Part shown: positions 1-64,000 of the stretch, one piece after another
How the letters are laid out: the number at the start of each line of letters is the position of its first letter
Position numbering within the stretch: the stretch's first letter is position 1
Assembly (NCBI GenBank): GCA_017642585.1
Contig: JAGCOR010000025.1
Location: forward strand, 19,537 to 83,536
Direction of reading: 5' to 3'
DNA from: Alphaproteobacteria bacterium
GTDB lineage: Bacteria; Pseudomonadota; Alphaproteobacteria; Rs-D84
Length of the DNA: 64,000 bases
The notes under the pieces: generated by a model
What the model was told of the DNA's origin: nothing
What the model saw: only the letters and a program-made list of their open reading frames with translations
Database searches by the model: none
Position numbers and translations under genes: made by a program

Positions 1-465
1 AATGCTAAATCTAATGCTGGGGCAAATGGGTTAATGCAGATTATGCCCAGCACAGCCAAGAAAGTGGCACGTAAAAACGATGTTAAATTATCTGATATAG
101 ATATGTCGAATCCTGAACATAATATGTTTTTGGGACAACAATACATTGTTGATTTGTTATCTCATCAAATGATTCAAAATAATATTATTAAAATGTTGGT
201 TGCCTATAATGCGGGTATGGGTAATTTGGTTAAATTTGAAAAAAGTTTTAATACATCTGATCCGTTGTTATATATCGAAAGTTTTCCTGCGTATGAAACC
301 AGAAATTATATAAAACGCGTTATGTCTAATTTGTGGTTGTATCGTGCAAGATTAAATCAACCATTGACCGCTTTGAAAGAATTGGCAGATGGACATTGGC
401 CATATTACAACAGCGAAGATGAATATGTACAAAGTCAAATGTTTAACAGAGATATGTCTTTGTAA
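1..465 (+). CDS. Lytic murein transglycosylase (SLT domain), C-terminal part; 5' end lies outside the window
   Basis: Frame 1 is open from base 1 (NAKSNAGANGLMQIMPSTAKK...). SLT-domain motifs GLMQIMP and AYNAG are present. Stop at 463-465. Confidence 0.75.
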   Translation, partial: NAKSNAGANGLMQIMPSTAKKVARKNDVKLSDIDMSNPEHNMFLGQQYIVDLLSHQMIQNNIIKMLVAYNAGMGNLVKFEKSFNTSDPLLYIESFPAYETRNYIKRVMSNLWLYRARLNQPLTALKELADGHWPYYNSEDEYVQSQMFNRDMSL

Positions 466-482
466 ATTTTGGTGATGGGTTA

Positions 483-1103
483 ATGCGCAGTATTCCTGAT
501 TTTTGTATTGAAAAAGATTGTGGACATAAAATTGTAGTTGGTGTTGACGAAGCAGGGCGGGGGCCGTTATGTGGGCCTGTGGTTGCAGGGGCTGTGGTTT
601 TCAAAAAATATGATTTTAATGATATGCCAATAATTTCTGATTCAAAACAGATGAATGAAAAACAACGCGAAATCGCATATGATTGGATTACAAATAATCC
701 AGATATAATTTGGGCGGTTGGTCAATGTAGTGCGGTTGAAATAGATGAAATGAATATTTTACGTGCATCTTTGACGGCTATGAAACGTGCGATTGCAAAG
801 TTAGATATTGTTCCTGAATATTGTTTGGTTGACGGAAATAAAATGATTGATTCTATGTCGGGTCAGGCAGTTGTCAAAGGTGATTCTAAATCTATGTCGA
901 TTGCGGCCGCTTCCATTATCGCCAAAGTAACCCGGGACAGAATCATGCACGAATTGGCAATTCAATTTCCGCAATATGCATGGGATAAAAATGCGGGTTA
1001 CCCAACCAAACAACATTTGCAGGCTATAGAAAAATATGGAATAAATGAACATTACAGAAAAACTTATGGACCTGTGAAAAAATGCATGGGCAATAAAGAT
1101 TGA
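483..1103 (+). CDS. rnhB: Ribonuclease HII
   Basis: VGVDEAGRGPLCGPVVAGAV metal-binding motif near the N-terminus. The ~200 aa length and the DSK...IAAASI.AK region are typical of RNase HII. Confidence 0.9.
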   Translation: MRSIPDFCIEKDCGHKIVVGVDEAGRGPLCGPVVAGAVVFKKYDFNDMPIISDSKQMNEKQREIAYDWITNNPDIIWAVGQCSAVEIDEMNILRASLTAMKRAIAKLDIVPEYCLVDGNKMIDSMSGQAVVKGDSKSMSIAAASIIAKVTRDRIMHELAIQFPQYAWDKNAGYPTKQHLQAIEKYGINEHYRKTYGPVKKCMGNKD

Positions 1104-1203
1104 TATTCGTTTTATCTTGATTTATAGCTGTTTATATTGTACCTTGGTTATTGAACAAAAGGGGAGAAATACGGAGAGGATACAACCATAAAAGGGTGCC
1201 CCT

Positions 1204-1779
1204 ATGTATCTTGAACAGAAAGTTATATTTAATTTCAACACTAAAGAATTTTATGACAGATATTCATTGAACGGACATTATGCCGGGGGGCTGGAATCGT
1301 ATGGAACTGTGCATAACGAACCAGAATTTCGTAAAATGCTTGCGAATTTGATTAACGCAGCAAACAAAAGTTTGAACAAAGTTACATATAAAATAGATTT
1401 GGCACGCAAAGTTTTGATTGCTGATACATTAGATTTGCAAAAACATCATAATGAAGGTTTTGACGATAAACCGATGTCTGTGATTTTATCTACGACAGGC
1501 AAATTATTGCGTATTAAAGATATTGAACCTTTGTTAAAACAAAAATTCCCGAATTTCCATTTTGATAATCCTGAAAAATTGGCACCAGACACCCCCATTT
1601 ATTTGGAATCTTTTGACGGACGTAATGTAAAATACAAAGTGTTAAGTACTGACAGTTTGGAATTAAAAGGCATTTGTGTTATAGATAAAGATTTAAATGA
1701 ATTATGGCCAAATGCTACGGGGAAACCATCTGCGCCAATTGTTAATTATTTATCGCAAACAACTGAAAAAGTTCACTAA
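1204..1779 (+). CDS. Hypothetical protein (191 aa)
   Basis: Uninterrupted ORF in an otherwise gene-free interval, co-directional with its neighbours. No motif recognised. Confidence 0.45.
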   Translation: MYLEQKVIFNFNTKEFYDRYSLNGHYAGGLESYGTVHNEPEFRKMLANLINAANKSLNKVTYKIDLARKVLIADTLDLQKHHNEGFDDKPMSVILSTTGKLLRIKDIEPLLKQKFPNFHFDNPEKLAPDTPIYLESFDGRNVKYKVLSTDSLELKGICVIDKDLNELWPNATGKPSAPIVNYLSQTTEKVH

Positions 1780-1857
1780 GCGATTTTATGAAATAAATCG
1801 TCTGGTTTTCACAAAATATATGATATACTTTGTATAATGAAACAAGGAAGGGTCAGT

Positions 1858-3024
1858 ATGCAAATTCATGATTTGAAAAATGTTGATGTGCGTGGCAAAT
1901 ATGTTTTGTTGCGTGATGATTTTAATGTGCAAATTGTTGATGGTGTTATCCAAGATACTTTTCGCATAGATTCGTCTATGCCGACAATTAAACATTTAAC
2001 AGCAAATGGCGCGCGCGTTGTAATTTGTTCACATCTGGGACGTCCAAAGGGCAAAGTTGTGCCTGAAATGTCTTTGCGTGTTGTTGCAGAATATATGAAC
2101 ATCCCTTTTGTTGAAGATTGTTTGGCAAAAGAGTTTTTATTAGATATGCATGACGGTGATGTGGTGTTAATGGAAAATCTGCGTTTCCATATTGGCGAAG
2201 AAGAAAACGATATTGAATTTGCAAAAAAATTAGCATCTGGTTTTGATTTGTATGTTAATGATGCATTTGCTGTATCGCACCGTGCCGCTGCCAGTGTTGT
2301 TGGGGTAACTAAATTTTTACCGTCTTTTGCGGGCAATTTGTTAATCAAAGAAATTGAAAATTTATCGCATATTATGGAAAATCCTAAACATCCATTGGTT
2401 TTATTTTTGGGCGGATCCAAAGTTTCAACTAAAATGGGTGTGTTGAAAAAATTTGTTCAAATCGCAGACAAGATAGTTATTGGGGGTGCATTGGGAACGA
2501 CTTTTAATTTCGCAGACGGTTTGCCAGTTGGAAATTCTTTGTATGAAGAATCTATGGCAGATTTCGCAACGGAAATTATGCGCACTGCGGATGAAAATGG
2601 TTGCGAAATATATCTGCCGTTGGACAAGGGGGTTGGCAAAGAATTTGCTAAAGATGCAGTTCGTGAAAATCGTGATGTAACCGAAATCAAAGATGATGAT
2701 GTTATAATTGATGATGGTGAAAAAACCGCTAAACGTAATGTTGAATTATTGCAAAATGTCAAAACTGTGGTTTGGAACGGGACATTTGGCATGGCAGAAT
2801 GGGGCGATGTTTGGGGATATTCTTCGTTCAAATTGGCACGTGCGTTGGGCGAATTAACCAAGGCCGGCGAAATAGAAACCTTTGTCGGTGGTGGTGATAC
2901 GGTTGCTGCGTTGGATGCCTGTGGGGTTCATGACGATATGACCTATGTTTCGACTGGTGGCGGTGCGTTTTTGGAGTTTATCGAAGGCAAAGAATTGCCT
3001 GGTATCAAAGCGCTGATTAAATAA
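1858..3024 (+). CDS. pgk: Phosphoglycerate kinase
   Basis: Motifs RDDFNV, SHLGRPKG and C-terminal STGGGAFLEFIEGKELPG. Start moved from 1837 to ATG 1858, which has AAGGAAG 7 nt upstream. Confidence 0.9.
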   Translation: MQIHDLKNVDVRGKYVLLRDDFNVQIVDGVIQDTFRIDSSMPTIKHLTANGARVVICSHLGRPKGKVVPEMSLRVVAEYMNIPFVEDCLAKEFLLDMHDGDVVLMENLRFHIGEEENDIEFAKKLASGFDLYVNDAFAVSHRAAASVVGVTKFLPSFAGNLLIKEIENLSHIMENPKHPLVLFLGGSKVSTKMGVLKKFVQIADKIVIGGALGTTFNFADGLPVGNSLYEESMADFATEIMRTADENGCEIYLPLDKGVGKEFAKDAVRENRDVTEIKDDDVIIDDGEKTAKRNVELLQNVKTVVWNGTFGMAEWGDVWGYSSFKLARALGELTKAGEIETFVGGGDTVAALDACGVHDDMTYVSTGGGAFLEFIEGKELPGIKALIK

Positions 3025-3077
3025 TTTTGATTTGTGGCTTGCAAAATTAGAAAAAAAGCCTATTTATACACTATAAA

Positions 3078-3107
3078 TTGGCGAATCGGCTTGTTTTGTG
3101 TTATAAT
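3078..3107 (+). promoter_or_regulatory. Candidate sigma70 promoter for clpP-clpX (TTGGCG, 18 nt spacer, TGtTATAAT extended -10)
   Basis: TTGGCG at 3078-3083 and TGTTATAAT at 3099-3107, about 25 nt upstream of ATG 3132. Pattern match only. Confidence 0.35.
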
Positions 3108-3131
3108 TTATTGAAAAAAAAGGATTTATAT

Positions 3132-3713
3132 ATGTCACTTGTTCCTGTTGTTATAGAAGAATCACCACGCGGTGAACGTTCTTTTGATATTTATTCACGT
3201 TTGTTGCGCGACAGAATTGTTATGGTTACAGGCCCAATTGAAACGGGTATGGCTAATACGATTGTTGCACAATTGTTGTTTTTGGAATCTGAAAATCCAA
3301 ATGCCGATATTTCTTTGTATATCAATTCTGGTGGTGGCGATGTCAGCGCTGGTTGGGCAATCATGGATACAATGCGTTACATTAAACCAAATGTTTCTAC
3401 GATTGGTATGGGGTTGGTTGCATCTATGGCTTCTATGATATTGGCTGCCGGGGAAAAGGGTAAACGTTTTGCGTTACCAAATACCCAGATTATGATTCAT
3501 CAACCATCTGCTGGGACAGAAGGTAAAGTTACTGATATGGAAATTTATTTGAAGGAAGTTCAACGCAATAAAAAAACATTGATTCAACAAATGGTTGAAT
3601 TCACAGGTCGCAAAGAAAAAGAAGTTTTTGATGCGATGGAACGTGATAATTGGATGCAACCAGAAGAAGCCAAGAAATTTGGAATAATTGATAACGTTTT
3701 AATTCGTAAATAA
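3132..3713 (+). CDS. clpP: ATP-dependent Clp protease proteolytic subunit
   Basis: ERSFDIYSRLL, catalytic-Ser region GLVASMAS and His region IMIHQPS. Start set at ATG 3132 (AAAAGGA upstream). The 3078 extension overlaps the candidate promoter. Confidence 0.9.
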   Translation: MSLVPVVIEESPRGERSFDIYSRLLRDRIVMVTGPIETGMANTIVAQLLFLESENPNADISLYINSGGGDVSAGWAIMDTMRYIKPNVSTIGMGLVASMASMILAAGEKGKRFALPNTQIMIHQPSAGTEGKVTDMEIYLKEVQRNKKTLIQQMVEFTGRKEKEVFDAMERDNWMQPEEAKKFGIIDNVLIRK

Positions 3714-3737
3714 TTTTGATAATCCAAGGTTATAAAA

Positions 3738-5000
3738 ATGAGCGACGATAAAACACAGAACACCCCAGAAAATCCACAGCAGTTTTGCAGTTTTTGTGGT
3801 AAATCTGTATATGAAGTAAAAAAATTAGTCAGTGGACGCAATGTTTGCATTTGTGATGAATGTATTAATTTGTGCAATGATATCATGGCAGATGATAAAA
3901 AAACACAGGTTAATCATGATTCTGCAAAATTGCCGACCCCATCTCAGATTTATAAATTCTTGAACGATTATGTTATAGGTCAAGACGAAGCAAAACGCAC
4001 TTTGTCTGTGGCTGTGTATAACCATTATAAACGCAACAGCGCATCAATTGCATCAAATGTAGAAATCCAAAAATCTAATATTTTGATGATTGGTTCTACT
4101 GGAACTGGTAAAACTTTGTTTGCACAAACTTTGGCGCGTGTTTTGGATGTTCCTTTTGCGATTGCAGACGCGACAACTTTGACCGAAGCGGGCTATGTTG
4201 GAGATGACGTTGAATCTGTGTTGACGCGTTTATTACAAAATGCGAATTTTGATGTTGAACGCGCACAAAAGGGAATTATTTACATTGATGAAATAGATAA
4301 GATTTCAAGAAAATCTGAAAATCCATCTTTAACACGTGATGTTTCTGGCGAAGGTGTGCAACAAGCATTGTTGAAACTGATAGAAGGCACAGTTGCAAAT
4401 GTTCCTGCGGGTGGCGGTGGACGTAAACATCCTGGGGAAACAACCGTTCAATTAGATACCAGCAAGATTTTATTCATCTGTGGCGGTGCGTTTGATGGGT
4501 TAAATAAAATTATTGCGTCCAGAACAGCTGACCGTGCGGGTATAGGTTTCGGAGCAGAAGTTTCAGGTAAAAAAGAACGCGAAGAAAAAAATCATTTGGC
4601 AGATGTTCAATCTGCTGATTTGGTGCGGTTTGGAATTATTCCTGAATTGATTGGTCGTTTGCCAATTGTCACAACTTTGAATCCTTTGGATGAAGATGCG
4701 TTGGTTAAAATTTTGACAGAACCGAAAAACGCGATTGTAAAACAATATTCGGCTATGTTGGAAATGGATGGAATAAAATTAAATGTTACCAAAGATGGTT
4801 TGCGCGCGATTGCAAAAATGGCGGTTGAACGTAAAACAGGTGCGCGCGGATTGCGTTCAATTTTGGAAAAGATTTTATTACAGCCTATGTTTGAAGCCCC
4901 AGATAAACAGGGCTTACAAGAAATTGTTATAGATGCAGATGTTGTAAACGGCAAGAAAGCGCCAGTTGAAATATTTGCAGAAAACAAAAAAGCAGCTTAA
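3738..5000 (+). CDS. clpX: ATP-dependent Clp protease ATP-binding subunit ClpX
   Basis: N-terminal zinc ribbon CSFCGK...CICDEC, Walker A GSTGTGKT and IIYIDEIDK. Lies immediately downstream of clpP. Confidence 0.95.
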
Positions 5001-5026
5001 AAAAACAAATTGTTTAAATAAATAAA

Positions 5027-5050
5027 AAAGCCCGATATAATTCGGGCTTT
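5027..5050. terminator. Bidirectional rho-independent terminator between convergent clpX and ORF 5054-7405
   Basis: AAAGCCCGA-tataat-TCGGGCTTT, a 9-bp stem, with an A-run upstream and a T-run downstream. Confidence 0.6.
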
Positions 5051-5053
5051 CTT

Positions 5054-7405
5054 TTATTGGTTTGTACAATATCCCCACAATTTATTTGCACCTGTGGTTG
5101 AATAGAATTCTGGCATCAATTCATCACCAGTTGAATCATGACGACCATCACCATTATCATCTTTCCATGGAATATCAACCCATTTTCCTTCCAGATTTAT
5201 ACATTCTTTGGATAATTCTACCATTAATGCAGATTGAACTTTTCTCATAGCGGTATCCACATCACCCAATACAGATTCTGGTAATATATTTGTTTCTGTG
5301 GATGGTCTGATACAATTTTGTAAAGCATATCTGACCAATTGTTGATATAAACTGCCTATGTAATCAACGCCACATGCTACATATAAATCTTGGTCTGCGC
5401 TGATAGGTTTGCTTGTTCCGCCCATGCACGTAAACCCAGTAGGGCATAAACGACATTCATTTGCTACGTTTGGACAGAAATTTTGATCCTGTTCAAAATC
5501 TTCCTGTTGGGAATATCCGCAAGTTGCGTATAAACTGTTATCATTATGATAAAGATAATAATTGAAAGAACATGTTGTATAATGTTTTATACCTGTTGTG
5601 CAAACATAATCGGCACTCTGGGCGCTTTCTGTTTTTGTAACCAAAATGTTTGATCTGGAGAAAGGATTTGTCAAAGTTATATTACATGTTTCAACACGTG
5701 CATATCTGGATTCGCCGGGTGCGTATGCACGACATCCGTATGGGTATGAATGCAGTGAATCTTTTGTTGATACTGAACAAACATCTTGTAAGAAATCATC
5801 CAAAAGGTCAGGGCAGGTTTGTGCGATTGTTTGATCTGTGATATTGGCCATTGTGTTAACCAATAAATATAAACCATCTGTACCGCCACCATACAAATTA
5901 CTGCAAGTGTTTAATTTATCTGCACACATATCTTCGGATACTTCTAAAATCTGTCCCAATGATATTTCTGATGAATTATCAGAAAAGACTTTTAAATCAT
6001 CGGTTTTTTGTAAATAACATTTGTTAACTACATCCAGACATTCATTTTTTACATTATGAACGCGTTGTTTTTGTCTTTGGCTGATTTCCACCAACGCTTG
6101 ACGTAAAAATTCATCCCATACGGCATCTGCATCGTCGACACATAAATCCAAAGACTGATTTGCAAATTCACGTTTTTTATTTAATATCGCTACATATGGT
6201 GTGTTTTGTGCATTTCTTAAAATATCACCAGACAAAGAAATTTGATTTTCCAGCTCATAAAAATTTACAGAATAAATTGGTTCCCCAGTGGATATATTTA
6301 AATAACGTCCTGTAACATCCAGACAGTGAACATAATCTTCGCCACATGCATGTGATGCAGTTAAATCTTTTCTGACACTGGCGATACAATCATTTAATGA
6401 TAAAGAATTGTGTGCGTTATAATTGTCCAATCTGGCATCTTGCATTTTATATCTGGTTGAACGAATTGCTGCGTTGGCACTGGTCATCTTGGCATCAATG
6501 TTGCTGGCCAATAAAGAACAATCGTTTTCAATATACATACCATAAGCCGATGCAATCATTTTTATATCGGTTTCAGCACAATCTTGTGCAACCAGGGCAG
6601 AACACTGTGCGTTAACTGCATTATACAAAGATTCACCTGTCATGTTCGCAATATCTGTGCCACTGATTAAATCAGTGGTTGACCAAATAGATTTCAGTTC
6701 GCTTTTATATTTGTTATTTGATGTGTATTGTTGTTTTGAATCATTTAACACAGCAGATATATTGTTCAAAGTTTTTGCACTGGCAGAAGTATCTTTCTTT
6801 ATACTGGCTTCGCCTTCGCTGGCGGTTTGCATAGATTTTACTTCAGCAGAGGTTTTTGAAATTGCGTCTATATTGAAATCTTGGAAATTTTGCAGGTTAG
6901 TAGCAGTTTGAGATAATAACTGTTCTTTGCTTTGAATATTTTTTAACTGGCTGGAACAAACGCAACGACGATATGTTTCGTTTTGTGTTGCGCAAAATTG
7001 ATCCATACATGTGAAATAAGAATCACGACATGTTGTATAATTATCGCCAAAAGTTTTTGTGGCAGTTGTTACAGCTGCGCGTGAAGCGCGTTTTTGTTTT
7101 TGTGCGGAACGGACAGTAGTTGCACTGCGCGTTGTATTTGGACGTGACGTAATAATTTTTTTTGCCGTGTTGCGTGCAGTCGTTTTACGTGTTGCAACTT
7201 TCTTGGTTGAATTATTATTTGTTGTTGCGTTGCGTGTTGTGGTTGAACGGCTGGCACTTACAGATTTTGTGTTTGAAAAATTACGCGTAGAAACATTGGT
7301 TGTGTCGGGTCTGGATATTGTATTTTGATTACGCACAGCAGCATTGGCATTACCAATGCAAAACAAAACAGCAAGAAAAATTGTATAAATTTTTCTCAAT
7401 CCCAT
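5054..7405 (-). CDS. Secreted cysteine-rich protein, family member A (783 aa); no recognisable characterised homolog
   Basis: Signal peptide MGLRKIYTIFLAVLFCIGNANA. Basic T/R/N/A low-complexity region (aa ~31-118). Family signature CRDSYFTCMDQFCATQNETYRRCVCS. Many further Cys blocks are collinear with ORFs 7888-10083 and 10105-12759. Confidence 0.75.
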   Translation of the reverse strand: MGLRKIYTIFLAVLFCIGNANAAVRNQNTISRPDTTNVSTRNFSNTKSVSASRSTTTRNATTNNNSTKKVATRKTTARNTAKKIITSRPNTTRSATTVRSAQKQKRASRAAVTTATKTFGDNYTTCRDSYFTCMDQFCATQNETYRRCVCSSQLKNIQSKEQLLSQTATNLQNFQDFNIDAISKTSAEVKSMQTASEGEASIKKDTSASAKTLNNISAVLNDSKQQYTSNNKYKSELKSIWSTTDLISGTDIANMTGESLYNAVNAQCSALVAQDCAETDIKMIASAYGMYIENDCSLLASNIDAKMTSANAAIRSTRYKMQDARLDNYNAHNSLSLNDCIASVRKDLTASHACGEDYVHCLDVTGRYLNISTGEPIYSVNFYELENQISLSGDILRNAQNTPYVAILNKKREFANQSLDLCVDDADAVWDEFLRQALVEISQRQKQRVHNVKNECLDVVNKCYLQKTDDLKVFSDNSSEISLGQILEVSEDMCADKLNTCSNLYGGGTDGLYLLVNTMANITDQTIAQTCPDLLDDFLQDVCSVSTKDSLHSYPYGCRAYAPGESRYARVETCNITLTNPFSRSNILVTKTESAQSADYVCTTGIKHYTTCSFNYYLYHNDNSLYATCGYSQQEDFEQDQNFCPNVANECRLCPTGFTCMGGTSKPISADQDLYVACGVDYIGSLYQQLVRYALQNCIRPSTETNILPESVLGDVDTAMRKVQSALMVELSKECINLEGKWVDIPWKDDNGDGRHDSTGDELMPEFYSTTGANKLWGYCTNQ
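6950..7030 (-). other. Family signature motif, member A (C-x2-Y-x2-CMD-x-FC-x9-C-x-CS)
   Basis: Translation CRDSYFTCMDQFCATQNETYRRCVCS at aa 126-152. Confidence 0.8.
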
Positions 7406-7470
7406 CCTTTACTTTTTAATAATAATATCAAAAACAGAGTATTTTAGGCAAGGGTATTTTGCAATATATA

Positions 7471-7497
7471 AAAAAAATTCCACATGAAGTGGAATTT
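7471..7497 (-). terminator. Rho-independent terminator of infA
   Basis: AATTCCAC-atgaa-GTGGAATT hairpin directly after the infA stop, followed on the minus strand by a T-run. Confidence 0.6.
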
Positions 7498-7749
7498 TTA
7501 ATTTTGAGAACTTTGTTCATTGGTCGCATGTGTGCGTTCTACGAATGTTATACGACCTTTGTCTAAATCATATGGGGTCATTTCAACATGCACCTTTTCA
7601 CCAGTGTTAACCCATATTCTTGCTTTTCTCATTTTTCCGCACATAGTAGCCAAAATCATATGACCGTTTTCAAGACGAACACGGAACATTGTATTTGGCA
7701 ATCTTTCTTCGACTGTGCCGGAAAAAACAATAACATCATCTTTTGCCAT
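7498..7749 (-). CDS. infA: Translation initiation factor IF-1
   Basis: [30 protein letters not shown]...RITF is the typical IF-1 S1-fold sequence. It carries a slightly extended C-terminus. Confidence 0.9.
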
Positions 7750-7830
7750 AAATAAAATCCCTTGTTTGATTTTGTTCCGTTTAATAATATTCGCACGATG
7801 CTAAAATTGCAAGAAGTTTTTATATTACGC

Positions 7831-7859
7831 TTGCAATAGATTTCCTTTTTTGATAAAAT
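7831..7859 (+). promoter_or_regulatory. Candidate promoter of the cysteine-rich B-C operon (TTGCAA, 17 nt spacer, TGaTAAAAT)
   Basis: TTGCAA at 7831-7836 and an extended -10 TGATAAAAT at 7851-7859. The -35 is half of an inverted repeat, ATTGCAAG (7806-7813) / CTTGCAAT (7830-7837). Confidence 0.4.
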
Positions 7860-7887
7860 ATTCAAGAAAGAGTGTAGGGATAATAAT

Positions 7888-10083
7888 ATGAAAATTAACG
7901 TTTTTTCAGTATTGTTGATATGTTGTGCAACTGTCGCTGTGGCTGCAGATCGCAGTCAGGCGCGTGTTGGAATGGCTGGGGCCCGTGGTAGTATGCGATC
8001 TGCATCTATCAGTGCTAAAGACGTAAAAGAAGTCAAAGAGGCTGTTGCTGCGAAGGAAGAAGTAGCGGAGCCCGAAGAAGTCAGTGTTGAAGATGTTGTT
8101 GACGATGTCGACGATGCGGAAGAAATTGTTGAAGAAGAAGTCGAAGAAGTTGTAGAAACCAAGAAATCCGGCAAAAAAGAAAAGGCTAAGGCGGTATCAG
8201 GCGATTGTCGTGATGCATATCGTGAATGTATGGATAATTTCTGTATGTTAGACGAAAGCCAGGGTGAACGTTGCGCATGTTCTGAAAATATAAATTCTGC
8301 CAAAAAGAAGATTAAAGAGGTTTTGGATATCCAAGCCGAAGCGGATAAATTATTTACCGAAGGTGTGGAACGTGAACAGTTGGGTGCCAAGGCACGTCTG
8401 GTTTTCGGTGAAAATAATCAAAATAAAAAAGTTTCAAATGCTAACTTTATGTCTTGGTTGAGCAGTGACAGTGAAGAGGACGAAGAAGTTGGTGAAGATG
8501 TCACAATGGGTGAAGATTTGTATAAAATGGCTGCAAAGTATTGTAAATCTGAATTGGCATCTTGTGGTGACAAGGGTGAAATGGAAGAAATGTTATATAC
8601 TCGTTTGGTTGCCCAGGATTGTAAAAGTTATGATGCATACTTGAAAGATCAAAAAACAAATGCAGAATCTAATAAACGCATAGCGGAAGCTGCGGTCCGC
8701 AAGGCACGTTTGGAAATGTTAGATACTACAAACAAATATAATCGTGGTGAATGTTTGTTGGCTTATCGTTCTTGTATTGCGGATAAAGGTGGATGCGGAA
8801 CTAATTTCGAAAACTGTTTGGATGAAAAATTGTTAAAACGTCGTTCTAATGCATGTGATAATGTTTTGGATCAATGTATGGCGACACGTGATTATGTTAA
8901 AAAAGATTGGGAAGAAGAAATGAAAAGCGTTTTGGCCGAAGCGACCAAGTACGCAGATAAATATGAACGCGCAACATGTTTGGCAAAAATTCAAGATTGT
9001 TTGGAAGAAGGTTGTTCAACATCTACAAATGCTGAATGTTTAAGTGATGTTAATGTTGCTGCTGGTATTTGCCCAATTATTACAGAATGTGATGCAAAAA
9101 TCCCAGGATTACAGGCTGTGGTCAATGATAAATTGGGATATTTGCAAACAAAATTCTGTGAAAATGATGTAGATAAATGTTTGCGTGATAAATGCGGTCA
9201 AGATTTCACCAAGGCTGAATGTGTTGGTAAAAAACCATACGAAATTGCTGCTTTGTGCCCACAGAGTATGTTCCCGTCATGCAAAACAGCAGAACAATTT
9301 GATATAATCGTTCAATCTGCGATGTTGCAGTTAGATTATCAAATGTTGCAAGGTTGTGTGAATTATTTCAGTGAACAATTATCCAAGGTTTGCGGAACAG
9401 ATATGACCTGTTTGCCAATAGATACAGTAATCGAATCTTTGACCAAGTTGCCAGATGATTCCAAGAAGTTGACAGAATTGCGTAAAACTGTAATCGCTAA
9501 TTCTGATGCTGCGGTGGAAGAATTCTTTCAACAGTTTGAACAAGAAAAAACAGTTGCTGCATGTTCAGACAGTCAAAGTGTCAAAGCCAAGAAAGTTAAA
9601 GGTAAAGAATCCGTTGGTGTGAACGTTTTCAATACTGCAAAATTGATAGCGAAGATGTCCGCTGAAAATCGTAATTTGCGTGAATTGGATTCTAAGATTG
9701 CAGAATTGGCACGCAAAGAAGATATTGAAACAGCTCGCAAGACATGTTTAGAAACTTATAAACCAGAATCACCAAAAGAATCTAAGAGTAATTACAGTTA
9801 TATCCATACTGTTTCATTTGAAGAAAAATTGCGTAATTGCCACGTGTGTCGTATACAACAAGTTTGTGAAGAAGGTGGTGAATCCAAGGCAACATCTGCT
9901 TTGAAAGCTGCTGCGGGTGGTTTGTCTGCTGGTGCGTCTGCTGGAACTATGATAAGCGCTGGATGGGGTACTGCGATTGGTGGTGTTGTGGGTGCGGTTG
10001 GTGCCGGTATTTTGGGTGCCGCGTCTGGTGGTAAAAAAGATTTTTGTCAGGAAGTTGAATCTTGCGAAGATATAAACATGTAG
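7888..10083 (+). CDS. Secreted cysteine-rich protein, family member B (731 aa) with a C-terminal glycine-zipper segment
   Basis: Signal peptide MKINVFSVLLICCATVAVA. Acidic E/V/D tract (aa ~46-91). Signature CRDAYRECMDNFCMLDESQGERCACS. 36 Cys in the mature part by my hand count. Tail is CHVC...AGGLSAGASAGTMISAGWGTAIGGVVGAVGAGILGAASGG...CEDINM. Confidence 0.75.
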   Translation: MKINVFSVLLICCATVAVAADRSQARVGMAGARGSMRSASISAKDVKEVKEAVAAKEEVAEPEEVSVEDVVDDVDDAEEIVEEEVEEVVETKKSGKKEKAKAVSGDCRDAYRECMDNFCMLDESQGERCACSENINSAKKKIKEVLDIQAEADKLFTEGVEREQLGAKARLVFGENNQNKKVSNANFMSWLSSDSEEDEEVGEDVTMGEDLYKMAAKYCKSELASCGDKGEMEEMLYTRLVAQDCKSYDAYLKDQKTNAESNKRIAEAAVRKARLEMLDTTNKYNRGECLLAYRSCIADKGGCGTNFENCLDEKLLKRRSNACDNVLDQCMATRDYVKKDWEEEMKSVLAEATKYADKYERATCLAKIQDCLEEGCSTSTNAECLSDVNVAAGICPIITECDAKIPGLQAVVNDKLGYLQTKFCENDVDKCLRDKCGQDFTKAECVGKKPYEIAALCPQSMFPSCKTAEQFDIIVQSAMLQLDYQMLQGCVNYFSEQLSKVCGTDMTCLPIDTVIESLTKLPDDSKKLTELRKTVIANSDAAVEEFFQQFEQEKTVAACSDSQSVKAKKVKGKESVGVNVFNTAKLIAKMSAENRNLRELDSKIAELARKEDIETARKTCLETYKPESPKESKSNYSYIHTVSFEEKLRNCHVCRIQQVCEEGGESKATSALKAAAGGLSAGASAGTMISAGWGTAIGGVVGAVGAGILGAASGGKKDFCQEVESCEDINM
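8206..8283 (+). other. Family signature motif, member B
   Basis: Translation CRDAYRECMDNFCMLDESQGERCACS at aa 107-132. Confidence 0.8.
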
Positions 10084-10104
10084 GGCAATACAGGAGAAGA
10101 GAAC

Positions 10105-12759
10105 ATGAGAAAAATATTAAAATTTGGTTTTCTGGTTGGAATATTGACTGTATTTGTAGGTACGGTTGATGCGTTTGCTGCAAAAAAGCAAGCTGCGATA
10201 AATATGGGAACCAAAGTTCGTGGCAAAGTAGAAGCCAAAGGTGTTTATGATCAAGAATGTTATGATGCATATTATGGCTGTATGGATCAATTCTGTATTG
10301 TAGATAATGAAATGGGCGGATCGTGTAATTGCAGTAATGAAGTGAAAAAATATGAATCTGCATTGGACGAAATTAAAAATATGTTGGCAGAAGCCGAACG
10401 TATTGGAACGGAAGAGGTTGAAAAAGTTCAGGCTGGTGCAAATGCGGATATTTTGTTTAATGGCGAAAGAAAATATGATTCAAAAGGCAATGTGGTAGCG
10501 ACAAAAGCAACGAAAGATAAAACAGAAATTAACAAATCTCTGTGGTCAACATCTTCATTGTATGATAATGATGAAGAAGAGAACGAAGAAGATGAAGAAG
10601 CAGAAGATAGCGTAGCCGGAAAGACAGGTGATGAATTATATGCCGTTGCAAACAAAATTTGTAAAGCACAAATGGACAAAGAATGTGCGGGCGATTTAAA
10701 AGTTTTGGTCCAAATGTATTCACGTCAAATTGCGTCAGATTGTAAAGGTTTGGCGAACAGTATCGAACAAAAGAAGGGCGAAGCCAAGTCCGCTTTGGCA
10801 GAAGCAAACAAAGCGGTGCGTAGTGCTTTGAAGGAATCTTTGGAAGAATCTAATAAATACGATCGTGGAACATGTATGGTCGAATATAAAAAATGTATGC
10901 GCACTGAAGATGCGTGTGGTGAAGATTGGTCAAATTGCGTGTTTACGATTGCATCTGAAAATATGCAAAACAACTCATCAGGTAGCGTTGCAGGAACCAA
11001 AGTTGAAACTATAAATACTTATGATATTACTGCATCTACAATGGAAATTTTGGAATCAAAACGTTTCATCTGTGAAAAAGTTTTGGATAGTTGTGTCGCG
11101 GTTCGTAATTACATATGGGATGATTTCTTACGCGAAGCAGCGCCAACGATCCGTTTGGCAGAACAAAATGTTGAATCCAACAAACGTCAATCTTGTTTGA
11201 AAGATATTTCCAATTGTATTCAGAAAGCATGTAAAGATGATATCGAAGGCAAGGGCGTTGACACAATGGATGCATGTTTGGCGCGTCCAGATATGGCACG
11301 TTCTTTCTGTAAAATTCAAATTGATCCTTGTGAACGTATGGAACCACAAATTTGGGATTACGTGGTAAGTAAATTGGCCGCTATGCGTGTTGATGCATGT
11401 ACCCAGGAAGTTAAAGATTGCTTTACATCCGAAGACAGATGTGGAAAAGATTTTGTAAATTGTATTGGTATGGATTATAAATATATCCATGATATCTGCC
11501 CAATCGATAAATTGGTTGTATGTAAACAAACAAACCCAGATTTCAAAATGTCTGATTTGGATGATATGTTGATGGGATTGTATCTGAATATTGATAATAA
11601 AGCTCTGGAAAATTGTCAAAAATTAGTTGATGAGAAAATGTTAGAGATTTGTGGCAGTACAACAGATTGTAACTCTTTTGCTACCGATGATTCTTTGGGA
11701 ACAGGCAGTTTAAATTATCAGAAAGATGGTAGTGTACATGTGGTTACAGGTAGAATAAGTTTTGGAAAGATTAAAATTGGAACATCAGCCGAAGATGCAG
11801 GGTTGATAGATATTCAAGGTTATGTGGATTATTTATCTGAAGCTCAGGTTGTTCCAGAAGAATATGTTGGTATTGCTGATTCTATTTTGTATGAATTAGA
11901 AAACATCCAAGGTACGATAAATCGTGCGGTGAAATTGATAGAAAACGATCCAAAAATCCAATTTTGTGTCGAAGGACGTGATTTGTCACAAATCAAGGGT
12001 GCAACAAAAACTAAATCTGGTAAAAAGAAGACAGAAAAAACCGAAGGACGTTTCCCAAATTTGTTAAATCAAGTGAAAATACAAATAGCGAACGCAGCGT
12101 TACGTAAAGCACAAGACAATTATAATCTAAAATATAATGAATATGTGGCGAAAGCGATGTCTGCGGCAGATGTGGATATGGCAAATTTGATGTGTAATAA
12201 ATTACCTGCGGGTGGTGACACAGGAGTTAGCAAACAGGAGCTTGATGGACCTGGATTAGAAAACGTTAATGCATTGGTGTTGCAATATGGTGGTGTTGCA
12301 AATTCATCTTTGTTTAAGGGTGGTACGAAGTCATCACAAAGAATTGGTGGGGCAAGGATGTCCACAGCCAGTGGTAGTGCCGCTGGTGGTTCAGATGGTG
12401 GTGCACTTGGCACAGTTGCTGGTACCATGGCAGGAATGTCTGGTAGTTTCTTAAGCATGGGTGGAAAGATAGCCAGTGCAGCTGTTTCCTTTAACCCTGC
12501 AGGTATGATTACTGATGCGGCGACAAAGGCGGTTGTGGCATTAGCATCTGATAAATACTCATCTGAATTTGATGGTGGGGTACGTGAAATGTGGTCTACG
12601 TTTAATCGTGAAACACGTATGTGTCATGTTTGTACATCAACAATAACTCAAGATTGTAAAAACAAAGGTAGTCGTGGATTCTTGGGATTGTGGGATTCAC
12701 GTGGTGTAGAATGTAAATCGGGTACGCCAGTTGAAACATGTCAGGATATTCAAATGTAA
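10105..12759 (+). CDS. Secreted cysteine-rich protein, family member C (884 aa)
   Basis: AGGAGAAG RBS and a 21-nt gap after member B. Signal peptide ...VGTVDAFA. Signature CYDAYYGCMDQFCIVDNEMGGSCNCS. Gly/Ala/Ser/Met-rich hydrophobic region near the C-terminus. Tail MCHVC...CQDIQM parallels member B. Confidence 0.75.
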   Translation: MRKILKFGFLVGILTVFVGTVDAFAAKKQAAINMGTKVRGKVEAKGVYDQECYDAYYGCMDQFCIVDNEMGGSCNCSNEVKKYESALDEIKNMLAEAERIGTEEVEKVQAGANADILFNGERKYDSKGNVVATKATKDKTEINKSLWSTSSLYDNDEEENEEDEEAEDSVAGKTGDELYAVANKICKAQMDKECAGDLKVLVQMYSRQIASDCKGLANSIEQKKGEAKSALAEANKAVRSALKESLEESNKYDRGTCMVEYKKCMRTEDACGEDWSNCVFTIASENMQNNSSGSVAGTKVETINTYDITASTMEILESKRFICEKVLDSCVAVRNYIWDDFLREAAPTIRLAEQNVESNKRQSCLKDISNCIQKACKDDIEGKGVDTMDACLARPDMARSFCKIQIDPCERMEPQIWDYVVSKLAAMRVDACTQEVKDCFTSEDRCGKDFVNCIGMDYKYIHDICPIDKLVVCKQTNPDFKMSDLDDMLMGLYLNIDNKALENCQKLVDEKMLEICGSTTDCNSFATDDSLGTGSLNYQKDGSVHVVTGRISFGKIKIGTSAEDAGLIDIQGYVDYLSEAQVVPEEYVGIADSILYELENIQGTINRAVKLIENDPKIQFCVEGRDLSQIKGATKTKSGKKKTEKTEGRFPNLLNQVKIQIANAALRKAQDNYNLKYNEYVAKAMSAADVDMANLMCNKLPAGGDTGVSKQELDGPGLENVNALVLQYGGVANSSLFKGGTKSSQRIGGARMSTASGSAAGGSDGGALGTVAGTMAGMSGSFLSMGGKIASAAVSFNPAGMITDAATKAVVALASDKYSSEFDGGVREMWSTFNRETRMCHVCTSTITQDCKNKGSRGFLGLWDSRGVECKSGTPVETCQDIQM
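10258..10332 (+). other. Family signature motif, member C
   Basis: Translation CYDAYYGCMDQFCIVDNEMGGSCNCS at aa 52-76. Confidence 0.8.
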
Positions 12760-12777
12760 GATAGTATGTGTTTGAGT

Positions 12778-12806
12778 AAAAACCGCCGTTATTGGCGGTT
12801 TTTTGT
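12778..12806 (+). terminator. Rho-independent terminator after the B-C operon
   Basis: AACCGCC-gttatt-GGCGGTT followed by TTTTTG. Confidence 0.65.
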
Positions 12807-12901
12807 TTGTATATTATCATTTCATTCCTGAATATTTTTATATATTTATTTGCTATAATGTAATTAATTGGAAAACAAAAATATATCAAGGAGAAAACAA
12901 A

Positions 12902-13255
12902 ATGAAAAAAATATCTTTGTTTGCAGTTTTAACATTGGTTCCATTATGTGGTGCCATGGCAATGCAAAACAACCAGGCAAAAAACAATACGAATAATCAA
13001 CCAACCTATTGGTCGGTAACAGAAGTAATGACTTTGCCAGACAACACACCTGTGAAAATGCGCGGTCGTATTACAAAAAATATGGGTGATAATATTTATA
13101 TGTTCGAAGATTCTTCGGGGACTGTCATGTTGGAAATAGAAGAAGAAGATTGGAACGGTAAAACGGTTCGTGTCAATGATATGGTTACCATATATGGTAA
13201 TGTTGACAAAGGAACTGATTATACCGAAATTGATGTTTATTCCGTTGAAAGATAA
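12902..13255 (+). CDS. YgiW/YdeI-type bacterial OB-fold (BOF) periplasmic protein
   Basis: Start at ATG 12902 (AAGGAGA upstream). Signal peptide MKKISLFAVLTLVPLCGAMA. The sequence ...VKMRGRITKNMGDNIYMFEDSSGTVMLEIEEEDWNG...VTIYGNVDK is typical of the family. Confidence 0.7.
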   Translation: MKKISLFAVLTLVPLCGAMAMQNNQAKNNTNNQPTYWSVTEVMTLPDNTPVKMRGRITKNMGDNIYMFEDSSGTVMLEIEEEDWNGKTVRVNDMVTIYGNVDKGTDYTEIDVYSVER

Positions 13256-13279
13256 AAATGCCCTTCGGGGCATTTTTAT
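13254..13279 (+). terminator. Rho-independent terminator
   Basis: AAATGCCC-ttcg-GGGCATTT followed by a T-run. Confidence 0.6.
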
Positions 13280-13332
13280 TTAATACTTTTATATTTTTTT
13301 GATTACTTTTTTGTGATATAATATCAGTAATT

Positions 13333-14313
13333 ATGAAGGTGAGAAATACTGTTTTTTCATTGCTGTTGATGCTGTCTGTGGCACCTGCATTTGCGGGGTG
13401 GGAATACGATGGATATTATGTGGATGATGGCATATACACCGAAGATGGTTTACGATTTGTTATCAATGTTCGTGGTGGTTTTTCTTTTGCCGATGCCAAA
13501 ATGCAAAATGATATTGGCAGTTTGTATGGCTATTATTATGTAAACGATGATAATGGTGATGTTATATCGTGGATTGGATATGAGAACGCAGGATCGCCCA
13601 GTGGTTATACTTTCGCGGGATATGGCGATTTATCTAAATTGCCAATCAAAAAAAGATTTGATAAAAGTGTTTTCACTGCTGGGGTCAGTTTGGGATTTAC
13701 TGTGCCAAATCATACCCAATGGCGTGTTGAAGCGGGCTATGATCACATAGCAGAAACAAATTATAATCAAATGCCTTTGATAGAAGGTAATTTGCCTGTT
13801 ACTGGTGGCAGTATAGAAAATGCAGTGGTTCATGTCGGCAGTATGGGGATAAAATCTACTATCGCGACAGATGTTATATCTATAATGGGATTCTATGATT
13901 TCTTTAACGGCACATACAAACCTATGAATCAAATCGTTCCATATGTTGGGTTTGGAATGGGGTATGCTATATCAAAAACAACACTACATTTGTCTGATAT
14001 TTATGGCGATTTGTCTACGGATACAGATTTACAAAAATATGGCACTGTGGACAGCGAAGGTATTTTACAATTTGATAACCCAACTGATGCCAGTTTGTAT
14101 CCTGATTCTACGGATATCGCTCTGTTGGGGGCGGTGGGGTTGTCTTACGGTATAACATCTTATGCGTTCTTAGATTTCCAGGCGCGATTAATTTATATTC
14201 CAAAAATCATGTGGAATATTTCAAACAGTGCAGGCACAATGCATCGCGAATGGTTCAGTGCTGAAAATATGGTTTACACCAATTTATTGGTTGGTGTCAG
14301 ATTTGAATTTTAA
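13333..14313 (+). CDS. Outer-membrane beta-barrel protein (family not resolved)
   Basis: Signal peptide ...LSVAPAFA. Alternating aromatic/Gly-rich strands. The C-terminal ...LLVGVRFEF ends in Phe, as in OMP sorting signals. Confidence 0.5.
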   Translation: MKVRNTVFSLLLMLSVAPAFAGWEYDGYYVDDGIYTEDGLRFVINVRGGFSFADAKMQNDIGSLYGYYYVNDDNGDVISWIGYENAGSPSGYTFAGYGDLSKLPIKKRFDKSVFTAGVSLGFTVPNHTQWRVEAGYDHIAETNYNQMPLIEGNLPVTGGSIENAVVHVGSMGIKSTIATDVISIMGFYDFFNGTYKPMNQIVPYVGFGMGYAISKTTLHLSDIYGDLSTDTDLQKYGTVDSEGILQFDNPTDASLYPDSTDIALLGAVGLSYGITSYAFLDFQARLIYIPKIMWNISNSAGTMHREWFSAENMVYTNLLVGVRFEF

Positions 14314-14326
14314 TCAATTATTTTTG

Positions 14327-15433
14327 TTAGAAAAATAAGCTGTGTTTTGGCTCGTTAAATATCCATGCCGGGTCAACCGATTTGTTGCCACGTCTGACCT
14401 CTAAATACATTTCAGGACGGCTTTCATTCATACGCCCCAAAGGTTCGCCAGCTAAAAATTCCTGGCCAACCAAGGCGTCGATTTCGCCCATGTTTGTCAT
14501 GACTGTGTTATATCCATTTTTGTGCGACATAATTATAACTTTGCCAAATCCGCGGAAATTATCTGCAAATTTAACAACGCCGTCAGCTGGTGCAGTAACA
14601 ATTGTTGTTCCGCGCGTATGGATGCGCCATCCGTCTGATTTTAAACCCAATGCAGTTTTTTCACCGTATTTAACAACCAATTTTCCACGAACTGGCGGTG
14701 TTAATTTACGTCTTGAAAAACGAGTGTCCCCGGACATTTCAGATGAACCAACCCCCGCGGACAATTCGGAAATATTTTTTGCCTGGGCAGATAAAGTTCT
14801 TAATTTTTCTTGGATTGCCAATTGTTGATTTTTTAATTTTACATTTTGTGCGGAACGCGTTTTTAATAATTTATCCAGATTATTTTTTTCATTGGTATAT
14901 CTTTTTGCACTGCGGTCCAATTTTTCTTTTTCGATCGCGCGTTCTTCGCGGATTTTATCCAATTCCTTGATTTTTTTTGTCGCGTCCATTATTTGTTCAT
15001 CAAATTGGTCTGCTGCAGATGCCAACACCACAGATGTTAAAACATATTCATGCATGGTTTCGGAATCAAAAGTTGGATTTGATGCGATAAATAAAATGCT
15101 GGATGTAGCGTCAGATATACCATCATAACTTTTGGATAAATCTTTGTTTATAATATCGCGTTGTGCATCCAATTCGGCAATACGTTTCGCCAGGGCAGAG
15201 CGTTGTTCTTCTAAATCACTGACCTGGTTGGCGGCTTTGACCAATTTTTTCTTGGTCTGTTCCATATCTTTGACAGAGGTGATAATTTGCTGTTCCAGTT
15301 TTTTGTTTTGCTGTTCAGTTTGCTTGATTTGATTTTGAATTTTTATCAATTCTGTATTCGAAAAACATGGGCTGGCGATAAACCCACATATAAAACCTAA
15401 AAAAATGACTTTGAAACGACCCATCAACCGCAT
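14327..15433 (-). CDS. EnvC-like murein hydrolase activator (coiled coil plus degenerate LytM/M23 domain)
   Basis: Signal peptide, then ~230 aa of Q/K/E-rich coiled coil, then a C-terminal LytM domain. The usual HLHFE metal site reads MYLEVRR, as in EnvC-type activators. It lies divergently upstream of ctpA, as in many alphaproteobacteria. Confidence 0.7.
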   Translation of the reverse strand: MRLMGRFKVIFLGFICGFIASPCFSNTELIKIQNQIKQTEQQNKKLEQQIITSVKDMEQTKKKLVKAANQVSDLEEQRSALAKRIAELDAQRDIINKDLSKSYDGISDATSSILFIASNPTFDSETMHEYVLTSVVLASAADQFDEQIMDATKKIKELDKIREERAIEKEKLDRSAKRYTNEKNNLDKLLKTRSAQNVKLKNQQLAIQEKLRTLSAQAKNISELSAGVGSSEMSGDTRFSRRKLTPPVRGKLVVKYGEKTALGLKSDGWRIHTRGTTIVTAPADGVVKFADNFRGFGKVIIMSHKNGYNTVMTNMGEIDALVGQEFLAGEPLGRMNESRPEMYLEVRRGNKSVDPAWIFNEPKHSLFF

Positions 15434-15574
15434 TTTATCAAATCAGATTTGGTTTGTAAATCATGGATTTTATAAAAATTTAGCGAAATAAAAAAACTTG
15501 AAAAATCGTGTTGCACAACCTTTGTTTTTTTACTATGCTTTACGGAAGTAATCGTTGTAATAAAAGGAAATTTT

Positions 15575-17092
15575 ATGTTTAAAAAATTATTTTTATTGTT
15601 TGTTTTGTTAACCCCAATTGTTGCAGATGCTGCACCAAAGAATACCAAGAAGGAAGAACCTGTTGTTCATTTGACTGATGACCAGATTTATGCTGAATTG
15701 AAAAAATTGGCTTTGGTGTTCGAAACTGCACGCGATAAATTCGTAGAAGAAGCTGATGAACGCAAAATGTTAGAAGGCGCTATGAATGGTATGTTGGCGG
15801 CTTTGGATCCTCATTCATCCTATTTATCAAAAGAAGATTACAAAGAATTTAATGATAAATCACATGGCGAATTTGGTGGGTTGGGCATTCAAATAACCAG
15901 CGACAAAGGTGCAATTCGTGTTATTTCCCCAATTGATGATACGCCTGCGGCCAAGGCCGGAATTGAAGCGGGCGATTACATTACTCATATTGATGGTGAA
16001 CAGGTATTCGATTTGACTTTGAATCAGGCCGTTAAAAAAATGAAGGGTAAACCAGGAACCAAGGTTAAATTGACCATAGTTCATTCGGGCGAAGAACCCA
16101 AAGAAATCACTTTGAAACGTGCAATTATCAAAGTAAAATCTGTTAAGTATTCTGCCAAAGATGATACTGCGGCGGCAGATGATGATAAATTGGCAAAAAT
16201 CGGTTATATTCGTATATCTGATTTCGGCGCGACAACAACCAAGGAATTGAAAAACGCAATCAAAGATTTGGAAAAGAAAAAAGTTGCGGGTTATGTTTTA
16301 GATTTACGTAATAATCCTGGCGGATATTTAACCGCGGCTGTGGATGTGTCTGATGCATTTTTGGATGGCGGTGAAATTGTTTCCACACGTGGCAAAGAAA
16401 AAACAGACATAGACCGCATGTTTGCTAAATCTGGTGATTTGGTAAATGGAAAACCTGTGGTTGTATTGATAAACCATGGTTCTGCATCTGCATCTGAAAT
16501 TGTGGCGGGGGCATTGCAAGATAATGGTCGTGCAATTATTATGGGATCTCAAAGTTTTGGTAAAGGTTCTGTGCAACAGCAAAAACCTTTGGGTGATGGA
16601 TCTGCAATTCATATTACTATTGCACGTTATTACACACCAAGTGGCAAATCTATTCAAAACGAAGGTATTACACCTGATGTCGAAGTATTGCAGAGTAAAT
16701 TGGAAGTTCTGGAAAAGAAAGAAAGTATGTATTCCGAAGCTACATTTAAGAATTCTTTGAAAAATGATTCTGCCAAGAAAAAAGATTCTGCTAAAAAGAA
16801 AGACAAAAAGGCTGACAAATCAGATGATGATGACGAAGAAGATTTGTTAAGTTTGTCTGATGAAGAAAAAGACGAACGCGATTATCAATTGCAACGCGCA
16901 ATGGATATGGTTCGGGCTATGTCAAAAATAGGCAAGAAAAATATAGAATCAAAAGATAACAAGGAAGATAAAAAATCTGATAAAAAAGACAGCAAGAAAG
17001 ATTCTAAAGCTGAAGTAAAAAAAGAAGATAAAAAATCTGAAACTAAAAAAGAAGATAAGAAATCAGATACAAAAAAAGATAGCAAAAAATAA
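15575..17092 (+). CDS. ctpA: Carboxy-terminal processing protease (S41) with a Lys-rich repetitive tail
   Basis: GGLGIQI, a PDZ region, DLRNNPGG, the GSASASE catalytic-Ser region and SFGKGSVQ. The last ~110 aa are a K/D/S/E low-complexity tail. Confidence 0.9.
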   Translation: MFKKLFLLFVLLTPIVADAAPKNTKKEEPVVHLTDDQIYAELKKLALVFETARDKFVEEADERKMLEGAMNGMLAALDPHSSYLSKEDYKEFNDKSHGEFGGLGIQITSDKGAIRVISPIDDTPAAKAGIEAGDYITHIDGEQVFDLTLNQAVKKMKGKPGTKVKLTIVHSGEEPKEITLKRAIIKVKSVKYSAKDDTAAADDDKLAKIGYIRISDFGATTTKELKNAIKDLEKKKVAGYVLDLRNNPGGYLTAAVDVSDAFLDGGEIVSTRGKEKTDIDRMFAKSGDLVNGKPVVVLINHGSASASEIVAGALQDNGRAIIMGSQSFGKGSVQQQKPLGDGSAIHITIARYYTPSGKSIQNEGITPDVEVLQSKLEVLEKKESMYSEATFKNSLKNDSAKKKDSAKKKDKKADKSDDDDEEDLLSLSDEEKDERDYQLQRAMDMVRAMSKIGKKNIESKDNKEDKKSDKKDSKKDSKAEVKKEDKKSETKKEDKKSDTKKDSKK

Positions 17093-17112
17093 TATTGGGA
17101 TAGGTTAAAAAA

Positions 17113-20100
17113 ATGTCAAAGTTGATTGTAGATGGAAACTGGGCAGCGGCTGATGTTGCCTACAGATGTGTTGATTGTGCGGCGATTTATCCAATTACCC
17201 CCAGCAGTACTATGGGCGAATTGGCGGATGAATGGTCTTTCCAACACAAGAAAAATATTTGGGGTGTGATACCTGAAATTATCGAAATGCAATCAGAAGC
17301 TGGTGCGGCGGGTGCATTGCATGGTGCTTTGCAGATGGGTGCTTTGGCTACGACATTTACTGCATCCCAGGGTTTGTTGCTGATGATTCCAAACATGTAT
17401 AAAATCGCGGGTGAACAGACGCCTTTCGTTATGCATGTTGCGGCACGTGCGTTGGCAACACATGCGTTGTCTATATTTGGTGATCACAGTGATGTTATGG
17501 CGGTTCGTCAAACTGGTTTTGCGATGTTGTCTTCTCATAATGTACAACAGGCGCATGATATGGCGGCGATTGCGCATTCTGCAACTTTGAAATCACGTGT
17601 TCCATTTTTGCATTTCTTTGATGGGTTCAGAACCAGTCATGAAGAATCTGCATTAACACGAATTGATGATGATGTGTTGCACGAAATGTTGCCGGATGAT
17701 TTGGTTGCACAAAATCGTGCGCGTGGTATGAATCCTGACAATCCAAAGATTCGTGGCACGGCCCAAAATCCAGATGTTTATTTCCAGGGTCGTGAAGCGT
17801 CTAATTCTTTGTATGATTCTGTTCCTGAGATAGTGCAAGAATGTATGGATAAATTTGCAAAATTAACCGGTCGTAAATATGGATTGGTTGATTATGTTGG
17901 CGATAAAAATGCAAAGTATGTAATTGTTGCAATGGGGTCTGCATGTGAAACAATCGAAGAAACTTTGGATTTCTTGCCAGCAGGCATCGGGTTGGTTCGT
18001 GTTCATTTATTCAGTCCTTTCCCAATCAAAGCATTTTTGAAATTTTTGCCAAAAACAGTTGAACAAATTGCTGTGTTGGACAGAACAAAAGAAGCAGGCA
18101 GTATCGGTGAACCTTTGTATCAAAATGTTCGTAGCATAGTTGATTCAAAAATATCTGTGTTTGGCGGTCGTTATGGTTTGGGATCAAAAGAATTCAAACC
18201 AAGAGATGTCAAAGCCATTGTTGAATCTATGATGCGTAATGAATTACATCATAATTTCACAGTTGGCATAGATGATGATTTAACACATTTATCTTTGGTC
18301 ACAGATAAAACATTTACAATTGAAAACCCAGATGTCAAAACCGCTGTGTTGTGGGGAATTGGCAGTGATGGCACAGTTGGTGCAGTAAAGAATATTGTTA
18401 AAATCGTTGGGGAAAATTCTGATTTATATCCACAATCTTATGCTGTATATGATTCCAAGAAATCGGGTGGGGTAACCCAATCTCATATCAGATTTTCATC
18501 CAATCCAATTAAAAGTGAATATCTGGTTGAAAGTGCAGATTTCATCTGTGTATCCAATTTTATGATTGCACAAAGATTTGATGTGTTCGCTGCTTTGCGT
18601 GCAGGTGGAACTGTTTTAATAAATACATCTATGGCTCCCGATGAAGCATTCATAAATTTACCAAAGTCAGCCCAGGAACATTTGATTCGTATGCGTGCGA
18701 ATTTATATTTCTTGGATGCGAATCGTGCGGCAAACGAATTAGGATTGGGCAACAGAATTAACACATTTATTATGTTGAATTTCTTCAACTTAACAAAAGT
18801 GATTGACCCGGCTGTCGCAAAAGAAGCAGCAAAAACCGCGATTGAAAAAACATATAAAAAGAAGGGTATGGATATAGTCCAGGCTAACTGGAACGCTGTG
18901 GACAAAGCGGAAAGTTATTTACAAAAATACGAATTCCCATCCAGTGTTTCTGAATTAGCACCTGATTTCATACCTGCTATGACGGCAGATGCACCTGCGG
19001 AGATTGCGGGTACGTTGGGTGAAATTGCGGCGGGACATGGTGATGATGTGCCTGTGTCCAGATTCCGTGTTGATGGTTTGTTCGGGGCGGGGCAATATCC
19101 TGTGGGAACATCAAGATATGAAAAACGTGCTTTGTCCACCCGTGTTGCAAGTTGTGATTTAAGCAAATGTATTCAATGTGGAAAATGTTCAATGCTGTGT
19201 CCACATGGTGCGATTCGTATCAAGATTATGAACAAACAAGAAATGGAATCTGCAACCAAACGTGGTGTGATTGTTGTTCCTGTGAAAACACCTGAATTGG
19301 GCAGTGATTTATATTACACATTAAATATATCGCCGGCTGATTGTACAGGGTGCGGGTTGTGCATGAAGAATTGTCCTGTGTCTGCTATATCTATGATTCC
19401 AATGGCGGAAGGAATAAAAAATCAAAAATCATTTGATGAATCTATTAAAATCAAAGGTATAGATAAAGATAAATTGAATTTAAATATACCAAAACATGTT
19501 GAACTGTTACCTCATTATTTTGAATTCCCAGGTGCATGTTCTGGTTGTGGCGAAACACCGTATATTCGTTTGATGTCACAATTATTTGGCGATCATATGG
19601 TCGTTGCAAACGCAACAGGTTGTTCGTCTATATACGGCGGAAATCTGCCAACAACCCCATGGTGTGCAGATGAAAATGGTCGTGGACCCGCGTGGTCAAA
19701 TTCTTTGTTTGAAGACAACGCAGAATATGGTTTGGGTATGCGTGTTGCATTGAATCAAAAGAAATCTGCATTGCGTAGTGTTTTGTTTGAATTGGGTTTT
19801 GAAGATGTTGATAACATATTCGCTGAAAAAGATGTTTCAAAACAACGCGAAATAAAACAAGATGTCGCACAAAAATTATCCAAGATAGATAATGATCGTG
19901 CCAGATATGCAGAACATTTATTGGATGCGATTGTTGATAAATCTGTGTGGATTGTTGGTGGTGACGGTTGGGCATACGATATTGGATATGGTGGTTTGGA
20001 CCATGTGTTGCACAGTGGTGAAAATGTGAACATTTTGGTTTTGGATACCGAAGGTTATTCAAATACAGGCGGTCAACAATCTAAATCTACACCGTTTGGT

Positions 20101-20610
20101 GCATCTATGAAATTCGCGATTGGTGGTAAAGAACATGCCAAGAAAGATTTGGGATTGATGGCTATGATGTCGGGTGCTTATGTTGCACAAATTGCGTTGG
20201 GGGCAAATCCTGTCCAGGCGATTAAGGCATTTCGTGAAGCTGAAAGCTTTGATGGTCCATCAATTATTTTGGCCTATGCGCCATGTATTGCACATGGGTT
20301 TGCATTGCAAAACGGTGTTGAACATCAAAATAATTTAGTGAACACGGGGGCATGGCCACTGTACAGATTTAATCCTGCAAACATAGAATCGGGCGAAAAT
20401 CCTTTGATAATGGATTATTGTGTTGATAACCCATTGGCATTGGAAGAATTTATGAAATCTGAAACGCGATTCGCAGCGGCCCGTGCGGCAAATCCTAATT
20501 TTGATAAATTGGTAGAATTGGCAAAATCTAATAATTTATACAAAATAGAATTGAAACAACATATTGCTAATTTTGCGGTCAAAGTTAACAAAGATAACGG
20601 CGAAGGATAA
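17113..20610 (+). CDS. nifJ: Pyruvate:ferredoxin (flavodoxin) oxidoreductase, single-polypeptide type
   Basis: 1165 aa. Two ferredoxin motifs (CIQCGKCSMLCP and CTGCGLCMKNCP) and the TPP-binding region GGDGWAYDIGYGGLDH. Confidence 0.92.
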   Translation: MSKLIVDGNWAAADVAYRCVDCAAIYPITPSSTMGELADEWSFQHKKNIWGVIPEIIEMQSEAGAAGALHGALQMGALATTFTASQGLLLMIPNMYKIAGEQTPFVMHVAARALATHALSIFGDHSDVMAVRQTGFAMLSSHNVQQAHDMAAIAHSATLKSRVPFLHFFDGFRTSHEESALTRIDDDVLHEMLPDDLVAQNRARGMNPDNPKIRGTAQNPDVYFQGREASNSLYDSVPEIVQECMDKFAKLTGRKYGLVDYVGDKNAKYVIVAMGSACETIEETLDFLPAGIGLVRVHLFSPFPIKAFLKFLPKTVEQIAVLDRTKEAGSIGEPLYQNVRSIVDSKISVFGGRYGLGSKEFKPRDVKAIVESMMRNELHHNFTVGIDDDLTHLSLVTDKTFTIENPDVKTAVLWGIGSDGTVGAVKNIVKIVGENSDLYPQSYAVYDSKKSGGVTQSHIRFSSNPIKSEYLVESADFICVSNFMIAQRFDVFAALRAGGTVLINTSMAPDEAFINLPKSAQEHLIRMRANLYFLDANRAANELGLGNRINTFIMLNFFNLTKVIDPAVAKEAAKTAIEKTYKKKGMDIVQANWNAVDKAESYLQKYEFPSSVSELAPDFIPAMTADAPAEIAGTLGEIAAGHGDDVPVSRFRVDGLFGAGQYPVGTSRYEKRALSTRVASCDLSKCIQCGKCSMLCPHGAIRIKIMNKQEMESATKRGVIVVPVKTPELGSDLYYTLNISPADCTGCGLCMKNCPVSAISMIPMAEGIKNQKSFDESIKIKGIDKDKLNLNIPKHVELLPHYFEFPGACSGCGETPYIRLMSQLFGDHMVVANATGCSSIYGGNLPTTPWCADENGRGPAWSNSLFEDNAEYGLGMRVALNQKKSALRSVLFELGFEDVDNIFAEKDVSKQREIKQDVAQKLSKIDNDRARYAEHLLDAIVDKSVWIVGGDGWAYDIGYGGLDHVLHSGENVNILVLDTEGYSNTGGQQSKSTPFGASMKFAIGGKEHAKKDLGLMAMMSGAYVAQIALGANPVQAIKAFREAESFDGPSIILAYAPCIAHGFALQNGVEHQNNLVNTGAWPLYRFNPANIESGENPLIMDYCVDNPLALEEFMKSETRFAAARAANPNFDKLVELAKSNNLYKIELKQHIANFAVKVNKDNGEG

Positions 20611-20615
20611 GAGAG

Positions 20616-21047
20616 ATGAAAAAAATATTTTGCGTTTTGATGGTTGTTTTGATGGCGGCTTGCACTTTTCAAACCAAACATCGTGGGTATGTTTTTCCGG
20701 AAGATTTAGATAGCAAAATCGCTGGAATAAAAACCACATCAAAACTGCAAGAAGAAATCGGTGATCCCCAGGCACGCACGATTTACGGGGATGAAGTGTG
20801 GGTTTATTATGGTGCCGAAGAAAATTTGCGTGGCCCATTACCAACCACTTATACGGATAAAACTGTGCTGTTAGTATGGGTGAAAAACGGCAAAATTTTG
20901 AAAACCAAGGTTTTACACGACCAAGATTTACAGGATATAAAATTGGCAGACGGCGAAACACAAATACCGGCCGCTATCGAATTGAATGCCCTGGAAGAAT
21001 TGTTTAACAATATTGGTCGGTTTTCGCCATCTGGTCTGGGGCAATAA
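20616..21047 (+). CDS. bamE: Outer membrane protein assembly factor BamE (SmpA/OmlA lipoprotein)
   Basis: Lipobox LMAAC. The HRGYVF...I..IKTTSKLQEEIGDPQ...WVYY core and the C-terminal ...LFNNIGRF resemble alphaproteobacterial BamE (from memory, no search). Confidence 0.6.
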   Translation: MKKIFCVLMVVLMAACTFQTKHRGYVFPEDLDSKIAGIKTTSKLQEEIGDPQARTIYGDEVWVYYGAEENLRGPLPTTYTDKTVLLVWVKNGKILKTKVLHDQDLQDIKLADGETQIPAAIELNALEELFNNIGRFSPSGLGQ

Positions 21048-21136
21048 TATTTTTGCCAAATATTTGTTTTTTCAATTTTTTGTGTTATAATTACCACGAA
21101 ACAGAGAGAGAATGGCAACTGTAAAGGTGTTTATAT

Positions 21137-21700
21137 ATGCCAACAAAAAAACTTGAATTTAAAAATGGTCAATATGTCGTTTATCCAACCCAGGGTGTTG
21201 GTAAACTGTTGCGTATTGAAGAACAAACAATCGGCGGTCAAAAAATGAAAATGATGGTCATAGATTTCGAAAGAAACCATATGACTTTGCGTGTTCCTTT
21301 GGACAGGGCCGAATTGTCGGGGTTACGCCCATTGGCCAGTGCCAAACAAATGGATGAAGCGATTGCTTCCGCCAAGGGTAAAGCGGGGGCCAAACGTATG
21401 ATTTGGGCGCGTCGTGCCGCACAATACGAAGAAAATATAAATTCTGGTGATCCTATGAAATTGGCAGAGGTTGTTCGTGATTTACAACGCAGAACTGCTA
21501 CAGATACAATGACTTTCTCTGCGCGTCAATTATATTTGCGTGCTTTGGAACGCATGGCTCAAGAATTTGCAGTGTTGCATAAAATGGATTTAGATGAAGC
21601 ATCCGAAAAAATCGAAGATATTTTGGGTGTGCCAAAAGAAATCGATTTGAATGCTGTGGAAGAAGATGACGAAACAGAAGAAGTCGATGAAGAGGAATAA
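21137..21700 (+). CDS. CarD/CdnL-family transcriptional regulator
   Basis: GQYVVYPTQGVGKLLRIEEQTIGGQKMKMMVIDF...MTLRVPLDRAE matches the CarD_CdnL_TRCF N-terminal domain. Acidic C-terminal tail. Confidence 0.85.
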   Translation: MPTKKLEFKNGQYVVYPTQGVGKLLRIEEQTIGGQKMKMMVIDFERNHMTLRVPLDRAELSGLRPLASAKQMDEAIASAKGKAGAKRMIWARRAAQYEENINSGDPMKLAEVVRDLQRRTATDTMTFSARQLYLRALERMAQEFAVLHKMDLDEASEKIEDILGVPKEIDLNAVEEDDETEEVDEEE

Positions 21701-21705
21701 ATAAA

Positions 21706-21738
21706 AGCGCATCAATTTTTGATGCGTTCTTTTTTTCT
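21706..21738 (+). terminator. Rho-independent terminator
   Basis: CGCATCA-atttt-TGATGCG followed by TTCTTTTTTT. Confidence 0.55.
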
Positions 21739-21795
21739 TGTTTTTATTCATTTTTTTCGCAATCATACAATTATAACTAATCAAAGGAAGAAAAA

Positions 21796-22245
21796 ATGGC
21801 AGGCAGTATAAATAAAGTGATATTGGTCGGTAATATAGGTCAAGAACCTCAAGTTCGCCAAATGCAAAGTGGACAAAAGGTGGTCAGTTTTTCCCTGGCT
21901 ACATCAGATCGTTGGCGTGATCGTCAAACTGGTGAACAGAAAGAACAAACAGAATGGCATCGTGTTGTGATTTTTAATCCAAATTTAGTTGAAGTTGCAG
22001 AACGTATGTTGCAAAAAGGTACTAAATTGTATTTGGAAGGTTCACTGCGCACACGCAAATGGCAAAATCAACAGGGTGTTGACACATTTACTACGGAAGT
22101 TGTGTTGAATCCTTATGCTGGTCAAATGGTTATCTTATCTGGTGCAAAGACTATGGACGGTGCATCTGAATCAAACGAACCAGTGGCGGAACAACCACGT
22201 GAAGAAATCAATGTTGATACCATCGCAGATGATATTCCTTTTTAA
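21796..22245 (+). CDS. ssb: Single-stranded DNA-binding protein
   Basis: [14 protein letters not shown]...[11 protein letters not shown]-fold and the acidic tail ending DDIPF. Confidence 0.9.
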
Positions 22246-22260
22246 TAGGAAACAAGATAG

Positions 22261-22289
22261 AAAAAATCGCCAATATGGCGATTTTTTTA
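22261..22289 (+). terminator. Rho-independent terminator
   Basis: ATCGCCA-ata-TGGCGAT followed by TTTTTT. Confidence 0.6.
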
Positions 22290-22318
22290 TTAAAAAACTA
22301 CTTTTGCCATATTATTTA

Positions 22319-22327
22319 TGATATAAT
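22319..22327 (+). promoter_or_regulatory. Candidate extended -10 promoter (TGaTATAAT) for the 22364-26752 operon
   Basis: TGATATAAT lies 37 nt upstream of the TTG start. No good -35 is present. Pattern match only. Confidence 0.35.
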
Positions 22328-22363
22328 TATTCTTGAATTCAGTGGGACCTGAAAGGAGAGAGT

Positions 22364-23566
22364 TTGTTTAAAAAATTTGTGTTTTTTATTTTGTTTTGTG
22401 TGATGTTGTCTGGGGCTTCATATTCAGACGATCTGGCCAATGTCCCCAGTATAGATGCGGAAACAAACGCAACTGCGGTGGAAAACAGTATTAAAATTAA
22501 CGAAGAAGAATTTGATAGAATTGTTCAACAAGTAAAAAGAAGATATACTGATTTTGATTGGGCAAAATTTGATGGTTTGGATGCCGGGGCTAAACGTGTT
22601 GTAATCAAAAATTATTTGGCGCGTATTGCGTTTGATTCAATCAAAGAAAATTATATTAGAAACTTCTATGCCAAAGCAACAGATGGTGTAGAAATCCAAG
22701 AAAGTGGATACAACACAATCTATTTCAATAAATCTGATGCTAAATACAGAACCGAATATATTACAGGAAAAGGTTTGATAGAAAAAGCTGGAAGAAGATG
22801 CAGAACTTGTGATGATGAGGGGAATTTTAGACAGCAAGATGTTGCTTTGTTTGATGAATTAATAGCACAAGAAATTGCAAATGCACCAGTGGCTATGCAT
22901 TGTGAAAAATATTGTATGGAATCTACATCTGAATCAAGTGAGATGGCACGAGAATTAAGAAATGCTTTCGCGGAATTTCAACAAGCTAATGAAGAATACA
23001 CCGCAGAAATACGCAGAACTGGTAGTTCGCGTCAAGAAATTCGTGAAGCTCGTAAAAGATTGCGCGAAGCGGAACGTGCATATAAAAAATTGGTAAAACG
23101 GGCCGGCAGGGAAACAGGCAAAACGTGGTTCTTTAGACCTTATAACACAACGTGCGATTTGGTCAGTGTGGAATGTTGGAACGTTGAATTAAGACCTGAA
23201 ATGTATGAAAAAGTCATGTTTTCCATAGATAAAACTGATGATACGATAGACAGTTTGCATTTTGAGTATGATAATCTGACGAATAATACCCATACGGAAT
23301 CAGATGCATATAGAAATTGTAATTGTGAACAAACCAGCGTGGACGCTTTGGTTAATTGCAATTGTCATATCAGTTTTTATGATGAAATCCAAGATCTGTC
23401 CGCGGTCAGAAAATGGGAAAATCAAGAACGTATAGATATAAAAAATGGTATCAATCAAGACAGAGATGCAAATGGACATTGGAACCACGATTGGGAAAGT
23501 AACACAGTACCAGGGGGCAGAGTGGTTGGACGACAATTGGATTTGAGTGGAACTTCGACAAGATGA
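22364..23566 (+). CDS. Secreted hypothetical protein (400 aa), first gene of a three-gene operon
   Basis: TTG start with AAAGGAGAG 4 nt upstream. Signal peptide MFKKFVFFILFCVMLSGASYS. Paired Cys motifs (CRTC, HCEKYC, CNCE...CNCH). Its stop overlaps the next start (ATGA at 23563-23566). Confidence 0.65.
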   Translation: MFKKFVFFILFCVMLSGASYSDDLANVPSIDAETNATAVENSIKINEEEFDRIVQQVKRRYTDFDWAKFDGLDAGAKRVVIKNYLARIAFDSIKENYIRNFYAKATDGVEIQESGYNTIYFNKSDAKYRTEYITGKGLIEKAGRRCRTCDDEGNFRQQDVALFDELIAQEIANAPVAMHCEKYCMESTSESSEMARELRNAFAEFQQANEEYTAEIRRTGSSRQEIREARKRLREAERAYKKLVKRAGRETGKTWFFRPYNTTCDLVSVECWNVELRPEMYEKVMFSIDKTDDTIDSLHFEYDNLTNNTHTESDAYRNCNCEQTSVDALVNCNCHISFYDEIQDLSAVRKWENQERIDIKNGINQDRDANGHWNHDWESNTVPGGRVVGRQLDLSGTSTR

Positions 23567-24582
23567 AAATAAAATTTATTTTATTTTTGTTGTTATTATC
23601 TGTCAGGGGCGTTTATGCCGCTGAGGCTGATTTTGATGCAATGTCGATTATAGATTTATATGAACATGCAGAAGCTGTGAATTATGATTATGAAAATTTA
23701 AAGAAAAATTATGATAATGCAAAAAACAAAGAACAATCTTTGGCAAACAGAACCTTGACCGCTGCAACCACTGCCGCAACCGGATTGGGAATGATGGAAT
23801 TAATGATGGGCAAAGCGGAACAAAAAGCGGATGCAGATGCCGAACAAGATATGGCGGCATACATGGCAACAATGCGTTGCACATATGCGGGTGGTAAATC
23901 TGTGAAGGCCGGCCCCGAAGAAATAGAATTACCTGGTGGCAACGATGGTAATTTGATGTCATACCGCAGTGAATATATAGCATTGGCAAAAAGTTTGAAA
24001 GAACGTAAAACAGCAATGGACATGTTACCAGGTATAGAAAGTGAAGAGATATTAGATAAAGCAGAAATGGGGTTATACGATGATGAAAGTAAGGGTATAA
24101 CGGGTGGAACCTATGCTTCATTGTATCGCGCCAAGATAGGCAGCGAAGAAGATCAGTCTAAGATAGATGCTGACAAAGAAAAATCTGCTAAACGTGTTAA
24201 GTATGGTGCCATAGCAGCAGCTGGGGGAACAGCATTGGGTATAGGTGGTAACAGTTTGATAAATGGTAAATTGGGAGAATTGATAAAGAACAGAAAAGAT
24301 AAGAAATCTGGGAATAAAACAGATGATGATGTAGTTAAACAATTAAAAGAAGGTTTATCTTCAGCGGGAATGACAAATGTAGATAAATTAGATTTTAGTA
24401 ATTTAGATTTAAGTGGATTGAAAGATAAAATAGGTAATGTAGATTTTGGATCATTGTCATCCAGTTTAAAGGGAAAAGATGCCAGTCAGTTATTAAACAC
24501 ATCGAACGCCGAAGGATTCTCGTCTTCGTTTGGCAGTATGTTAGGTAACAGTGGAGAATTGGGCGGATTGTTTGGAAATTAA
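23563..24582 (+). CDS. Secreted protein (339 aa) consisting mostly of the conserved C-terminal module (copy 1)
   Basis: Signal peptide MKIKFILFLLLLSVRGVYA. From aa ~45 it aligns with the C-terminal ~295 aa of ORF 24632-26752. Two Gly/Ala hydrophobic segments and a Gly-rich end ...GSMLGNSGELGGLFGN. Confidence 0.7.
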   Translation: MKIKFILFLLLLSVRGVYAAEADFDAMSIIDLYEHAEAVNYDYENLKKNYDNAKNKEQSLANRTLTAATTAATGLGMMELMMGKAEQKADADAEQDMAAYMATMRCTYAGGKSVKAGPEEIELPGGNDGNLMSYRSEYIALAKSLKERKTAMDMLPGIESEEILDKAEMGLYDDESKGITGGTYASLYRAKIGSEEDQSKIDADKEKSAKRVKYGAIAAAGGTALGIGGNSLINGKLGELIKNRKDKKSGNKTDDDVVKQLKEGLSSAGMTNVDKLDFSNLDLSGLKDKIGNVDFGSLSSSLKGKDASQLLNTSNAEGFSSSFGSMLGNSGELGGLFGN

Positions 24583-24590
24583 AAAAATAT
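23773..24590. repeat. Copy 1 of a ~0.8-kb near-identical direct repeat (partner at 25943-26760, offset 2170 bp)
   Basis: Base-by-base comparison shows long identical runs with scattered single-base differences. Identity begins abruptly at ...GCCGCAACCGGATTGGG and ends just past the stop codon. Confidence 0.85.
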
Positions 24591-24631
24591 CTGTATAAAA
24601 ATTTTTTATTTTATAGTATAATAATTTTGTT

Positions 24632-26752
24632 GTGAGAGGGATAATAAAGACATTTTTATCTATAATGTTTTTTGCCTGGGTGTTTTGTATGCCTGGGGTT
24701 GCTGGTGTTGGCAATGTTGATAGCAGATTTTATGTAGATAAACAAATGTGGGCAACGGCACCGTATAAAAATTTTGTGCATTTATATGGGTGGTTATCAA
24801 ATACAGGAAGTTCTTGCACAGCACAATATGTTTCAAAAAATATAATTGTATCAGCAGGGCATTGTTTAAAAGATAATGCAAGATATGAAGTACATAATTA
24901 CGCTGGCGACAAGATTGATTTAATGTTGCTTGAAACGGGGTACAAAGGAGTACTTGAAGAAGATGGGGATTGGGCTGTATTTTTGGTTAAAGACCCAAAA
25001 TATTACAGCGATAGTTTTTTCAATCTGAAGGTTCCTAATGTTGAAAATACCAGCATAGGTGTTTTGAATGCAGGATGGGGATTTGTCAGAGTTTTGGAAG
25101 ATTGGGAAATTCAAAAAATACAAGAAATTTTGCCGACAATTGATAACAGGTTAGACAGAAAAGAGTTCTTTAGGATTTTGGATGAAAAGTTGGTAGAGGC
25201 TAATATCAGACCTATCAGAGAAACTATGGTTCAAAGTTTAAAGGCGAGTGAATGTATGATATCTGCCCATAGATACAACAATGTATCTCCTGATGTTCTG
25301 CCTTCGACGTGTGATTCATGGCAGGGTAACAGTGGCGGGGGATATGTTGCCAGGGGTGGTAATGATCTGTATGGGGTATGTTCTTTTGGACCTGCTGATG
25401 TTGCAATTGAATTTACAGAGTCTTCTGAAAATCGTGCGTTTCTTGCATCATCTAAACAATTTGTTAATGTTGTAAATAAATACATAGATAAATTCAGTAA
25501 CCCAGAATATACGGCATGTTTTGTTCTTGGAAAAAAATGGAAACGTAATACTTGTAAATGTCAAGGTACAGAGACTTGGGATAATGTGAATTACAAATGT
25601 GTGCCAGCCGAAAGTGCACCGCCATCATCATCAGATGGATCAAATGATAACACGGATAATACCGCAGACGATGAAAATGGTATTACAGAGGGAACAGGTG
25701 TAGTTACCGATAAAGCCATAGATGATTTAACAAGAGATGTTGATGATTCTGGAAAACGTCTTGATAAAAAGAAAGCAAAAATTTCATCTGGGGTAACCAA
25801 GAAAGATGTATTTGATATTATTGATAATTGGGCTGATTACGAAGTAAAAACAGAACAATTAGAGCAACTGAAGAAAGCATATGAGGAAGCCAAAGCGAAA
25901 GAACAGTCCATGGGGAATAAATTATTAACTGCAGCCACAGTTGCCGCAACCGGATTGGGAATGATGGAATTAATGATGGGCAAAGCGGAACAAAAAGCGG
26001 ATGCAGATGCCGAACAAGATATGGCGGCATACATGGCAACAATGCGTTGCACATATGCGGGTGGAAAATCTGTAAAGGCCGGCCCCGAAGAAATAGAATT
26101 ACCTGGTGGCAACGATGGTAATTTGATGAAATACCGCAGTGAATATATAGCATTGGCAAAAAGTTTGAAAGAACGCAAAACAGCCATGGATATGTTACCA
26201 GGTATAGAAAGTGAAGAGATATTAGATAAAGCAGAAATGGGATTATATGATGATGAAAGCAAGGGTATAGAAAGCGGAACATACGCATCATTGTATAGAG
26301 CGAAACAGGGCAGTGAAGAAGACCAAAAGAAGATAGATGCTGATAAAGCCAAATCAGAAAAGAGAGTTAAGTATGGTGCCATAGCAGCAGCTGGTGGAAC
26401 AGCATTGGGCATAGGTGGTGACAGTTTGATAAATGGTAAATTGGGAGAATTGATAAAGAACAGAAAAGATAAAAAATCTGGGAATAAAACAGATGATGAT
26501 GTAGTTAAACAATTAAAAGAAGGTTTATCTTCAGCTGGAATGACAAATGTGGATAAATTAGATTTTAGTAATTTAGATTTAAGTGGATTAAAAGATAAAA
26601 TAGGTAATGTAGATTTTGCATCTATGTCATCCAGTTTAAAGGGTAAAGATGCCAGTCAGTTATTAAACACATCGAATGCGGAAGGATTCTCGTCTTCGTT
26701 TGGCAGTATGTTGGGTAACAGCGGTGGATTGGGCGGATTATTTGGAAATTAA
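24632..26752 (+). CDS. Secreted trypsin-like serine protease fused to the conserved C-terminal module (copy 2), 706 aa
   Basis: GTG start gives a signal peptide with an R/K n-region (ATG 24665 is an alternative). His in VSAGHC (aa 77), candidate Asp in GDWAVFLV, Ser in CDSWQGNSGGGY (aa 234). S/D/N/T-rich linker. The C-terminal ~295 aa are almost identical to ORF 23563-24582. Confidence 0.7.
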   Translation: MRGIIKTFLSIMFFAWVFCMPGVAGVGNVDSRFYVDKQMWATAPYKNFVHLYGWLSNTGSSCTAQYVSKNIIVSAGHCLKDNARYEVHNYAGDKIDLMLLETGYKGVLEEDGDWAVFLVKDPKYYSDSFFNLKVPNVENTSIGVLNAGWGFVRVLEDWEIQKIQEILPTIDNRLDRKEFFRILDEKLVEANIRPIRETMVQSLKASECMISAHRYNNVSPDVLPSTCDSWQGNSGGGYVARGGNDLYGVCSFGPADVAIEFTESSENRAFLASSKQFVNVVNKYIDKFSNPEYTACFVLGKKWKRNTCKCQGTETWDNVNYKCVPAESAPPSSSDGSNDNTDNTADDENGITEGTGVVTDKAIDDLTRDVDDSGKRLDKKKAKISSGVTKKDVFDIIDNWADYEVKTEQLEQLKKAYEEAKAKEQSMGNKLLTAATVAATGLGMMELMMGKAEQKADADAEQDMAAYMATMRCTYAGGKSVKAGPEEIELPGGNDGNLMKYRSEYIALAKSLKERKTAMDMLPGIESEEILDKAEMGLYDDESKGIESGTYASLYRAKQGSEEDQKKIDADKAKSEKRVKYGAIAAAGGTALGIGGDSLINGKLGELIKNRKDKKSGNKTDDDVVKQLKEGLSSAGMTNVDKLDFSNLDLSGLKDKIGNVDFASMSSSLKGKDASQLLNTSNAEGFSSSFGSMLGNSGGLGGLFGN

Positions 26753-26760
26753 AAAAACAC
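25943..26760. repeat. Copy 2 of the ~0.8-kb near-identical direct repeat
   Basis: See copy 1. The flanks diverge on both sides. Confidence 0.85.
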
Positions 26761-33459: not shown

Positions 33460-36400
33460 ATGACTAAGCATTTTTTACTTGGTATTTCAATATTACCCGC
33501 ATTGTTAGTGATGCCTGCAATGGCAGTTGATGTGGCAAATTTAGATGAATTGATGGTTGCATTGCAAACTGGCGGTAACATTAATCTGACAGATGATATT
33601 GTGATTAATGGCGGAATGCCTGTTGTTGCAAACACTGTTATAGACGGTGGCAATCATGGTGTAACACCTATGACATTTGCTGTCCCCAGTAAAATTGGTT
33701 CTGTAAATGCGTATCAAGGAACTTTGGGGCAAGGAACCATAACTGGTATAGATGATGTTTTTTATTATGCAAACAGCACATTAGCCGTTGGTAATAAAAT
33801 ATATTCAGATTCTGGCAAAACAGACGAAGTTGGCACAATTACATTTAAAAGTGGCACGATTTATTCTGTTGGTCAGGCAACAACCGCGACATTGACACGC
33901 GATCCATCACAAGACGTGTTCGCTTCTAATAAAACTTATTTGGCATTTACTACATCATCAAATGAAACTGTTTATGCATATATAAGTGGTGCCAATAAAA
34001 CAGAAGCAGATTTGACAGCATCTACATTGTTCTATTCAACTGCTGCCACAACCAATCCAGTTGGAATGCAGGGTGCTACATTGGTTGAAGATGGTGTATT
34101 CTCTACAAACCAATATGATACTTTTGATTTCTCTGTAACTGGTAAACCTCATGATATTTATGAAATAAATGGTGATACAGTATATTATGATTATAACAAA
34201 ACGCCAACTTATTACTATTCAAGTCCTGCGTTAGCTTCAGATACAAAGGCATATATCGTTTCTGGTAGTTCTGTGCAGTCATTTAAGAATAATTTGAATG
34301 TTGCTGCTGGGACAGATTTAACTGTTCAAAACATGGAATTTAACGGAATACAAAATTCAACATCTTTAGAAAAGGGTGGAGTCATATATTCTGATAATTC
34401 GGCTTCTGAAACAAAAAATAATATTACATTAGATAATGTTACTATGCAGAATAATATTGCAGGTAACGGTTTAGTTTATACGAAGAATTCAAATTTGGTT
34501 GTATCAGATATAGAAGCGACAGGTAATACTGGTAGTGTTTTTTATATATTGGGTTCTGATGCAAATATAAGTGGGACTTTTATCGGTAATCACGCATTAT
34601 CTGGTGGTGCGATAGACGTAACTTCCGGTAGTAATTTAACAATTTCTGGTTTGTTCCAGGAAAATTATGCAAGCACAAATGTTGCTAATGCTGCGGGTGC
34701 TGTAAATTCTGCACAAGGCGCTTTGACAATTTTGGATGGCACACAATTCAAGAACAATTATTCTAAAAACGCGAGTGCGGGTGCTGTAAATGTTTCTGGA
34801 TTATCAACGACACCAGGTAAAGGTGGATATTTAACCGTTGGTAATAATGTTATATTTGACGGCAATACAGCAGGTTTTCAAAGCTTTGATTCAAATGTTG
34901 TGACAAAGACAACGGCAAATGGCGGTGCTATGGTAATTGGTGCGTTGATGGAATCACCTACATTTGGCACAGGGGTCAAATTTAAAAACAACAGAGCGGT
35001 AAACCAAGGTGGTGCGTTGGCATTAACAGGCGCTGCAGCTGATGATGCTGGTATGATTTTCAATAATGGTATTGAATTTGATAACAATTCAGCGTCGCAG
35101 GGTGGTGCGTTTGCTATAACTGCAAATATCAAAACAACATTGGATGGTTTGTCATTTACAAACAATCATGCAAATGGCGGGGACAATGCGATTGGTGGTG
35201 CATTGGTTGTATCGGGCAGTGTAACAAATCAAACTACACCTGAAAATGCAGCCAGCAGAGTGAAAACATTGACTATCACCAACACTTCATTTGAAGATAA
35301 CCAGTCAGATACCGCTGCTGGTGCGATTGGTCAAACAATGATTACTGCTTTCAATGGTAGTAAATATTCACAAGGTATGACCATAGATGTTTTGAACAGC
35401 ACTTTCACAGATAATACAGCAGGCGCAGAAGGTGGTGCGATAGTTTCTGATGCTATATTAAATGTGACAGGTTCTGCATTTGAAGGAAACCAGACGACCG
35501 GTACAGTAATCGGGGTAAATTCAACAGATTCTAATGAAGGTGGTGGTGCAATATTTATGTATGATGACAGTGTTGCGACCATAACAAATTCTACATTTAC
35601 ATCTAATGAATCTGGTACTTGGGGTGGTGCGATTTCTACACGTGGAATTTCATCCGCTCAACCAGGTGCGAATTCTTCTTTGACAGTAAACGGTGGTACA
35701 TTTACAGATAATAGCGCTGTATATGGTGGTGCGATTGCGAATTCTTTGCAAAATACTGTAAATGACCAAGAAGAAATCACAAAATATGGTGCTGTGGTTT
35801 CTGGGGCAACATTCAAAGAAAACAGTGCCACACAATTTGGTGGTGCGATTTACAATGTCGGGGATATAACAGTTAATAACACTGTGTTTGGTGGGGTTGA
35901 TTTAACAGATCCACAAAACCCTGTGTCATTGGGCAATACCGCATTGAAGGGTGGCGCGATTCTTAACTCTGGCAGTTTGACACTGTCTGGCGGTTCATTT
36001 ACAGGTAATACTGCAACAGGAACAGGAAAAGATGCAGCAAACAAAGATATGGGTGGTGGTGCGATTTATTCCGACCTGTCCACAAGTGTAACCGATATCG
36101 ATAATGTTAGTTTTGTTGGAAATTCAGCAAATTATATCGGTGGTGCTGTGTATGTATATTCTGGTACTGCCAATATAAATAATTCCACATTTACAGATAA
36201 TTCTGCTAACTGGGGCGGTGCGATTTATACAAAAGCACGTCCTGCGGATGGACAGCAGATTTCTGATTTGGTAATTAACAATTCAACATTTACCAATAAT
36301 AGTGCAAAAGGTGTTGGTGCGGTTGGTGTTATGAGAAAGGGTATTATTACAAATACTACTTTCACTGACAACCATGCAACAGATTCCACAGATGACGGGG

Positions 36401-38718
36401 CGGGTGCTTTGTTCTTGGGTGCTGAATCTTATACAACACTGACAGGCGGTAGTTTTGTTGATAATGCTTCTGCTTCTGCTGCTGGTGCTATTGGTACACG
36501 TGATTTTGGTCAGGGTAATAACGTTGATGCAAAGTTAGACATCAATGGCACACGCTTTGAACATAATATTGCAGCAACAAGTGGTGGTGCGATTGATAAC
36601 TATTTCTATAATGATGCCGCAAATGATGGTTATGTAAATGTTTCAAACGCAACATTTACATTGAATGGTGCAGCAAATGGTGGTGCGATTTATAACCATG
36701 CTGTAGTGGCACAAACTGGAAATATGAGTATCAATAATTCTTCATTTACCAGTAACACGGCAACTGTTGCCGGTGGTGCCTTGTATAACGAAGGTGAATT
36801 GACATTTGATGGTTCGACAAGATTCACTACTAATACAGCGGCATTGCAAGGTGGTGCATTGTTTAATTCTGATTCTGGTGAAGTTTTGTTCAAGAAATTG
36901 GCAACATTTACCGGTAACCAAGCTACTGGCACCGCAACAACCGAGGGTGGTGCAATTAACAATGCCGGCACAGTTACATTTGAAAAGAATGCTGTGTTCA
37001 CAAACAACCAAGCCGACGCAGGTGGTGCAATAGTTAACAACGGTGGTACTTTGACATTGACAGAAGCATCCGTGTTCCAATCTAACCATGCGAATCTTGT
37101 GGGTGGTGCTTTGTTAAATAATAGTGGTACAGTTAGTTTGACTGATGCAACATTCAGAAACAATAGTGCTACAGCTGCTGGTGGTGCAATTGCTAACGAT
37201 AGCGGAACAATCACATTAAATGGAACAAATACATTTGTTGGTAATACCGCAAATGGTCATGCAAACGATATTGATAGTCATGGTACTTTGAATATCGCGT
37301 CTGGTACAACAACATTAAGTGGTGGTATTACAGGTGGTCCATCTGCTACTTTGAATATTGCAGAAGGTGCAACTTTGAATATTGGCACTGCATCTGTGGC
37401 TCAAAACACAATCAATTTGAATGGAACAATGTTGGCTACATTGCGTGGTGGGGATGATGCACAAATCACAGCAACCAGTGCATTCAATGGTGACGGTGAA
37501 TTGAAGTTGGCATTTGATGGTGAAGGTTTATATCATGTATTTGGTGGTGAAGTGTTTGCCAAAGAAAATGGTATAGATTTGTCCAGTGTTGTTTATGATT
37601 TGACCTGGTCAGACGATGGCAGAGATGTTACTGCAGCTTTGAAATCTGTTGAAGATTTGGCCGAAGAAAATCATTTAACAACTGAAACAGCTGCCACAAT
37701 TGTTAACCTGACAAGTTCTACATCCGATGTGTTGAATGATTTGTCTGTGACTATCCAAGAAAAATTGGCAACAGGTACAGAAGAAGCCAGACAGGAAGTT
37801 GAACAAGCTCAAGTTGCTATCAACCCTGAAAAAGAATCTGTGGTTCAATCTGTAACATCATCAGTTCAAAATGCTGTAAGCTCTTTGGCAATGTCTCGTA
37901 TGTCTATGCCAATGGGTGGACGTAACGGTGGTGACGCAAAAGTAACTGGCCGTGGTGTTTGGGTCAACGGTATATTCAACAAAGCAAAACAAAATGATGC
38001 GTTTAATGGATATACTCGTGGATTCGCAGCCGGTTTGGATGGAACTATCAATAATAAATGGACAATTGGTGCAGGTTATTCGTTTGCTCATTCCGATGTC
38101 GACGGATCAGCACGTGATACAGAAATCGAATCGTCTTCTGTGTTCGTGTACGGTCAATACAGACAGAAAGCATGGTATGTAAACGGTGTAGCTAACTATA
38201 CTATGGCTGATTATTCAGAACAAGGAACAGCGTTGGGAACGCCTGTGACTGCTGATTATGATGTTAAATCATATGGTGCAAATGTCGCAACAGGTTATCG
38301 TTTCGCTGGCGGTATAACACCTGAATTGTCATTACGTTATTTGCATATCGACGGATCTGATTATGTAAATTCGTTGGGTATCAAAAACGAATTGAAAGAA
38401 TCTGATTATTTAACTGCAGCTTTGGGAACAAAATATGCTTTCCGTATCAAAGTAACAGAAGCATTTAGATTACGTCCTGAATTAAGTTATGCTGTTAAAT
38501 ATGATATGTTGTCTGATAAACAGGTCGCAAATGTAACAATGCCAGGTTTGAATTCCTATGCGTTGGATGGTGACAGATTGTCCCGTATCGCTGGTGAATT
38601 CGGTATTGGATTGGGCGCAAGATACAAAGGATTGGATGTGTCTTTGAACTATGATATCGAAGCACGTGAAGATTACACTTCCCAAACAGGTCGCCTGAAA
38701 TTCAGATACAATTTCTAA
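33460..38718 (+). CDS. Autotransporter with Pmp-type (GGA[ILV] / FxxN) repeat passenger domain
   Basis: Start at ATG 33460 (AAAGGAGAG upstream). Signal peptide MTKHFLLGISILPALLVMPAMA. About 25 GGAI/GGAL/GGAV motifs alternate with F-x-x-N motifs. C-terminal beta-barrel ends ...GRLKFRYNF. Confidence 0.85.
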   Translation: MTKHFLLGISILPALLVMPAMAVDVANLDELMVALQTGGNINLTDDIVINGGMPVVANTVIDGGNHGVTPMTFAVPSKIGSVNAYQGTLGQGTITGIDDVFYYANSTLAVGNKIYSDSGKTDEVGTITFKSGTIYSVGQATTATLTRDPSQDVFASNKTYLAFTTSSNETVYAYISGANKTEADLTASTLFYSTAATTNPVGMQGATLVEDGVFSTNQYDTFDFSVTGKPHDIYEINGDTVYYDYNKTPTYYYSSPALASDTKAYIVSGSSVQSFKNNLNVAAGTDLTVQNMEFNGIQNSTSLEKGGVIYSDNSASETKNNITLDNVTMQNNIAGNGLVYTKNSNLVVSDIEATGNTGSVFYILGSDANISGTFIGNHALSGGAIDVTSGSNLTISGLFQENYASTNVANAAGAVNSAQGALTILDGTQFKNNYSKNASAGAVNVSGLSTTPGKGGYLTVGNNVIFDGNTAGFQSFDSNVVTKTTANGGAMVIGALMESPTFGTGVKFKNNRAVNQGGALALTGAAADDAGMIFNNGIEFDNNSASQGGAFAITANIKTTLDGLSFTNNHANGGDNAIGGALVVSGSVTNQTTPENAASRVKTLTITNTSFEDNQSDTAAGAIGQTMITAFNGSKYSQGMTIDVLNSTFTDNTAGAEGGAIVSDAILNVTGSAFEGNQTTGTVIGVNSTDSNEGGGAIFMYDDSVATITNSTFTSNESGTWGGAISTRGISSAQPGANSSLTVNGGTFTDNSAVYGGAIANSLQNTVNDQEEITKYGAVVSGATFKENSATQFGGAIYNVGDITVNNTVFGGVDLTDPQNPVSLGNTALKGGAILNSGSLTLSGGSFTGNTATGTGKDAANKDMGGGAIYSDLSTSVTDIDNVSFVGNSANYIGGAVYVYSGTANINNSTFTDNSANWGGAIYTKARPADGQQISDLVINNSTFTNNSAKGVGAVGVMRKGIITNTTFTDNHATDSTDDGAGALFLGAESYTTLTGGSFVDNASASAAGAIGTRDFGQGNNVDAKLDINGTRFEHNIAATSGGAIDNYFYNDAANDGYVNVSNATFTLNGAANGGAIYNHAVVAQTGNMSINNSSFTSNTATVAGGALYNEGELTFDGSTRFTTNTAALQGGALFNSDSGEVLFKKLATFTGNQATGTATTEGGAINNAGTVTFEKNAVFTNNQADAGGAIVNNGGTLTLTEASVFQSNHANLVGGALLNNSGTVSLTDATFRNNSATAAGGAIANDSGTITLNGTNTFVGNTANGHANDIDSHGTLNIASGTTTLSGGITGGPSATLNIAEGATLNIGTASVAQNTINLNGTMLATLRGGDDAQITATSAFNGDGELKLAFDGEGLYHVFGGEVFAKENGIDLSSVVYDLTWSDDGRDVTAALKSVEDLAEENHLTTETAATIVNLTSSTSDVLNDLSVTIQEKLATGTEEARQEVEQAQVAINPEKESVVQSVTSSVQNAVSSLAMSRMSMPMGGRNGGDAKVTGRGVWVNGIFNKAKQNDAFNGYTRGFAAGLDGTINNKWTIGAGYSFAHSDVDGSARDTEIESSSVFVYGQYRQKAWYVNGVANYTMADYSEQGTALGTPVTADYDVKSYGANVATGYRFAGGITPELSLRYLHIDGSDYVNSLGIKNELKESDYLTAALGTKYAFRIKVTEAFRLRPELSYAVKYDMLSDKQVANVTMPGLNSYALDGDRLSRIAGEFGIGLGARYKGLDVSLNYDIEAREDYTSQTGRLKFRYNF
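34330..37270 (+). repeat. Array of coding Pmp-type repeats (beta-helix passenger)
   Basis: Recurrent units such as ...FTDNSA-x(2-5)-GGAIY... (FTSNES..WGGAIST, FKENSA..FGGAIYN, FTNNQA..AGGAIVN and others). Confidence 0.8.
37940..38715 (+). other. Autotransporter beta-barrel translocator domain
   Basis: GRGVWVNGIFNKAKQND...GFAAGLDG...WTIGAGYSFAHSD... followed by alternating beta-strand patterning and a terminal aromatic residue. Confidence 0.8.
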
Positions 38719-38734
38719 TGATGGCAATATGTTT

Positions 38735-38766
38735 AAAAAACCACCGAAGTTTCGGTGGTTTTTTAT
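38735..38766. terminator. Bidirectional rho-independent terminator
   Basis: CCACCG-aagttt-CGGTGG flanked by an A-run and a T-run, between convergent genes. Confidence 0.65.
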
Positions 38767-38776
38767 TATCCATTTT

Positions 38777-39532
38777 TTATTTTTTGTGTTGTTTTTTGAA
38801 TTCGCTGGATTTTATTCCGCGTTCCACATGAAACAAATTAAATTCCCTGTCCATGTCGCGTAATTGTTTAACCATGGTTTCTTCTATCTCTTTGCGTTTT
38901 TCTTCAAATGCGACGCCTTTTAATTTTGAATCAACATAGATTGGTTCGCCAATGTTAACTGTTAATGTGCCAAATAATTTTGGAATTAAAAATCTGTCCC
39001 AACGATTAAGAAATATTGCACGTGATGCAGAAAAACAACATGGAACAATAGGGGCGCCTGTCATGCGGGCAAAATATAATGCACCGTCTTGGACACTCAT
39101 AGAAGGACCAGATGGGCCGTCAACCGATATACAAATAGAGGCATTTTTTTCGCGCATTGTTTTGACGCCTTGACGCAGTACCGCGACACCGCCATCTGTG
39201 GTTGAACCGTAAATTGCGCGCATACCAAATAATCTTTGCAGACGTGCCATCATACGACCGTCTTTGTGGCGTGATGTAATGCAATAGGCGGGGATACGCG
39301 CGCTTTTGATAACAGGCGATAACATTGCACTGCGCCCATGAAAAAACACAAATACCACGGGTTTATTGCGGTATTGTTTCAAAGATTCTTTGTTTGTGAA
39401 CCGGTGTTTAGATGTTAAATATATAAACCATATCAGGCCCGCAATCATAAAAGCTAATAACCATTGGGTCAGTGGGTTGAATAATATTGGTGTAATTACT
39501 TTTTTTCGAAATTTTTTTAATCTTTTGGACAT
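38777..39532 (-). CDS. DUF374 / lysophospholipid acyltransferase-superfamily membrane protein
   Basis: Start set at the internal Met (MSKRLKKFRK..., codon 39530-39532) preceding a TM helix. ...FFHGRS...SRHKDGR...DGPSGP... is typical of DUF374. Confidence 0.6.
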   Translation of the reverse strand: MSKRLKKFRKKVITPILFNPLTQWLLAFMIAGLIWFIYLTSKHRFTNKESLKQYRNKPVVFVFFHGRSAMLSPVIKSARIPAYCITSRHKDGRMMARLQRLFGMRAIYGSTTDGGVAVLRQGVKTMREKNASICISVDGPSGPSMSVQDGALYFARMTGAPIVPCCFSASRAIFLNRWDRFLIPKLFGTLTVNIGEPIYVDSKLKGVAFEEKRKEIEETMVKQLRDMDREFNLFHVERGIKSSEFKKQHKK

Positions 39533-39612
39533 ATTTAACCTTTTGGTAATAATTTTATCAGTATTTTGGGCTGTTTGCAAATTTTGAAATATTTGTTGAC
39601 ATAAAATATTTT

Positions 39613-40359
39613 TTGTATAAAATATATATGGGTAAAGAGATAAAAGCAACAATGATTGATGAAACATTACATTTTGAAATAGAACCTGTGTTTATGCCGT
39701 ACCAAAGTGTGTACAATAATTTTGCACGCATTGAAAAACAGTGCGATGTATATTTGGGGTTGTCTGCTTATGATAATGAATTGATGATTAAAGATTATGA
39801 CAGGGGGATAAAAAAGGAACAAAATCATTTTGCTTTCGCGGCTTACTATGATTACGGAATGATAGGATTTGCGTTGGGATATAAAATAAGTAGTGGTGCG
39901 ATGTACCTTAGTAATTTATATGTCGAACCGGGCTATCAAGGTTGGGGTGTTGGTAATAAATTGTTACAACAAGCTGAAAATGTTGCTGCGCTTTATTCGT
40001 CTAATATGAATGTGTTCCCATTGGCTAATGCGATTAAATTTTATCAACATTATGGGTATGAAACACTGAAAGATGATGTTATGACCAAAAAGTTATCAAA
40101 TGTTACAAGTGGTGTAGTTCCTGTATTTGAATGGTGTGATGAATTAACTGCAAAATTAAATATAGAATTTGATACCAAATTATTAAAACAACAAAAATAC
40201 CATCCAATTTTTATTTATGTAGGCAAAGATAGTCGCATAGACGGTGTTGCAACACGTTTGCCAAGTGGTGAAAAAAGGGTTGTGGTTAACAAAGCCAAAG
40301 GTATGGTTTCACGAAATTGGGAATATGAATTGATGGCCGCATTGGATAAATGCAGATAA
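39613..40359 (+). CDS. GNAT-domain acetyltransferase (start uncertain)
   Basis: LYVEPGYQGWGVGNKLLQQAE...FYQHYGYE matches GNAT motif A. Alternative in-frame starts at codons 6 and 14. Confidence 0.6.
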   Translation: MYKIYMGKEIKATMIDETLHFEIEPVFMPYQSVYNNFARIEKQCDVYLGLSAYDNELMIKDYDRGIKKEQNHFAFAAYYDYGMIGFALGYKISSGAMYLSNLYVEPGYQGWGVGNKLLQQAENVAALYSSNMNVFPLANAIKFYQHYGYETLKDDVMTKKLSNVTSGVVPVFEWCDELTAKLNIEFDTKLLKQQKYHPIFIYVGKDSRIDGVATRLPSGEKRVVVNKAKGMVSRNWEYELMAALDKCR

Positions 40360-40388
40360 AAAATCCCGCATTACGCGGGATTTTTATT
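40358..40388. terminator. Bidirectional rho-independent terminator downstream of groEL
   Basis: TCCCGC-attac-GCGGGA with an A-run before and a T-run after. Confidence 0.65.
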
Positions 40389-40401
40389 TTGTGTTTTTTA
40401 A

Positions 40402-42021
40402 TTACATCATGCCAGGCATTGCGTTGTTTGATCCACAATCACAATGTTTTTCTTCTGGGATTTCAGACATAACTGCACCGGTTGTTAATAACACGCCTGC
40501 GGTTGATGCAGCCGCTGTGATAGCGGTTTTAACAACTTTGGCTGGGTCGATAATACCAGATTTCATCATATCTACATATTCGCCAGTTTGGGCATTGTAC
40601 CCGAAATTGTAATCTTTGTTTTCCATGATTTTACCAACAACGATTTCACCAGATACACCCGCGTTTTCAGCAATCTGCATACATGGTGTAACGATTGCAC
40701 GGCGGACAATGTCGATACCAACATTTTGATCTGGGTTTGCGCCGGTCAAATCTTTCAAAGCAGATACAGCGCGTATCAAAGCGACACCACCACCTGCAAC
40801 AATACCTTCTTCGACAGCGGCACGTGTTGCGGCCAATGCGTCATCTACGCGGTCTTTCTTTTCTTTGACTTCGACTTCGGTCATGCCACCAACATGGATA
40901 ACTGCGACACCGCCAACCAATTTTGCCAAACGTTCTGACAATTTTTCGCGGTCATAGTCGCTGGTTGTTGTGGATAATGCTTTGCGGATTTCATCTGCGC
41001 GGTTTTTAATTGCATCACTGTCGCCGTTGCCGTTGACCAATAATGTTTTGTCTTTGGATACAACAACGCGTTTCGCAGATCCCAACACAGCAGGTGTGAT
41101 ATTATCAAATGTCATACCCATATCATCAGATATCAATGTTGCGCCTGTGACGATTGCAATATCTTTCAACATTTCTTTGCGTCTGTCGCCAAAGCCGGGG
41201 GCTTTGACTGCACAAACTTTCAATCCGCCACGCAAACGGTTCAAAACCAATGTTGCCAACGCTTCGCTTTCAACATCTTCTGCGATAATCAATAATGGGC
41301 GACCAGATTGGGCAACCGGTTCCAATATAGGAAGCAATGCTTGCAATCCTGTGATTTTCTTTTCAGAAACCAAAATTTGCGCGTTTTCCAATTCAGCCAA
41401 CATTTTTTCGCTGTTTGTAACGAAATAGGGCGACATGAAACCTTGGTCAAATTGCATACCTTCGACCACATCAATTTCAGTATCTAAACCTTTGGCTTCT
41501 TGAACTGTGATAACACCTTCTTTGCCAACTTTGTCCATAGCATCAGCAATTTTTTGACCAATGTCAGAATCGCTGTTTGCAGAAATTGTTGCAACCTGGG
41601 CGATTTCAGATGAATCTTTGACAGGGCGTGCATGTTGTTCAATATCTTTGACAACTGCGGACACAGCAATATCAATTCCGCGTTTGATATCCATTGGGTT
41701 CATACCAGCTGCGATAACACGACGACCTTCTTTGAAAATATTCTGGGCCAACACAGTTGCGGTTGTTGTTCCGTCCCCAGCATTATCGCCAGCACGTTTT
41801 GCAACTTCTTGAATCATTTTTGCACCAATATTTTCAGCAGGGTCTTTCAAAGAAACTTCTTTGGCGACCGTTACACCGTCTTTTGTTGCGATTGGTGCAC
41901 CATATGAACGTTCAATAACCACAGTGCGACCCTTTGGTCCCATTGTGATTTTTACTGCGTTTGCCAATTTATCAACACCCGCAGCCAATTTATCTGTATT
42001 AAAAACAATATCTTTTGCCAT
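40402..42021 (-). CDS. groEL: Chaperonin GroEL
   Basis: MAKDIVF...[10 protein letters not shown]..., [12 protein letters not shown] and a C-terminal ...MPGMM tail. 539 aa. Confidence 0.97.
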
Positions 42022-42036
42022 TGTTTATTCCTTTGA

Positions 42037-42321
42037 TTATAAAATTCCCAAGATGTCAGATTCTTTGATTAAAACATAATCTTTGCCATCAATTTTAACT
42101 TCATTTGCAGATGAAGCCCATTTTGCAAATAATACAATATCATTTGGTTTTACCGTTACAGGAATCTTTTGCCCGTTGTCATATATACCGTCCCCAGTGG
42201 CAATAACACGGCCACGAACTGGTTTTTCTTTTGCGTTATCAGGGATAATGATTCCGCCTGCGGTTTTGTTTTCTTCTTCTATTCTTTCTAATAAAATATA
42301 GTTATGCAATGGTTTAAACAT
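42037..42321 (-). CDS. groES: Co-chaperonin GroES
   Basis: 94 aa. [28 protein letters not shown]. Lies immediately upstream of groEL. Confidence 0.95.
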
Positions 42322-42346
42322 AATATAACTCCTTTGCTATGCCTGA

Positions 42347-42374
42347 AATATAGTAAAAATTTTTTATATTTCAA
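42347..42374 (-). promoter_or_regulatory. Candidate promoter of groES-groEL (TTGAAA, 16 nt spacer, TATATT on the minus strand)
   Basis: -35 at 42369-42374 and -10 at 42347-42352. Pattern match only. No CIRCE element seen. Confidence 0.35.
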
Positions 42375-42431
42375 CCCTTGATTTTATCTTTGTGGTCGTT
42401 GTATTATCTGGATATACAAAAGGGGTAATTT

Positions 42432-42779
42432 ATGTACGATAACGATAATGTGTTTGCAAAAATTTTACGTGGTCAAATTCCATGCAAAGAAGTTTACAGT
42501 GATGATACTGTGCTGGCATTCTATGATGTTGCACCACGGGCAAAGGTTCATGTTTTGGTTATTCCACGTGGTGAATACACAGATATTTTTGATTTTACAC
42601 AAAATGCGCCGGCTGATTTCCAAATTGCTTTTTGGAAGGGCGTTCGTAAAACTGTTGAAACATTAGGGGTGCGTGATAATTTCAGAACTGTTGCCAATAC
42701 CGGTCGCGGTTCAGGTCAATCAGTTATGCATTTCCATGTTCATATAATGAGTGATGACAGATTCTGTGAAGAATTTTAA
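42432..42779 (+). CDS. HIT-family (histidine triad) protein
   Basis: HVLVIPRG and the histidine triad HFHVHIM. 115 aa. Confidence 0.88.
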   Translation: MYDNDNVFAKILRGQIPCKEVYSDDTVLAFYDVAPRAKVHVLVIPRGEYTDIFDFTQNAPADFQIAFWKGVRKTVETLGVRDNFRTVANTGRGSGQSVMHFHVHIMSDDRFCEEF

Positions 42780-42987
42780 GGTGCGTGTAACACCGCATGC
42801 TAAGCAAAACAAAGTCGTCCAAGACGGCGATATTTTGCGTGTTTATACAACAACCGCCCCTGAAAAAGGCCGTGCCAATGGGGCGGTTATTGAATTATTG
42901 TCTGAATATTTAAAAATACCTAAATCCAGAATTAAGATATCAAAGGGCCTTGCATTTCGTGAAAAAACGATCACTGTCGACGGTTAA
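42751..42987 (+). CDS. DUF167 (YggU) family protein; start may be GTG 42781
   Basis: VRVTPHAKQNKV...APEKGRANGAVIELLSEYLKIPKSRIKISKGLAFREKTITV matches the DUF167 consensus pattern. Confidence 0.75.
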   Translation: MMTDSVKNFKVRVTPHAKQNKVVQDGDILRVYTTTAPEKGRANGAVIELLSEYLKIPKSRIKISKGLAFREKTITVDG

Positions 42988-43524
42988 ATCTTGGATAAGT
43001 TCTTCCGGTGTGTTCACGATATGCAAATTGTAATCATCTGGGTTTGGCATAAAACCTTCTGTTTGCATCAATACCATAATATCCCCAAAAATTTCCCAAT
43101 ATTTAGCGGTATTCATCAGGAATATAGGTTTGCAAGATTCGCCAACCTGTTGTTTGGTCATGATATCTGTCATTTCATCCAATGTGCCCATACCACCAGG
43201 CAAAATAATGAAAGCGTCTGACAAATCATACATTTCTTGTTTACGGGTGGATAAACCATCTACGACTTTGACATCAATTTCTTTGTGTGCTGGTTCTTGC
43301 AAGGACAAAACGTGTGTTGTTGATATGCCTATAACCTGGCCACCGTTTTCCAAGGCCGCACTGGACACCGCACCCATCAAACCAACATTTCCACCACCAA
43401 AAACCAATGTAATTTTATTGCGTGCTAATAATTCACCAATTTTTTTTGCATCACGAATATATTCGGGATTATTTCCCGCCTGGTGCCCGCAATATACGGC
43501 CACCGACTTAATTTTTTTATTCAT
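42940..43524 (-). CDS. LOG-family (TIGR00730) nucleotide phosphoribohydrolase
   Basis: VYCGHQAGNNPEY, GGGNVGLMG and PGGMGTLDE motifs. Confidence 0.88.
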   Translation of the reverse strand: MNKKIKSVAVYCGHQAGNNPEYIRDAKKIGELLARNKITLVFGGGNVGLMGAVSSAALENGGQVIGISTTHVLSLQEPAHKEIDVKVVDGLSTRKQEMYDLSDAFIILPGGMGTLDEMTDIMTKQQVGESCKPIFLMNTAKYWEIFGDIMVLMQTEGFMPNPDDYNLHIVNTPEELIQDLTVDSDRFFTKCKAL

Positions 43525-43573
43525 CTTTCTTTTTCCTTTATTTTTGAAAATTATAACATAAAATAGTCTTATT

Positions 43574-44551
43574 ATGAATCAAAAATTTGTAGATTTTATG
43601 AATAAATACCAAAATGTTCCAATGGCTTTGGGGGTCAGTGGTGGGGTTGATTCTATGTGTTTATTGTATTGGTTACATGAAATTGGTGCCAATGTTTATT
43701 GTTTGCACGTCAACCACAGATTAAGACCCGAAGCAGACATTGAAACCGAATATGTTATTGATGTTTGCAAGAAATTAAATATTCCATGTCATATTTTTTA
43801 TTGGGACGAAGAAAAACCTGAAAACGGATTGGAAGCGGCCGCCCGCGAAGCACGCTATAAAATGATGACAGATTTTTGTCATGAAAATAACATTGAATAT
43901 TTAGTAACCGCGCATCAAAGCGATGATCAAATTGAAACTTTCTTGATGAATTTATCACGTGGCAGTGGTTTGTATGGTCTGTCAGCTATGTTGCCAGAAT
44001 CTGAAAGAAATGGTATTAAAATTATTCGCCCGTTATTAGAGGTTTCCCGCAAAGAAATCAGACAATATTGTGATGATAATAATATTCGTTATTTCATTGA
44101 TTCTATGAACAGTGATGATCATTATACGCGTGTTAAAATTCGTAAAAACAGACATTTGTTGGAAGATGATTTGGGTATCAGTGATTCCAGAATTTTATTG
44201 GCGATTCAAAATCTGGGTCGAACACGCGAATGGATGGATAAATATATTTCTTTGCGCATAGAAATGGTTATTCGTTCATGGGGTGCGATGTTTATTTCTT
44301 CTTTTTTATTTGACGAAGCGGAAGAAATTAGATTAAAGTTTTTGGGATCTTTGATTCAAAAGATTGGGGGGAATGATTATCCTGTTCGCTTGAATTCTTT
44401 GAAACAAGCACTATGTAATTTACAGTCGGATTGTAAATTCACATTGGGGCATTGTACGATTCGCAGATTAGGGGACAGAATTTTAATCGTTCCAGAGGGT
44501 AAAAAAACAAGTTTTAGGAAAAGACATGAAAAAAGAAAGAAAAATATTTAA
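43574..44551 (+). CDS. tilS: tRNA(Ile)-lysidine synthetase
   Basis: PP-loop LGVSGGVDSMCLL, HVNHRLR and AHQSDDQIETFL. Confidence 0.88.
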   Translation: MNQKFVDFMNKYQNVPMALGVSGGVDSMCLLYWLHEIGANVYCLHVNHRLRPEADIETEYVIDVCKKLNIPCHIFYWDEEKPENGLEAAAREARYKMMTDFCHENNIEYLVTAHQSDDQIETFLMNLSRGSGLYGLSAMLPESERNGIKIIRPLLEVSRKEIRQYCDDNNIRYFIDSMNSDDHYTRVKIRKNRHLLEDDLGISDSRILLAIQNLGRTREWMDKYISLRIEMVIRSWGAMFISSFLFDEAEEIRLKFLGSLIQKIGGNDYPVRLNSLKQALCNLQSDCKFTLGHCTIRRLGDRILIVPEGKKTSFRKRHEKRKKNI

Positions 44552-46418
44552 CAGAAAAGACGGTTCCAAATTTTACTTAATTGTTTTCATTATATTTTTT
44601 GTTGCATTGATTGCGCGTGTGTTGTTTTTCTCTGATGTTCAAAATACAAATGTGAACCCAGAAGAACAAACAGTCAAAGCACCGATTGAATTATCTTTTT
44701 CTGATGTTTTACGCAGAAGTGATGATATTAAAACTATGAATATATCCAAAGATAATACTGCAAATGGTGTTTTAAAAGACGGAACACCATACAAGGCAGT
44801 GATTGCTTATAACCCAGAAATGTTGGAAAAAATTTCTAACAGTGGGGCGGTTATATCCATAGATAACAGCGCTTCTACGGTAGATACCATGTATAAATGG
44901 TTTTCTATATTTGTGGGCGGTTTATTCCTGTTTTGGTTGTTAAAAATGTTGCGCGGTGGCAATGGTGGTGGTATCACACGCAGTTTAATTGGCCAAAATC
45001 CAACCAAGGTTACAACAGGTAAAACAAAAACGACTTTCAAAGATGTTGCGGGGATAGACGCAGAAAAACAAGAATTGATGGAAGTTGTAGATTTCTTGAA
45101 AAACCGTGAAAAATTCAAAGCATTGGGCGCACGTGTGCCACGCGGAATTTTGTTGTCCGGGGAACCAGGAACAGGTAAAACTTTGTTGGCTCGTGCCGTT
45201 GCAGGCGAAGCAAATGTTCCTTTCTTTGCTACATCGGGCAGTGATTTTTCAGGAATCATCGTTGGTTTGGGTGTTGCAAAAATTAAAGAAATTTTTGAAT
45301 TGGCAAAACGTAATGCACCATGTATTTTGTTCATAGATGAAATTGATGCGATTGGTCAAAGCCGCAGTAAACATTCCTATAATGACAATGATCGTGAACA
45401 AACTTTGAATCAATTGTTGATTGAAATGGATGGTTTTGCAAACGAAACAGGCATCATTGTTATTGCTGCAACGAATCGCCCTGACATGTTAGATGCTGCA
45501 TTGTTGCGCCCTGGTCGTTTCGACAGACAGATTCACATTGATTTACCAAACATGGAAGGCCGTAAAGATATTTTGAATTTACATGCCAAGAAATTCAAAA
45601 TAGATGAAAAGGTTGCAATGATTGATGTTGCACGCGGAACAACTGGTTTTTCTGGGGCTGATTTGGAAAATCTGTTGAACGAAGCAGCGTTGCATGCAGT
45701 GCGCAGTAATCACAAAGTTGTTGAACAAAGCGATATAGAAGAAGCACGCGATAAGATTTTAATGGGACCAAAAAAGAACCGCAAAATGCGCCCGGAAGAT
45801 ATCAAATTAACAGCTTATCACGAAGCAGGGCATGCGTTTATCGGTTTGCATTATGAAGGTATCACAGACCCAATTCACAAAGCGACAATCGTTCCACGTG
45901 GACATGCGTTGGGTATGGTTCAACATTTGCCAATCGATGACAAAGTTTCTATGACTTTGGAAGAAATTCGTGCAAATTTGTCTGTGTATTTGGCGGGTCG
46001 TGTATCCGAAGAAATTTTCTTTGGAAATAAAAAAATCACAACTGGGGCAGAAAACGATATCAAAATGGCAACCCGTTTGGTGCGTTATTCTGTTACAACC
46101 GCGGGATTGTCTGACAAGATTGGTTTGGTTTCTGTAAATCAGGCAAACACATTTGGCCAAAGAATTGCTTTGGAAAATGCGTCAGAAAAAACAGCTCAAG
46201 CTGTTGATGAAGAAATTCGTAGTTGGATGGATTCTGCATATAAAGATGCTAAAAATTTAATTATGAAAAACAAAAACACTGTTGAAAAAATTGCCAAGGC
46301 ATTGTTAGACAAAGAAACATTGACTGGTGATGAAATCAAAGAAATTGTGTTTGGTAAAAAAGCATCAAAAAAGACAGTTGCAAAAAAGCCAACCAAGAAA
46401 GCAAATGCAAAAAAATAA
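44526..46418 (+). CDS. ftsH: ATP-dependent zinc metalloprotease FtsH
   Basis: N-terminal TM segments, Walker A GEPGTGKTLLARAVAGEA, ATNRPD and the zinc motif HEAGHA. It follows tilS, as is common in alphaproteobacteria. Confidence 0.95.
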   Translation: MKKERKIFNRKDGSKFYLIVFIIFFVALIARVLFFSDVQNTNVNPEEQTVKAPIELSFSDVLRRSDDIKTMNISKDNTANGVLKDGTPYKAVIAYNPEMLEKISNSGAVISIDNSASTVDTMYKWFSIFVGGLFLFWLLKMLRGGNGGGITRSLIGQNPTKVTTGKTKTTFKDVAGIDAEKQELMEVVDFLKNREKFKALGARVPRGILLSGEPGTGKTLLARAVAGEANVPFFATSGSDFSGIIVGLGVAKIKEIFELAKRNAPCILFIDEIDAIGQSRSKHSYNDNDREQTLNQLLIEMDGFANETGIIVIAATNRPDMLDAALLRPGRFDRQIHIDLPNMEGRKDILNLHAKKFKIDEKVAMIDVARGTTGFSGADLENLLNEAALHAVRSNHKVVEQSDIEEARDKILMGPKKNRKMRPEDIKLTAYHEAGHAFIGLHYEGITDPIHKATIVPRGHALGMVQHLPIDDKVSMTLEEIRANLSVYLAGRVSEEIFFGNKKITTGAENDIKMATRLVRYSVTTAGLSDKIGLVSVNQANTFGQRIALENASEKTAQAVDEEIRSWMDSAYKDAKNLIMKNKNTVEKIAKALLDKETLTGDEIKEIVFGKKASKKTVAKKPTKKANAKK

Positions 46419-47049
46419 CGAAGTAAAATTTGAAGTTATTCACATGCCACCAACGAACACCAATTCGTTGGTGGTATCTTGTGGGGTGGACTCTGTTATT
46501 TTTGATGCGTGGGGCAAAGCTGCTGATTGGGAACGTGTTTTATTGGAACGTGGATTAAAACTGCGCGCGATATATTCAACACATGGACATCCAGACCATA
46601 TATCTGCGGCACCTGCGTTGGCACGTGCGTTCAATGTTGATTGGTTTTTAAATCAAAATGATGATTATTTAATTGGTTGGGGTAATGAAATATTAGATAT
46701 GTTTGGCCTGCCACATATTCATTCAAATTATAAAAAGCCAATAAATATCTCTGCGGGTAATATCGAAATATTGCCAGATGTAAATATGGAAATAATGGAA
46801 AGTCCAGGACACACCCCCGGCGGTTTAATGTTTTATTTCCCAAAATATCAAATTTTGATGACGGGCGACACTTTGTTCGCAGACGGTTTTGGTCGTTATG
46901 ATTTCCCAGGTGGTGATGAAGAACAACTGATGCAATCTATTCATAATTTATATGATATGGATTTAGATGATGGGACATATGTTGTTCATGGACATGGTAT
47001 GGATACCACAATTGAATGGTTAAAAAAACACAATCAGTTTTTTAAATAG
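46405..47049 (+). CDS. MBL-fold metallo-hydrolase
   Basis: STHGHPDHISAAP (HxHxDH) and SPGHTPGG. The ORF-track start 46327 lies inside ftsH, so the start was moved to ATG 46405 (46444 is also possible). Confidence 0.75.
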   Translation: MQKNNEVKFEVIHMPPTNTNSLVVSCGVDSVIFDAWGKAADWERVLLERGLKLRAIYSTHGHPDHISAAPALARAFNVDWFLNQNDDYLIGWGNEILDMFGLPHIHSNYKKPINISAGNIEILPDVNMEIMESPGHTPGGLMFYFPKYQILMTGDTLFADGFGRYDFPGGDEEQLMQSIHNLYDMDLDDGTYVVHGHGMDTTIEWLKKHNQFFK

Positions 47050-47809
47050 AAAATACCAGAACGCGATTTATACCATTTAAATCTTTTTCAACGCGTTCAA
47101 AATTCCAACCAAAAAATTGAAATATTTTTATAACTAAATTTGATTGACCAACCCCAATTTCCAGATATATTTTTCCGTGTTCATTTATCAAACTTAAAGC
47201 ATTTTTTGCAATTTCTTCATATGCGGATAACCCATTGTTTTTTGCGTATAACGCAATTTTGGGGTCGAATTTTGCACCCGTATTAACACGTGTGTCACCA
47301 TATGGAATATATGGTGGGTTTGAAACAATTATGTCGAATTTATCAGCAGATTTAAAGGTGGCAAAATCTGCACATTTTGTTTTTATTTTGTCTTTTAATT
47401 TCAATCTTTTGATATTTTTATTTGCCACACGCAAAGCGGGTTTAGATTTATCAATAGCAACCCCAGATAACCCGTCTATGTTTTTACATAAGGCACAAAT
47501 AATACAACCTGTGCCGGTGCCCATGTCTAAAATTCTGCGGGGTTTTGTTTCAATGCAATCGTTTATTACCGCGGAAACCAGGGTTTCTGTATCTGGGCGT
47601 GGATCCAAAGTGTTTTTATTTGTGTAAAATTCCAATCCATAAAACCACTTTGATTTAATAATTTTTGCCACAGGCATACCGCGACGAAGTAAGTGCGCAT
47701 AATAAATAGTGCGCAAAAATGATATTTTTTTGTATTTGTCTGTGATGATTCGGGCGGCCCGTCCATCCCCAGCAGATTTTAAAATTTCGAATGCTTGATT
47801 TATATTCAT
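47042..47809 (-). CDS. prmC: Peptide chain release factor N5-glutamine methyltransferase (HemK/PrmC)
   Basis: SAM-binding DMGTGTGCI and VSNPPYIP (NPPY). Start set at the internal Met MNINQAFEIL (codon 47807-47809). Confidence 0.8.
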   Translation of the reverse strand: MNINQAFEILKSAGDGRAARIITDKYKKISFLRTIYYAHLLRRGMPVAKIIKSKWFYGLEFYTNKNTLDPRPDTETLVSAVINDCIETKPRRILDMGTGTGCIICALCKNIDGLSGVAIDKSKPALRVANKNIKRLKLKDKIKTKCADFATFKSADKFDIIVSNPPYIPYGDTRVNTGAKFDPKIALYAKNNGLSAYEEIAKNALSLINEHGKIYLEIGVGQSNLVIKIFQFFGWNFERVEKDLNGINRVLVFSI

Positions 47810-47830
47810 ATTTTTATTATAATAGGCCCT

Positions 47831-49138
47831 ATGAAAAAAGCAAAAGATATTATAAGAAAAATTCGTATTGGATGTAAAAAATCTTGCAGATGCGTATGCC
47901 ACGCAGATATTTTATCCAGGGTTATTTTAGGCGTTGCAATCTTATTAATGGTTGTTGCGTTGGGGTTGGTGTTCTTTTATAAATCTGGGACAATTTCAAA
48001 TGTTTTTGTTCCAAAAGAATCTCATACTGTGGTAGAGGTTAAATCTGGGGACACGTTGTCGAAAATATTGAGCAACGAAGGTTTTTCTGGCAAAGATATA
48101 GAATCTATATCGAAAATGTTAAAGAAAGAGGTTGGATTAACCACTTTGTATGCCAACAAAGACAAGGTTGATTTTATTCGTGATGATGAAACCAAACCAA
48201 TTTCAAAAATTGTTATTATCAAAGGTCCATGGAATCGCGTTGAAATAGATTGTGGTCAACCTGATGTGTGGCAATGTCAAAACATAGAAATAGAACGCGA
48301 CACACGTGTTACATACCGCGAAGGTGAAATTTTGGACGGCGACAGTTTTTATCTGGCCGGGATGCGCGCGGGAATTCCTGCGGGAATATTGGCAGATGTT
48401 TATGATTTGTTGGCATTTGAAATGGACTTTGAACGTGATGTTCGTGCCAGACAAAAATTCTATGTTTTGTATGAAGAAAATTTTGCTGCGGATAATACCA
48501 AAGTTGATACAGGACATGTGTTGGCTGTTTCTTTTGAAGCTCTGCGTGGTCGTGTTCAAATGTATAGATTCAAAAAGGCAGACGGAACCGTTGGTTATTA
48601 TGATGAAAACGGTAATGGTGCGATAAAATCTTTGAAACGCACCCCCATCAATAATGCAAAAATCACATCCAGTTTTTCAAGTCGCAGAAAACATCCTGTG
48701 TTGGGATTTACACGTGCCCACAAAGGTGTAGATTTCCGCGCGTCAACTGGAACACCAATTCCTGCGGCGGGGGCGGGGCGTGTTATCGCACGTGGATTTA
48801 ACCGCGGACATGGTAATTATGTGAAAATCAGACATAATGGAACATTTGAAACTTTGTATGCCCATATGTCCAGATTTGCCAAAGGTGTTAATGTTGGAAC
48901 TGCTGTAAAACAGGGACAAACTGTTGGTTATGTTGGTTCAACAGGTCTGTCAACAGGACCACATTTGCACTATGAAATTATTAAAAACGGACAACACGTA
49001 AATCCTATGACTGTAAAATTGCCTGCTATTAACAATCTGGATAATGCAAACAAGAAAGTGTTTATGGAGCGCAAAACCCAGATAGATGCTGCGGTTGAAG
49101 AATTAAAATTAAACCCAAAAAATATCGTTCGTTTATAA
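47831..49138 (+). CDS. M23-family peptidoglycan metalloendopeptidase
   Basis: N-terminal TM helix, HKGVDFRASTGTPI and GPHLHYEI metal-binding motifs. Start set at MKKAKDII (47831). Confidence 0.85.
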   Translation: MKKAKDIIRKIRIGCKKSCRCVCHADILSRVILGVAILLMVVALGLVFFYKSGTISNVFVPKESHTVVEVKSGDTLSKILSNEGFSGKDIESISKMLKKEVGLTTLYANKDKVDFIRDDETKPISKIVIIKGPWNRVEIDCGQPDVWQCQNIEIERDTRVTYREGEILDGDSFYLAGMRAGIPAGILADVYDLLAFEMDFERDVRARQKFYVLYEENFAADNTKVDTGHVLAVSFEALRGRVQMYRFKKADGTVGYYDENGNGAIKSLKRTPINNAKITSSFSSRRKHPVLGFTRAHKGVDFRASTGTPIPAAGAGRVIARGFNRGHGNYVKIRHNGTFETLYAHMSRFAKGVNVGTAVKQGQTVGYVGSTGLSTGPHLHYEIIKNGQHVNPMTVKLPAINNLDNANKKVFMERKTQIDAAVEELKLNPKNIVRL

Positions 49139-49265
49139 TCTGCCAGACAGCCCAGTTTTGTGCAAAAATACGCGTGGTGTACGGGGTGAATTTTTTTGAA
49201 TTATTATGTTGACTTAATATTTTTTTGTGTAAAAATAAAAGTCGCTTAAAACAAAAGGATTTATT

Positions 49266-52166
49266 GTGGCAGACATAACTTTGGCAGAAATACGTACAAT
49301 CAGAAAAAAAGCACAAAATGCTGATGCTTTTGTAAATGCAAAAGCAGATGCAACCAGATTGGTTAAAAGTTATATGGATAATACACGTAGTATAAAAAAT
49401 ACTCCGCTGACTATTAAAACTTTCTGGGAAATTGTTAATATGCTTGAAAATGGGCCTTTGAAACAGGCAGCATTGGATCGTTTGAATCAAGAATATCCAG
49501 AATATATTGCTCAAATTAAACCAAGAAAATTGAAATTATACCGCAGACGTTCTGAAAATGCAGATAGTGTGGAATTGAATTTTGTTTTAACTACACTGAA
49601 AATTTACAGACGTATGGGATTAGTCAAAAAGAAACAATACAAAGAATTAACAGAATCTGCTGATGTTAAAAAAATTGATAAATTTTTGGCAAATGTTCGC
49701 ACATTAAATCATGAACAAGAATTAGAATTTGCCGAATATTTTGCATATGAATATATGGATAATTTGTCCTGTGTGCCACCAATTATTTTGGCGCGTGCCC
49801 ATGAATCTTTGCGTATCAAAACAGAAAAAGGCAAACGTGGTTTAACAGAAGATTTGTACAATATGGTTGGTGTTCGTATCGATGAATTATCAAGTCATTT
49901 TGCACTGTATTTTGATGCGAATAATTACAGACCAAGCGACAAAGATAAATTGATATTCAATTTTGCAGACAGAACAAATATTGCAGATGCTTTTGATGGA
50001 TATCGTCAAATGTTTGAAGAACGTTTAAAGTTCTTTAACAGAAATCCAGAAGGCACAATGCATGTCGAATTAAAAAATAATATCGATAAAATAAACAAAA
50101 TTATCGATGTTTATGACAAAGAATGGAAATTAAACAGTGTCTTGGATGATGAAGATAAATTGGAAGTCAAATGGGATGCTGTGAATACCATATTGGAAAA
50201 CACTGAATTATCTCCAGATGTAATTAAACAAATCGCTGGTTATAAATTTTTGAACAAGCAAAAAAAGCCGATTCCTCAATTCATAGATGAAAACGGCAAA
50301 AAACATGTTGATTACCAAGACGGCTATAAAATTGATCCAGATGGTCGTTTGAATCAAATCATAAAATTGGCAAAACATGATGTCGCTTTAAGAAGTATTG
50401 GCGATCCGTCCAATCCACAAAATGAACCGGCAGAATTAGCAAACAGATTAAATGAACATGTTTTGTATAAATTGTTCGAAATTGATACTGTGGCCAAAGC
50501 TTTGGAAAGCGCGAAAGAAAACCCAGATCAATTTACCAATCCTGAACATTTGCAACAGTTTATAAAAAATTTAAGCACCAAAGGCGGGTCTATATCCGAT
50601 GCGGGATATAATTTCGCTTTGGATGACCAGGTAGACAAGACGGCAGGATTTGCTGCGCGTTTGAATTCTAAATTGAAAGATTTAGATTGCTTGAAAAATG
50701 GCAATTTAATTGGTTCTTTGTTCAAACCAATTGAAAACATTGATAAAAGAGCAGGTGCACGTATCAAAGATGATAATTTTGATAAACGTAAAACCAAGAT
50801 AGAATTTTTCAAACGTTTGTTCAAAACATTTGGAAATACTTTGTTGGCCAGCGCAATGTTGTCTGCTGTTGGAATCAGTGCGGCTACAATCGCAGGAATT
50901 AACCCAGCAATTGCAATCGCTACTGTTGGTGTGGCTACTGCAATTGCCAGAGTTGTTTTCCAAATTAACAAATGGCGTAAAAATCAGCAAAAATTAGGTT
51001 TGCCAGATGATTTACAAACTATGTTACAAGACAAAAGAATGTTATTGTCTTGGGGAATCAGTGGCGTAGCTGCGTTGGCATTGGTTTTTGGAGCAGCAGG
51101 ATTTACAGCGGCTGCGTTGGCATTAGGATATGGTGCAATAACTGTTGGTGGTGTTACAAATGCACGTCAAACATATCAAGACGCGTTGAACAGAGGTTTA
51201 GATTCTAAATCTGCAATTGCGTGGGGTATTGGTATGGCAGTTGCTGCATTGGTTGGTGGTATTTTGGGACGCGCTGGTGTCAAAGCTTTTGCATCAAATA
51301 CAGTTAGTGCGACCGCACCAGAAAACCCTGAACAAGCCGAAGCACAAACAAATGGCGAAGAAGTCGCGCAACAGGAAGCTCAACAAGAAGCACAACAAGA
51401 ACCACAACAGCCAGAACCTGAGGTTCAAGAACAAACACAAGAATTGACTTATACTCAAGAAGCTTTGGAACACGAACAAAAGATTGCACAATATTGGTAT
51501 CAAGATGATTTGAATCAATTACAACATGATACTGATTTGGTCAGACAATATAATGAAGCACATGGAACACACATTGATCCGAATCGCGCAGTTGTTATGC
51601 GTGCTTTGGCGGGCGGTCATGTTCCAAGCAATCATGAAATTTTGGTTGATGATGCGGGCAACACCAGATTTACACACGGTAATGTGAAAGTTTTTGGTGC
51701 GGGTTGGTTAAAAGCTCACCCTGATTTTACAGCCACAGACATCAAAGAAGCAGCCAATGTATTTTCAACTGGTACTGCCAGTGAAGCTGGCATGGATGCC
51801 ATAGCGCGTTTGGATAAAATAGTTTCTTTTGATAATCATGTGGGGCACGCAATCCCAGAAGTTCAAAGTGTAAATGGGATGAATACATATACAGATGGTA
51901 AATCTGCATTTGTTGAACAACCTGTGGAACAACAGCTACAACCAGACATGCCACCAGTTGAAAAACCTGTTATTGAAAATCAAGGTGGTGATGAACCTTC
52001 GCCTGTGATTGAAAATCCTGTGGAACAACCAACAAATGAAACAGGGGTTACAGGTGGAATGAATATGTTTGGACCTTTGAATTTGAAAGTCAAAGCAGGT
52101 GTGAAAAAATTAAGAAACCGTATGGGATCTTTCTTGGATAACGTATTCCAAGCAAGACAAAGATAA
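49266..52166 (+). CDS. Large membrane protein of unknown function (966 aa)
   Basis: GTG start with AAGGA upstream and no signal peptide. About 520 aa of soluble N-terminal region, then a cluster of Gly/Ala-rich TM helices (aa ~525-700). A Q/E/P linker (QQEAQQEAQQEPQQPEPEVQEQTQE) precedes a ~230-aa C-terminal domain. Confidence 0.65.
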   Translation: MADITLAEIRTIRKKAQNADAFVNAKADATRLVKSYMDNTRSIKNTPLTIKTFWEIVNMLENGPLKQAALDRLNQEYPEYIAQIKPRKLKLYRRRSENADSVELNFVLTTLKIYRRMGLVKKKQYKELTESADVKKIDKFLANVRTLNHEQELEFAEYFAYEYMDNLSCVPPIILARAHESLRIKTEKGKRGLTEDLYNMVGVRIDELSSHFALYFDANNYRPSDKDKLIFNFADRTNIADAFDGYRQMFEERLKFFNRNPEGTMHVELKNNIDKINKIIDVYDKEWKLNSVLDDEDKLEVKWDAVNTILENTELSPDVIKQIAGYKFLNKQKKPIPQFIDENGKKHVDYQDGYKIDPDGRLNQIIKLAKHDVALRSIGDPSNPQNEPAELANRLNEHVLYKLFEIDTVAKALESAKENPDQFTNPEHLQQFIKNLSTKGGSISDAGYNFALDDQVDKTAGFAARLNSKLKDLDCLKNGNLIGSLFKPIENIDKRAGARIKDDNFDKRKTKIEFFKRLFKTFGNTLLASAMLSAVGISAATIAGINPAIAIATVGVATAIARVVFQINKWRKNQQKLGLPDDLQTMLQDKRMLLSWGISGVAALALVFGAAGFTAAALALGYGAITVGGVTNARQTYQDALNRGLDSKSAIAWGIGMAVAALVGGILGRAGVKAFASNTVSATAPENPEQAEAQTNGEEVAQQEAQQEAQQEPQQPEPEVQEQTQELTYTQEALEHEQKIAQYWYQDDLNQLQHDTDLVRQYNEAHGTHIDPNRAVVMRALAGGHVPSNHEILVDDAGNTRFTHGNVKVFGAGWLKAHPDFTATDIKEAANVFSTGTASEAGMDAIARLDKIVSFDNHVGHAIPEVQSVNGMNTYTDGKSAFVEQPVEQQLQPDMPPVEKPVIENQGGDEPSPVIENPVEQPTNETGVTGGMNMFGPLNLKVKAGVKKLRNRMGSFLDNVFQARQR

Positions 52167-52182
52167 AATTTGTTATCAAAAT

Positions 52183-52210
52183 AAAAACCGCCATATCGGC
52201 GGTTTTTTAT
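52183..52210. terminator. Bidirectional rho-independent terminator
   Basis: AAAACCGCC-atatc-GGCGGTTTT with flanking A- and T-runs. Confidence 0.65.
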
Positions 52211-52223
52211 TTGATGTATAAAA

Positions 52224-52430
52224 TTATTTTCTTGATGCAATGAACAGGGCCGCCAACCAACCAACAATGGAATATCCAAACAGCCACGACAGACCGCGAA
52301 TTTCCACCAATTCATGTTTTTTCTTGTCGTTCGCCGCACCCAAATATGATGGCGCAAAAAATATACATATCACTAATAAAGTTGCGATAATATATCTTAA
52401 CCACAATAATACATTAACACCAAACAACAT
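52224..52430 (-). CDS. Small two-TM membrane protein, superinfection-immunity-like (68 aa)
   Basis: ...FFAPSYLGAANDKKKHELV...GYSIVGWLAALFIA resembles the Imm_superinfect pattern (P..A....H....GW..AL), from memory. It starts 1 nt after the eno stop. Confidence 0.45.
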   Translation of the reverse strand: MLFGVNVLLWLRYIIATLLVICIFFAPSYLGAANDKKKHELVEIRGLSWLFGYSIVGWLAALFIASRK

Positions 52431-52431
52431 T

Positions 52432-54484
<2,053 letters not shown>

Positions 54485-54488
<4 letters not shown>

Positions 54489-54970
54489 AATTTTATCACC
54501 ATTTTATCTGTTAGTGTTTTATCGCCATTGCTGGATTCTATGCGGACATTACCAATCAATGTCAAAATTTTGTCTTTCAAATTAAATTGTGCACGGTTTG
54601 CAGATACATTTTCAACAACTTTTCCTTTGTCTGAATTTCTGGTGATGGAACCAGTAGGTTTTTCCAGAAAGACAATATCTGGCTTTTCGTATTCTTTATG
54701 CCCGGATTCTGCGTGAATTTTAAATGGATTATTATCTTTGTCAGTGCCAACAAAATAAGCATTAGTCATTTTAAATTGGTTGGATACCATATCGCGCATA
54801 TTTACCGCGGTTATAGGTGTCCACAAAATTTGTTTAGAAAACAGAAAAGCAACGACCAAAACAACAACCATAACCAATCCCCAGCCCGTAAAGAAAAATT
54901 GCCACAGACGTGTAAGGCGTTTATGTTTAGATATAATTATAAAATTACGTTTATCTTGTTGCACAGGCAT
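54485..54970 (-). CDS. lptC: LptC-like membrane-anchored LPS export protein
   Basis: N-terminal TM helix LWQFFFTGWGLVMVVVLVVAFLF, followed by a beta-rich ~110-aa domain. Position is directly upstream of lptB. Confidence 0.5.
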
Positions 54971-55054
54971 AGTTTAGTCGTTTGAAAACAAAAATGCAAT
55001 TTTTATATTTATATTAAACTTTTTTTGTGATATAATGTTCATATTGAAGAGAGA

Positions 55055-55855
55055 ATGAAAAAAACAATATCTATATTTTTTATGGCACTGTTTTTAATAC
55101 CATCGGTATCGATGGGTGCTGTCAGTGTTAAAAAAGCATCTTCTGTTAAGGTTAACCAACAAGAGAAAATGGAATCTGCAACCAGTTTGGTTCCAACTGT
55201 TATTGGTTTGGTGGGCAGTGTGAAATCATTAAATGCACAACAGGATCAATTAGAAGCGGACTGTGTGCCTACGTCTGAAGATATAAGAATTGTTAATGAT
55301 TTAGTCAAAGAATGGGCAAAAATTGGCGATACAACTGCTAATGTTGCGGTCAGTGGATTGGGAAATCCTTGTTCTGCTGATGGATCCGAAGGGTCTTATG
55401 CAAGTGCTATGCAGGATTTGGACAAGGGTGAAAGCTGCTATGAATTTTATGGCGGTAGTTCTAACAAAGACACTGTTTGGTATGAATTTCCAAAGGCGAG
55501 TTATGCCAAAATATGCAAAGATGGAAATGCTAAAGATTGCAGGAATGTATCCAATATCTATGATGTTTTTGCAAAGATTCCTTTTACCACCGAAGATTAT
55601 TCTAAATCTGAATTGGCAAATGTTACAAGATTAATTGAAAAATCTGAAAAATGTGCGCCTGGAAAAATTGCCGCAGCTAAACGTGAATTGTGGGGTGGTT
55701 TCTTGACCCAGACATTATCTGGTGTGGGACAAAGTGCGGGTGTAAGTGGTACAGATTCTATTATGCAGATGGTTTCTTCATCTGGTGGTGGTGGAATTCA
55801 ATCTATGTTACCGTCATTGGGTGGTATGGCGACCCAAATGTTGGGCGGTCAATAG
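55055..55855 (+). CDS. Secreted Cys-containing protein with a Gly/Ser/Met-rich C-terminal tail (266 aa)
   Basis: Signal peptide MKKTISIFFMALFLIPSVSMGA, six Cys in the mature part, and the tail ...SSSGGGGIQSMLPSLGGMATQMLGGQ. Confidence 0.6.
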   Translation: MKKTISIFFMALFLIPSVSMGAVSVKKASSVKVNQQEKMESATSLVPTVIGLVGSVKSLNAQQDQLEADCVPTSEDIRIVNDLVKEWAKIGDTTANVAVSGLGNPCSADGSEGSYASAMQDLDKGESCYEFYGGSSNKDTVWYEFPKASYAKICKDGNAKDCRNVSNIYDVFAKIPFTTEDYSKSELANVTRLIEKSEKCAPGKIAAAKRELWGGFLTQTLSGVGQSAGVSGTDSIMQMVSSSGGGGIQSMLPSLGGMATQMLGGQ

Positions 55856-55957
55856 TCTTACATTTTTTTGTGTCATTTGGTTGTTTTTATGCTTTACTCA
55901 TTTTTTCTAAAATGTTATAATTTAATATATCAATAAATGGCAAGGAAGGGTTTTACT

Positions 55958-57505
55958 ATGAAAACTAATATGTTTATGATTCTGGGATGCGTTGCATTGG
56001 CTGGTTGTATGGGGACAAACACTCAATATCGTGATGTTGATTATGATACACCAACCGTCGATTATGTTGAACGTTTGAATGTTAACGATGCACCAAACAA
56101 AGATTCTTTCTTGAATCAGTTGGCGATGAATTATCGTTCTTATGCTATATATAATGCCAGAACCAGTGGATACCCAGAAATAGGGGAATTATTTGCACAA
56201 AAGGCAATCGGTGCGTTTTCTGGTGAAAAACCATTTCCTGAAAATTTAGATAGTTGGAACATTGAATCAGAAGAAGATAGATTTGAAATCTATAACGCAT
56301 ATAATGAATTGATGGAAATTTTAAAAAGTGACGCTGTTGATTCACAACCAAGATTGGTTGCAGAATCCCAGGCTAAATTTGATTGTTGGATGTCTGCAAC
56401 TGCCAGTGGCCAAGAAGCAACAGCCCAAGAATGTAAAAAACGTTTTTATAATACATACCAGGCTTTGAAAGAATGTTTGGAAGGCAAAGTCCCATCAGCG
56501 GTAACGCAGGTTAAATCAGAAATTGTTATGGCTGATAAACCAGTGGCTGAACCAGAAGAGGAATATTATCCAGAAACATATCGTTTGAATGCTATGTCTG
56601 GAACAACCAGAAACCGCGAAGGTGTTATCATTGTTAATAATATCAATATCCCTTCGAATTTGGTTCAACCTGTGCCAGTTCCACAAGTTGTAGCACAACA
56701 ACAACCAACACCTATGGTATTTAACCAGAATATTTACAGTTTGGATGAATCTAATCATACTGCTGCGCGTGATTGCGGATGCAGAAACGGTGTTATAATC
56801 AAAGAAGTAATTGTTAAAGACGAAGATGGTGAAGACAGAGTTGAAAAAGTAGAAGCACCATGTGATTGTCCAAAGGCAGAACCTGTTGAAGAACCAGAAG
56901 AAATACCAGAAGTTGATAAAGAATATGTTTCCAGGGAAGAATTCATCAATTTGATGATGGCGATGAGATCTGATTTGTTGGCAATTAATAAACGCCTTGA
57001 TGAATTGGAAATCAAACCAGAACCCAGCAATGAAAAGACTGTTATCAAGGTTCAACAGATTCCATTAGAACCCAGACAACATATTATGGAAGAAATCTTC
57101 GAAGTCAGATTTGATTTTGATAAATCTACGATTAAACCAGAATATGAAGAAATAATTAGAAAATTGGCTACTGCAACCCAAGAAAACAAAAATGTAAAGG
57201 TTTCTGTGGTTGGTCATACAGATACGTCCGGTTCGAATGCTTATAATTATGCTTTGGGTGGTCGTCGTGCAGAAGCCGTTCAAAAGATGTTAATCGAATA
57301 TGGAATTCCTGCTTCCCAGATAATTGCGGTTTCTGCAGGGGAAGAAGATTTGAAAGTTCCAACTCCAAACAACACGCCTAACGCAGAAAACCGCCGCGTT
57401 CGTGTTGTAAAGGAAATCCATTTTGAAGAGCCTGCGAAACCTGCACCAATCGTCGTAGAAGAATATAAAGAAGCAGACGATTGTGAAGATTGCGCAGAAG
57501 ATTAA
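55958..57505 (+). CDS. OmpA-family peptidoglycan-associated lipoprotein with a long N-terminal extension
   Basis: Start at MKTNMF. Lipobox VALAGC. C-terminal OmpA domain FDFDKSTIKPE...VVGHTDTSGSNAYNYALGGRRAEAV...NRRV. Confidence 0.8.
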   Translation: MKTNMFMILGCVALAGCMGTNTQYRDVDYDTPTVDYVERLNVNDAPNKDSFLNQLAMNYRSYAIYNARTSGYPEIGELFAQKAIGAFSGEKPFPENLDSWNIESEEDRFEIYNAYNELMEILKSDAVDSQPRLVAESQAKFDCWMSATASGQEATAQECKKRFYNTYQALKECLEGKVPSAVTQVKSEIVMADKPVAEPEEEYYPETYRLNAMSGTTRNREGVIIVNNINIPSNLVQPVPVPQVVAQQQPTPMVFNQNIYSLDESNHTAARDCGCRNGVIIKEVIVKDEDGEDRVEKVEAPCDCPKAEPVEEPEEIPEVDKEYVSREEFINLMMAMRSDLLAINKRLDELEIKPEPSNEKTVIKVQQIPLEPRQHIMEEIFEVRFDFDKSTIKPEYEEIIRKLATATQENKNVKVSVVGHTDTSGSNAYNYALGGRRAEAVQKMLIEYGIPASQIIAVSAGEEDLKVPTPNNTPNAENRRVRVVKEIHFEEPAKPAPIVVEEYKEADDCEDCAED

Positions 57506-57531
57506 CCAAATGGTGTTTGACAAAAAAATAC

Positions 57532-57560
57532 TTGACAAAAAGTTTTTTGTCTGGTATAAA
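57532..57560 (+). promoter_or_regulatory. Candidate sigma70 promoter (TTGACA, 17 nt spacer, TATAAA)
   Basis: Consensus -35 at 57532-57537 (a second TTGACA lies at 57517-57522) and -10 at 57555-57560. Pattern match only. Confidence 0.45.
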
Positions 57561-57607
57561 TACCACATGACAAATACCAGAATATGATATCGAAAAGGTA
57601 AATAAAG

Positions 57608-57748
57608 ATGGCAGATAAATTTATAGGAGCAAAAAAGCGCTTGGGATTGGCTGGTAATACAGTGGCTTTTAATGATGCTTCAAGAAAAGTTTTGGATGTC
57701 GCAGGAAAATTGCGTATGCGCGATGTTTTCCCTGAAAAAGAGATTTAA
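57608..57748 (+). CDS. Candidate 46-codon small ORF in the rho upstream region
   Basis: ATG 57608 preceded by AAAAGG. Translation is MADKFIGAKKRLGLAGNTVAFNDASRKVLDVAGKLRMRDVFPEKEI. Too short for the ORF track and no homology assessed. Confidence 0.25.
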   Translation: MADKFIGAKKRLGLAGNTVAFNDASRKVLDVAGKLRMRDVFPEKEI

Positions 57749-57810
57749 TTTCAGGGTATTGTTTCTGTGATATCGTTTTTTGTCGGGTTGTTATGATTTG
57801 TTTGAACAAC

Positions 57811-57839
57811 TTGACTTGTTTGTCTGGGTTTATTAAAAT
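57811..57839 (+). promoter_or_regulatory. Candidate promoter proximal to rho (TTGACT, 17 nt spacer, TAAAAT)
   Basis: -35 at 57811-57816 and -10 at 57834-57839, about 55 nt upstream of ATG 57894. Confidence 0.4.
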
Positions 57840-57893
57840 TAAACTATCAAGCACTGGAATTCTTCGGTGCAATTTCCAAAAAAGGTATTTTTT

Positions 57894-59162
57894 ATGCATG
57901 TAAATGAATTAAAGACAAAGTCACCTCAACAGTTGTTGAAGATGGCTGAAGATATGGGGATTGAAAATCCTTCTCAATTAAATGTTCAACAATTACGTTT
58001 TGCGGTTATGCGTGTGTATGCGGCCGATAAATCTATCACTTTGATTGGTGATGGGGTGTTGGAACGTATGCCAGACGGTTTTGGATTTTTACGCGCCCCA
58101 GAAAGTAATTATTTGGCTGGGCCTGATGATTTATATGTGTCGCCAAATTTGATTAAAAAGTATGGATTAAAAACTGGCGATTATGTCGAAGGTCAAATCC
58201 AGGCACCACAAAATGAATCTGAACGTTATTTCGCATTGGAAACAATCGAACGCGTTAATGGTGGGGATCCTGACAATTTACGTCATCGTATATCTTTTGA
58301 TGATATGACCCCATTGTATCCTGATGAAAAATTAAAAATGGAAGTTGAAGACGATCCAGACAAAGGACGCAATTTGTCCGCTCGTGTTATCGATTTGATT
58401 TCCCCAACAGGCAAAGGGCAACGTTCATTGATTGTTGCGCCACCAAGAACTGGTAAAACAGTTATGTTGCAAAATATTGCTCATTCAATCGCAACAAATT
58501 ATCCAGATGTTAAATTGATTGTGTTATTGATTGACGAACGTCCAGAAGAAGTTACCGATATGCAACGCAGTGTTCGTGGCGAAGTGATTTCATCCACTTT
58601 TGATGAACCTGCAACACGTCATATCCAGGTTGCCGAAATGGTTATTGAAAAAGCTAAACGTTTGGTCGAAGCAGGGCAAGACGTTGTTATCTTGTTAGAT
58701 TCTATCACGCGTTTGGGGCGTGCATATAATACGGTTGTTCCATCCAGTGGTAAAGTGTTGACTGGTGGTGTGGACGCATATGCATTGCAAAGACCAAAAC
58801 GCTTTTTTGGTGCCGCCCGTAATATCGAAGGTGGTGGTTCTTTGACTATTATTGCAACCGCTTTGATAGATACAGGTTCCAAGATGGACGAAGTTGTATT
58901 TGAAGAATTTAAGGGCACAGGTAACAGCGAAATTATTTTGGACAGAAAATTGTCCGATAAACGTGTTTATCCGGCCATAGATATAACTAAATCTGGTACC
59001 CGCAAAGAAGATTTATTGGTTTCCAAAGATACATTGTCAAAGATGTATGTTTTGCGCCGTATAATAAATCCTATGGGCACATTGGAAGCGATGGAATTTT
59101 TGTTGGATAAATTAAGATTAACAAAAACCAACGAAGATTTCTTTAATTCTATGAATCAATAA
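57894..59162 (+). CDS. rho: Transcription termination factor Rho
   Basis: Start at [15 protein letters not shown] (Rho_N). Walker [22 protein letters not shown] and ...RKEDLL. Confidence 0.95.
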
Positions 59163-59168
59163 AATTAT

Positions 59169-59222
59169 AAATCCGCCATTATTAATGACCCGGGGTGGCC
59201 GTTTTTATGGCGGATTTTTTAT
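59169..59222 (+). terminator. Putative terminator hairpin after rho
   Basis: AATCCGCCAT...ATGGCGGATT is a 10-bp stem with a long loop, followed by TTTTTT. Confidence 0.45.
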
Positions 59223-59240
59223 ATTCAAAAAAGGATTATT

Positions 59241-59480
59241 ATGAATAAATTATATTTAATTGGATTAATTGGGGCGATTGTTTGTGGTGCTTATTTTTAT
59301 GGGGCAAATGTGGCGGATGCAAAATGCAAGATGAATCAAGCCCAAGCAAATTTGCAAAACATGCAAAATACACAAATTCAAATAATAGAAAGCAAAAGGA
59401 AAAATCATGAAATTGTTTATAAAACTGGGGTGCGCGATATTCGTAACATCTTGTGCGATAAATACACAATCGCAGAATAA
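59241..59480 (+). CDS. Small N-terminally anchored membrane protein (79 aa), i-spanin-like architecture
   Basis: AAAAGGA RBS and the TM helix LYLIGLIGAIVCGAYFY, followed by a Q/N-rich helical region. Its 3' end overlaps the next ORF. Confidence 0.5.
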   Translation: MNKLYLIGLIGAIVCGAYFYGANVADAKCKMNQAQANLQNMQNTQIQIIESKRKNHEIVYKTGVRDIRNILCDKYTIAE

Positions 59481-59601
59481 TTCAGCATGTTATTGCGATA
59501 TTATATACGGGCATAAATCTGATTGGCAAACAATCAGTGATGACCTGGCGCGCAACATATATGAACATAATTTAAATTGTGAGAAATGTATCAAAGAATG
59601 A
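59407..59601 (+). CDS. Small lipoprotein (64 aa), o-spanin-like position
   Basis: Lipobox FVTSC. Starts in the +1 frame, 74 nt before the end of ORF 59241-59480. AAAAGGAAAAA lies upstream of its ATG. Confidence 0.45.
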   Translation: MKLFIKLGCAIFVTSCAINTQSQNNSACYCDIIYGHKSDWQTISDDLARNIYEHNLNCEKCIKE

Positions 59602-59604
59602 ATT

Positions 59605-60597
59605 TTATTTTTTATATGTTTCGATTACGCTTTCAGCGGCAGTTTGAATTTTTTCTAATGCCTTTTCGTATGTGGCGCAATCGCGGGTAATTTCAGTTTT
59701 ATATGCATCGCGCATATTATTTGACATATAATTGCAAGCACGCAGATGATTTACACAATATGTATGACCGGCGCCAAATGCATTTTGACCGCGAACACGG
59801 CTTTCCATATCGGCCCAATCAATATTCAAAGCATTATCTAAACTGACCCATGGGTTTGTGCCAGTGTAAACACCGACCGTTGAATCCCAATATGCCTTGA
59901 TTTCTGCATCTGTGGCATCTGTGTTATATTTCAATTTGATAATTTCTTGAATCAAAGAATCAATTTTTGGTTGATATTTAGAATCAATTTGAGTCAATTT
60001 TGCACTGCAGAAACAGCGGTTATATGCGGTATTTGAACGTTCGCAATATTCATCCATGCATTCTTTGTAATCTGCAAAACATTTCTGTGAAGATATTGTT
60101 GAACTGGAATTATAATTTGCCCTGACATTTGTTGTTCCAGAACGTGTTGTGCTGCGCAGTGCGGTGCCACGTGCTTTGACCTGGCGGTTTGAAAGATTAC
60201 GATTTGCGTTTCTGGCGCGTGCATTTGCAGTGGCCGAACGAACCGTAACTGATTTTCTGGGGACAACACGACGGGCCGTGGGTTTTGTTGGTGCAGGCTG
60301 TTTTTGTGCAGGTGCCGCGGATCTCGCCGTTGTGGCACGTGCATTTGTTTTGCGTTTCACAACACGGCGTTTGCCCATTGTTGATTGGTTAGAATTGCCA
60401 GATGCTGTCTTTTTTTCAGATTTTGTTGCGCCCACCAACCCCAAAGCATTATTTGATTGTGGTTGATTGATAGATGAAGGATAAACATTTTTATATAAAG
60501 ATTTGTTTATAAAACGATTGCCCGTTTCGACCCCAACAGACATAGTTGGTATCAACAACAAACCGAACAACAAAGAAGCAATTAAACCTTTCCTCAT
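59605..60597 (-). CDS. Secreted cysteine-rich protein, family member D (330 aa, short form)
   Basis: Signal peptide. Basic R/T/A/N low-complexity tract (aa ~74-165) like member A. Signature CFADYKECMDEYCERSNTAYNRCFCS. Second block YCVNHLRACNYMSNNMRDAYKTEITRDC. Confidence 0.7.
   Translation of the reverse strand: MRKGLIASLLFGLLLIPTMSVGVETGNRFINKSLYKNVYPSSINQPQSNNALGLVGATKSEKKTASGNSNQSTMGKRRVVKRKTNARATTARSAAPAQKQPAPTKPTARRVVPRKSVTVRSATANARARNANRNLSNRQVKARGTALRSTTRSGTTNVRANYNSSSTISSQKCFADYKECMDEYCERSNTAYNRCFCSAKLTQIDSKYQPKIDSLIQEIIKLKYNTDATDAEIKAYWDSTVGVYTGTNPWVSLDNALNIDWADMESRVRGQNAFGAGHTYCVNHLRACNYMSNNMRDAYKTEITRDCATYEKALEKIQTAAESVIETYKK
60004..60081 (-). other. Family signature motif, member D
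   Basis: Translation CFADYKECMDEYCERSNTAYNRCFCS at aa 173-198. Confidence 0.8.
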
Positions 60598-60743
60598 GCT
60601 GTATATTGTACAATTTTTTTATAAAATAAACAAGAACAAAAAAACATGTTTGCTAATATGTTTAAATGGCGTTTTTTGTGAAATAAAATAGGAAAATATA
60701 TAAAAAATACTTTGCAAAAATTTTTAAGTTTGATAGGATTGTA

Positions 60744-60761
60744 TACATATACGTATATGTA
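60744..60761. promoter_or_regulatory. Perfect 18-bp palindrome TACATATAC|GTATATGTA just upstream of the tolC RBS (operator candidate)
   Basis: Read directly from the sequence. It ends 10 nt before ATG 60772 and abuts AGAGGGG. Confidence 0.35.
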
Positions 60762-60771
60762 AGAGGGGTTT

Positions 60772-62100
60772 ATGAAAAAATTCGCACTTGTTTTGGCGTT
60801 TCTGCCGGGGATTGTCTTTGCAGAAGATGATTGTGCAACCCGCAGAACTGTGCCAGATACAGTCCAATCATTACAAGATGTTGTGCAATTGGGTTTATGC
60901 AGAAATCCGCAAACTGCGGCTGCGTATGCTTCGTTGCGCGCCACACATTTTAATAAAAATGCCGCATATTCCAGTTATTTGCCCAGTGTTAATGCTGGTT
61001 TATCTGCGGGCAAAGATTACAGAAACAAAGATTGGGATGATTGGTCATATGGTGCATCAATTTCTGCATCTTATTTGATTTTTGATTTTGGAAAAAGATT
61101 GGCCGATATGAATCAGGTAATTTCTGCGTATCGTGCGGCGGGATTTGATTTCAATGAAACTGTGCAAAATTTTGTGTATGGTTTGGTTGGGTCGTATTAT
61201 GAATTGTTAAAGGCAGATGCGGATGTTGAATCTGCAAAATCTGCATTGACTGTGGCACAGACCGCGTATGATACTGCATCTAAAAAATTCAAGGCAGGTG
61301 TTGTCGCCAAAGCAGACGTGTTAAAGGCAGAAACCAGATTGGCGAATTCAAAATTGTCTGTGGAAAAAGCAAAAAACAGTCGTGAAATTACCAAGGGAAC
61401 TTTGTTGACTAAATTGTCTTTCCCTGCAGAACAAGATATCAAAATTGCAGATATGTCTTCCAGTTTCGGTAGTGATGCAGAAAGCGAAAGTGTCGAAGAA
61501 TTAATCAATATCGCACGTGAAAAAAGACCTGATTTGTTAAAAGCATCAGCAAACAAAGATGCTGCATGGCATAAAAGAAATGCCGCGTTTTTGAAAAATT
61601 TGCCGTCAATTTCGGCCAGTGGTTCTGTATCTTGGAATGATGACAGTTTGGGCGATTTGTTCGCGCCAGATTCAAATAAAATAAATGGATCGATTGGTAT
61701 TCGTGTTTCTATGCCTTTGTTTGCAGGATTTGCGAATATGTACGGTGTACGTGCAGCCGAAGCAGAATATGATCGTGCAAAATATAATGAACAGCAAACC
61801 ACAAATGCCGCAATGTTAGATATTTTTACAGCATATCACAACTATAAAACGGCACGAACTGTTTTGACTCAAACTGAATCTTTGTTGAAATCTGCCACGG
61901 AATCTGAACGGGTTACAGCAGGTATGTACAAAGTTGGTCGTGCAACTATGTTAGATTGGCAAACGGCCCAATCTGAATTGATTGATGCCCAGCGTCAAAA
62001 TAATTCTGCAAAATATGATTTGTTTGTAAAACGGGCGGCGGTTGCGTTGGCCATAGGCGATATTAAATCTGAATTAGAGGGGTTAAAGGATGAGAAATAA
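60772..62100 (+). CDS. tolC: TolC-family outer membrane efflux protein
   Basis: Signal peptide MKKFALVLAFLPGIVFA. Two internal repeats begin ...YSSYLPSVNAGLSAG and ...FLKNLPSISASGSVS. Followed by adaptor and ABC genes. Confidence 0.8.
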   Translation: MKKFALVLAFLPGIVFAEDDCATRRTVPDTVQSLQDVVQLGLCRNPQTAAAYASLRATHFNKNAAYSSYLPSVNAGLSAGKDYRNKDWDDWSYGASISASYLIFDFGKRLADMNQVISAYRAAGFDFNETVQNFVYGLVGSYYELLKADADVESAKSALTVAQTAYDTASKKFKAGVVAKADVLKAETRLANSKLSVEKAKNSREITKGTLLTKLSFPAEQDIKIADMSSSFGSDAESESVEELINIAREKRPDLLKASANKDAAWHKRNAAFLKNLPSISASGSVSWNDDSLGDLFAPDSNKINGSIGIRVSMPLFAGFANMYGVRAAEAEYDRAKYNEQQTTNAAMLDIFTAYHNYKTARTVLTQTESLLKSATESERVTAGMYKVGRATMLDWQTAQSELIDAQRQNNSAKYDLFVKRAAVALAIGDIKSELEGLKDEK

Positions 62101-63262
62101 AAAAAGTTGGGTTTTCCGTCATAAATGGTTGGTTTTATTCCTGCTGGTGTTATGCGGATTGGGATATATGTTTTTTGGAACTGCCGCAAAACAGGCAGAA
62201 AAGAAATATGTAACCGCAGATATCAGTAGGGGGGATTTATCTCAAATTGTAACTGCGACTGGTGAAATTATGCCTGTGAATACGGTTAATGTTGGATCAC
62301 AAGTGTCGGGTACAATTGAAGCTATTTATGTAGATTACAATTCGACTGTTAAAAAGGGTGATATTTTATTAAAGATAGAACCATCTGTGTTACAGGCATC
62401 TGTGGATGAAGCCAAAGCGTCCCTTGATTCTGCACAATCTCAAATGCAATATGCGAAAAACGAATATAATCGTAATCAAACTTTATACAAAGAAGGTTTT
62501 ATTGCACGTGCAGAAATGGAACAATCTCAAACCCAATACGAACAGGCAAATGCTTCCGTTATACGTGCACAATCTCAATATGACAAAGCCGTTACAAATT
62601 TAGGCTATGCAACAATTACATCACCGGTCGATGGAACTGTGATTTCGCGTAAAGTCGACAAAGGGCAAACCGTTGCCGCGTCTTTCCAAACACCTGATTT
62701 GTTCTTGATTGCAGAAGATTTAACAAAAATGCAAATCGAAACATCTGTATCCGAAGCGGATATTGGTGTTATCAAACAAAATCAATCTGTAACATTTACG
62801 GTTGATGCGTATTCAGGACAAACATTTGTTGGTTCTGTGCGCCAGGTCAGATTGTCCCCAACAACAACATCAAATGTGGTTGTTTATACTGTGGTAATTG
62901 ATGTAGATAATGCTGATTTGAAATTGATGCCGGGTATGACTGCATTTGTGACAATTATTGTTGATGCAGTGAAAGATGTTTGGAAAGTGCAAAATTCTGC
63001 ACTGTTGATGCGTTCTTTCAATGGAATTGTTGAAAACCATGATGAAAGCATAACACCAAAAACACACTTGGCTATACAACGTGGTAAAGAAGTTGTGTTT
63101 GTTCCTTATACCAAAGGTTTGGCCAGCCCAACTGAAACAGAAATTAAATCTGACCAAATACAAGAGGGCGATAAAGTTATCATGGGCTATGTCGGGCAAA
63201 CATCAAAACGAAGCAACAATAATAATCGTGGCGGTATGATGGGCGGTCCGAGACCTCGTTAA
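62090..63262 (+). CDS. macA: Efflux periplasmic adaptor (HlyD/MacA family)
   Basis: N-terminal TM helix, ...TATGEIMPVNTVNVGSQVSGTI... lipoyl-like region, a coiled-coil hairpin and ...ITSPVDGTVISRKVDKGQTV. Confidence 0.8.
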   Translation: MRNKKSWVFRHKWLVLFLLVLCGLGYMFFGTAAKQAEKKYVTADISRGDLSQIVTATGEIMPVNTVNVGSQVSGTIEAIYVDYNSTVKKGDILLKIEPSVLQASVDEAKASLDSAQSQMQYAKNEYNRNQTLYKEGFIARAEMEQSQTQYEQANASVIRAQSQYDKAVTNLGYATITSPVDGTVISRKVDKGQTVAASFQTPDLFLIAEDLTKMQIETSVSEADIGVIKQNQSVTFTVDAYSGQTFVGSVRQVRLSPTTTSNVVVYTVVIDVDNADLKLMPGMTAFVTIIVDAVKDVWKVQNSALLMRSFNGIVENHDESITPKTHLAIQRGKEVVFVPYTKGLASPTETEIKSDQIQEGDKVIMGYVGQTSKRSNNNNRGGMMGGPRPR

Positions 63263-63274
63263 AGGTAAATCAGT

Positions 63275-64000
63275 ATGGCGACGCAAACACCAATAATTTT
63301 AATGAAAAAAATCTGTAAAACGTTTCCACTGGAAATCGGTGGTGAACAACAGGTTTTATTTGATATTTCTTTCAAGATTATGCCTGGGGAATTTGTGGCT
63401 ATTATGGGACCGTCGGGTTCTGGTAAATCGACATGTATGAATATTGTCGGGGCGTTAGATTCTGCGACCAGTGGTGTTTATGAATTATACGGCAAAGATA
63501 TTACAACACTGTCGCCTGATGAATTGGCCAAGATAAGAAATGAATACATTGGTTTTGTTTTCCAGAATTTTAATTTATTACCTAAACGCAATATATTGGA
63601 CAATGTTATGTTGCCTTTGATGTATCGCGGTTTACCAATGGAAGAAAGAATCAGTCGTGCGTGTGAAATGTTAAAATTAGTTGGTTTGGAAAAATTTGAA
63701 ACATATTTACCAACTCAATTATCAGGTGGTATGAAACAACGTGTTGCAATTGCGCGTGCGTTGGCGGGAAATCCTAAATTGATTTTGGCTGACGAACCAA
63801 CGGGTGCGTTAGATTCAAAAATGGGTAATGAAATTTTGAAGTTTTTCAAAAAATTAAATCATGATTTGGGAATAACCATAGTTATGATTACCCACGAATT
63901 TGAAATTGCAAAATATGCAGACCGAGTAATTCATATTTATGACGGTCATATAACCTATGACGGCAAGATTCCTAAAAATGAATCTGTGTTAACAGCATCA
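63275..64000 (+). CDS. macB: MacB-type ABC transporter, N-terminal ATPase domain; 3' end outside the window
   Basis: Not in the ORF track because it has no stop in the window. Reading by hand from ATG 63275 gives MATQTPIILMKKICKTF..., Walker A GPSGSGKST, signature LSGGMKQRVAIARAL and Walker B LILADEPTGALD. The frame stays open to base 64000. Confidence 0.8.
   Translation, partial: MATQTPIILMKKICKTFPLEIGGEQQVLFDISFKIMPGEFVAIMGPSGSGKSTCMNIVGALDSATSGVYELYGKDITTLSPDELAKIRNEYIGFVFQNFNLLPKRNILDNVMLPLMYRGLPMEERISRACEMLKLVGLEKFETYLPTQLSGGMKQRVAIARALAGNPKLILADEPTGALDSKMGNEILKFFKKLNHDLGITIVMITHEFEIAKYADRVIHIYDGHITYDGKIPKNESVLTAS

Follow-up and report, generated by a model that had tools for sequence, protein, structure and literature searches.

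The three cysteine-rich open reading frames A, B and C, arranged around infA in the 64-kb window (the whole stretch of DNA analysed here), belong together with a more distant gene, D, to a family that, judged from its sequences, is real, strongly conserved and a core feature of the tiny-genome gut Alphaproteobacteria of Candidatus Enterousia (order Rs-D84). The core claims of the initial annotation withstood each of the refuting checks that it had suggested. A role in the cell envelope or at the cell surface is the most likely one. Our preferred explanation as a whole, in which A–D are vertically inherited Rs-D84 core genes encoding a Sec-exported, helical and disulfide-stapled envelope scaffold, would carry a probability of about 0.45, that is, slightly short of an even chance.

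Paralog A (5054–7405, minus strand, 783 aa) and infA, encoding translation initiation factor IF-1 (7498–7749, minus strand), are followed on the plus strand by B (7888–10083, 731 aa) and C (10105–12759, 884 aa), and D (59605–60597, minus strand, 330 aa) was located by tblastn and hmmsearch; the ORF list agrees with the coordinates, strands and lengths that the initial annotation gave for A, B and C. In related loci the infA neighbour is annotated as eIF-1a (PF01176). The proposal that B and C form an operon with a promoter and terminator of their own stands as far as the 21-nt spacer (10084–10104) and a terminator-like hairpin (12778–12803, plus strand; an 11-bp stem with five GC pairs, then a T tract) are concerned, the latter beginning 19 nt past the stop codon of C and probably marking the end of the B–C transcription unit. 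The promoter part is weaker: a promoter-like site lies upstream of B, yet such sites, present also upstream of A, do not exceed their frequency in shuffled sequence. Another terminator-like hairpin follows infA (7473–7499, minus strand), indicating that A has its own promoter, with a candidate at 7422–7451, and a bidirectional one (5024–5053) separates clpX on the plus strand from A on the minus strand. Neighbours of family genes encode an OmpA-family protein, an outer-membrane-like protein, an M23 peptidase, CtpA and a BOF protein, and in locus L081 secG adjoins them. A translational function, which the adjacency to infA might suggest, was dropped in view of conserved synteny, the separate terminators and the case of L081, where infA is oriented differently with respect to the paralogs.

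Paralogy of A, B and C, as first proposed from the sequence alone, is borne out by BLASTP (B–C, E 2.4e-48, 26% identity over 493 aa; A–C, E 4.8e-28, 25% over 391 aa; A–B, E 5.4e-10) and by significant hmmsearch scores, and D is linked to A by tblastn (E 2e-7) and to the family profile by hmmsearch (E 2e-43). An alignment of 59 sequences from the A, B, C and D groups contains an invariant N-terminal signature, C-x6-C-[ML]-D-x-[FY]-C-x9-C-x-C followed by G-x2-L-[YF]...C-x6/7-C-x18-C, in which C52, Y56, C59, D61, C64, C74 and C76, as well as G175, C186, C194, Y205, D212 and C213 (C numbering), are shared by all groups; a stricter regular expression of this signature matches 89 of 149 diverse representatives. 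The three further blocks (blocks 2–4) that the initial annotation had described as collinear occupy the same columns of this alignment. Their being a compositional artefact is ruled out by the BLAST and HMM significance, the in-register invariant columns and the low dN/dS. The family profile found no members in the 64-kb window besides A, B, C and D, and an ORF with 16 Cys at 52240–52755 was dismissed as spurious, lying antisense to enolase. Database homologs number 826 for A, all of them named “hypothetical”, 957 for B and 1281 for C, and, clustered at 50% identity, the family amounts to 1015 clusters (E ≤ 1e-3), or 559 at E ≤ 1e-30.

Each of A, B and C forms a separate orthologous group in Candidatus Enterousia gut MAGs, and the order A–infA–B–C is intact in 80/80 GTDB species-level loci, wherever the flanks reach, with strictly 1:1:1 orthology at the cluster and no copy-number expansion. 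All three orthologs also surround infA in a relative of 54% GC carrying termite-gut-style MAG names, at 40%, 52% and 48% identity, and the B ortholog there again has 36 Cys. A, B and C are real genes, and purifying selection acts on them: dN/dS is 0.064 in B, 0.057 in the core of A and 0.108 in that of C (0.06–0.12 across the cores). Outside the cores it rises to 0.32 in a patch of A and 0.32–0.48 in the C-terminal part of C; synonymous divergence at the three genes exceeds that of the flanking genes. Nothing points to a mobile-element origin, as tblastn gave no match for C in phages or for B in plasmids. Rs-D84/Enterousia bacteria occur widely in the guts of ruminants, horses, birds and humans, with genomes mostly below 1 Mb, no cultured representative and no known partner organism (PMC12306168). 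No description of the A, B, C or D proteins was found in the examined literature on Enterousia or Rs-D84.

The suggestion that the shared blocks fit no characterised family agrees with every search made in Pfam, NCBIfam, the PDB (by sequence and by fold), BFVD, phages and plasmids, in which a confident profile or structural match to a characterised family was looked for and none was significant. Pfam-A and NCBIfam returned sub-threshold noise only for A, B and C at E ≤ 1 (DUF3256, Bacteriocin_IIc, a lipase model, Pcc1), Pfam had no match for D, and 48 diverse long family members yielded a single match in Pfam at E ≤ 1e-3, to DUF7631 (2.5e-4). Sequence-profile searches of the PDB with three family alignments gave chance matches only up to E = 10 (ribosomal protein S20, SSA1, NSP1, nsp7). 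AlphaFold2 models of B and A, of moderate confidence (core pLDDT 70–94; pTM 0.39–0.41), are mainly alpha-helical, and Foldseek placed them near no PDB entry at significance (best E 0.44 for B and 0.31 for A), nor the A model near any BFVD entry (best E 0.05). If the models are right, the fold would have no solved relative.

B is the most conserved member of the family. Behind its signal peptide (aa 1–20) and an acidic disordered linker (aa 21–104), B has the 8-Cys N-terminal signature module (8200–8730, plus strand, aa 105–281), supported by invariant alignment columns, with the pattern C-x6-C-x4-C-x9-C-x-C, then C-x6-C-x18-C, which is the only module common to A, B, C and D in the 59-sequence alignment. 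Three tandem 6-Cys helical repeats follow (8734–9345, plus strand; aa 283–358, 358–420 and 418–486), each of about 60–70 aa and of the form C-x6-C-x4/6-C(G)-x6-9-C ... C-x5-7-C, and, besides a motif scan, hhalign supports them by matching the repeat segments in register (E 1.6e-5 and 1.7e-5, probability 78–79%). C-x6-C spacing occurs eight times in B against 1.3 expected from shuffles (P = 0.0002). Additional helices extend to about aa 623 in the AlphaFold2 model, before a C-terminal beta “knot” and the terminus ...CEDINM. Between the beta strands of this Cys knot is inserted a glycine-zipper-like hydrophobic segment (9871–10032, plus strand, aa 662–715; 29% Gly, 25% Ala), with continuous [GAS]xxx[GAS] spacing over aa 666–710 and a Kyte-Doolittle value of 1.63 at 694–712, the sole hydrophobic segment of B other than the signal peptide. 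The segment is conserved (majority fraction 0.76–0.78) with pLDDT below 50. It scored 12.5 bits (E 0.16) against Pfam Bacteriocin_IIc, whose cut-off is 27.1, and B had no match to the Pfam glycine-zipper families (Gly-zipper, Rick_17kDa_Anti); by its residue pattern, the segment may nevertheless work like a glycine zipper without membership in those families. Of the 38 cysteines of B, C12 and C13 lie within the signal peptide, leaving the 36 in the mature protein that had earlier been counted by hand, all of them at least 99% conserved across 80 species.

C consists of a signal peptide (about aa 1–23/26), a conserved Cys-stapled core (aa 50–522), a polymorphic C-terminal module (11671–12594, plus strand, aa 523–830) and a C-terminal Cys knot (aa 831–884) that ends in ...CQDIQM; its 36 Cys are all at least 97% conserved across 75 species. 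When aa 523–730 were compared, 195 orthologs fell into two main module types (159 and 33) plus three others, and the C of the window carries the minor type, found in 33/195 orthologs. Modules of different type share 46% identity and those of the same type 64%, compared with 68% and 71%, respectively, for the core, and the minor type occurs in 8 of the 14 clades defined by the N-terminal core, so that module types do not track the phylogeny of that core. The module also contains a Gly/Ala/Ser-rich stretch that is absent from some orthologs. Polymorphism of the module, as the sole argument for it, suggests that C may be surface-exposed; relaxed constraint with recombination could account for the same polymorphism.

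In A, on the minus strand, the signal peptide (aa 1–22) leads into a basic, disordered low-complexity tail rich in Ser, Thr, Asn and Arg (7046–7339, aa 23–120; net charge +19), which has pLDDT below 50 and keeps its character in orthologs at poorly conserved sequence. A Cys-stapled core of predicted helices (aa 121–576), a variable patch (aa 571–660, dN/dS 0.32) and a well-predicted C-terminal domain (aa 600–783) containing CRLC-x5-C complete the protein, and the model has an overall pLDDT of 68.1, reaching 94 at the C-terminus. A has 32 cysteines, and 27 of its 31 mature ones are at least 85% conserved in 65 species, an odd number. In D, the signal peptide and a long polycationic tail (net charge +28) precede the 8-Cys N-module, and there is nothing further.

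The signal peptides described in the initial annotation hold up under a heuristic reading, since the N-termini of A, B, C and D all combine a basic n-region, one hydrophobic stretch (maximum within residues 3–25, Kyte-Doolittle 1.9–2.2) and an AxA-type cleavage site, features typical of Sec export that are kept in orthologs. The signal peptides, the only basis for it, suggest an envelope or surface location for the family. The proteins are not lipoproteins by the criteria applied, having no lipobox, and C16 of A and C12/C13 of B follow F, I or C and show only 27–38% conservation. Pfam, NCBIfam and sequence inspection of A, B and C gave no beta-barrel, lipobox or known sorting signal for an outer-membrane route, and an autotransporter or beta-barrel surface protein was rejected, with no Pfam translocator match and only a 3–4-stranded C-terminal sheet in the models.

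The further suggestion of a disulfide-rich fold is supported indirectly by invariant cysteines, even cysteine counts, a single CxxC per protein and a DsbA-like gene in the lineage. C-x6-C spacing is 5–10 times commoner than in shuffles, and the number of mature cysteines is even in 107/130 family representatives. With only one CxxC per protein, most of the cysteines would be badly placed for chelating a metal. A DsbA-like oxidoreductase anchored by a TM segment (Pfam DSBA, E 4e-20 to 6e-17) is encoded in the lineage, and a relative of it is present in 57 metagenome loci; 11 of the 26 such loci of at least 12 kb have a family member within 10 kb, and in L096 one starts 148 nt downstream of the DsbA-like gene. 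An ORF screen of the 64-kb window found neither a DsbA-like gene nor a Dsb-like CxxC ORF, and the same CxxC screen did detect the DsbA-like gene on related loci. The gut lumen is reducing. Together with the reported absence of respiratory chains from Rs-D84 (PMC12306168), this leaves the re-oxidation of the DsbA-like enzyme unexplained, and it is a puzzle how a non-respiring anaerobe could form and keep about 18 disulfides per protein.

From these features we infer the disulfide state, membrane anchoring, B–C assembly, location and function of the family, and the following scheme is the one we favour. As vertically inherited core genes of anaerobic, host-gut-associated Rs-D84/Candidatus Enterousia, A–D would be exported through the Sec pathway and adopt a mainly alpha-helical fold, with about 18 predicted intramolecular disulfides as probable staples in the 8-Cys N-terminal module, the three tandem 6-Cys repeats and the C-terminal 5–6-Cys knot, and with oxidation probably provided by the membrane-anchored DsbA-like enzyme of the lineage. 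Jointly they may give the cell envelope a stable protein scaffold that resists proteases, in which B could be the conserved base, held in a membrane by a putative glycine-zipper hairpin, and C its presumably co-transcribed partner, sharing the same C-terminal knot and perhaps assembling with B. The polymorphic distal module of C would face outside and could there come under selection from a partner cell, a phage or host immunity, and the polycationic tails of A and D may bind anionic envelope polymers or partner surfaces. A more specific version, a novel helical, disulfide-stapled envelope scaffold or coat of A–D that depends on an unusual Dsb system in a strict, non-respiring anaerobe and attaches, by an exposed C tip kept diverse by balancing selection, to the partner or host cell on which the bacteria depend, is a tentative proposal to which we would give perhaps one chance in four.

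The proteins could also be adhesins or a contact apparatus, with disulfide-stapled stalks, a variable C tip and A/D tails that bind a metabolite-giving host or partner. This is a doubtful reading, although it would suit a lineage that lacks biosynthesis and standard transporters and that has been proposed to live as an obligate symbiont or parasite (PMC12306168), and although it draws on the two main, recombinationally mobile types of the C module, the variable patch of A, the raised synonymous divergence at A, B and C, the strongly positive tails (+19 and +28) and a PMP-repeat protein encoded in the window. However, conservation of B and of the A and C cores is on a par with that of housekeeping envelope genes, the strict 1:1:1 orthology shows no expansion within the cluster, and neither Pfam nor NCBIfam, with 48 members covered, gave a known surface-export or adhesin domain; the reading moreover overlaps the scaffold explanation and does not exclude it. 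Secreted membrane-active effectors or toxins, whose glycine zipper in B, together with the Gly-rich stretch in C, would form pores or channels for nutrients and whose helical Cys-rich body would be a stable delivery scaffold, are unlikely. The high conservation of the zipper as the one hydrophobic stretch beyond the signal peptide, the weak class IIc bacteriocin similarity (E 0.16) and the need of the organism to take metabolites from outside (PMC12306168) speak for them, but that similarity is far under the Pfam cut-off (12.5 vs 27.1 bits), A and D have no such segment, in C it is hypervariable or, in some orthologs, deleted, no secretion system is linked to the family genes, and a short segment between beta strands fits an anchor as well as a pore.

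It is less probable still that the cysteines are not disulfide-bonded and, in a strictly anaerobic and reducing habitat, bind metal (Zn, Fe) or buffer thiol redox state or metals. The anoxic environment and the reported lack of respiratory chains to re-oxidise a Dsb system (PMC12306168) speak for this reading, and a metal knuckle could be formed by the C(H/R)xC motif that is conserved once in each protein, but each protein has only one CxxC, the dominant C-x6-C spacing on predicted helices places thiols about two helical turns apart, unsuited to chelate one ion, and the predominantly even cysteine numbers, the DsbA-like oxidoreductase of the lineage, often encoded nearby, and Sec export, which implies an unfolded state, all argue against it. 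Descent from a known Cys-rich envelope family (OmcB/OmcA, Helicobacter Hcp with Sel1-like repeats, F-type TraN) seems very improbable, as what favours it is general, namely that the proteins have a signal peptide and many cysteines and that the bacterium is host-associated, along with PMP repeats elsewhere in the window. Against it stand the absence of any match to such families, Sel1 and TraN included, in Pfam or NCBIfam for A, B and C at E ≤ 1 and among 48 members at E ≤ 1e-3, the lack of a PDB match by sequence or fold, and helical models that differ from beta-rich OmcB.

The four paralogous genes account for about 8.2 kb of DNA, which in these genomes, mostly below 1 Mb, amounts to roughly 1%, and the fixed order of the cluster across the whole lineage makes it one of the lineage's few large lineage-specific investments. 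Thus the family is a prime candidate for insight into the envelope or cell-contact biology of Rs-D84, the two types of the C module lend themselves to population and host-association studies, and enrichment and imaging could use the conserved core of B as a marker or antigen specific to the lineage.

The best, though non-significant, Foldseek neighbours, for example alpha-actinin/spectrin repeats and MUN or exocyst domains (E 0.3–0.4, TM-score at most 0.16), belong to proteins that, unlike this family, are cytoplasmic, eukaryotic and without disulfides and that have no sequence similarity to it, so the model-based likeness is a generic helical resemblance only. The Gly/Ala-rich segment of B (aa 662–715) recalls glycine-zipper outer-membrane proteins, such as the Rickettsia 17-kDa antigen and SlyB/Pcp, and class IIc bacteriocin-like peptides, but here it is a small insert in an otherwise unrelated protein of 731 aa that has no lipobox. 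Conceptually, the family resembles Plasmodium DBL domains and Giardia VSPs in its helical or Cys-dense modules, which may be protease-resistant, and in its polymorphic, recombining parts. It differs from them in having no Pfam or Foldseek PDB match and only one CxxC per protein instead of a VSP-type CXXC density, and, unlike the variant multigene coats of parasites, it consists of bacterial, single-copy, syntenic core genes. The parallel to Chlamydia drawn in the initial annotation is an analogy only, without homology: A, B and C have no sequence or profile similarity to OmcB/OmcA (Pfam at E ≤ 1, NCBIfam; 48 members at E ≤ 1e-3), and the B and A models are almost wholly helical in the conserved core, whereas OmcB is made of beta-rich DUF11 repeats. 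The Pmp-type autotransporter named in support of the parallel stands as to its Chlam_PMP repeats (33439–38718, E 1.7e-25), with no match reported for an autotransporter beta-domain. Within these bounds, both are exported, unusually Cys-rich candidate envelope proteins of a host-dependent bacterium with a reduced genome, a PMP-repeat protein co-occurs here as well, and the polycationic tails of A and D are loosely similar to the basic N-terminal region of OmcB, which serves attachment.

The 64-kb window encodes four paralogous cysteine-rich exported proteins, A–D. They belong to a large, ancient and uncharacterised protein family that is specific to Rs-D84 and related lineages. Three of the genes are arranged around infA (7498–7749, minus), with A (5054–7405, minus; 783 aa, 32 Cys) on one side, and B (7888–10083, plus; 731 aa, 38 Cys) and C (10105–12759, plus; 884 aa, 36 Cys), separated by 21 nt, on the other. 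Cysteine makes up 4.1–5.2% of the residues in A, B, and C. ORF reading returned exactly the coordinates and lengths of the initial annotation, and its hand count of 36 Cys in mature B equals ours once the two Cys of the signal peptide are subtracted. The paralogy that it proposed for A, B, and C is statistically solid (BLASTP E values of 2.4e-48 for B–C, 4.8e-28 for A–C, and 5.4e-10 for A–B), and the N-terminal signature and collinear blocks 2–4 that it listed as common to the three share columns in a 59-sequence alignment of A, B, C, D, and orthologs, in which C52, Y56, C59, D61, C64, C74, C76, G175, C186, C194, Y205, D212, and C213 (C numbering) are invariant. D (59605–60597, minus; 330 aa), a shorter fourth member found by tblastn, matches the family HMM at E 2e-43, and a family HMM search of the 64-kb window recovered no members beyond A–D. 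D adjoins rho (57867–59162) and is divergent from ORFs at 60772–62100 and 62090–63262, which, read by eye, presumably resemble a TolC-type outer-membrane factor and a membrane-fusion protein, respectively. The N-termini of A–D contain a basic start, a single hydrophobic stretch, and an AxA-type site, a pattern kept across orthologs, and no lipobox was seen in A–D by sequence inspection or in the ortholog alignment. Terminator-like hairpins lie after C (12778–12803), after infA (7473–7499), and at the clpX/A junction (5024–5053), as would fit joint transcription of B and C and independent transcription of A. The hairpin after C is a probable counterpart of the terminator previously suggested for B–C; the suggested promoter stays at the level of candidate sites, whose frequency is no higher than in shuffled sequence.

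Database searches with A, B, and C gave as closest proteins only entries with the name "hypothetical protein", from MAGs bearing the label Alphaproteobacteria, and each of the three has a separate ortholog group (826, 957, and 1281 matches, respectively). Among GTDB species representatives, 425 loci encode a relative; the best 80 of these are titled Candidatus Enterousia or uncultured Alphaproteobacteria/Rickettsiales, were sampled from rumen, horse, bird, rabbit, and human gut, and keep the order A(−) infA(−) B(+) C(+) in every locus with long enough flanks. A profile search against 1.84 billion cluster representatives returned 1015 clusters at E ≤ 1e-3 and 559 at E ≤ 1e-30, in which the few named distant members were again "hypothetical". 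In the distant locus L081 (JGI metagenome 3300027984, GC 54%; 3033–12877), orthologs of all three paralogs, namely A′ (1143 aa, 70 Cys, 40% identity to A), B′ (757 aa, 36 Cys as in B, 52% identity), and C′ (881 aa, 48% identity to C), still flank infA in a mirror-image arrangement with secG inserted. This indicates that the triplication is old and that A, B, and C behave like core genes of the lineage. L129, an activated-sludge contig, has family members too; among contigs from non-gut samples, activated sludge at least (L129, L130, L132, L134, and L135), both family members and the DsbA-like gene occur, so that the family may extend beyond the animal-gut Rs-D84. Enterousia belongs to the order Rs-D84, a lineage described as having genomes mostly <1 Mb, as lacking respiration and most biosynthetic pathways, and as suspected of living in dependence on a partner organism (PMC12306168).

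The cysteine positions are extremely conserved among species-level orthologs: 36 of the 36 mature Cys of B at at least 99% (80 orthologs), 36 of 36 in C at at least 97% (75 orthologs), and, in A, 27 of 31 mature positions at at least 85% (65 orthologs). The spacing C-x6-C occurs 5 times in A, 8 times in B, and 10 times in C, versus about once in shuffled sequences (P 0.002 to <0.0002). In B, the signal peptide (aa 1–20) is followed by an acidic disordered linker (aa 21–104, net charge −11), an 8-Cys N-module (aa 105–281; C-x6-C-x4-C-x9-C-x-C then C-x6-C-x18-C), which is the sole part that D has in common with the other paralogs, three tandem 6-Cys repeats (aa 283–358, 358–420, and 418–486; in register, hhalign E ~1.6e-5), further helices to about aa 623, and, at the C-terminus, a small beta "knot" built on the motif C(H/R)xC-x5-7-C, which is common to A, B, and C. 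In B, a conserved glycine-zipper-like segment (aa 662–715) splits the knot; by hydropathy, it is the only hydrophobic stretch of B besides its signal peptide. B and C have the same conserved ending, C-[ED]-D-[IV]-x-M, and the tails of A and D are long, polycationic, and rich in Ser/Thr/Asn/Arg (net charge +19 for A and +28 for D). The AlphaFold2 models of B (pLDDT 64.9, pTM 0.39) and A (pLDDT 68.1, pTM 0.41) are of moderate confidence; both predict an almost wholly helical core (pLDDT 70–94), disordered tails and linkers, and a small C-terminal domain of mixed secondary structure.

The cores of A, B, and C are under purifying selection. Computed against near relatives, dN/dS was 0.064 for B, 0.057 for the A core, and 0.108 for the C core, and 0.025–0.034 for infA, 0.095 for an outer-membrane-like neighbour (13333–14313), and 0.049 for the M23 peptidase. 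The initial annotation had named evidence of non-expression as a possible refutation, against which these low ratios argue as far as sequence data can. Variation is found in A residues 571–660 (dN/dS 0.32) and in the C-terminal third of C, where aa 523–730 (window 11671–12294) occur as two main sequence types (159 and 33 of 195 orthologs, with 3 of neither). Modules of different type are 46% identical, and those of one type 64%; the minor type, carried by the C of the window, was found in 8 of the 14 clades of the core, five of which contain both types. The N-terminal core of C is similarly conserved in same-type (71% identity) and different-type pairs (68%), and module type does not track core phylogeny. 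Such a distribution points to an old polymorphism that recombination has maintained or shuffled, a pattern that would be expected for a protein part exposed to an interacting partner. Between the window and loci L083 and L030, dS was 0.42–0.63 for A, B, and C and 1.6 for the C-terminal part of C, versus 0.04 for clpX, 0.11 for pgk, 0.15–0.20 for infA, and 0.31 for M23 in the same genome pairs; synonymous divergence 2–10 times that of flanking housekeeping genes could possibly result from recombination with divergent alleles or weaker codon bias.

From these features, we infer that A–D are Sec-exported, disulfide-stapled helical proteins that assemble into a stable structural element of the envelope, a reading to which we give a probability of about 0.45. 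B would be its conserved, membrane-anchored base, C would be a co-transcribed partner of B carrying the exposed polymorphic module, and the polycationic tails of A and D could bind anionic envelope polymers or partner surfaces. The analysis itself shows the export signals, the invariant Cys, the helical prediction, the polymorphism of C, and the DsbA-like gene; disulfide state, anchoring, assembly, location, and function are inferences. Disulfide bonding of the Cys is favoured by their invariance, by even Cys counts in 107 of 130 diverse family representatives, by Sec export in an unfolded state, by the single CxxC motif in each protein, and by the i/i+7 spacing, which, judging from helix geometry, suits stapling of a predicted helix to its neighbour rather than chelation of a single metal. 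That the Cys instead serve metal or thiol chemistry is very improbable. Points against the envelope reading are the reducing habitat, the moderate confidence of the models, and the lack of a recognisable known path over the outer membrane. Related loci (L041, 11970–12794; L037, 12860–13690; L099, 10001–10825; L096, 6034–6858) encode a DsbA-like oxidoreductase of 274 aa that is anchored in the membrane by its N-terminus and whose active site reads CGYC or CPFC (Pfam DSBA, E 4e-20 to 6e-17), which indicates that the Rs-D84 lineage has at least one periplasmic thiol oxidoreductase. Its gene lies 1.3–2.4 kb downstream of C in two Enterousia genomes and comes after recO in the inspected loci L041 and L099; relatives occur in 57 metagenome loci, a family member lies within 10 kb in 11 of 26 metagenome loci of at least 12 kb, and in L096 a 706-aa member starts 148 nt after it. 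In UMGS860, which has the A-infA-B-C cluster, the gene seems likely to lie about 19 kb from B, if both contig records represent the same contig. A screen of the ORFs of the 64-kb window found no DsbA-like gene.

That the proteins serve chiefly in adhesion or contact, where an exposed, polymorphic part of C could be of use, is unlikely; this reading shares ground with that of an envelope scaffold. It is improbable that the proteins are secreted membrane-active effectors working via the glycine zipper, which in B is a conserved segment. Searches for characterised relatives gave no match for A, B, and C in Pfam-A and NCBIfam, for D and 48 diverse family members in Pfam, for the family in PDB profile searches, for the two AlphaFold2 models in the PDB by Foldseek (best E 0.44 and 0.31), by Foldseek in BFVD, or by tblastn in phage and plasmid collections. 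The top Foldseek PDB neighbours, all non-significant, were alpha-helical proteins, among them alpha-actinin/spectrin repeats and MUN or exocyst domains. The earlier statement that the shared blocks could be assigned to no characterised family holds across Pfam-A, NCBIfam, PDB, and BFVD, and cryptic membership in a known Cys-rich family is barely credible.

Other ORFs outside the A–D family, at 22364–23566 (400 aa, 11 Cys, signal-peptide-like N-terminus), 23563–24582 (339 aa, Gly-rich, signal-peptide-like N-terminus), and 55055–55855 (266 aa, 6 Cys, Gly-rich C-terminus), have no Pfam match, suggesting that the window encodes many lineage-specific exported proteins. A 706-aa ORF (24632–26752) starts like a signal peptide, has a trypsin-like serine protease domain in its N-terminal part (Pfam Trypsin, E 8e-9), and continues into a long C-terminal extension rich in Asp, Ser, and Asn; it is possibly noteworthy since a published survey did not report secreted proteolytic enzymes for the related lineage UBA9783. 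Adjacent ORFs of about 240 aa (31918–32655 and 32636–33358) are evident mutual paralogs with common motifs such as F..KFPL, R.YE, and DWED. The protein previously called a Pmp-type autotransporter (33439–38718; 1759 aa, zero Cys) does contain Chlamydia PMP repeats (E 1.7e-25), and an autotransporter beta-domain was not reported at E ≤ 0.01. A 171-aa ORF with 16 Cys (52240–52755) is almost certainly spurious, being antisense to enolase (52432–53697, minus).

The initial interpretation was essentially right, and the Cys-rich paralog family is real. It goes beyond routine hypothetical proteins in occupying about 1% of a tiny genome with synteny fixed across the lineage, and in combining an invariant Cys framework in a non-respiring anaerobe with a recombining module of two main types. 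In its residue pattern, the zipper-like segment of B is similar to known glycine-zipper membrane segments, but it falls outside their Pfam families. The parallel drawn earlier with the Cys-rich envelope proteins of Chlamydia stands as an analogy and not as homology, given that A–D have no profile match to them and a predicted helical fold. The family does not amount to a new kind of system, since its function and mechanism are at the stage of proposals and since secreted Cys-rich envelope proteins are already familiar in host-dependent microbes.

What the first reader, a model, noticed from the sequence alone, without database searches (positions are those of the whole stretch)
23773..26760. 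~0.8-kb near-identical direct repeat at a 2170-bp offset with razor-sharp boundaries inside two adjacent genes
DNA at 23773-24590 and 25943-26760 is almost identical, with only scattered substitutions. Two examples are GGTGGTAAATCTGTGAAGG versus GGTGGAAAATCTGTAAAGG, and ATGTCATACCGC versus ATGAAATACCGC.

Immediately upstream, similarity drops to the protein level only (LKKNYDNAKNKEQS versus LKKAYEEAKAKEQS) and then disappears. Downstream it ends a few bases after the stop codons.

Such nucleotide-level identity beside diverged flanks points to recent or ongoing gene conversion, or to a cassette-like recombination substrate for exchanging N-terminal heads. It is also a place where short-read assemblies can collapse or chimerise.
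Basis: seen in the sequence. Interest (0 to 1): 0.6.

Follow-up and report, generated by a model that had tools for sequence, protein, structure and literature searches.

The report
Gene-conversion repeat in paralogous secreted-protein genes
Two neighbouring genes of an uncultured, small-genome gut bacterium (Candidatus Enterousia group) share a near-identical 0.8-kb tail because recombination keeps copying this part between family members, and the same repeat lets strains lose or swap the variable front ends of these secreted proteins.

Summary
The repeat is real. Window 23773-24587 and 25943-26757 (offset 2170) are 92.8% identical over 807 coding bases. They form the C-terminal part of gene A (23563-24582, 339 aa) and gene B (24632-26752, 706 aa, trypsin-like head).

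Identity is mosaic: 97%, then a 108-nt patch at 71%, then 95%. Synonymous divergence is 0.12-0.19 in the near-identical tracts and saturated in the patch and in the homologous 140 nt upstream.

Independent assemblies hold every unique junction, so this is not an assembly duplication.

A and B belong to an uncharacterised family of more than 400 secreted proteins. Every member that carries a source name comes from uncultured gut Alphaproteobacteria. A conserved ~190-aa core with no Pfam, NCBIfam or PDB match carries varied heads.

Both genes are old. B is the resident gene of the SSB-DUF1015 slot in related species. A belongs to a conserved C+A gene pair found elsewhere in other species and inserted here. 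Their near-identity therefore reflects gene conversion, which also involves a third paralog outside the window.

Same-genome paralogs are each other's closest cores in about 9 of 14 multi-copy genomes.

Related strains show reshuffled A/B differences, a haplotype lacking one 2170-bp unit (no B head), and a different head at the same slot.

The mechanism is known; the family is new.

The parts
22296..24583 (+). C+A gene pair, present here as an insertion between the SSB terminator and B's native upstream region
   Evidence: In sister-species contig L170, positions 1-1117 match window 21181-22295 (92% nt) and 1114-1644 match window 24584-25108, with nothing in between. L171 reads PFOR-CarD-SSB-B-type-DUF1015 with no C or A.
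22364..23566 (+). Gene C, a 400-aa secreted protein with no family assignment. Its stop overlaps A's start (ATGA). It is the conserved upstream partner of A-type genes.
   Evidence: ORF list. C is 47% aa identical to the 470-aa protein upstream of P0038 in L004 and 32% to the 458-aa protein upstream of P0044 in L087. It has no significant Pfam or NCBIfam hit: all matches fall far below the curated cut-offs.
23563..24582 (+). Gene A, 339 aa: signal peptide, short A-specific N-terminus, family core, tail
   Evidence: The N-terminal 70 codons are 68% aa and 70-80% nt identical to the positional ortholog P0038.
23635..23772 (+). Old A/B homology outside the conversion tract (54% nt identity, dS saturated, dN 0.54). 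Within it, 23713-23772 of A is 82-100% identical to the D-type paralogs (L001, L178) but only 60-69% to B.
23773..24587 (+). Repeat copy 1 (core plus tail of A, through the stop codon plus 5 nt)
24088..24195 (+). Diverged patch inside the repeat (71% A versus B). B's version matches the D-type core of L001 at 84-100% over most of the patch (45-nt windows up to 24148) and falls to 62% at its 3' end. A's version is a different allele, and it sits in gene B on the related-strain contig L174.
24588..24631 (+). A-B intergenic spacer. It is B's native upstream region, with a TATAAT-like box (TATAGTATAATAATTTTG) shared with L170.
   Evidence: sequence comparison; promoter function is inferred
24632..26752 (+). 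Gene B, 706 aa: signal peptide, trypsin-like serine-protease head, Cys-rich motif, low-complexity linker, coiled-coil pre-core, family core, tail
   Evidence: Pfam PF00089, E 4e-9 to 8e-9, 36-37 bits against a cut-off of 20.6. The motifs SAGHC, GDWAVF and GNSGGG are visible in the translation. Orthologs P0121-P0131 have the same architecture.
25943..26757 (+). Repeat copy 2 (core plus tail of B)
26758..26785 (+). Hairpin CACCGACAATTTGTCGGTG followed by a T-run: a likely terminator of B. It is unique to copy 2's flank.
   Evidence: Read directly from the sequence; function is inferred
26796..28034 (-). DUF1015 gene, the conserved right-hand flank of the variable slot
   Evidence: Pfam PF06245, E 5e-115; synteny in L007 and L171
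21796..22245 (+). SSB gene, the conserved left-hand flank of the variable slot

Best explanation
What the repeat is. It is the shared C-terminal module (a conserved core of about 190 aa plus a tail of about 100 aa) of two adjacent paralogs. Both belong to a multi-copy family of secreted proteins in a Candidatus Enterousia-like (order Rs-D84) gut alphaproteobacterium.

History of the locus.
- B, with the trypsin-like head, is the old resident gene between SSB and DUF1015.
- The C+A pair was inserted upstream of B in this lineage.
- Since then, repeated non-reciprocal homologous recombination (gene conversion) has homogenised the module. It acts between A, B and at least one further paralog, D, a gene with a Cys-rich-repeat head next to ThrRS outside the window.
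- Tracts of different length and from different donors left the observed mosaic. Going 5' to 3': A resembles D from 23713, A equals B from 23773, an unconverted or differently converted patch lies at 24088-24195, and A equals B again up to the stop codon.

Edges. The 3' edge is where homology ends. The 5' edge is a tract end.

Consequences. Because the two copies are direct repeats 2170 bp apart, the same homology also supports unequal recombination. Some strains have lost one unit, and with it the protease head. Another strain carries a different head on the same core at this slot.

Shown versus inferred.
- Shown: the mosaic, the dS contrast, the orthology of both genes, within-genome clustering across the family, and the strain polymorphisms.
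- Inferred: the enzymology (RecA-type homologous recombination); the direction of individual events; that the core is a common envelope-anchoring or assembly module displaying variable heads; and that homogenisation is favoured because the cores must fit a shared partner or each other.
For: Divergence contrast. dS is 0.12 (codons 71-175) and 0.19 (codons 212-339). It is saturated in codons 25-70 and in the patch. Third-position differences are 7/105 and 14/128 against 31/46 and 20/36, with Fisher p from 1.6e-14 to 8e-8.

Mosaic donor map against L001 (D-type) and P0038 (the A ortholog).

A is an old gene. The C+A pair is conserved in two other species, where the A-type core of one (P0038) is only 67% aa and about 70% nt identical to window A.

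B is an old gene at this very locus. L171 has the synteny PFOR-CarD-SSB-B-DUF1015. L170 has flanks 92% nt identical and a B head 53% aa identical.

Third paralog. A loose end joins the repeat at 23716. The 300-nt unitig sits at about 3 times single-copy depth. Contigs at single-copy depth match the L001 locus at 89-94%.

Family-wide concerted evolution. Among 77 cores from about 60 species, same-genome paralogs are nearest neighbours in about 9 of 14 multi-copy genomes. Tracts of 544-605 nt at 87-98.6% identity lie between unlinked contigs whose flanks show no similarity.

Strain-level turnover.
- In L174, the end of the A tail (within 85 nt of unique sequence) carries B's letters at six A/B-distinguishing sites, and its B core carries the A-type patch.
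- In X10, the A core differs from the window by about 10% while the A head differs by less than 1%. That core is collapsed with a D-type paralog at twice single-copy depth.

Structural variants. X8 and X10 lack everything between the A core and the B tail. L178 has another head at the same start codon.

The two-copy arrangement is confirmed by junction contigs in three runs from two studies and by JGI contig L174.
Against: No raw or long reads were available. Logan contigs collapse the repeat and may pop bubbles. As a result, the phasing of the internal patch to the A or B head cannot be verified, either in the window or in L174. Part of the apparent strain reshuffling could be assembler path-switching.

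The right edge of the C+A insertion coincides with A's stop codon. This could mean that the shared tail arose during the insertion event itself (a duplication or fusion) rather than by later conversion.

In some genomes paralog cores are not homogenised, for example Horse_feces296 at 65% nt. Conversion is therefore episodic rather than universal.

The function of the core is unknown. The AlphaFold models are weak (pLDDT 56 and 66).
Confidence: 0.8

Rival explanations
1. A single recent partial duplication or fusion. When the C+A pair landed upstream of B, or when B's 3' part was duplicated, one copy of the core and tail was created. It has simply not had time to diverge, and no ongoing conversion occurs.
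For: The right edge of the C+A insertion (about 24583) falls at A's stop codon, and the repeat ends 5 nt later. The closest B ortholog, P0121, has a different tail. So the shared tail could date from one event.
Against: Divergence along the module is strongly non-uniform (dS 0.12, then saturated, then 0.19). B's patch is D-type while A's is another allele, and A's 23713-23772 is D-type while B's is not. At least three separate exchanges with two donors are therefore needed. The A/B-distinguishing sites differ between strains. The same core-limited homogenisation recurs between unlinked loci in other genomes.
Confidence: 0.1
2. A programmed variation system: a dedicated mechanism that switches heads or core alleles at an expression site, as in pilE/pilS, vlsE or msp2.
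For: The family is modular. The SSB-DUF1015 slot holds different gene contents in close relatives: C+A+B, C+A only, another head, B only, or unrelated secreted proteins in L007.
Against: A, B and the D-type genes are all complete ORFs with signal peptides and their own starts. The 64-kb window holds no silent truncated cassettes, only two copies. The ORFs listed between 19 and 31 kb include no recombinase or diversity-generating element. Ordinary homologous recombination suffices.
Confidence: 0.07
3. An assembly artefact: one real copy was duplicated, or the contig is chimeric across a collapsed repeat.
For: Short-read unitigs collapse 23772-24071 into one contig at 2-3 times single-copy depth. 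Phasing of the internal patch is unverified.
Against: Four unique junctions are each covered by error-free contigs:
- C and the A head into the repeat (22044-23784);
- the A tail through the spacer and B head into the repeat (24513-25971, 0 mismatches in X1, X2 and X3);
- the B tail into the DUF1015 flank (26683-26823);
- copy-specific variants of 24390-24504 at equal depth.
In addition, JGI contig L174 independently spans the A tail, B and DUF1015.
Confidence: 0.03

Closest known systems
Concerted evolution of the 3' segments of Helicobacter pylori outer-membrane-protein paralogs (babA/babB/babC, homA/homB)
   Same: Paralogous surface-protein genes have variable functional parts and a conserved C-terminal segment. 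That segment clusters by strain rather than by gene because of intragenomic gene conversion. Chimeric genes occur, and locus occupancy varies between strains (PMC2795765; PMC4552749). The window shows the same three signatures.
   Different: The protein family is unrelated: there is no Hop-family beta-barrel and no Pfam match. Here the two copies are tandem direct repeats, so deletion of a unit is also seen. The organism is an uncultured commensal or symbiont with a genome of about 1 Mb. No phase-variable repeats were seen.
Homogenising gene conversion between duplicated bacterial genes in general (for example tufA/tufB and rRNA operons; reviewed by Santoyo and Romero 2005, cited in PMC2795765)
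   Same: Nucleotide-level identity is confined to the homologous segment, with sharp tract ends. RecA-type recombination is the presumed mechanism.
   Different: Those cases involve whole housekeeping genes under strong constraint. Here only one module of mosaic secreted proteins is homogenised, and several core alleles circulate in the population.
Cassette-based antigenic variation (Neisseria pilE/pilS, Borrelia vlsE, Anaplasma msp2)
   Same: Gene conversion moves sequence between family members, and conserved segments flank the variable parts and guide recombination.
   Different: There is no expression-site versus silent-cassette architecture, because all copies are complete genes. The converted part here is the conserved module, so the effect is homogenising rather than diversifying.
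Trypsin-like (S1) serine proteases: the head of B only
   Same: Pfam PF00089 scores above its curated cut-off. His, Asp and Ser motifs lie in the expected order.
   Different: The head is fused to an uncharacterised C-terminal core and tail. It evolves fast: 53% aa identity to the ortholog in a species whose flanking genes are 92% nt identical.

Membership tests
Concerted evolution by intragenomic gene conversion | Paralogs within a genome are more alike than orthologs between genomes, for the segment in question only | tested here: met
   The A and B cores are 87% (whole core) to 97% nt identical. The A core is about 70% identical to its positional ortholog P0038. The B core is 62-93% nt identical to L170's in 45-nt windows, against 92% for the flanking genes. 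Same-genome nearest neighbours occur in about 9 of 14 multi-copy genomes.
Concerted evolution by intragenomic gene conversion | An abrupt change of synonymous divergence at tract boundaries inside continuous homology | tested here: met
   dS is saturated in codons 25-70 and falls to 0.12 from codon 71. An internal patch is saturated. Fisher p runs from 1.6e-14 to 8e-8.
Concerted evolution by intragenomic gene conversion | Mosaic tracts that trace to different donor paralogs | tested here: met
   A 23713-23772 and B 24058-24147 both match the D-type core (L001, L178), and they do so independently of each other.
Concerted evolution by intragenomic gene conversion | Conversion events seen as differences between closely related strains or lineages | tested here: inconclusive
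   L174 and X10 show reshuffled or replaced core alleles next to near-identical unique flanks. All of these data are short-read assemblies or unitigs. Only the six sites within 85 nt of unique sequence are safely phased.
Cassette-type programmed antigenic variation (pilE/pilS, vlsE, msp2) | One expression site plus several silent, truncated donor cassettes | tested here: not met
   The window holds only two copies. Both are complete ORFs with signal peptides. The third paralog and the family members in other genomes are also full-length genes.
Cassette-type programmed antigenic variation (pilE/pilS, vlsE, msp2) | High-frequency switching within a clone | not testable with these tools
   This needs a culture or deep long-read data from one strain.
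Peptidase S1 (trypsin) family: head of B | A match to the family profile above the curated threshold | tested here: met
   PF00089 scores 36-37 bits against a cut-off of 20.6.
Peptidase S1 (trypsin) family: head of B | His-Asp-Ser catalytic triad in the canonical motifs | tested here: inconclusive
   SAGHC, GDWAVF and GNSGGG appear in the right order in the translation. This was judged by eye, with no structural model, and the Pfam alignment covers only part of the domain.
Known envelope-anchoring or secretion modules (autotransporter barrel, T9SS C-terminal domain, glycine-zipper OMP domains) | A profile or fold match of the conserved core or tail | tested here: not met
   Pfam gives no hit even at E = 10. 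NCBIfam gives only noise. The PDB sequence profile gives nothing below E 0.36. Foldseek gives nothing below E 1.6 on a weak model.
Assembly duplication artefact | Only one set of unique junctions and single-copy depth | tested here: not met
   Both sets of junctions are present in independent runs and in JGI contig L174. The repeat interior sits at 2-3 times single-copy depth.

The most novel reading that the evidence does not exclude
The ~190-aa core may be a new kind of envelope module. It consists of two long helices whose Gly/Ala-rich hydrophobic halves could pair as a membrane-embedded hairpin, flanking an acidic domain of about 130 aa. Reduced-genome Enterousia could use it to display or deliver interchangeable heads: protease, carboxypeptidase-regulatory-like, and Cys-rich repeats. 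Selection would keep all cores in a cell identical because they co-assemble or dock to one partner, such as the C-like protein. Recombination in the core would then serve as the lineage's routine way of re-assorting heads between loci and strains.
Probability: 0.2. Interest if true: 0.65.

Novelty: new member of a known kind. Interest (0 to 1): 0.45.

Why it matters
Mechanism and setting. Homogenising gene conversion and repeat-mediated deletion are textbook processes. The interest lies in where they act. Candidatus Enterousia and the wider Rs-D84 order are uncultured gut bacteria with genomes of about 0.75-1.6 Mb and unknown lifestyle (PMC12306168).

What the locus reveals. These bacteria keep a multi-copy family of secreted proteins, built from one uncharacterised conserved module and interchangeable heads, and they recombine it actively. 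Families of this kind mark the host- or partner-facing surface in Helicobacter, Mycoplasma and Anaplasma. That makes this family a concrete starting point for asking how these organisms interact with their surroundings.

Practical point. The locus is a documented trap for short-read assembly and strain phasing in gut metagenomes.

Tried and rejected
Family assignment of the core.
- Pfam at E up to 10, NCBIfam, and a PDB sequence-profile search all gave nothing usable.
- Two AlphaFold2 runs were weak. The whole of A with 47 sequences gave pLDDT 56. The core alone with 122 sequences gave pLDDT 66.
- Foldseek against the PDB returned only noise, with E of 1.6 or more (RIFIN, LHC proteins, OspC). 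I draw no conclusion from these matches.

Hydropathy. Apart from the signal peptide, only one weak hydrophobic segment appears in A (residues 215-233, mean 1.2). A firm membrane topology could not be called.

Strain variation from unitigs. I first read the mixed A/B letters in the collapsed 300-nt unitig of X1-X4 as strain variation. I rejected this as unsafe, because bubble popping and a third copy could give the same picture.

Horizontal transfer of the core. I considered transfer between species to explain the 86% nt match to L001. I rejected it once contigs at the window organism's depth matched the whole L001 locus at 89-94%. L001 is therefore simply the ortholog of a third paralog.

Synteny via DUF1015. 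Most relatives have rearranged this slot.

Other searches. A look for target-site duplications or mobile-element ends at the C+A insertion edges found only AT-rich, promoter-like similarity. A paper search found nothing on this protein family.
Full report
**1. The observation**

The window has about 37% G+C. Two adjacent plus-strand ORFs lie in the region:
- gene A, 23563-24582, 339 aa;
- gene B, 24632-26752, 706 aa.

At an offset of exactly 2170 bp, identity rises from 60-69% to 100% at 23773. It stays high to 24587, five bases past the TAA stop codons, and then falls to chance level.

Over codons 71-339 of A there are 58 differences in 807 nt (92.8% identity). The longest identical run is 123 nt, and no permutation of the differences reached that length (0 of 20,000). 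The window holds only these two copies.

31 of the 58 lie in the patch 24088-24195, which is 71% identical (0 of 5,000 permutations reached this).

**2. Divergence profile**

Nei-Gojobori estimates:

| Codons of A | Window coordinates | nt identity | dS |
|---|---|---|---|
| 25-70 (homologous at protein level) | 23635-23772 | 54% | saturated (dN 0.54) |
| 71-175 | 23773-24087 | 97% | 0.12 |
| 176-211 (patch) | 24088-24195 | 71% | saturated |
| 212-339 | 24196-24579 | 95% | 0.19 |

Third-position differences are 31/46, 7/105, 20/36 and 14/128 in the same order. Fisher p values range from 1.6e-14 to 8e-8.

That is met. The internal heterogeneity also rules out a single event.

**3. Not an assembly duplication**

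Logan contigs of public gut and bovine-gut metagenome runs hold every unique junction without mismatches:
- 22044-23784: C and the A head running into the repeat;
- 24513-25971: the end of the A tail, the spacer, the B head and the start of copy 2 (runs X1, X2, X3; two studies);
- 26683-26823: the B tail running into the DUF1015 flank;
- both copy-specific versions of 24390-24504, at similar depth.

JGI metagenome contig L174 (6161 nt, 95.4% identical) independently spans the A tail, the spacer, all of B, and DUF1015. L175 spans SSB, C and the A head into the core.

**4. What the genes are**

A, B and the upstream gene C (22364-23566, whose stop overlaps A's start) all begin with signal-peptide-like sequences.

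B's head matches Pfam Trypsin above the curated cut-off. It carries SAGHC, GDWAVF and GNSGGG motifs in the expected order.

The shared module has no Pfam, NCBIfam or PDB-sequence relative. A database search found more than 400 homologs. Every one that carries a source name is from uncultured Alphaproteobacteria, and the related loci fetched later are almost all gut or rumen MAGs of Alphaproteobacteria, several labelled Candidatus Enterousia.

Family members share:
- a core of about 190 aa (…KEQSLANRTLTAxTTAATGIGGMEL…RCTY…PGGND…GLYDDE…SLYRA…GNSLINGKLG…);
- very different N-terminal heads, such as carboxypeptidase-regulatory-like domains, Cys-rich repeats or trypsin;
- different tails.

Structure prediction was weak (pLDDT 56 and 66). 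It shows mainly long helices, and Foldseek found nothing.

Enterousia and the order Rs-D84 are described as gut bacteria with genomes of about 1 Mb or less (PMC12306168).

**5. Both genes are old, so the identity is secondary**

*A-type genes.* They sit in a conserved C-like plus A-type pair in other species. The upstream proteins in L004 and L087 are 47% and 32% aa identical to C. A's first 150 nt are 70-80% identical to the L004 ortholog P0038, yet P0038's core is only about 60-78% identical to A's.

*B-type genes.* Genes with a trypsin head plus core exist in several species, with heads 35-53% aa identical.
- In L171 the gene order is PFOR, a 142-aa gene, CarD, SSB, B-type, DUF1015, a 243-aa gene. 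This is the window's order without C and A.
- In L170, a sister species whose CarD-SSB region is 92% nt identical, SSB is followed directly by B. L170 aligns to window 21181-22295 and then to 24584 onward.

So window 22296-24583 (C plus A) is an insertion next to the resident gene B. The near-identity of the A and B modules arose afterwards or during that event, not by descent from a recent whole-gene duplication.

**6. Mosaic structure and a third paralog**

Sliding-window comparison gives the following map:

| Segment | Relationship |
|---|---|
| 23563-23712 | A resembles P0038 |
| 23713-23772 | A is 82-100% identical to D-type genes (the L001 1075-aa protein, L178) but 60-69% to B |
| 23773-24057 | A equals B |
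| 24058-24147 | B is 87-100% identical to L001, while A is 71-78% to both |
| 24148-24177 | A resembles L001 more than B does |
| 24193-24582 | A equals B; D-type genes are unrelated |

The runs that hold the window also contain:
- a second upstream path joining the repeat at 23716 (…ALKDKTDAYK…, the D-type junction);
- contigs at the same single-copy depth that match the L001 locus (ThrRS, a 255-aa gene, the D gene) at 89-94%.

The organism therefore has at least a third family member sharing the tract. At least three exchanges with two donors are needed to explain the mosaic.

**7. Concerted evolution across the family**

I compared 77 cores from about 60 species genomes.
- In about 9 of 14 genomes with two or more copies, the nearest core at nucleotide level is a paralog from the same genome.
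- Core identities between same-genome paralogs: JAZLJO 98.6%, JAFXPG 93%, JAZURV 91%, CACYHY 87.5%, the window 87%, JAZROL 82%.
- The matching tracts are 544-605 nt long and confined to the core. They lie between unlinked contigs whose 3-kb flanks show no similarity.
- P0049 (JAFXPG) and P0032 (JAZROL) both lie upstream of rplI-rpsR-rpsF, so they are positional orthologs. Yet each core resembles its own genome's paralog.
- In some genomes, such as Horse_feces296, the cores are not homogenised. The process is episodic.

**8. Variation between strains**

(a) *Reshuffled differences in L174.* The last 85 nt of the A tail, which are safely linked to the unique spacer, carry B's letters at six sites where the window's A and B differ. 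The alleles at 24449-24454 are swapped between A and B relative to the window. Its B core carries the window's A-type allele at about 38 distinguishing sites, including the whole patch. The core part of this result could be an assembler path switch.

(b) *Core replacement in X10.* The A head differs from the window at 3 of 340 positions. The core contig (23710-24209) differs at 48 of 500 positions, sits at twice single-copy depth, and joins both the A head and a D-type head. In that strain A and D share a different core allele.

(c) *One-gene haplotype.* X8 and X10, both read completely, hold C, the A head, the core, and a tail joined to the DUF1015 flank. They hold nothing at 80% identity or more for 24219-25970. 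In X10 the unitig graph leaves no room for B. Since B is ancestral at this locus, this is best read as deletion of one 2170-bp unit by recombination between the direct repeats.

(d) *A different head at the same slot.* JGI contig L178 is 98.6% identical to the window through CarD and SSB and up to the first codons of C. It then encodes a different head (a signal peptide, a carboxypeptidase-regulatory-like region and Cys-rich repeats) fused to the core from 23710 onward. Its unique part is absent from X1, X3, X8 and X10, so it is not a simple chimera of their loci.

(e) *The slot as a hotspot.* In L007, a more distant relative, the same slot holds two unrelated secreted proteins.

**9. Interpretation**

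The best explanation is homogenising gene conversion among at least three paralogs of a modular secreted-protein family. The tandem direct repeats additionally act as substrates for unit loss and head replacement.

This works like the 3' segments of the H. pylori babA/babB and homA/homB genes, which cluster by strain because of intragenomic conversion and which form chimeras and variable locus occupancy (PMC2795765; PMC4552749). The proteins are unrelated, however.

It is not a cassette system of the pilE/pilS type, because all copies are complete genes.

What the core does is unknown. I infer a shared envelope-anchoring or assembly role from four features:
- the signal peptides;
- the Gly/Ala-rich hydrophobic helix ends;
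- the conserved C-like partner gene;
- the fact that only this module is kept uniform.

This is inference, not a result.

**10. Limits**

All population data are short-read assemblies or unitigs. Phasing across the 300-nt identical stretch is unverified, for the window itself as well. The exact route by which C+A was inserted is also open: its right edge coincides with A's stop codon.

**11. Verdict**

The mechanism is known, and it acts here on a new, uncharacterised family in a poorly known lineage. It is of moderate interest.

Noticed in passing
window 26796-28034 (-): The DUF1015 gene is 71-79% aa identical to homologs in many Bacteroidales, Alistipes and Rikenellaceae genomes, and 84-94% to other Enterousia-like MAGs. 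That is unusually close for different phyla and suggests transfer between gut lineages.
   Followed up: no
window 31411-31720, with a degenerate copy at 30725-30879, next to tRNA-Gln at 31725-31798 (-): A 155-nt unit is present as two tandem copies (95% identical), plus a third copy at 64% identity, directly beside the only tRNA gene in the window. Parts of this region are conserved in L008, L171 and L174.
   Followed up: no
window 33439-38718 (+): A 1759-aa ORF carries Chlamydia polymorphic-membrane-protein repeats (PF02415, E 2e-25). Its recurring GGTGGTGCGAT motifs produce internal DNA repeats. This is another large probable surface protein in a ~1-Mb genome.
   Followed up: partly
window 24632-25800 versus L170 1195-2400: B's protease head is only 53% aa and about 75% nt identical to its ortholog in a species whose neighbouring CarD-SSB genes are 92% nt identical. 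The head evolves much faster than its surroundings.
   Followed up: partly
L007 5566-8258; window slot 22246-26795: The interval between SSB and DUF1015 is a hotspot. It holds C+A+B here, B alone in L171 and L170, and two unrelated secreted proteins in L007 (306 aa with Gly-rich hydrophobic segments, and 589 aa Cys-rich).
   Followed up: partly
L171 6935-6965 and 8990-9020: In L171 nearly the same 30-nt hairpin terminator (AAAAAACCGCCAATrTGGCGGTTTTTT) follows both SSB and the B-type gene. Such repeated terminators might offer short homology for rearrangements at this slot.
   Followed up: no
window 16932-17074: A lysine-rich low-complexity coding repeat (units of 27-33 nt, KKDxK-like) lies at the C-terminal end of the S41/PDZ protease gene 15575-17092.
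   Followed up: no
L004 (JAKSTB contig 19) versus L001 (JAKSTB contig 5): Two contigs of the Horse_feces296 MAG relate very differently to the window organism. The C+A locus is about 69% nt identical. The ThrRS/D-gene locus is 89-94% identical to contigs at the window organism's depth. Either surface-gene loci diverge very fast, or the bin mixes two species.
   Followed up: no
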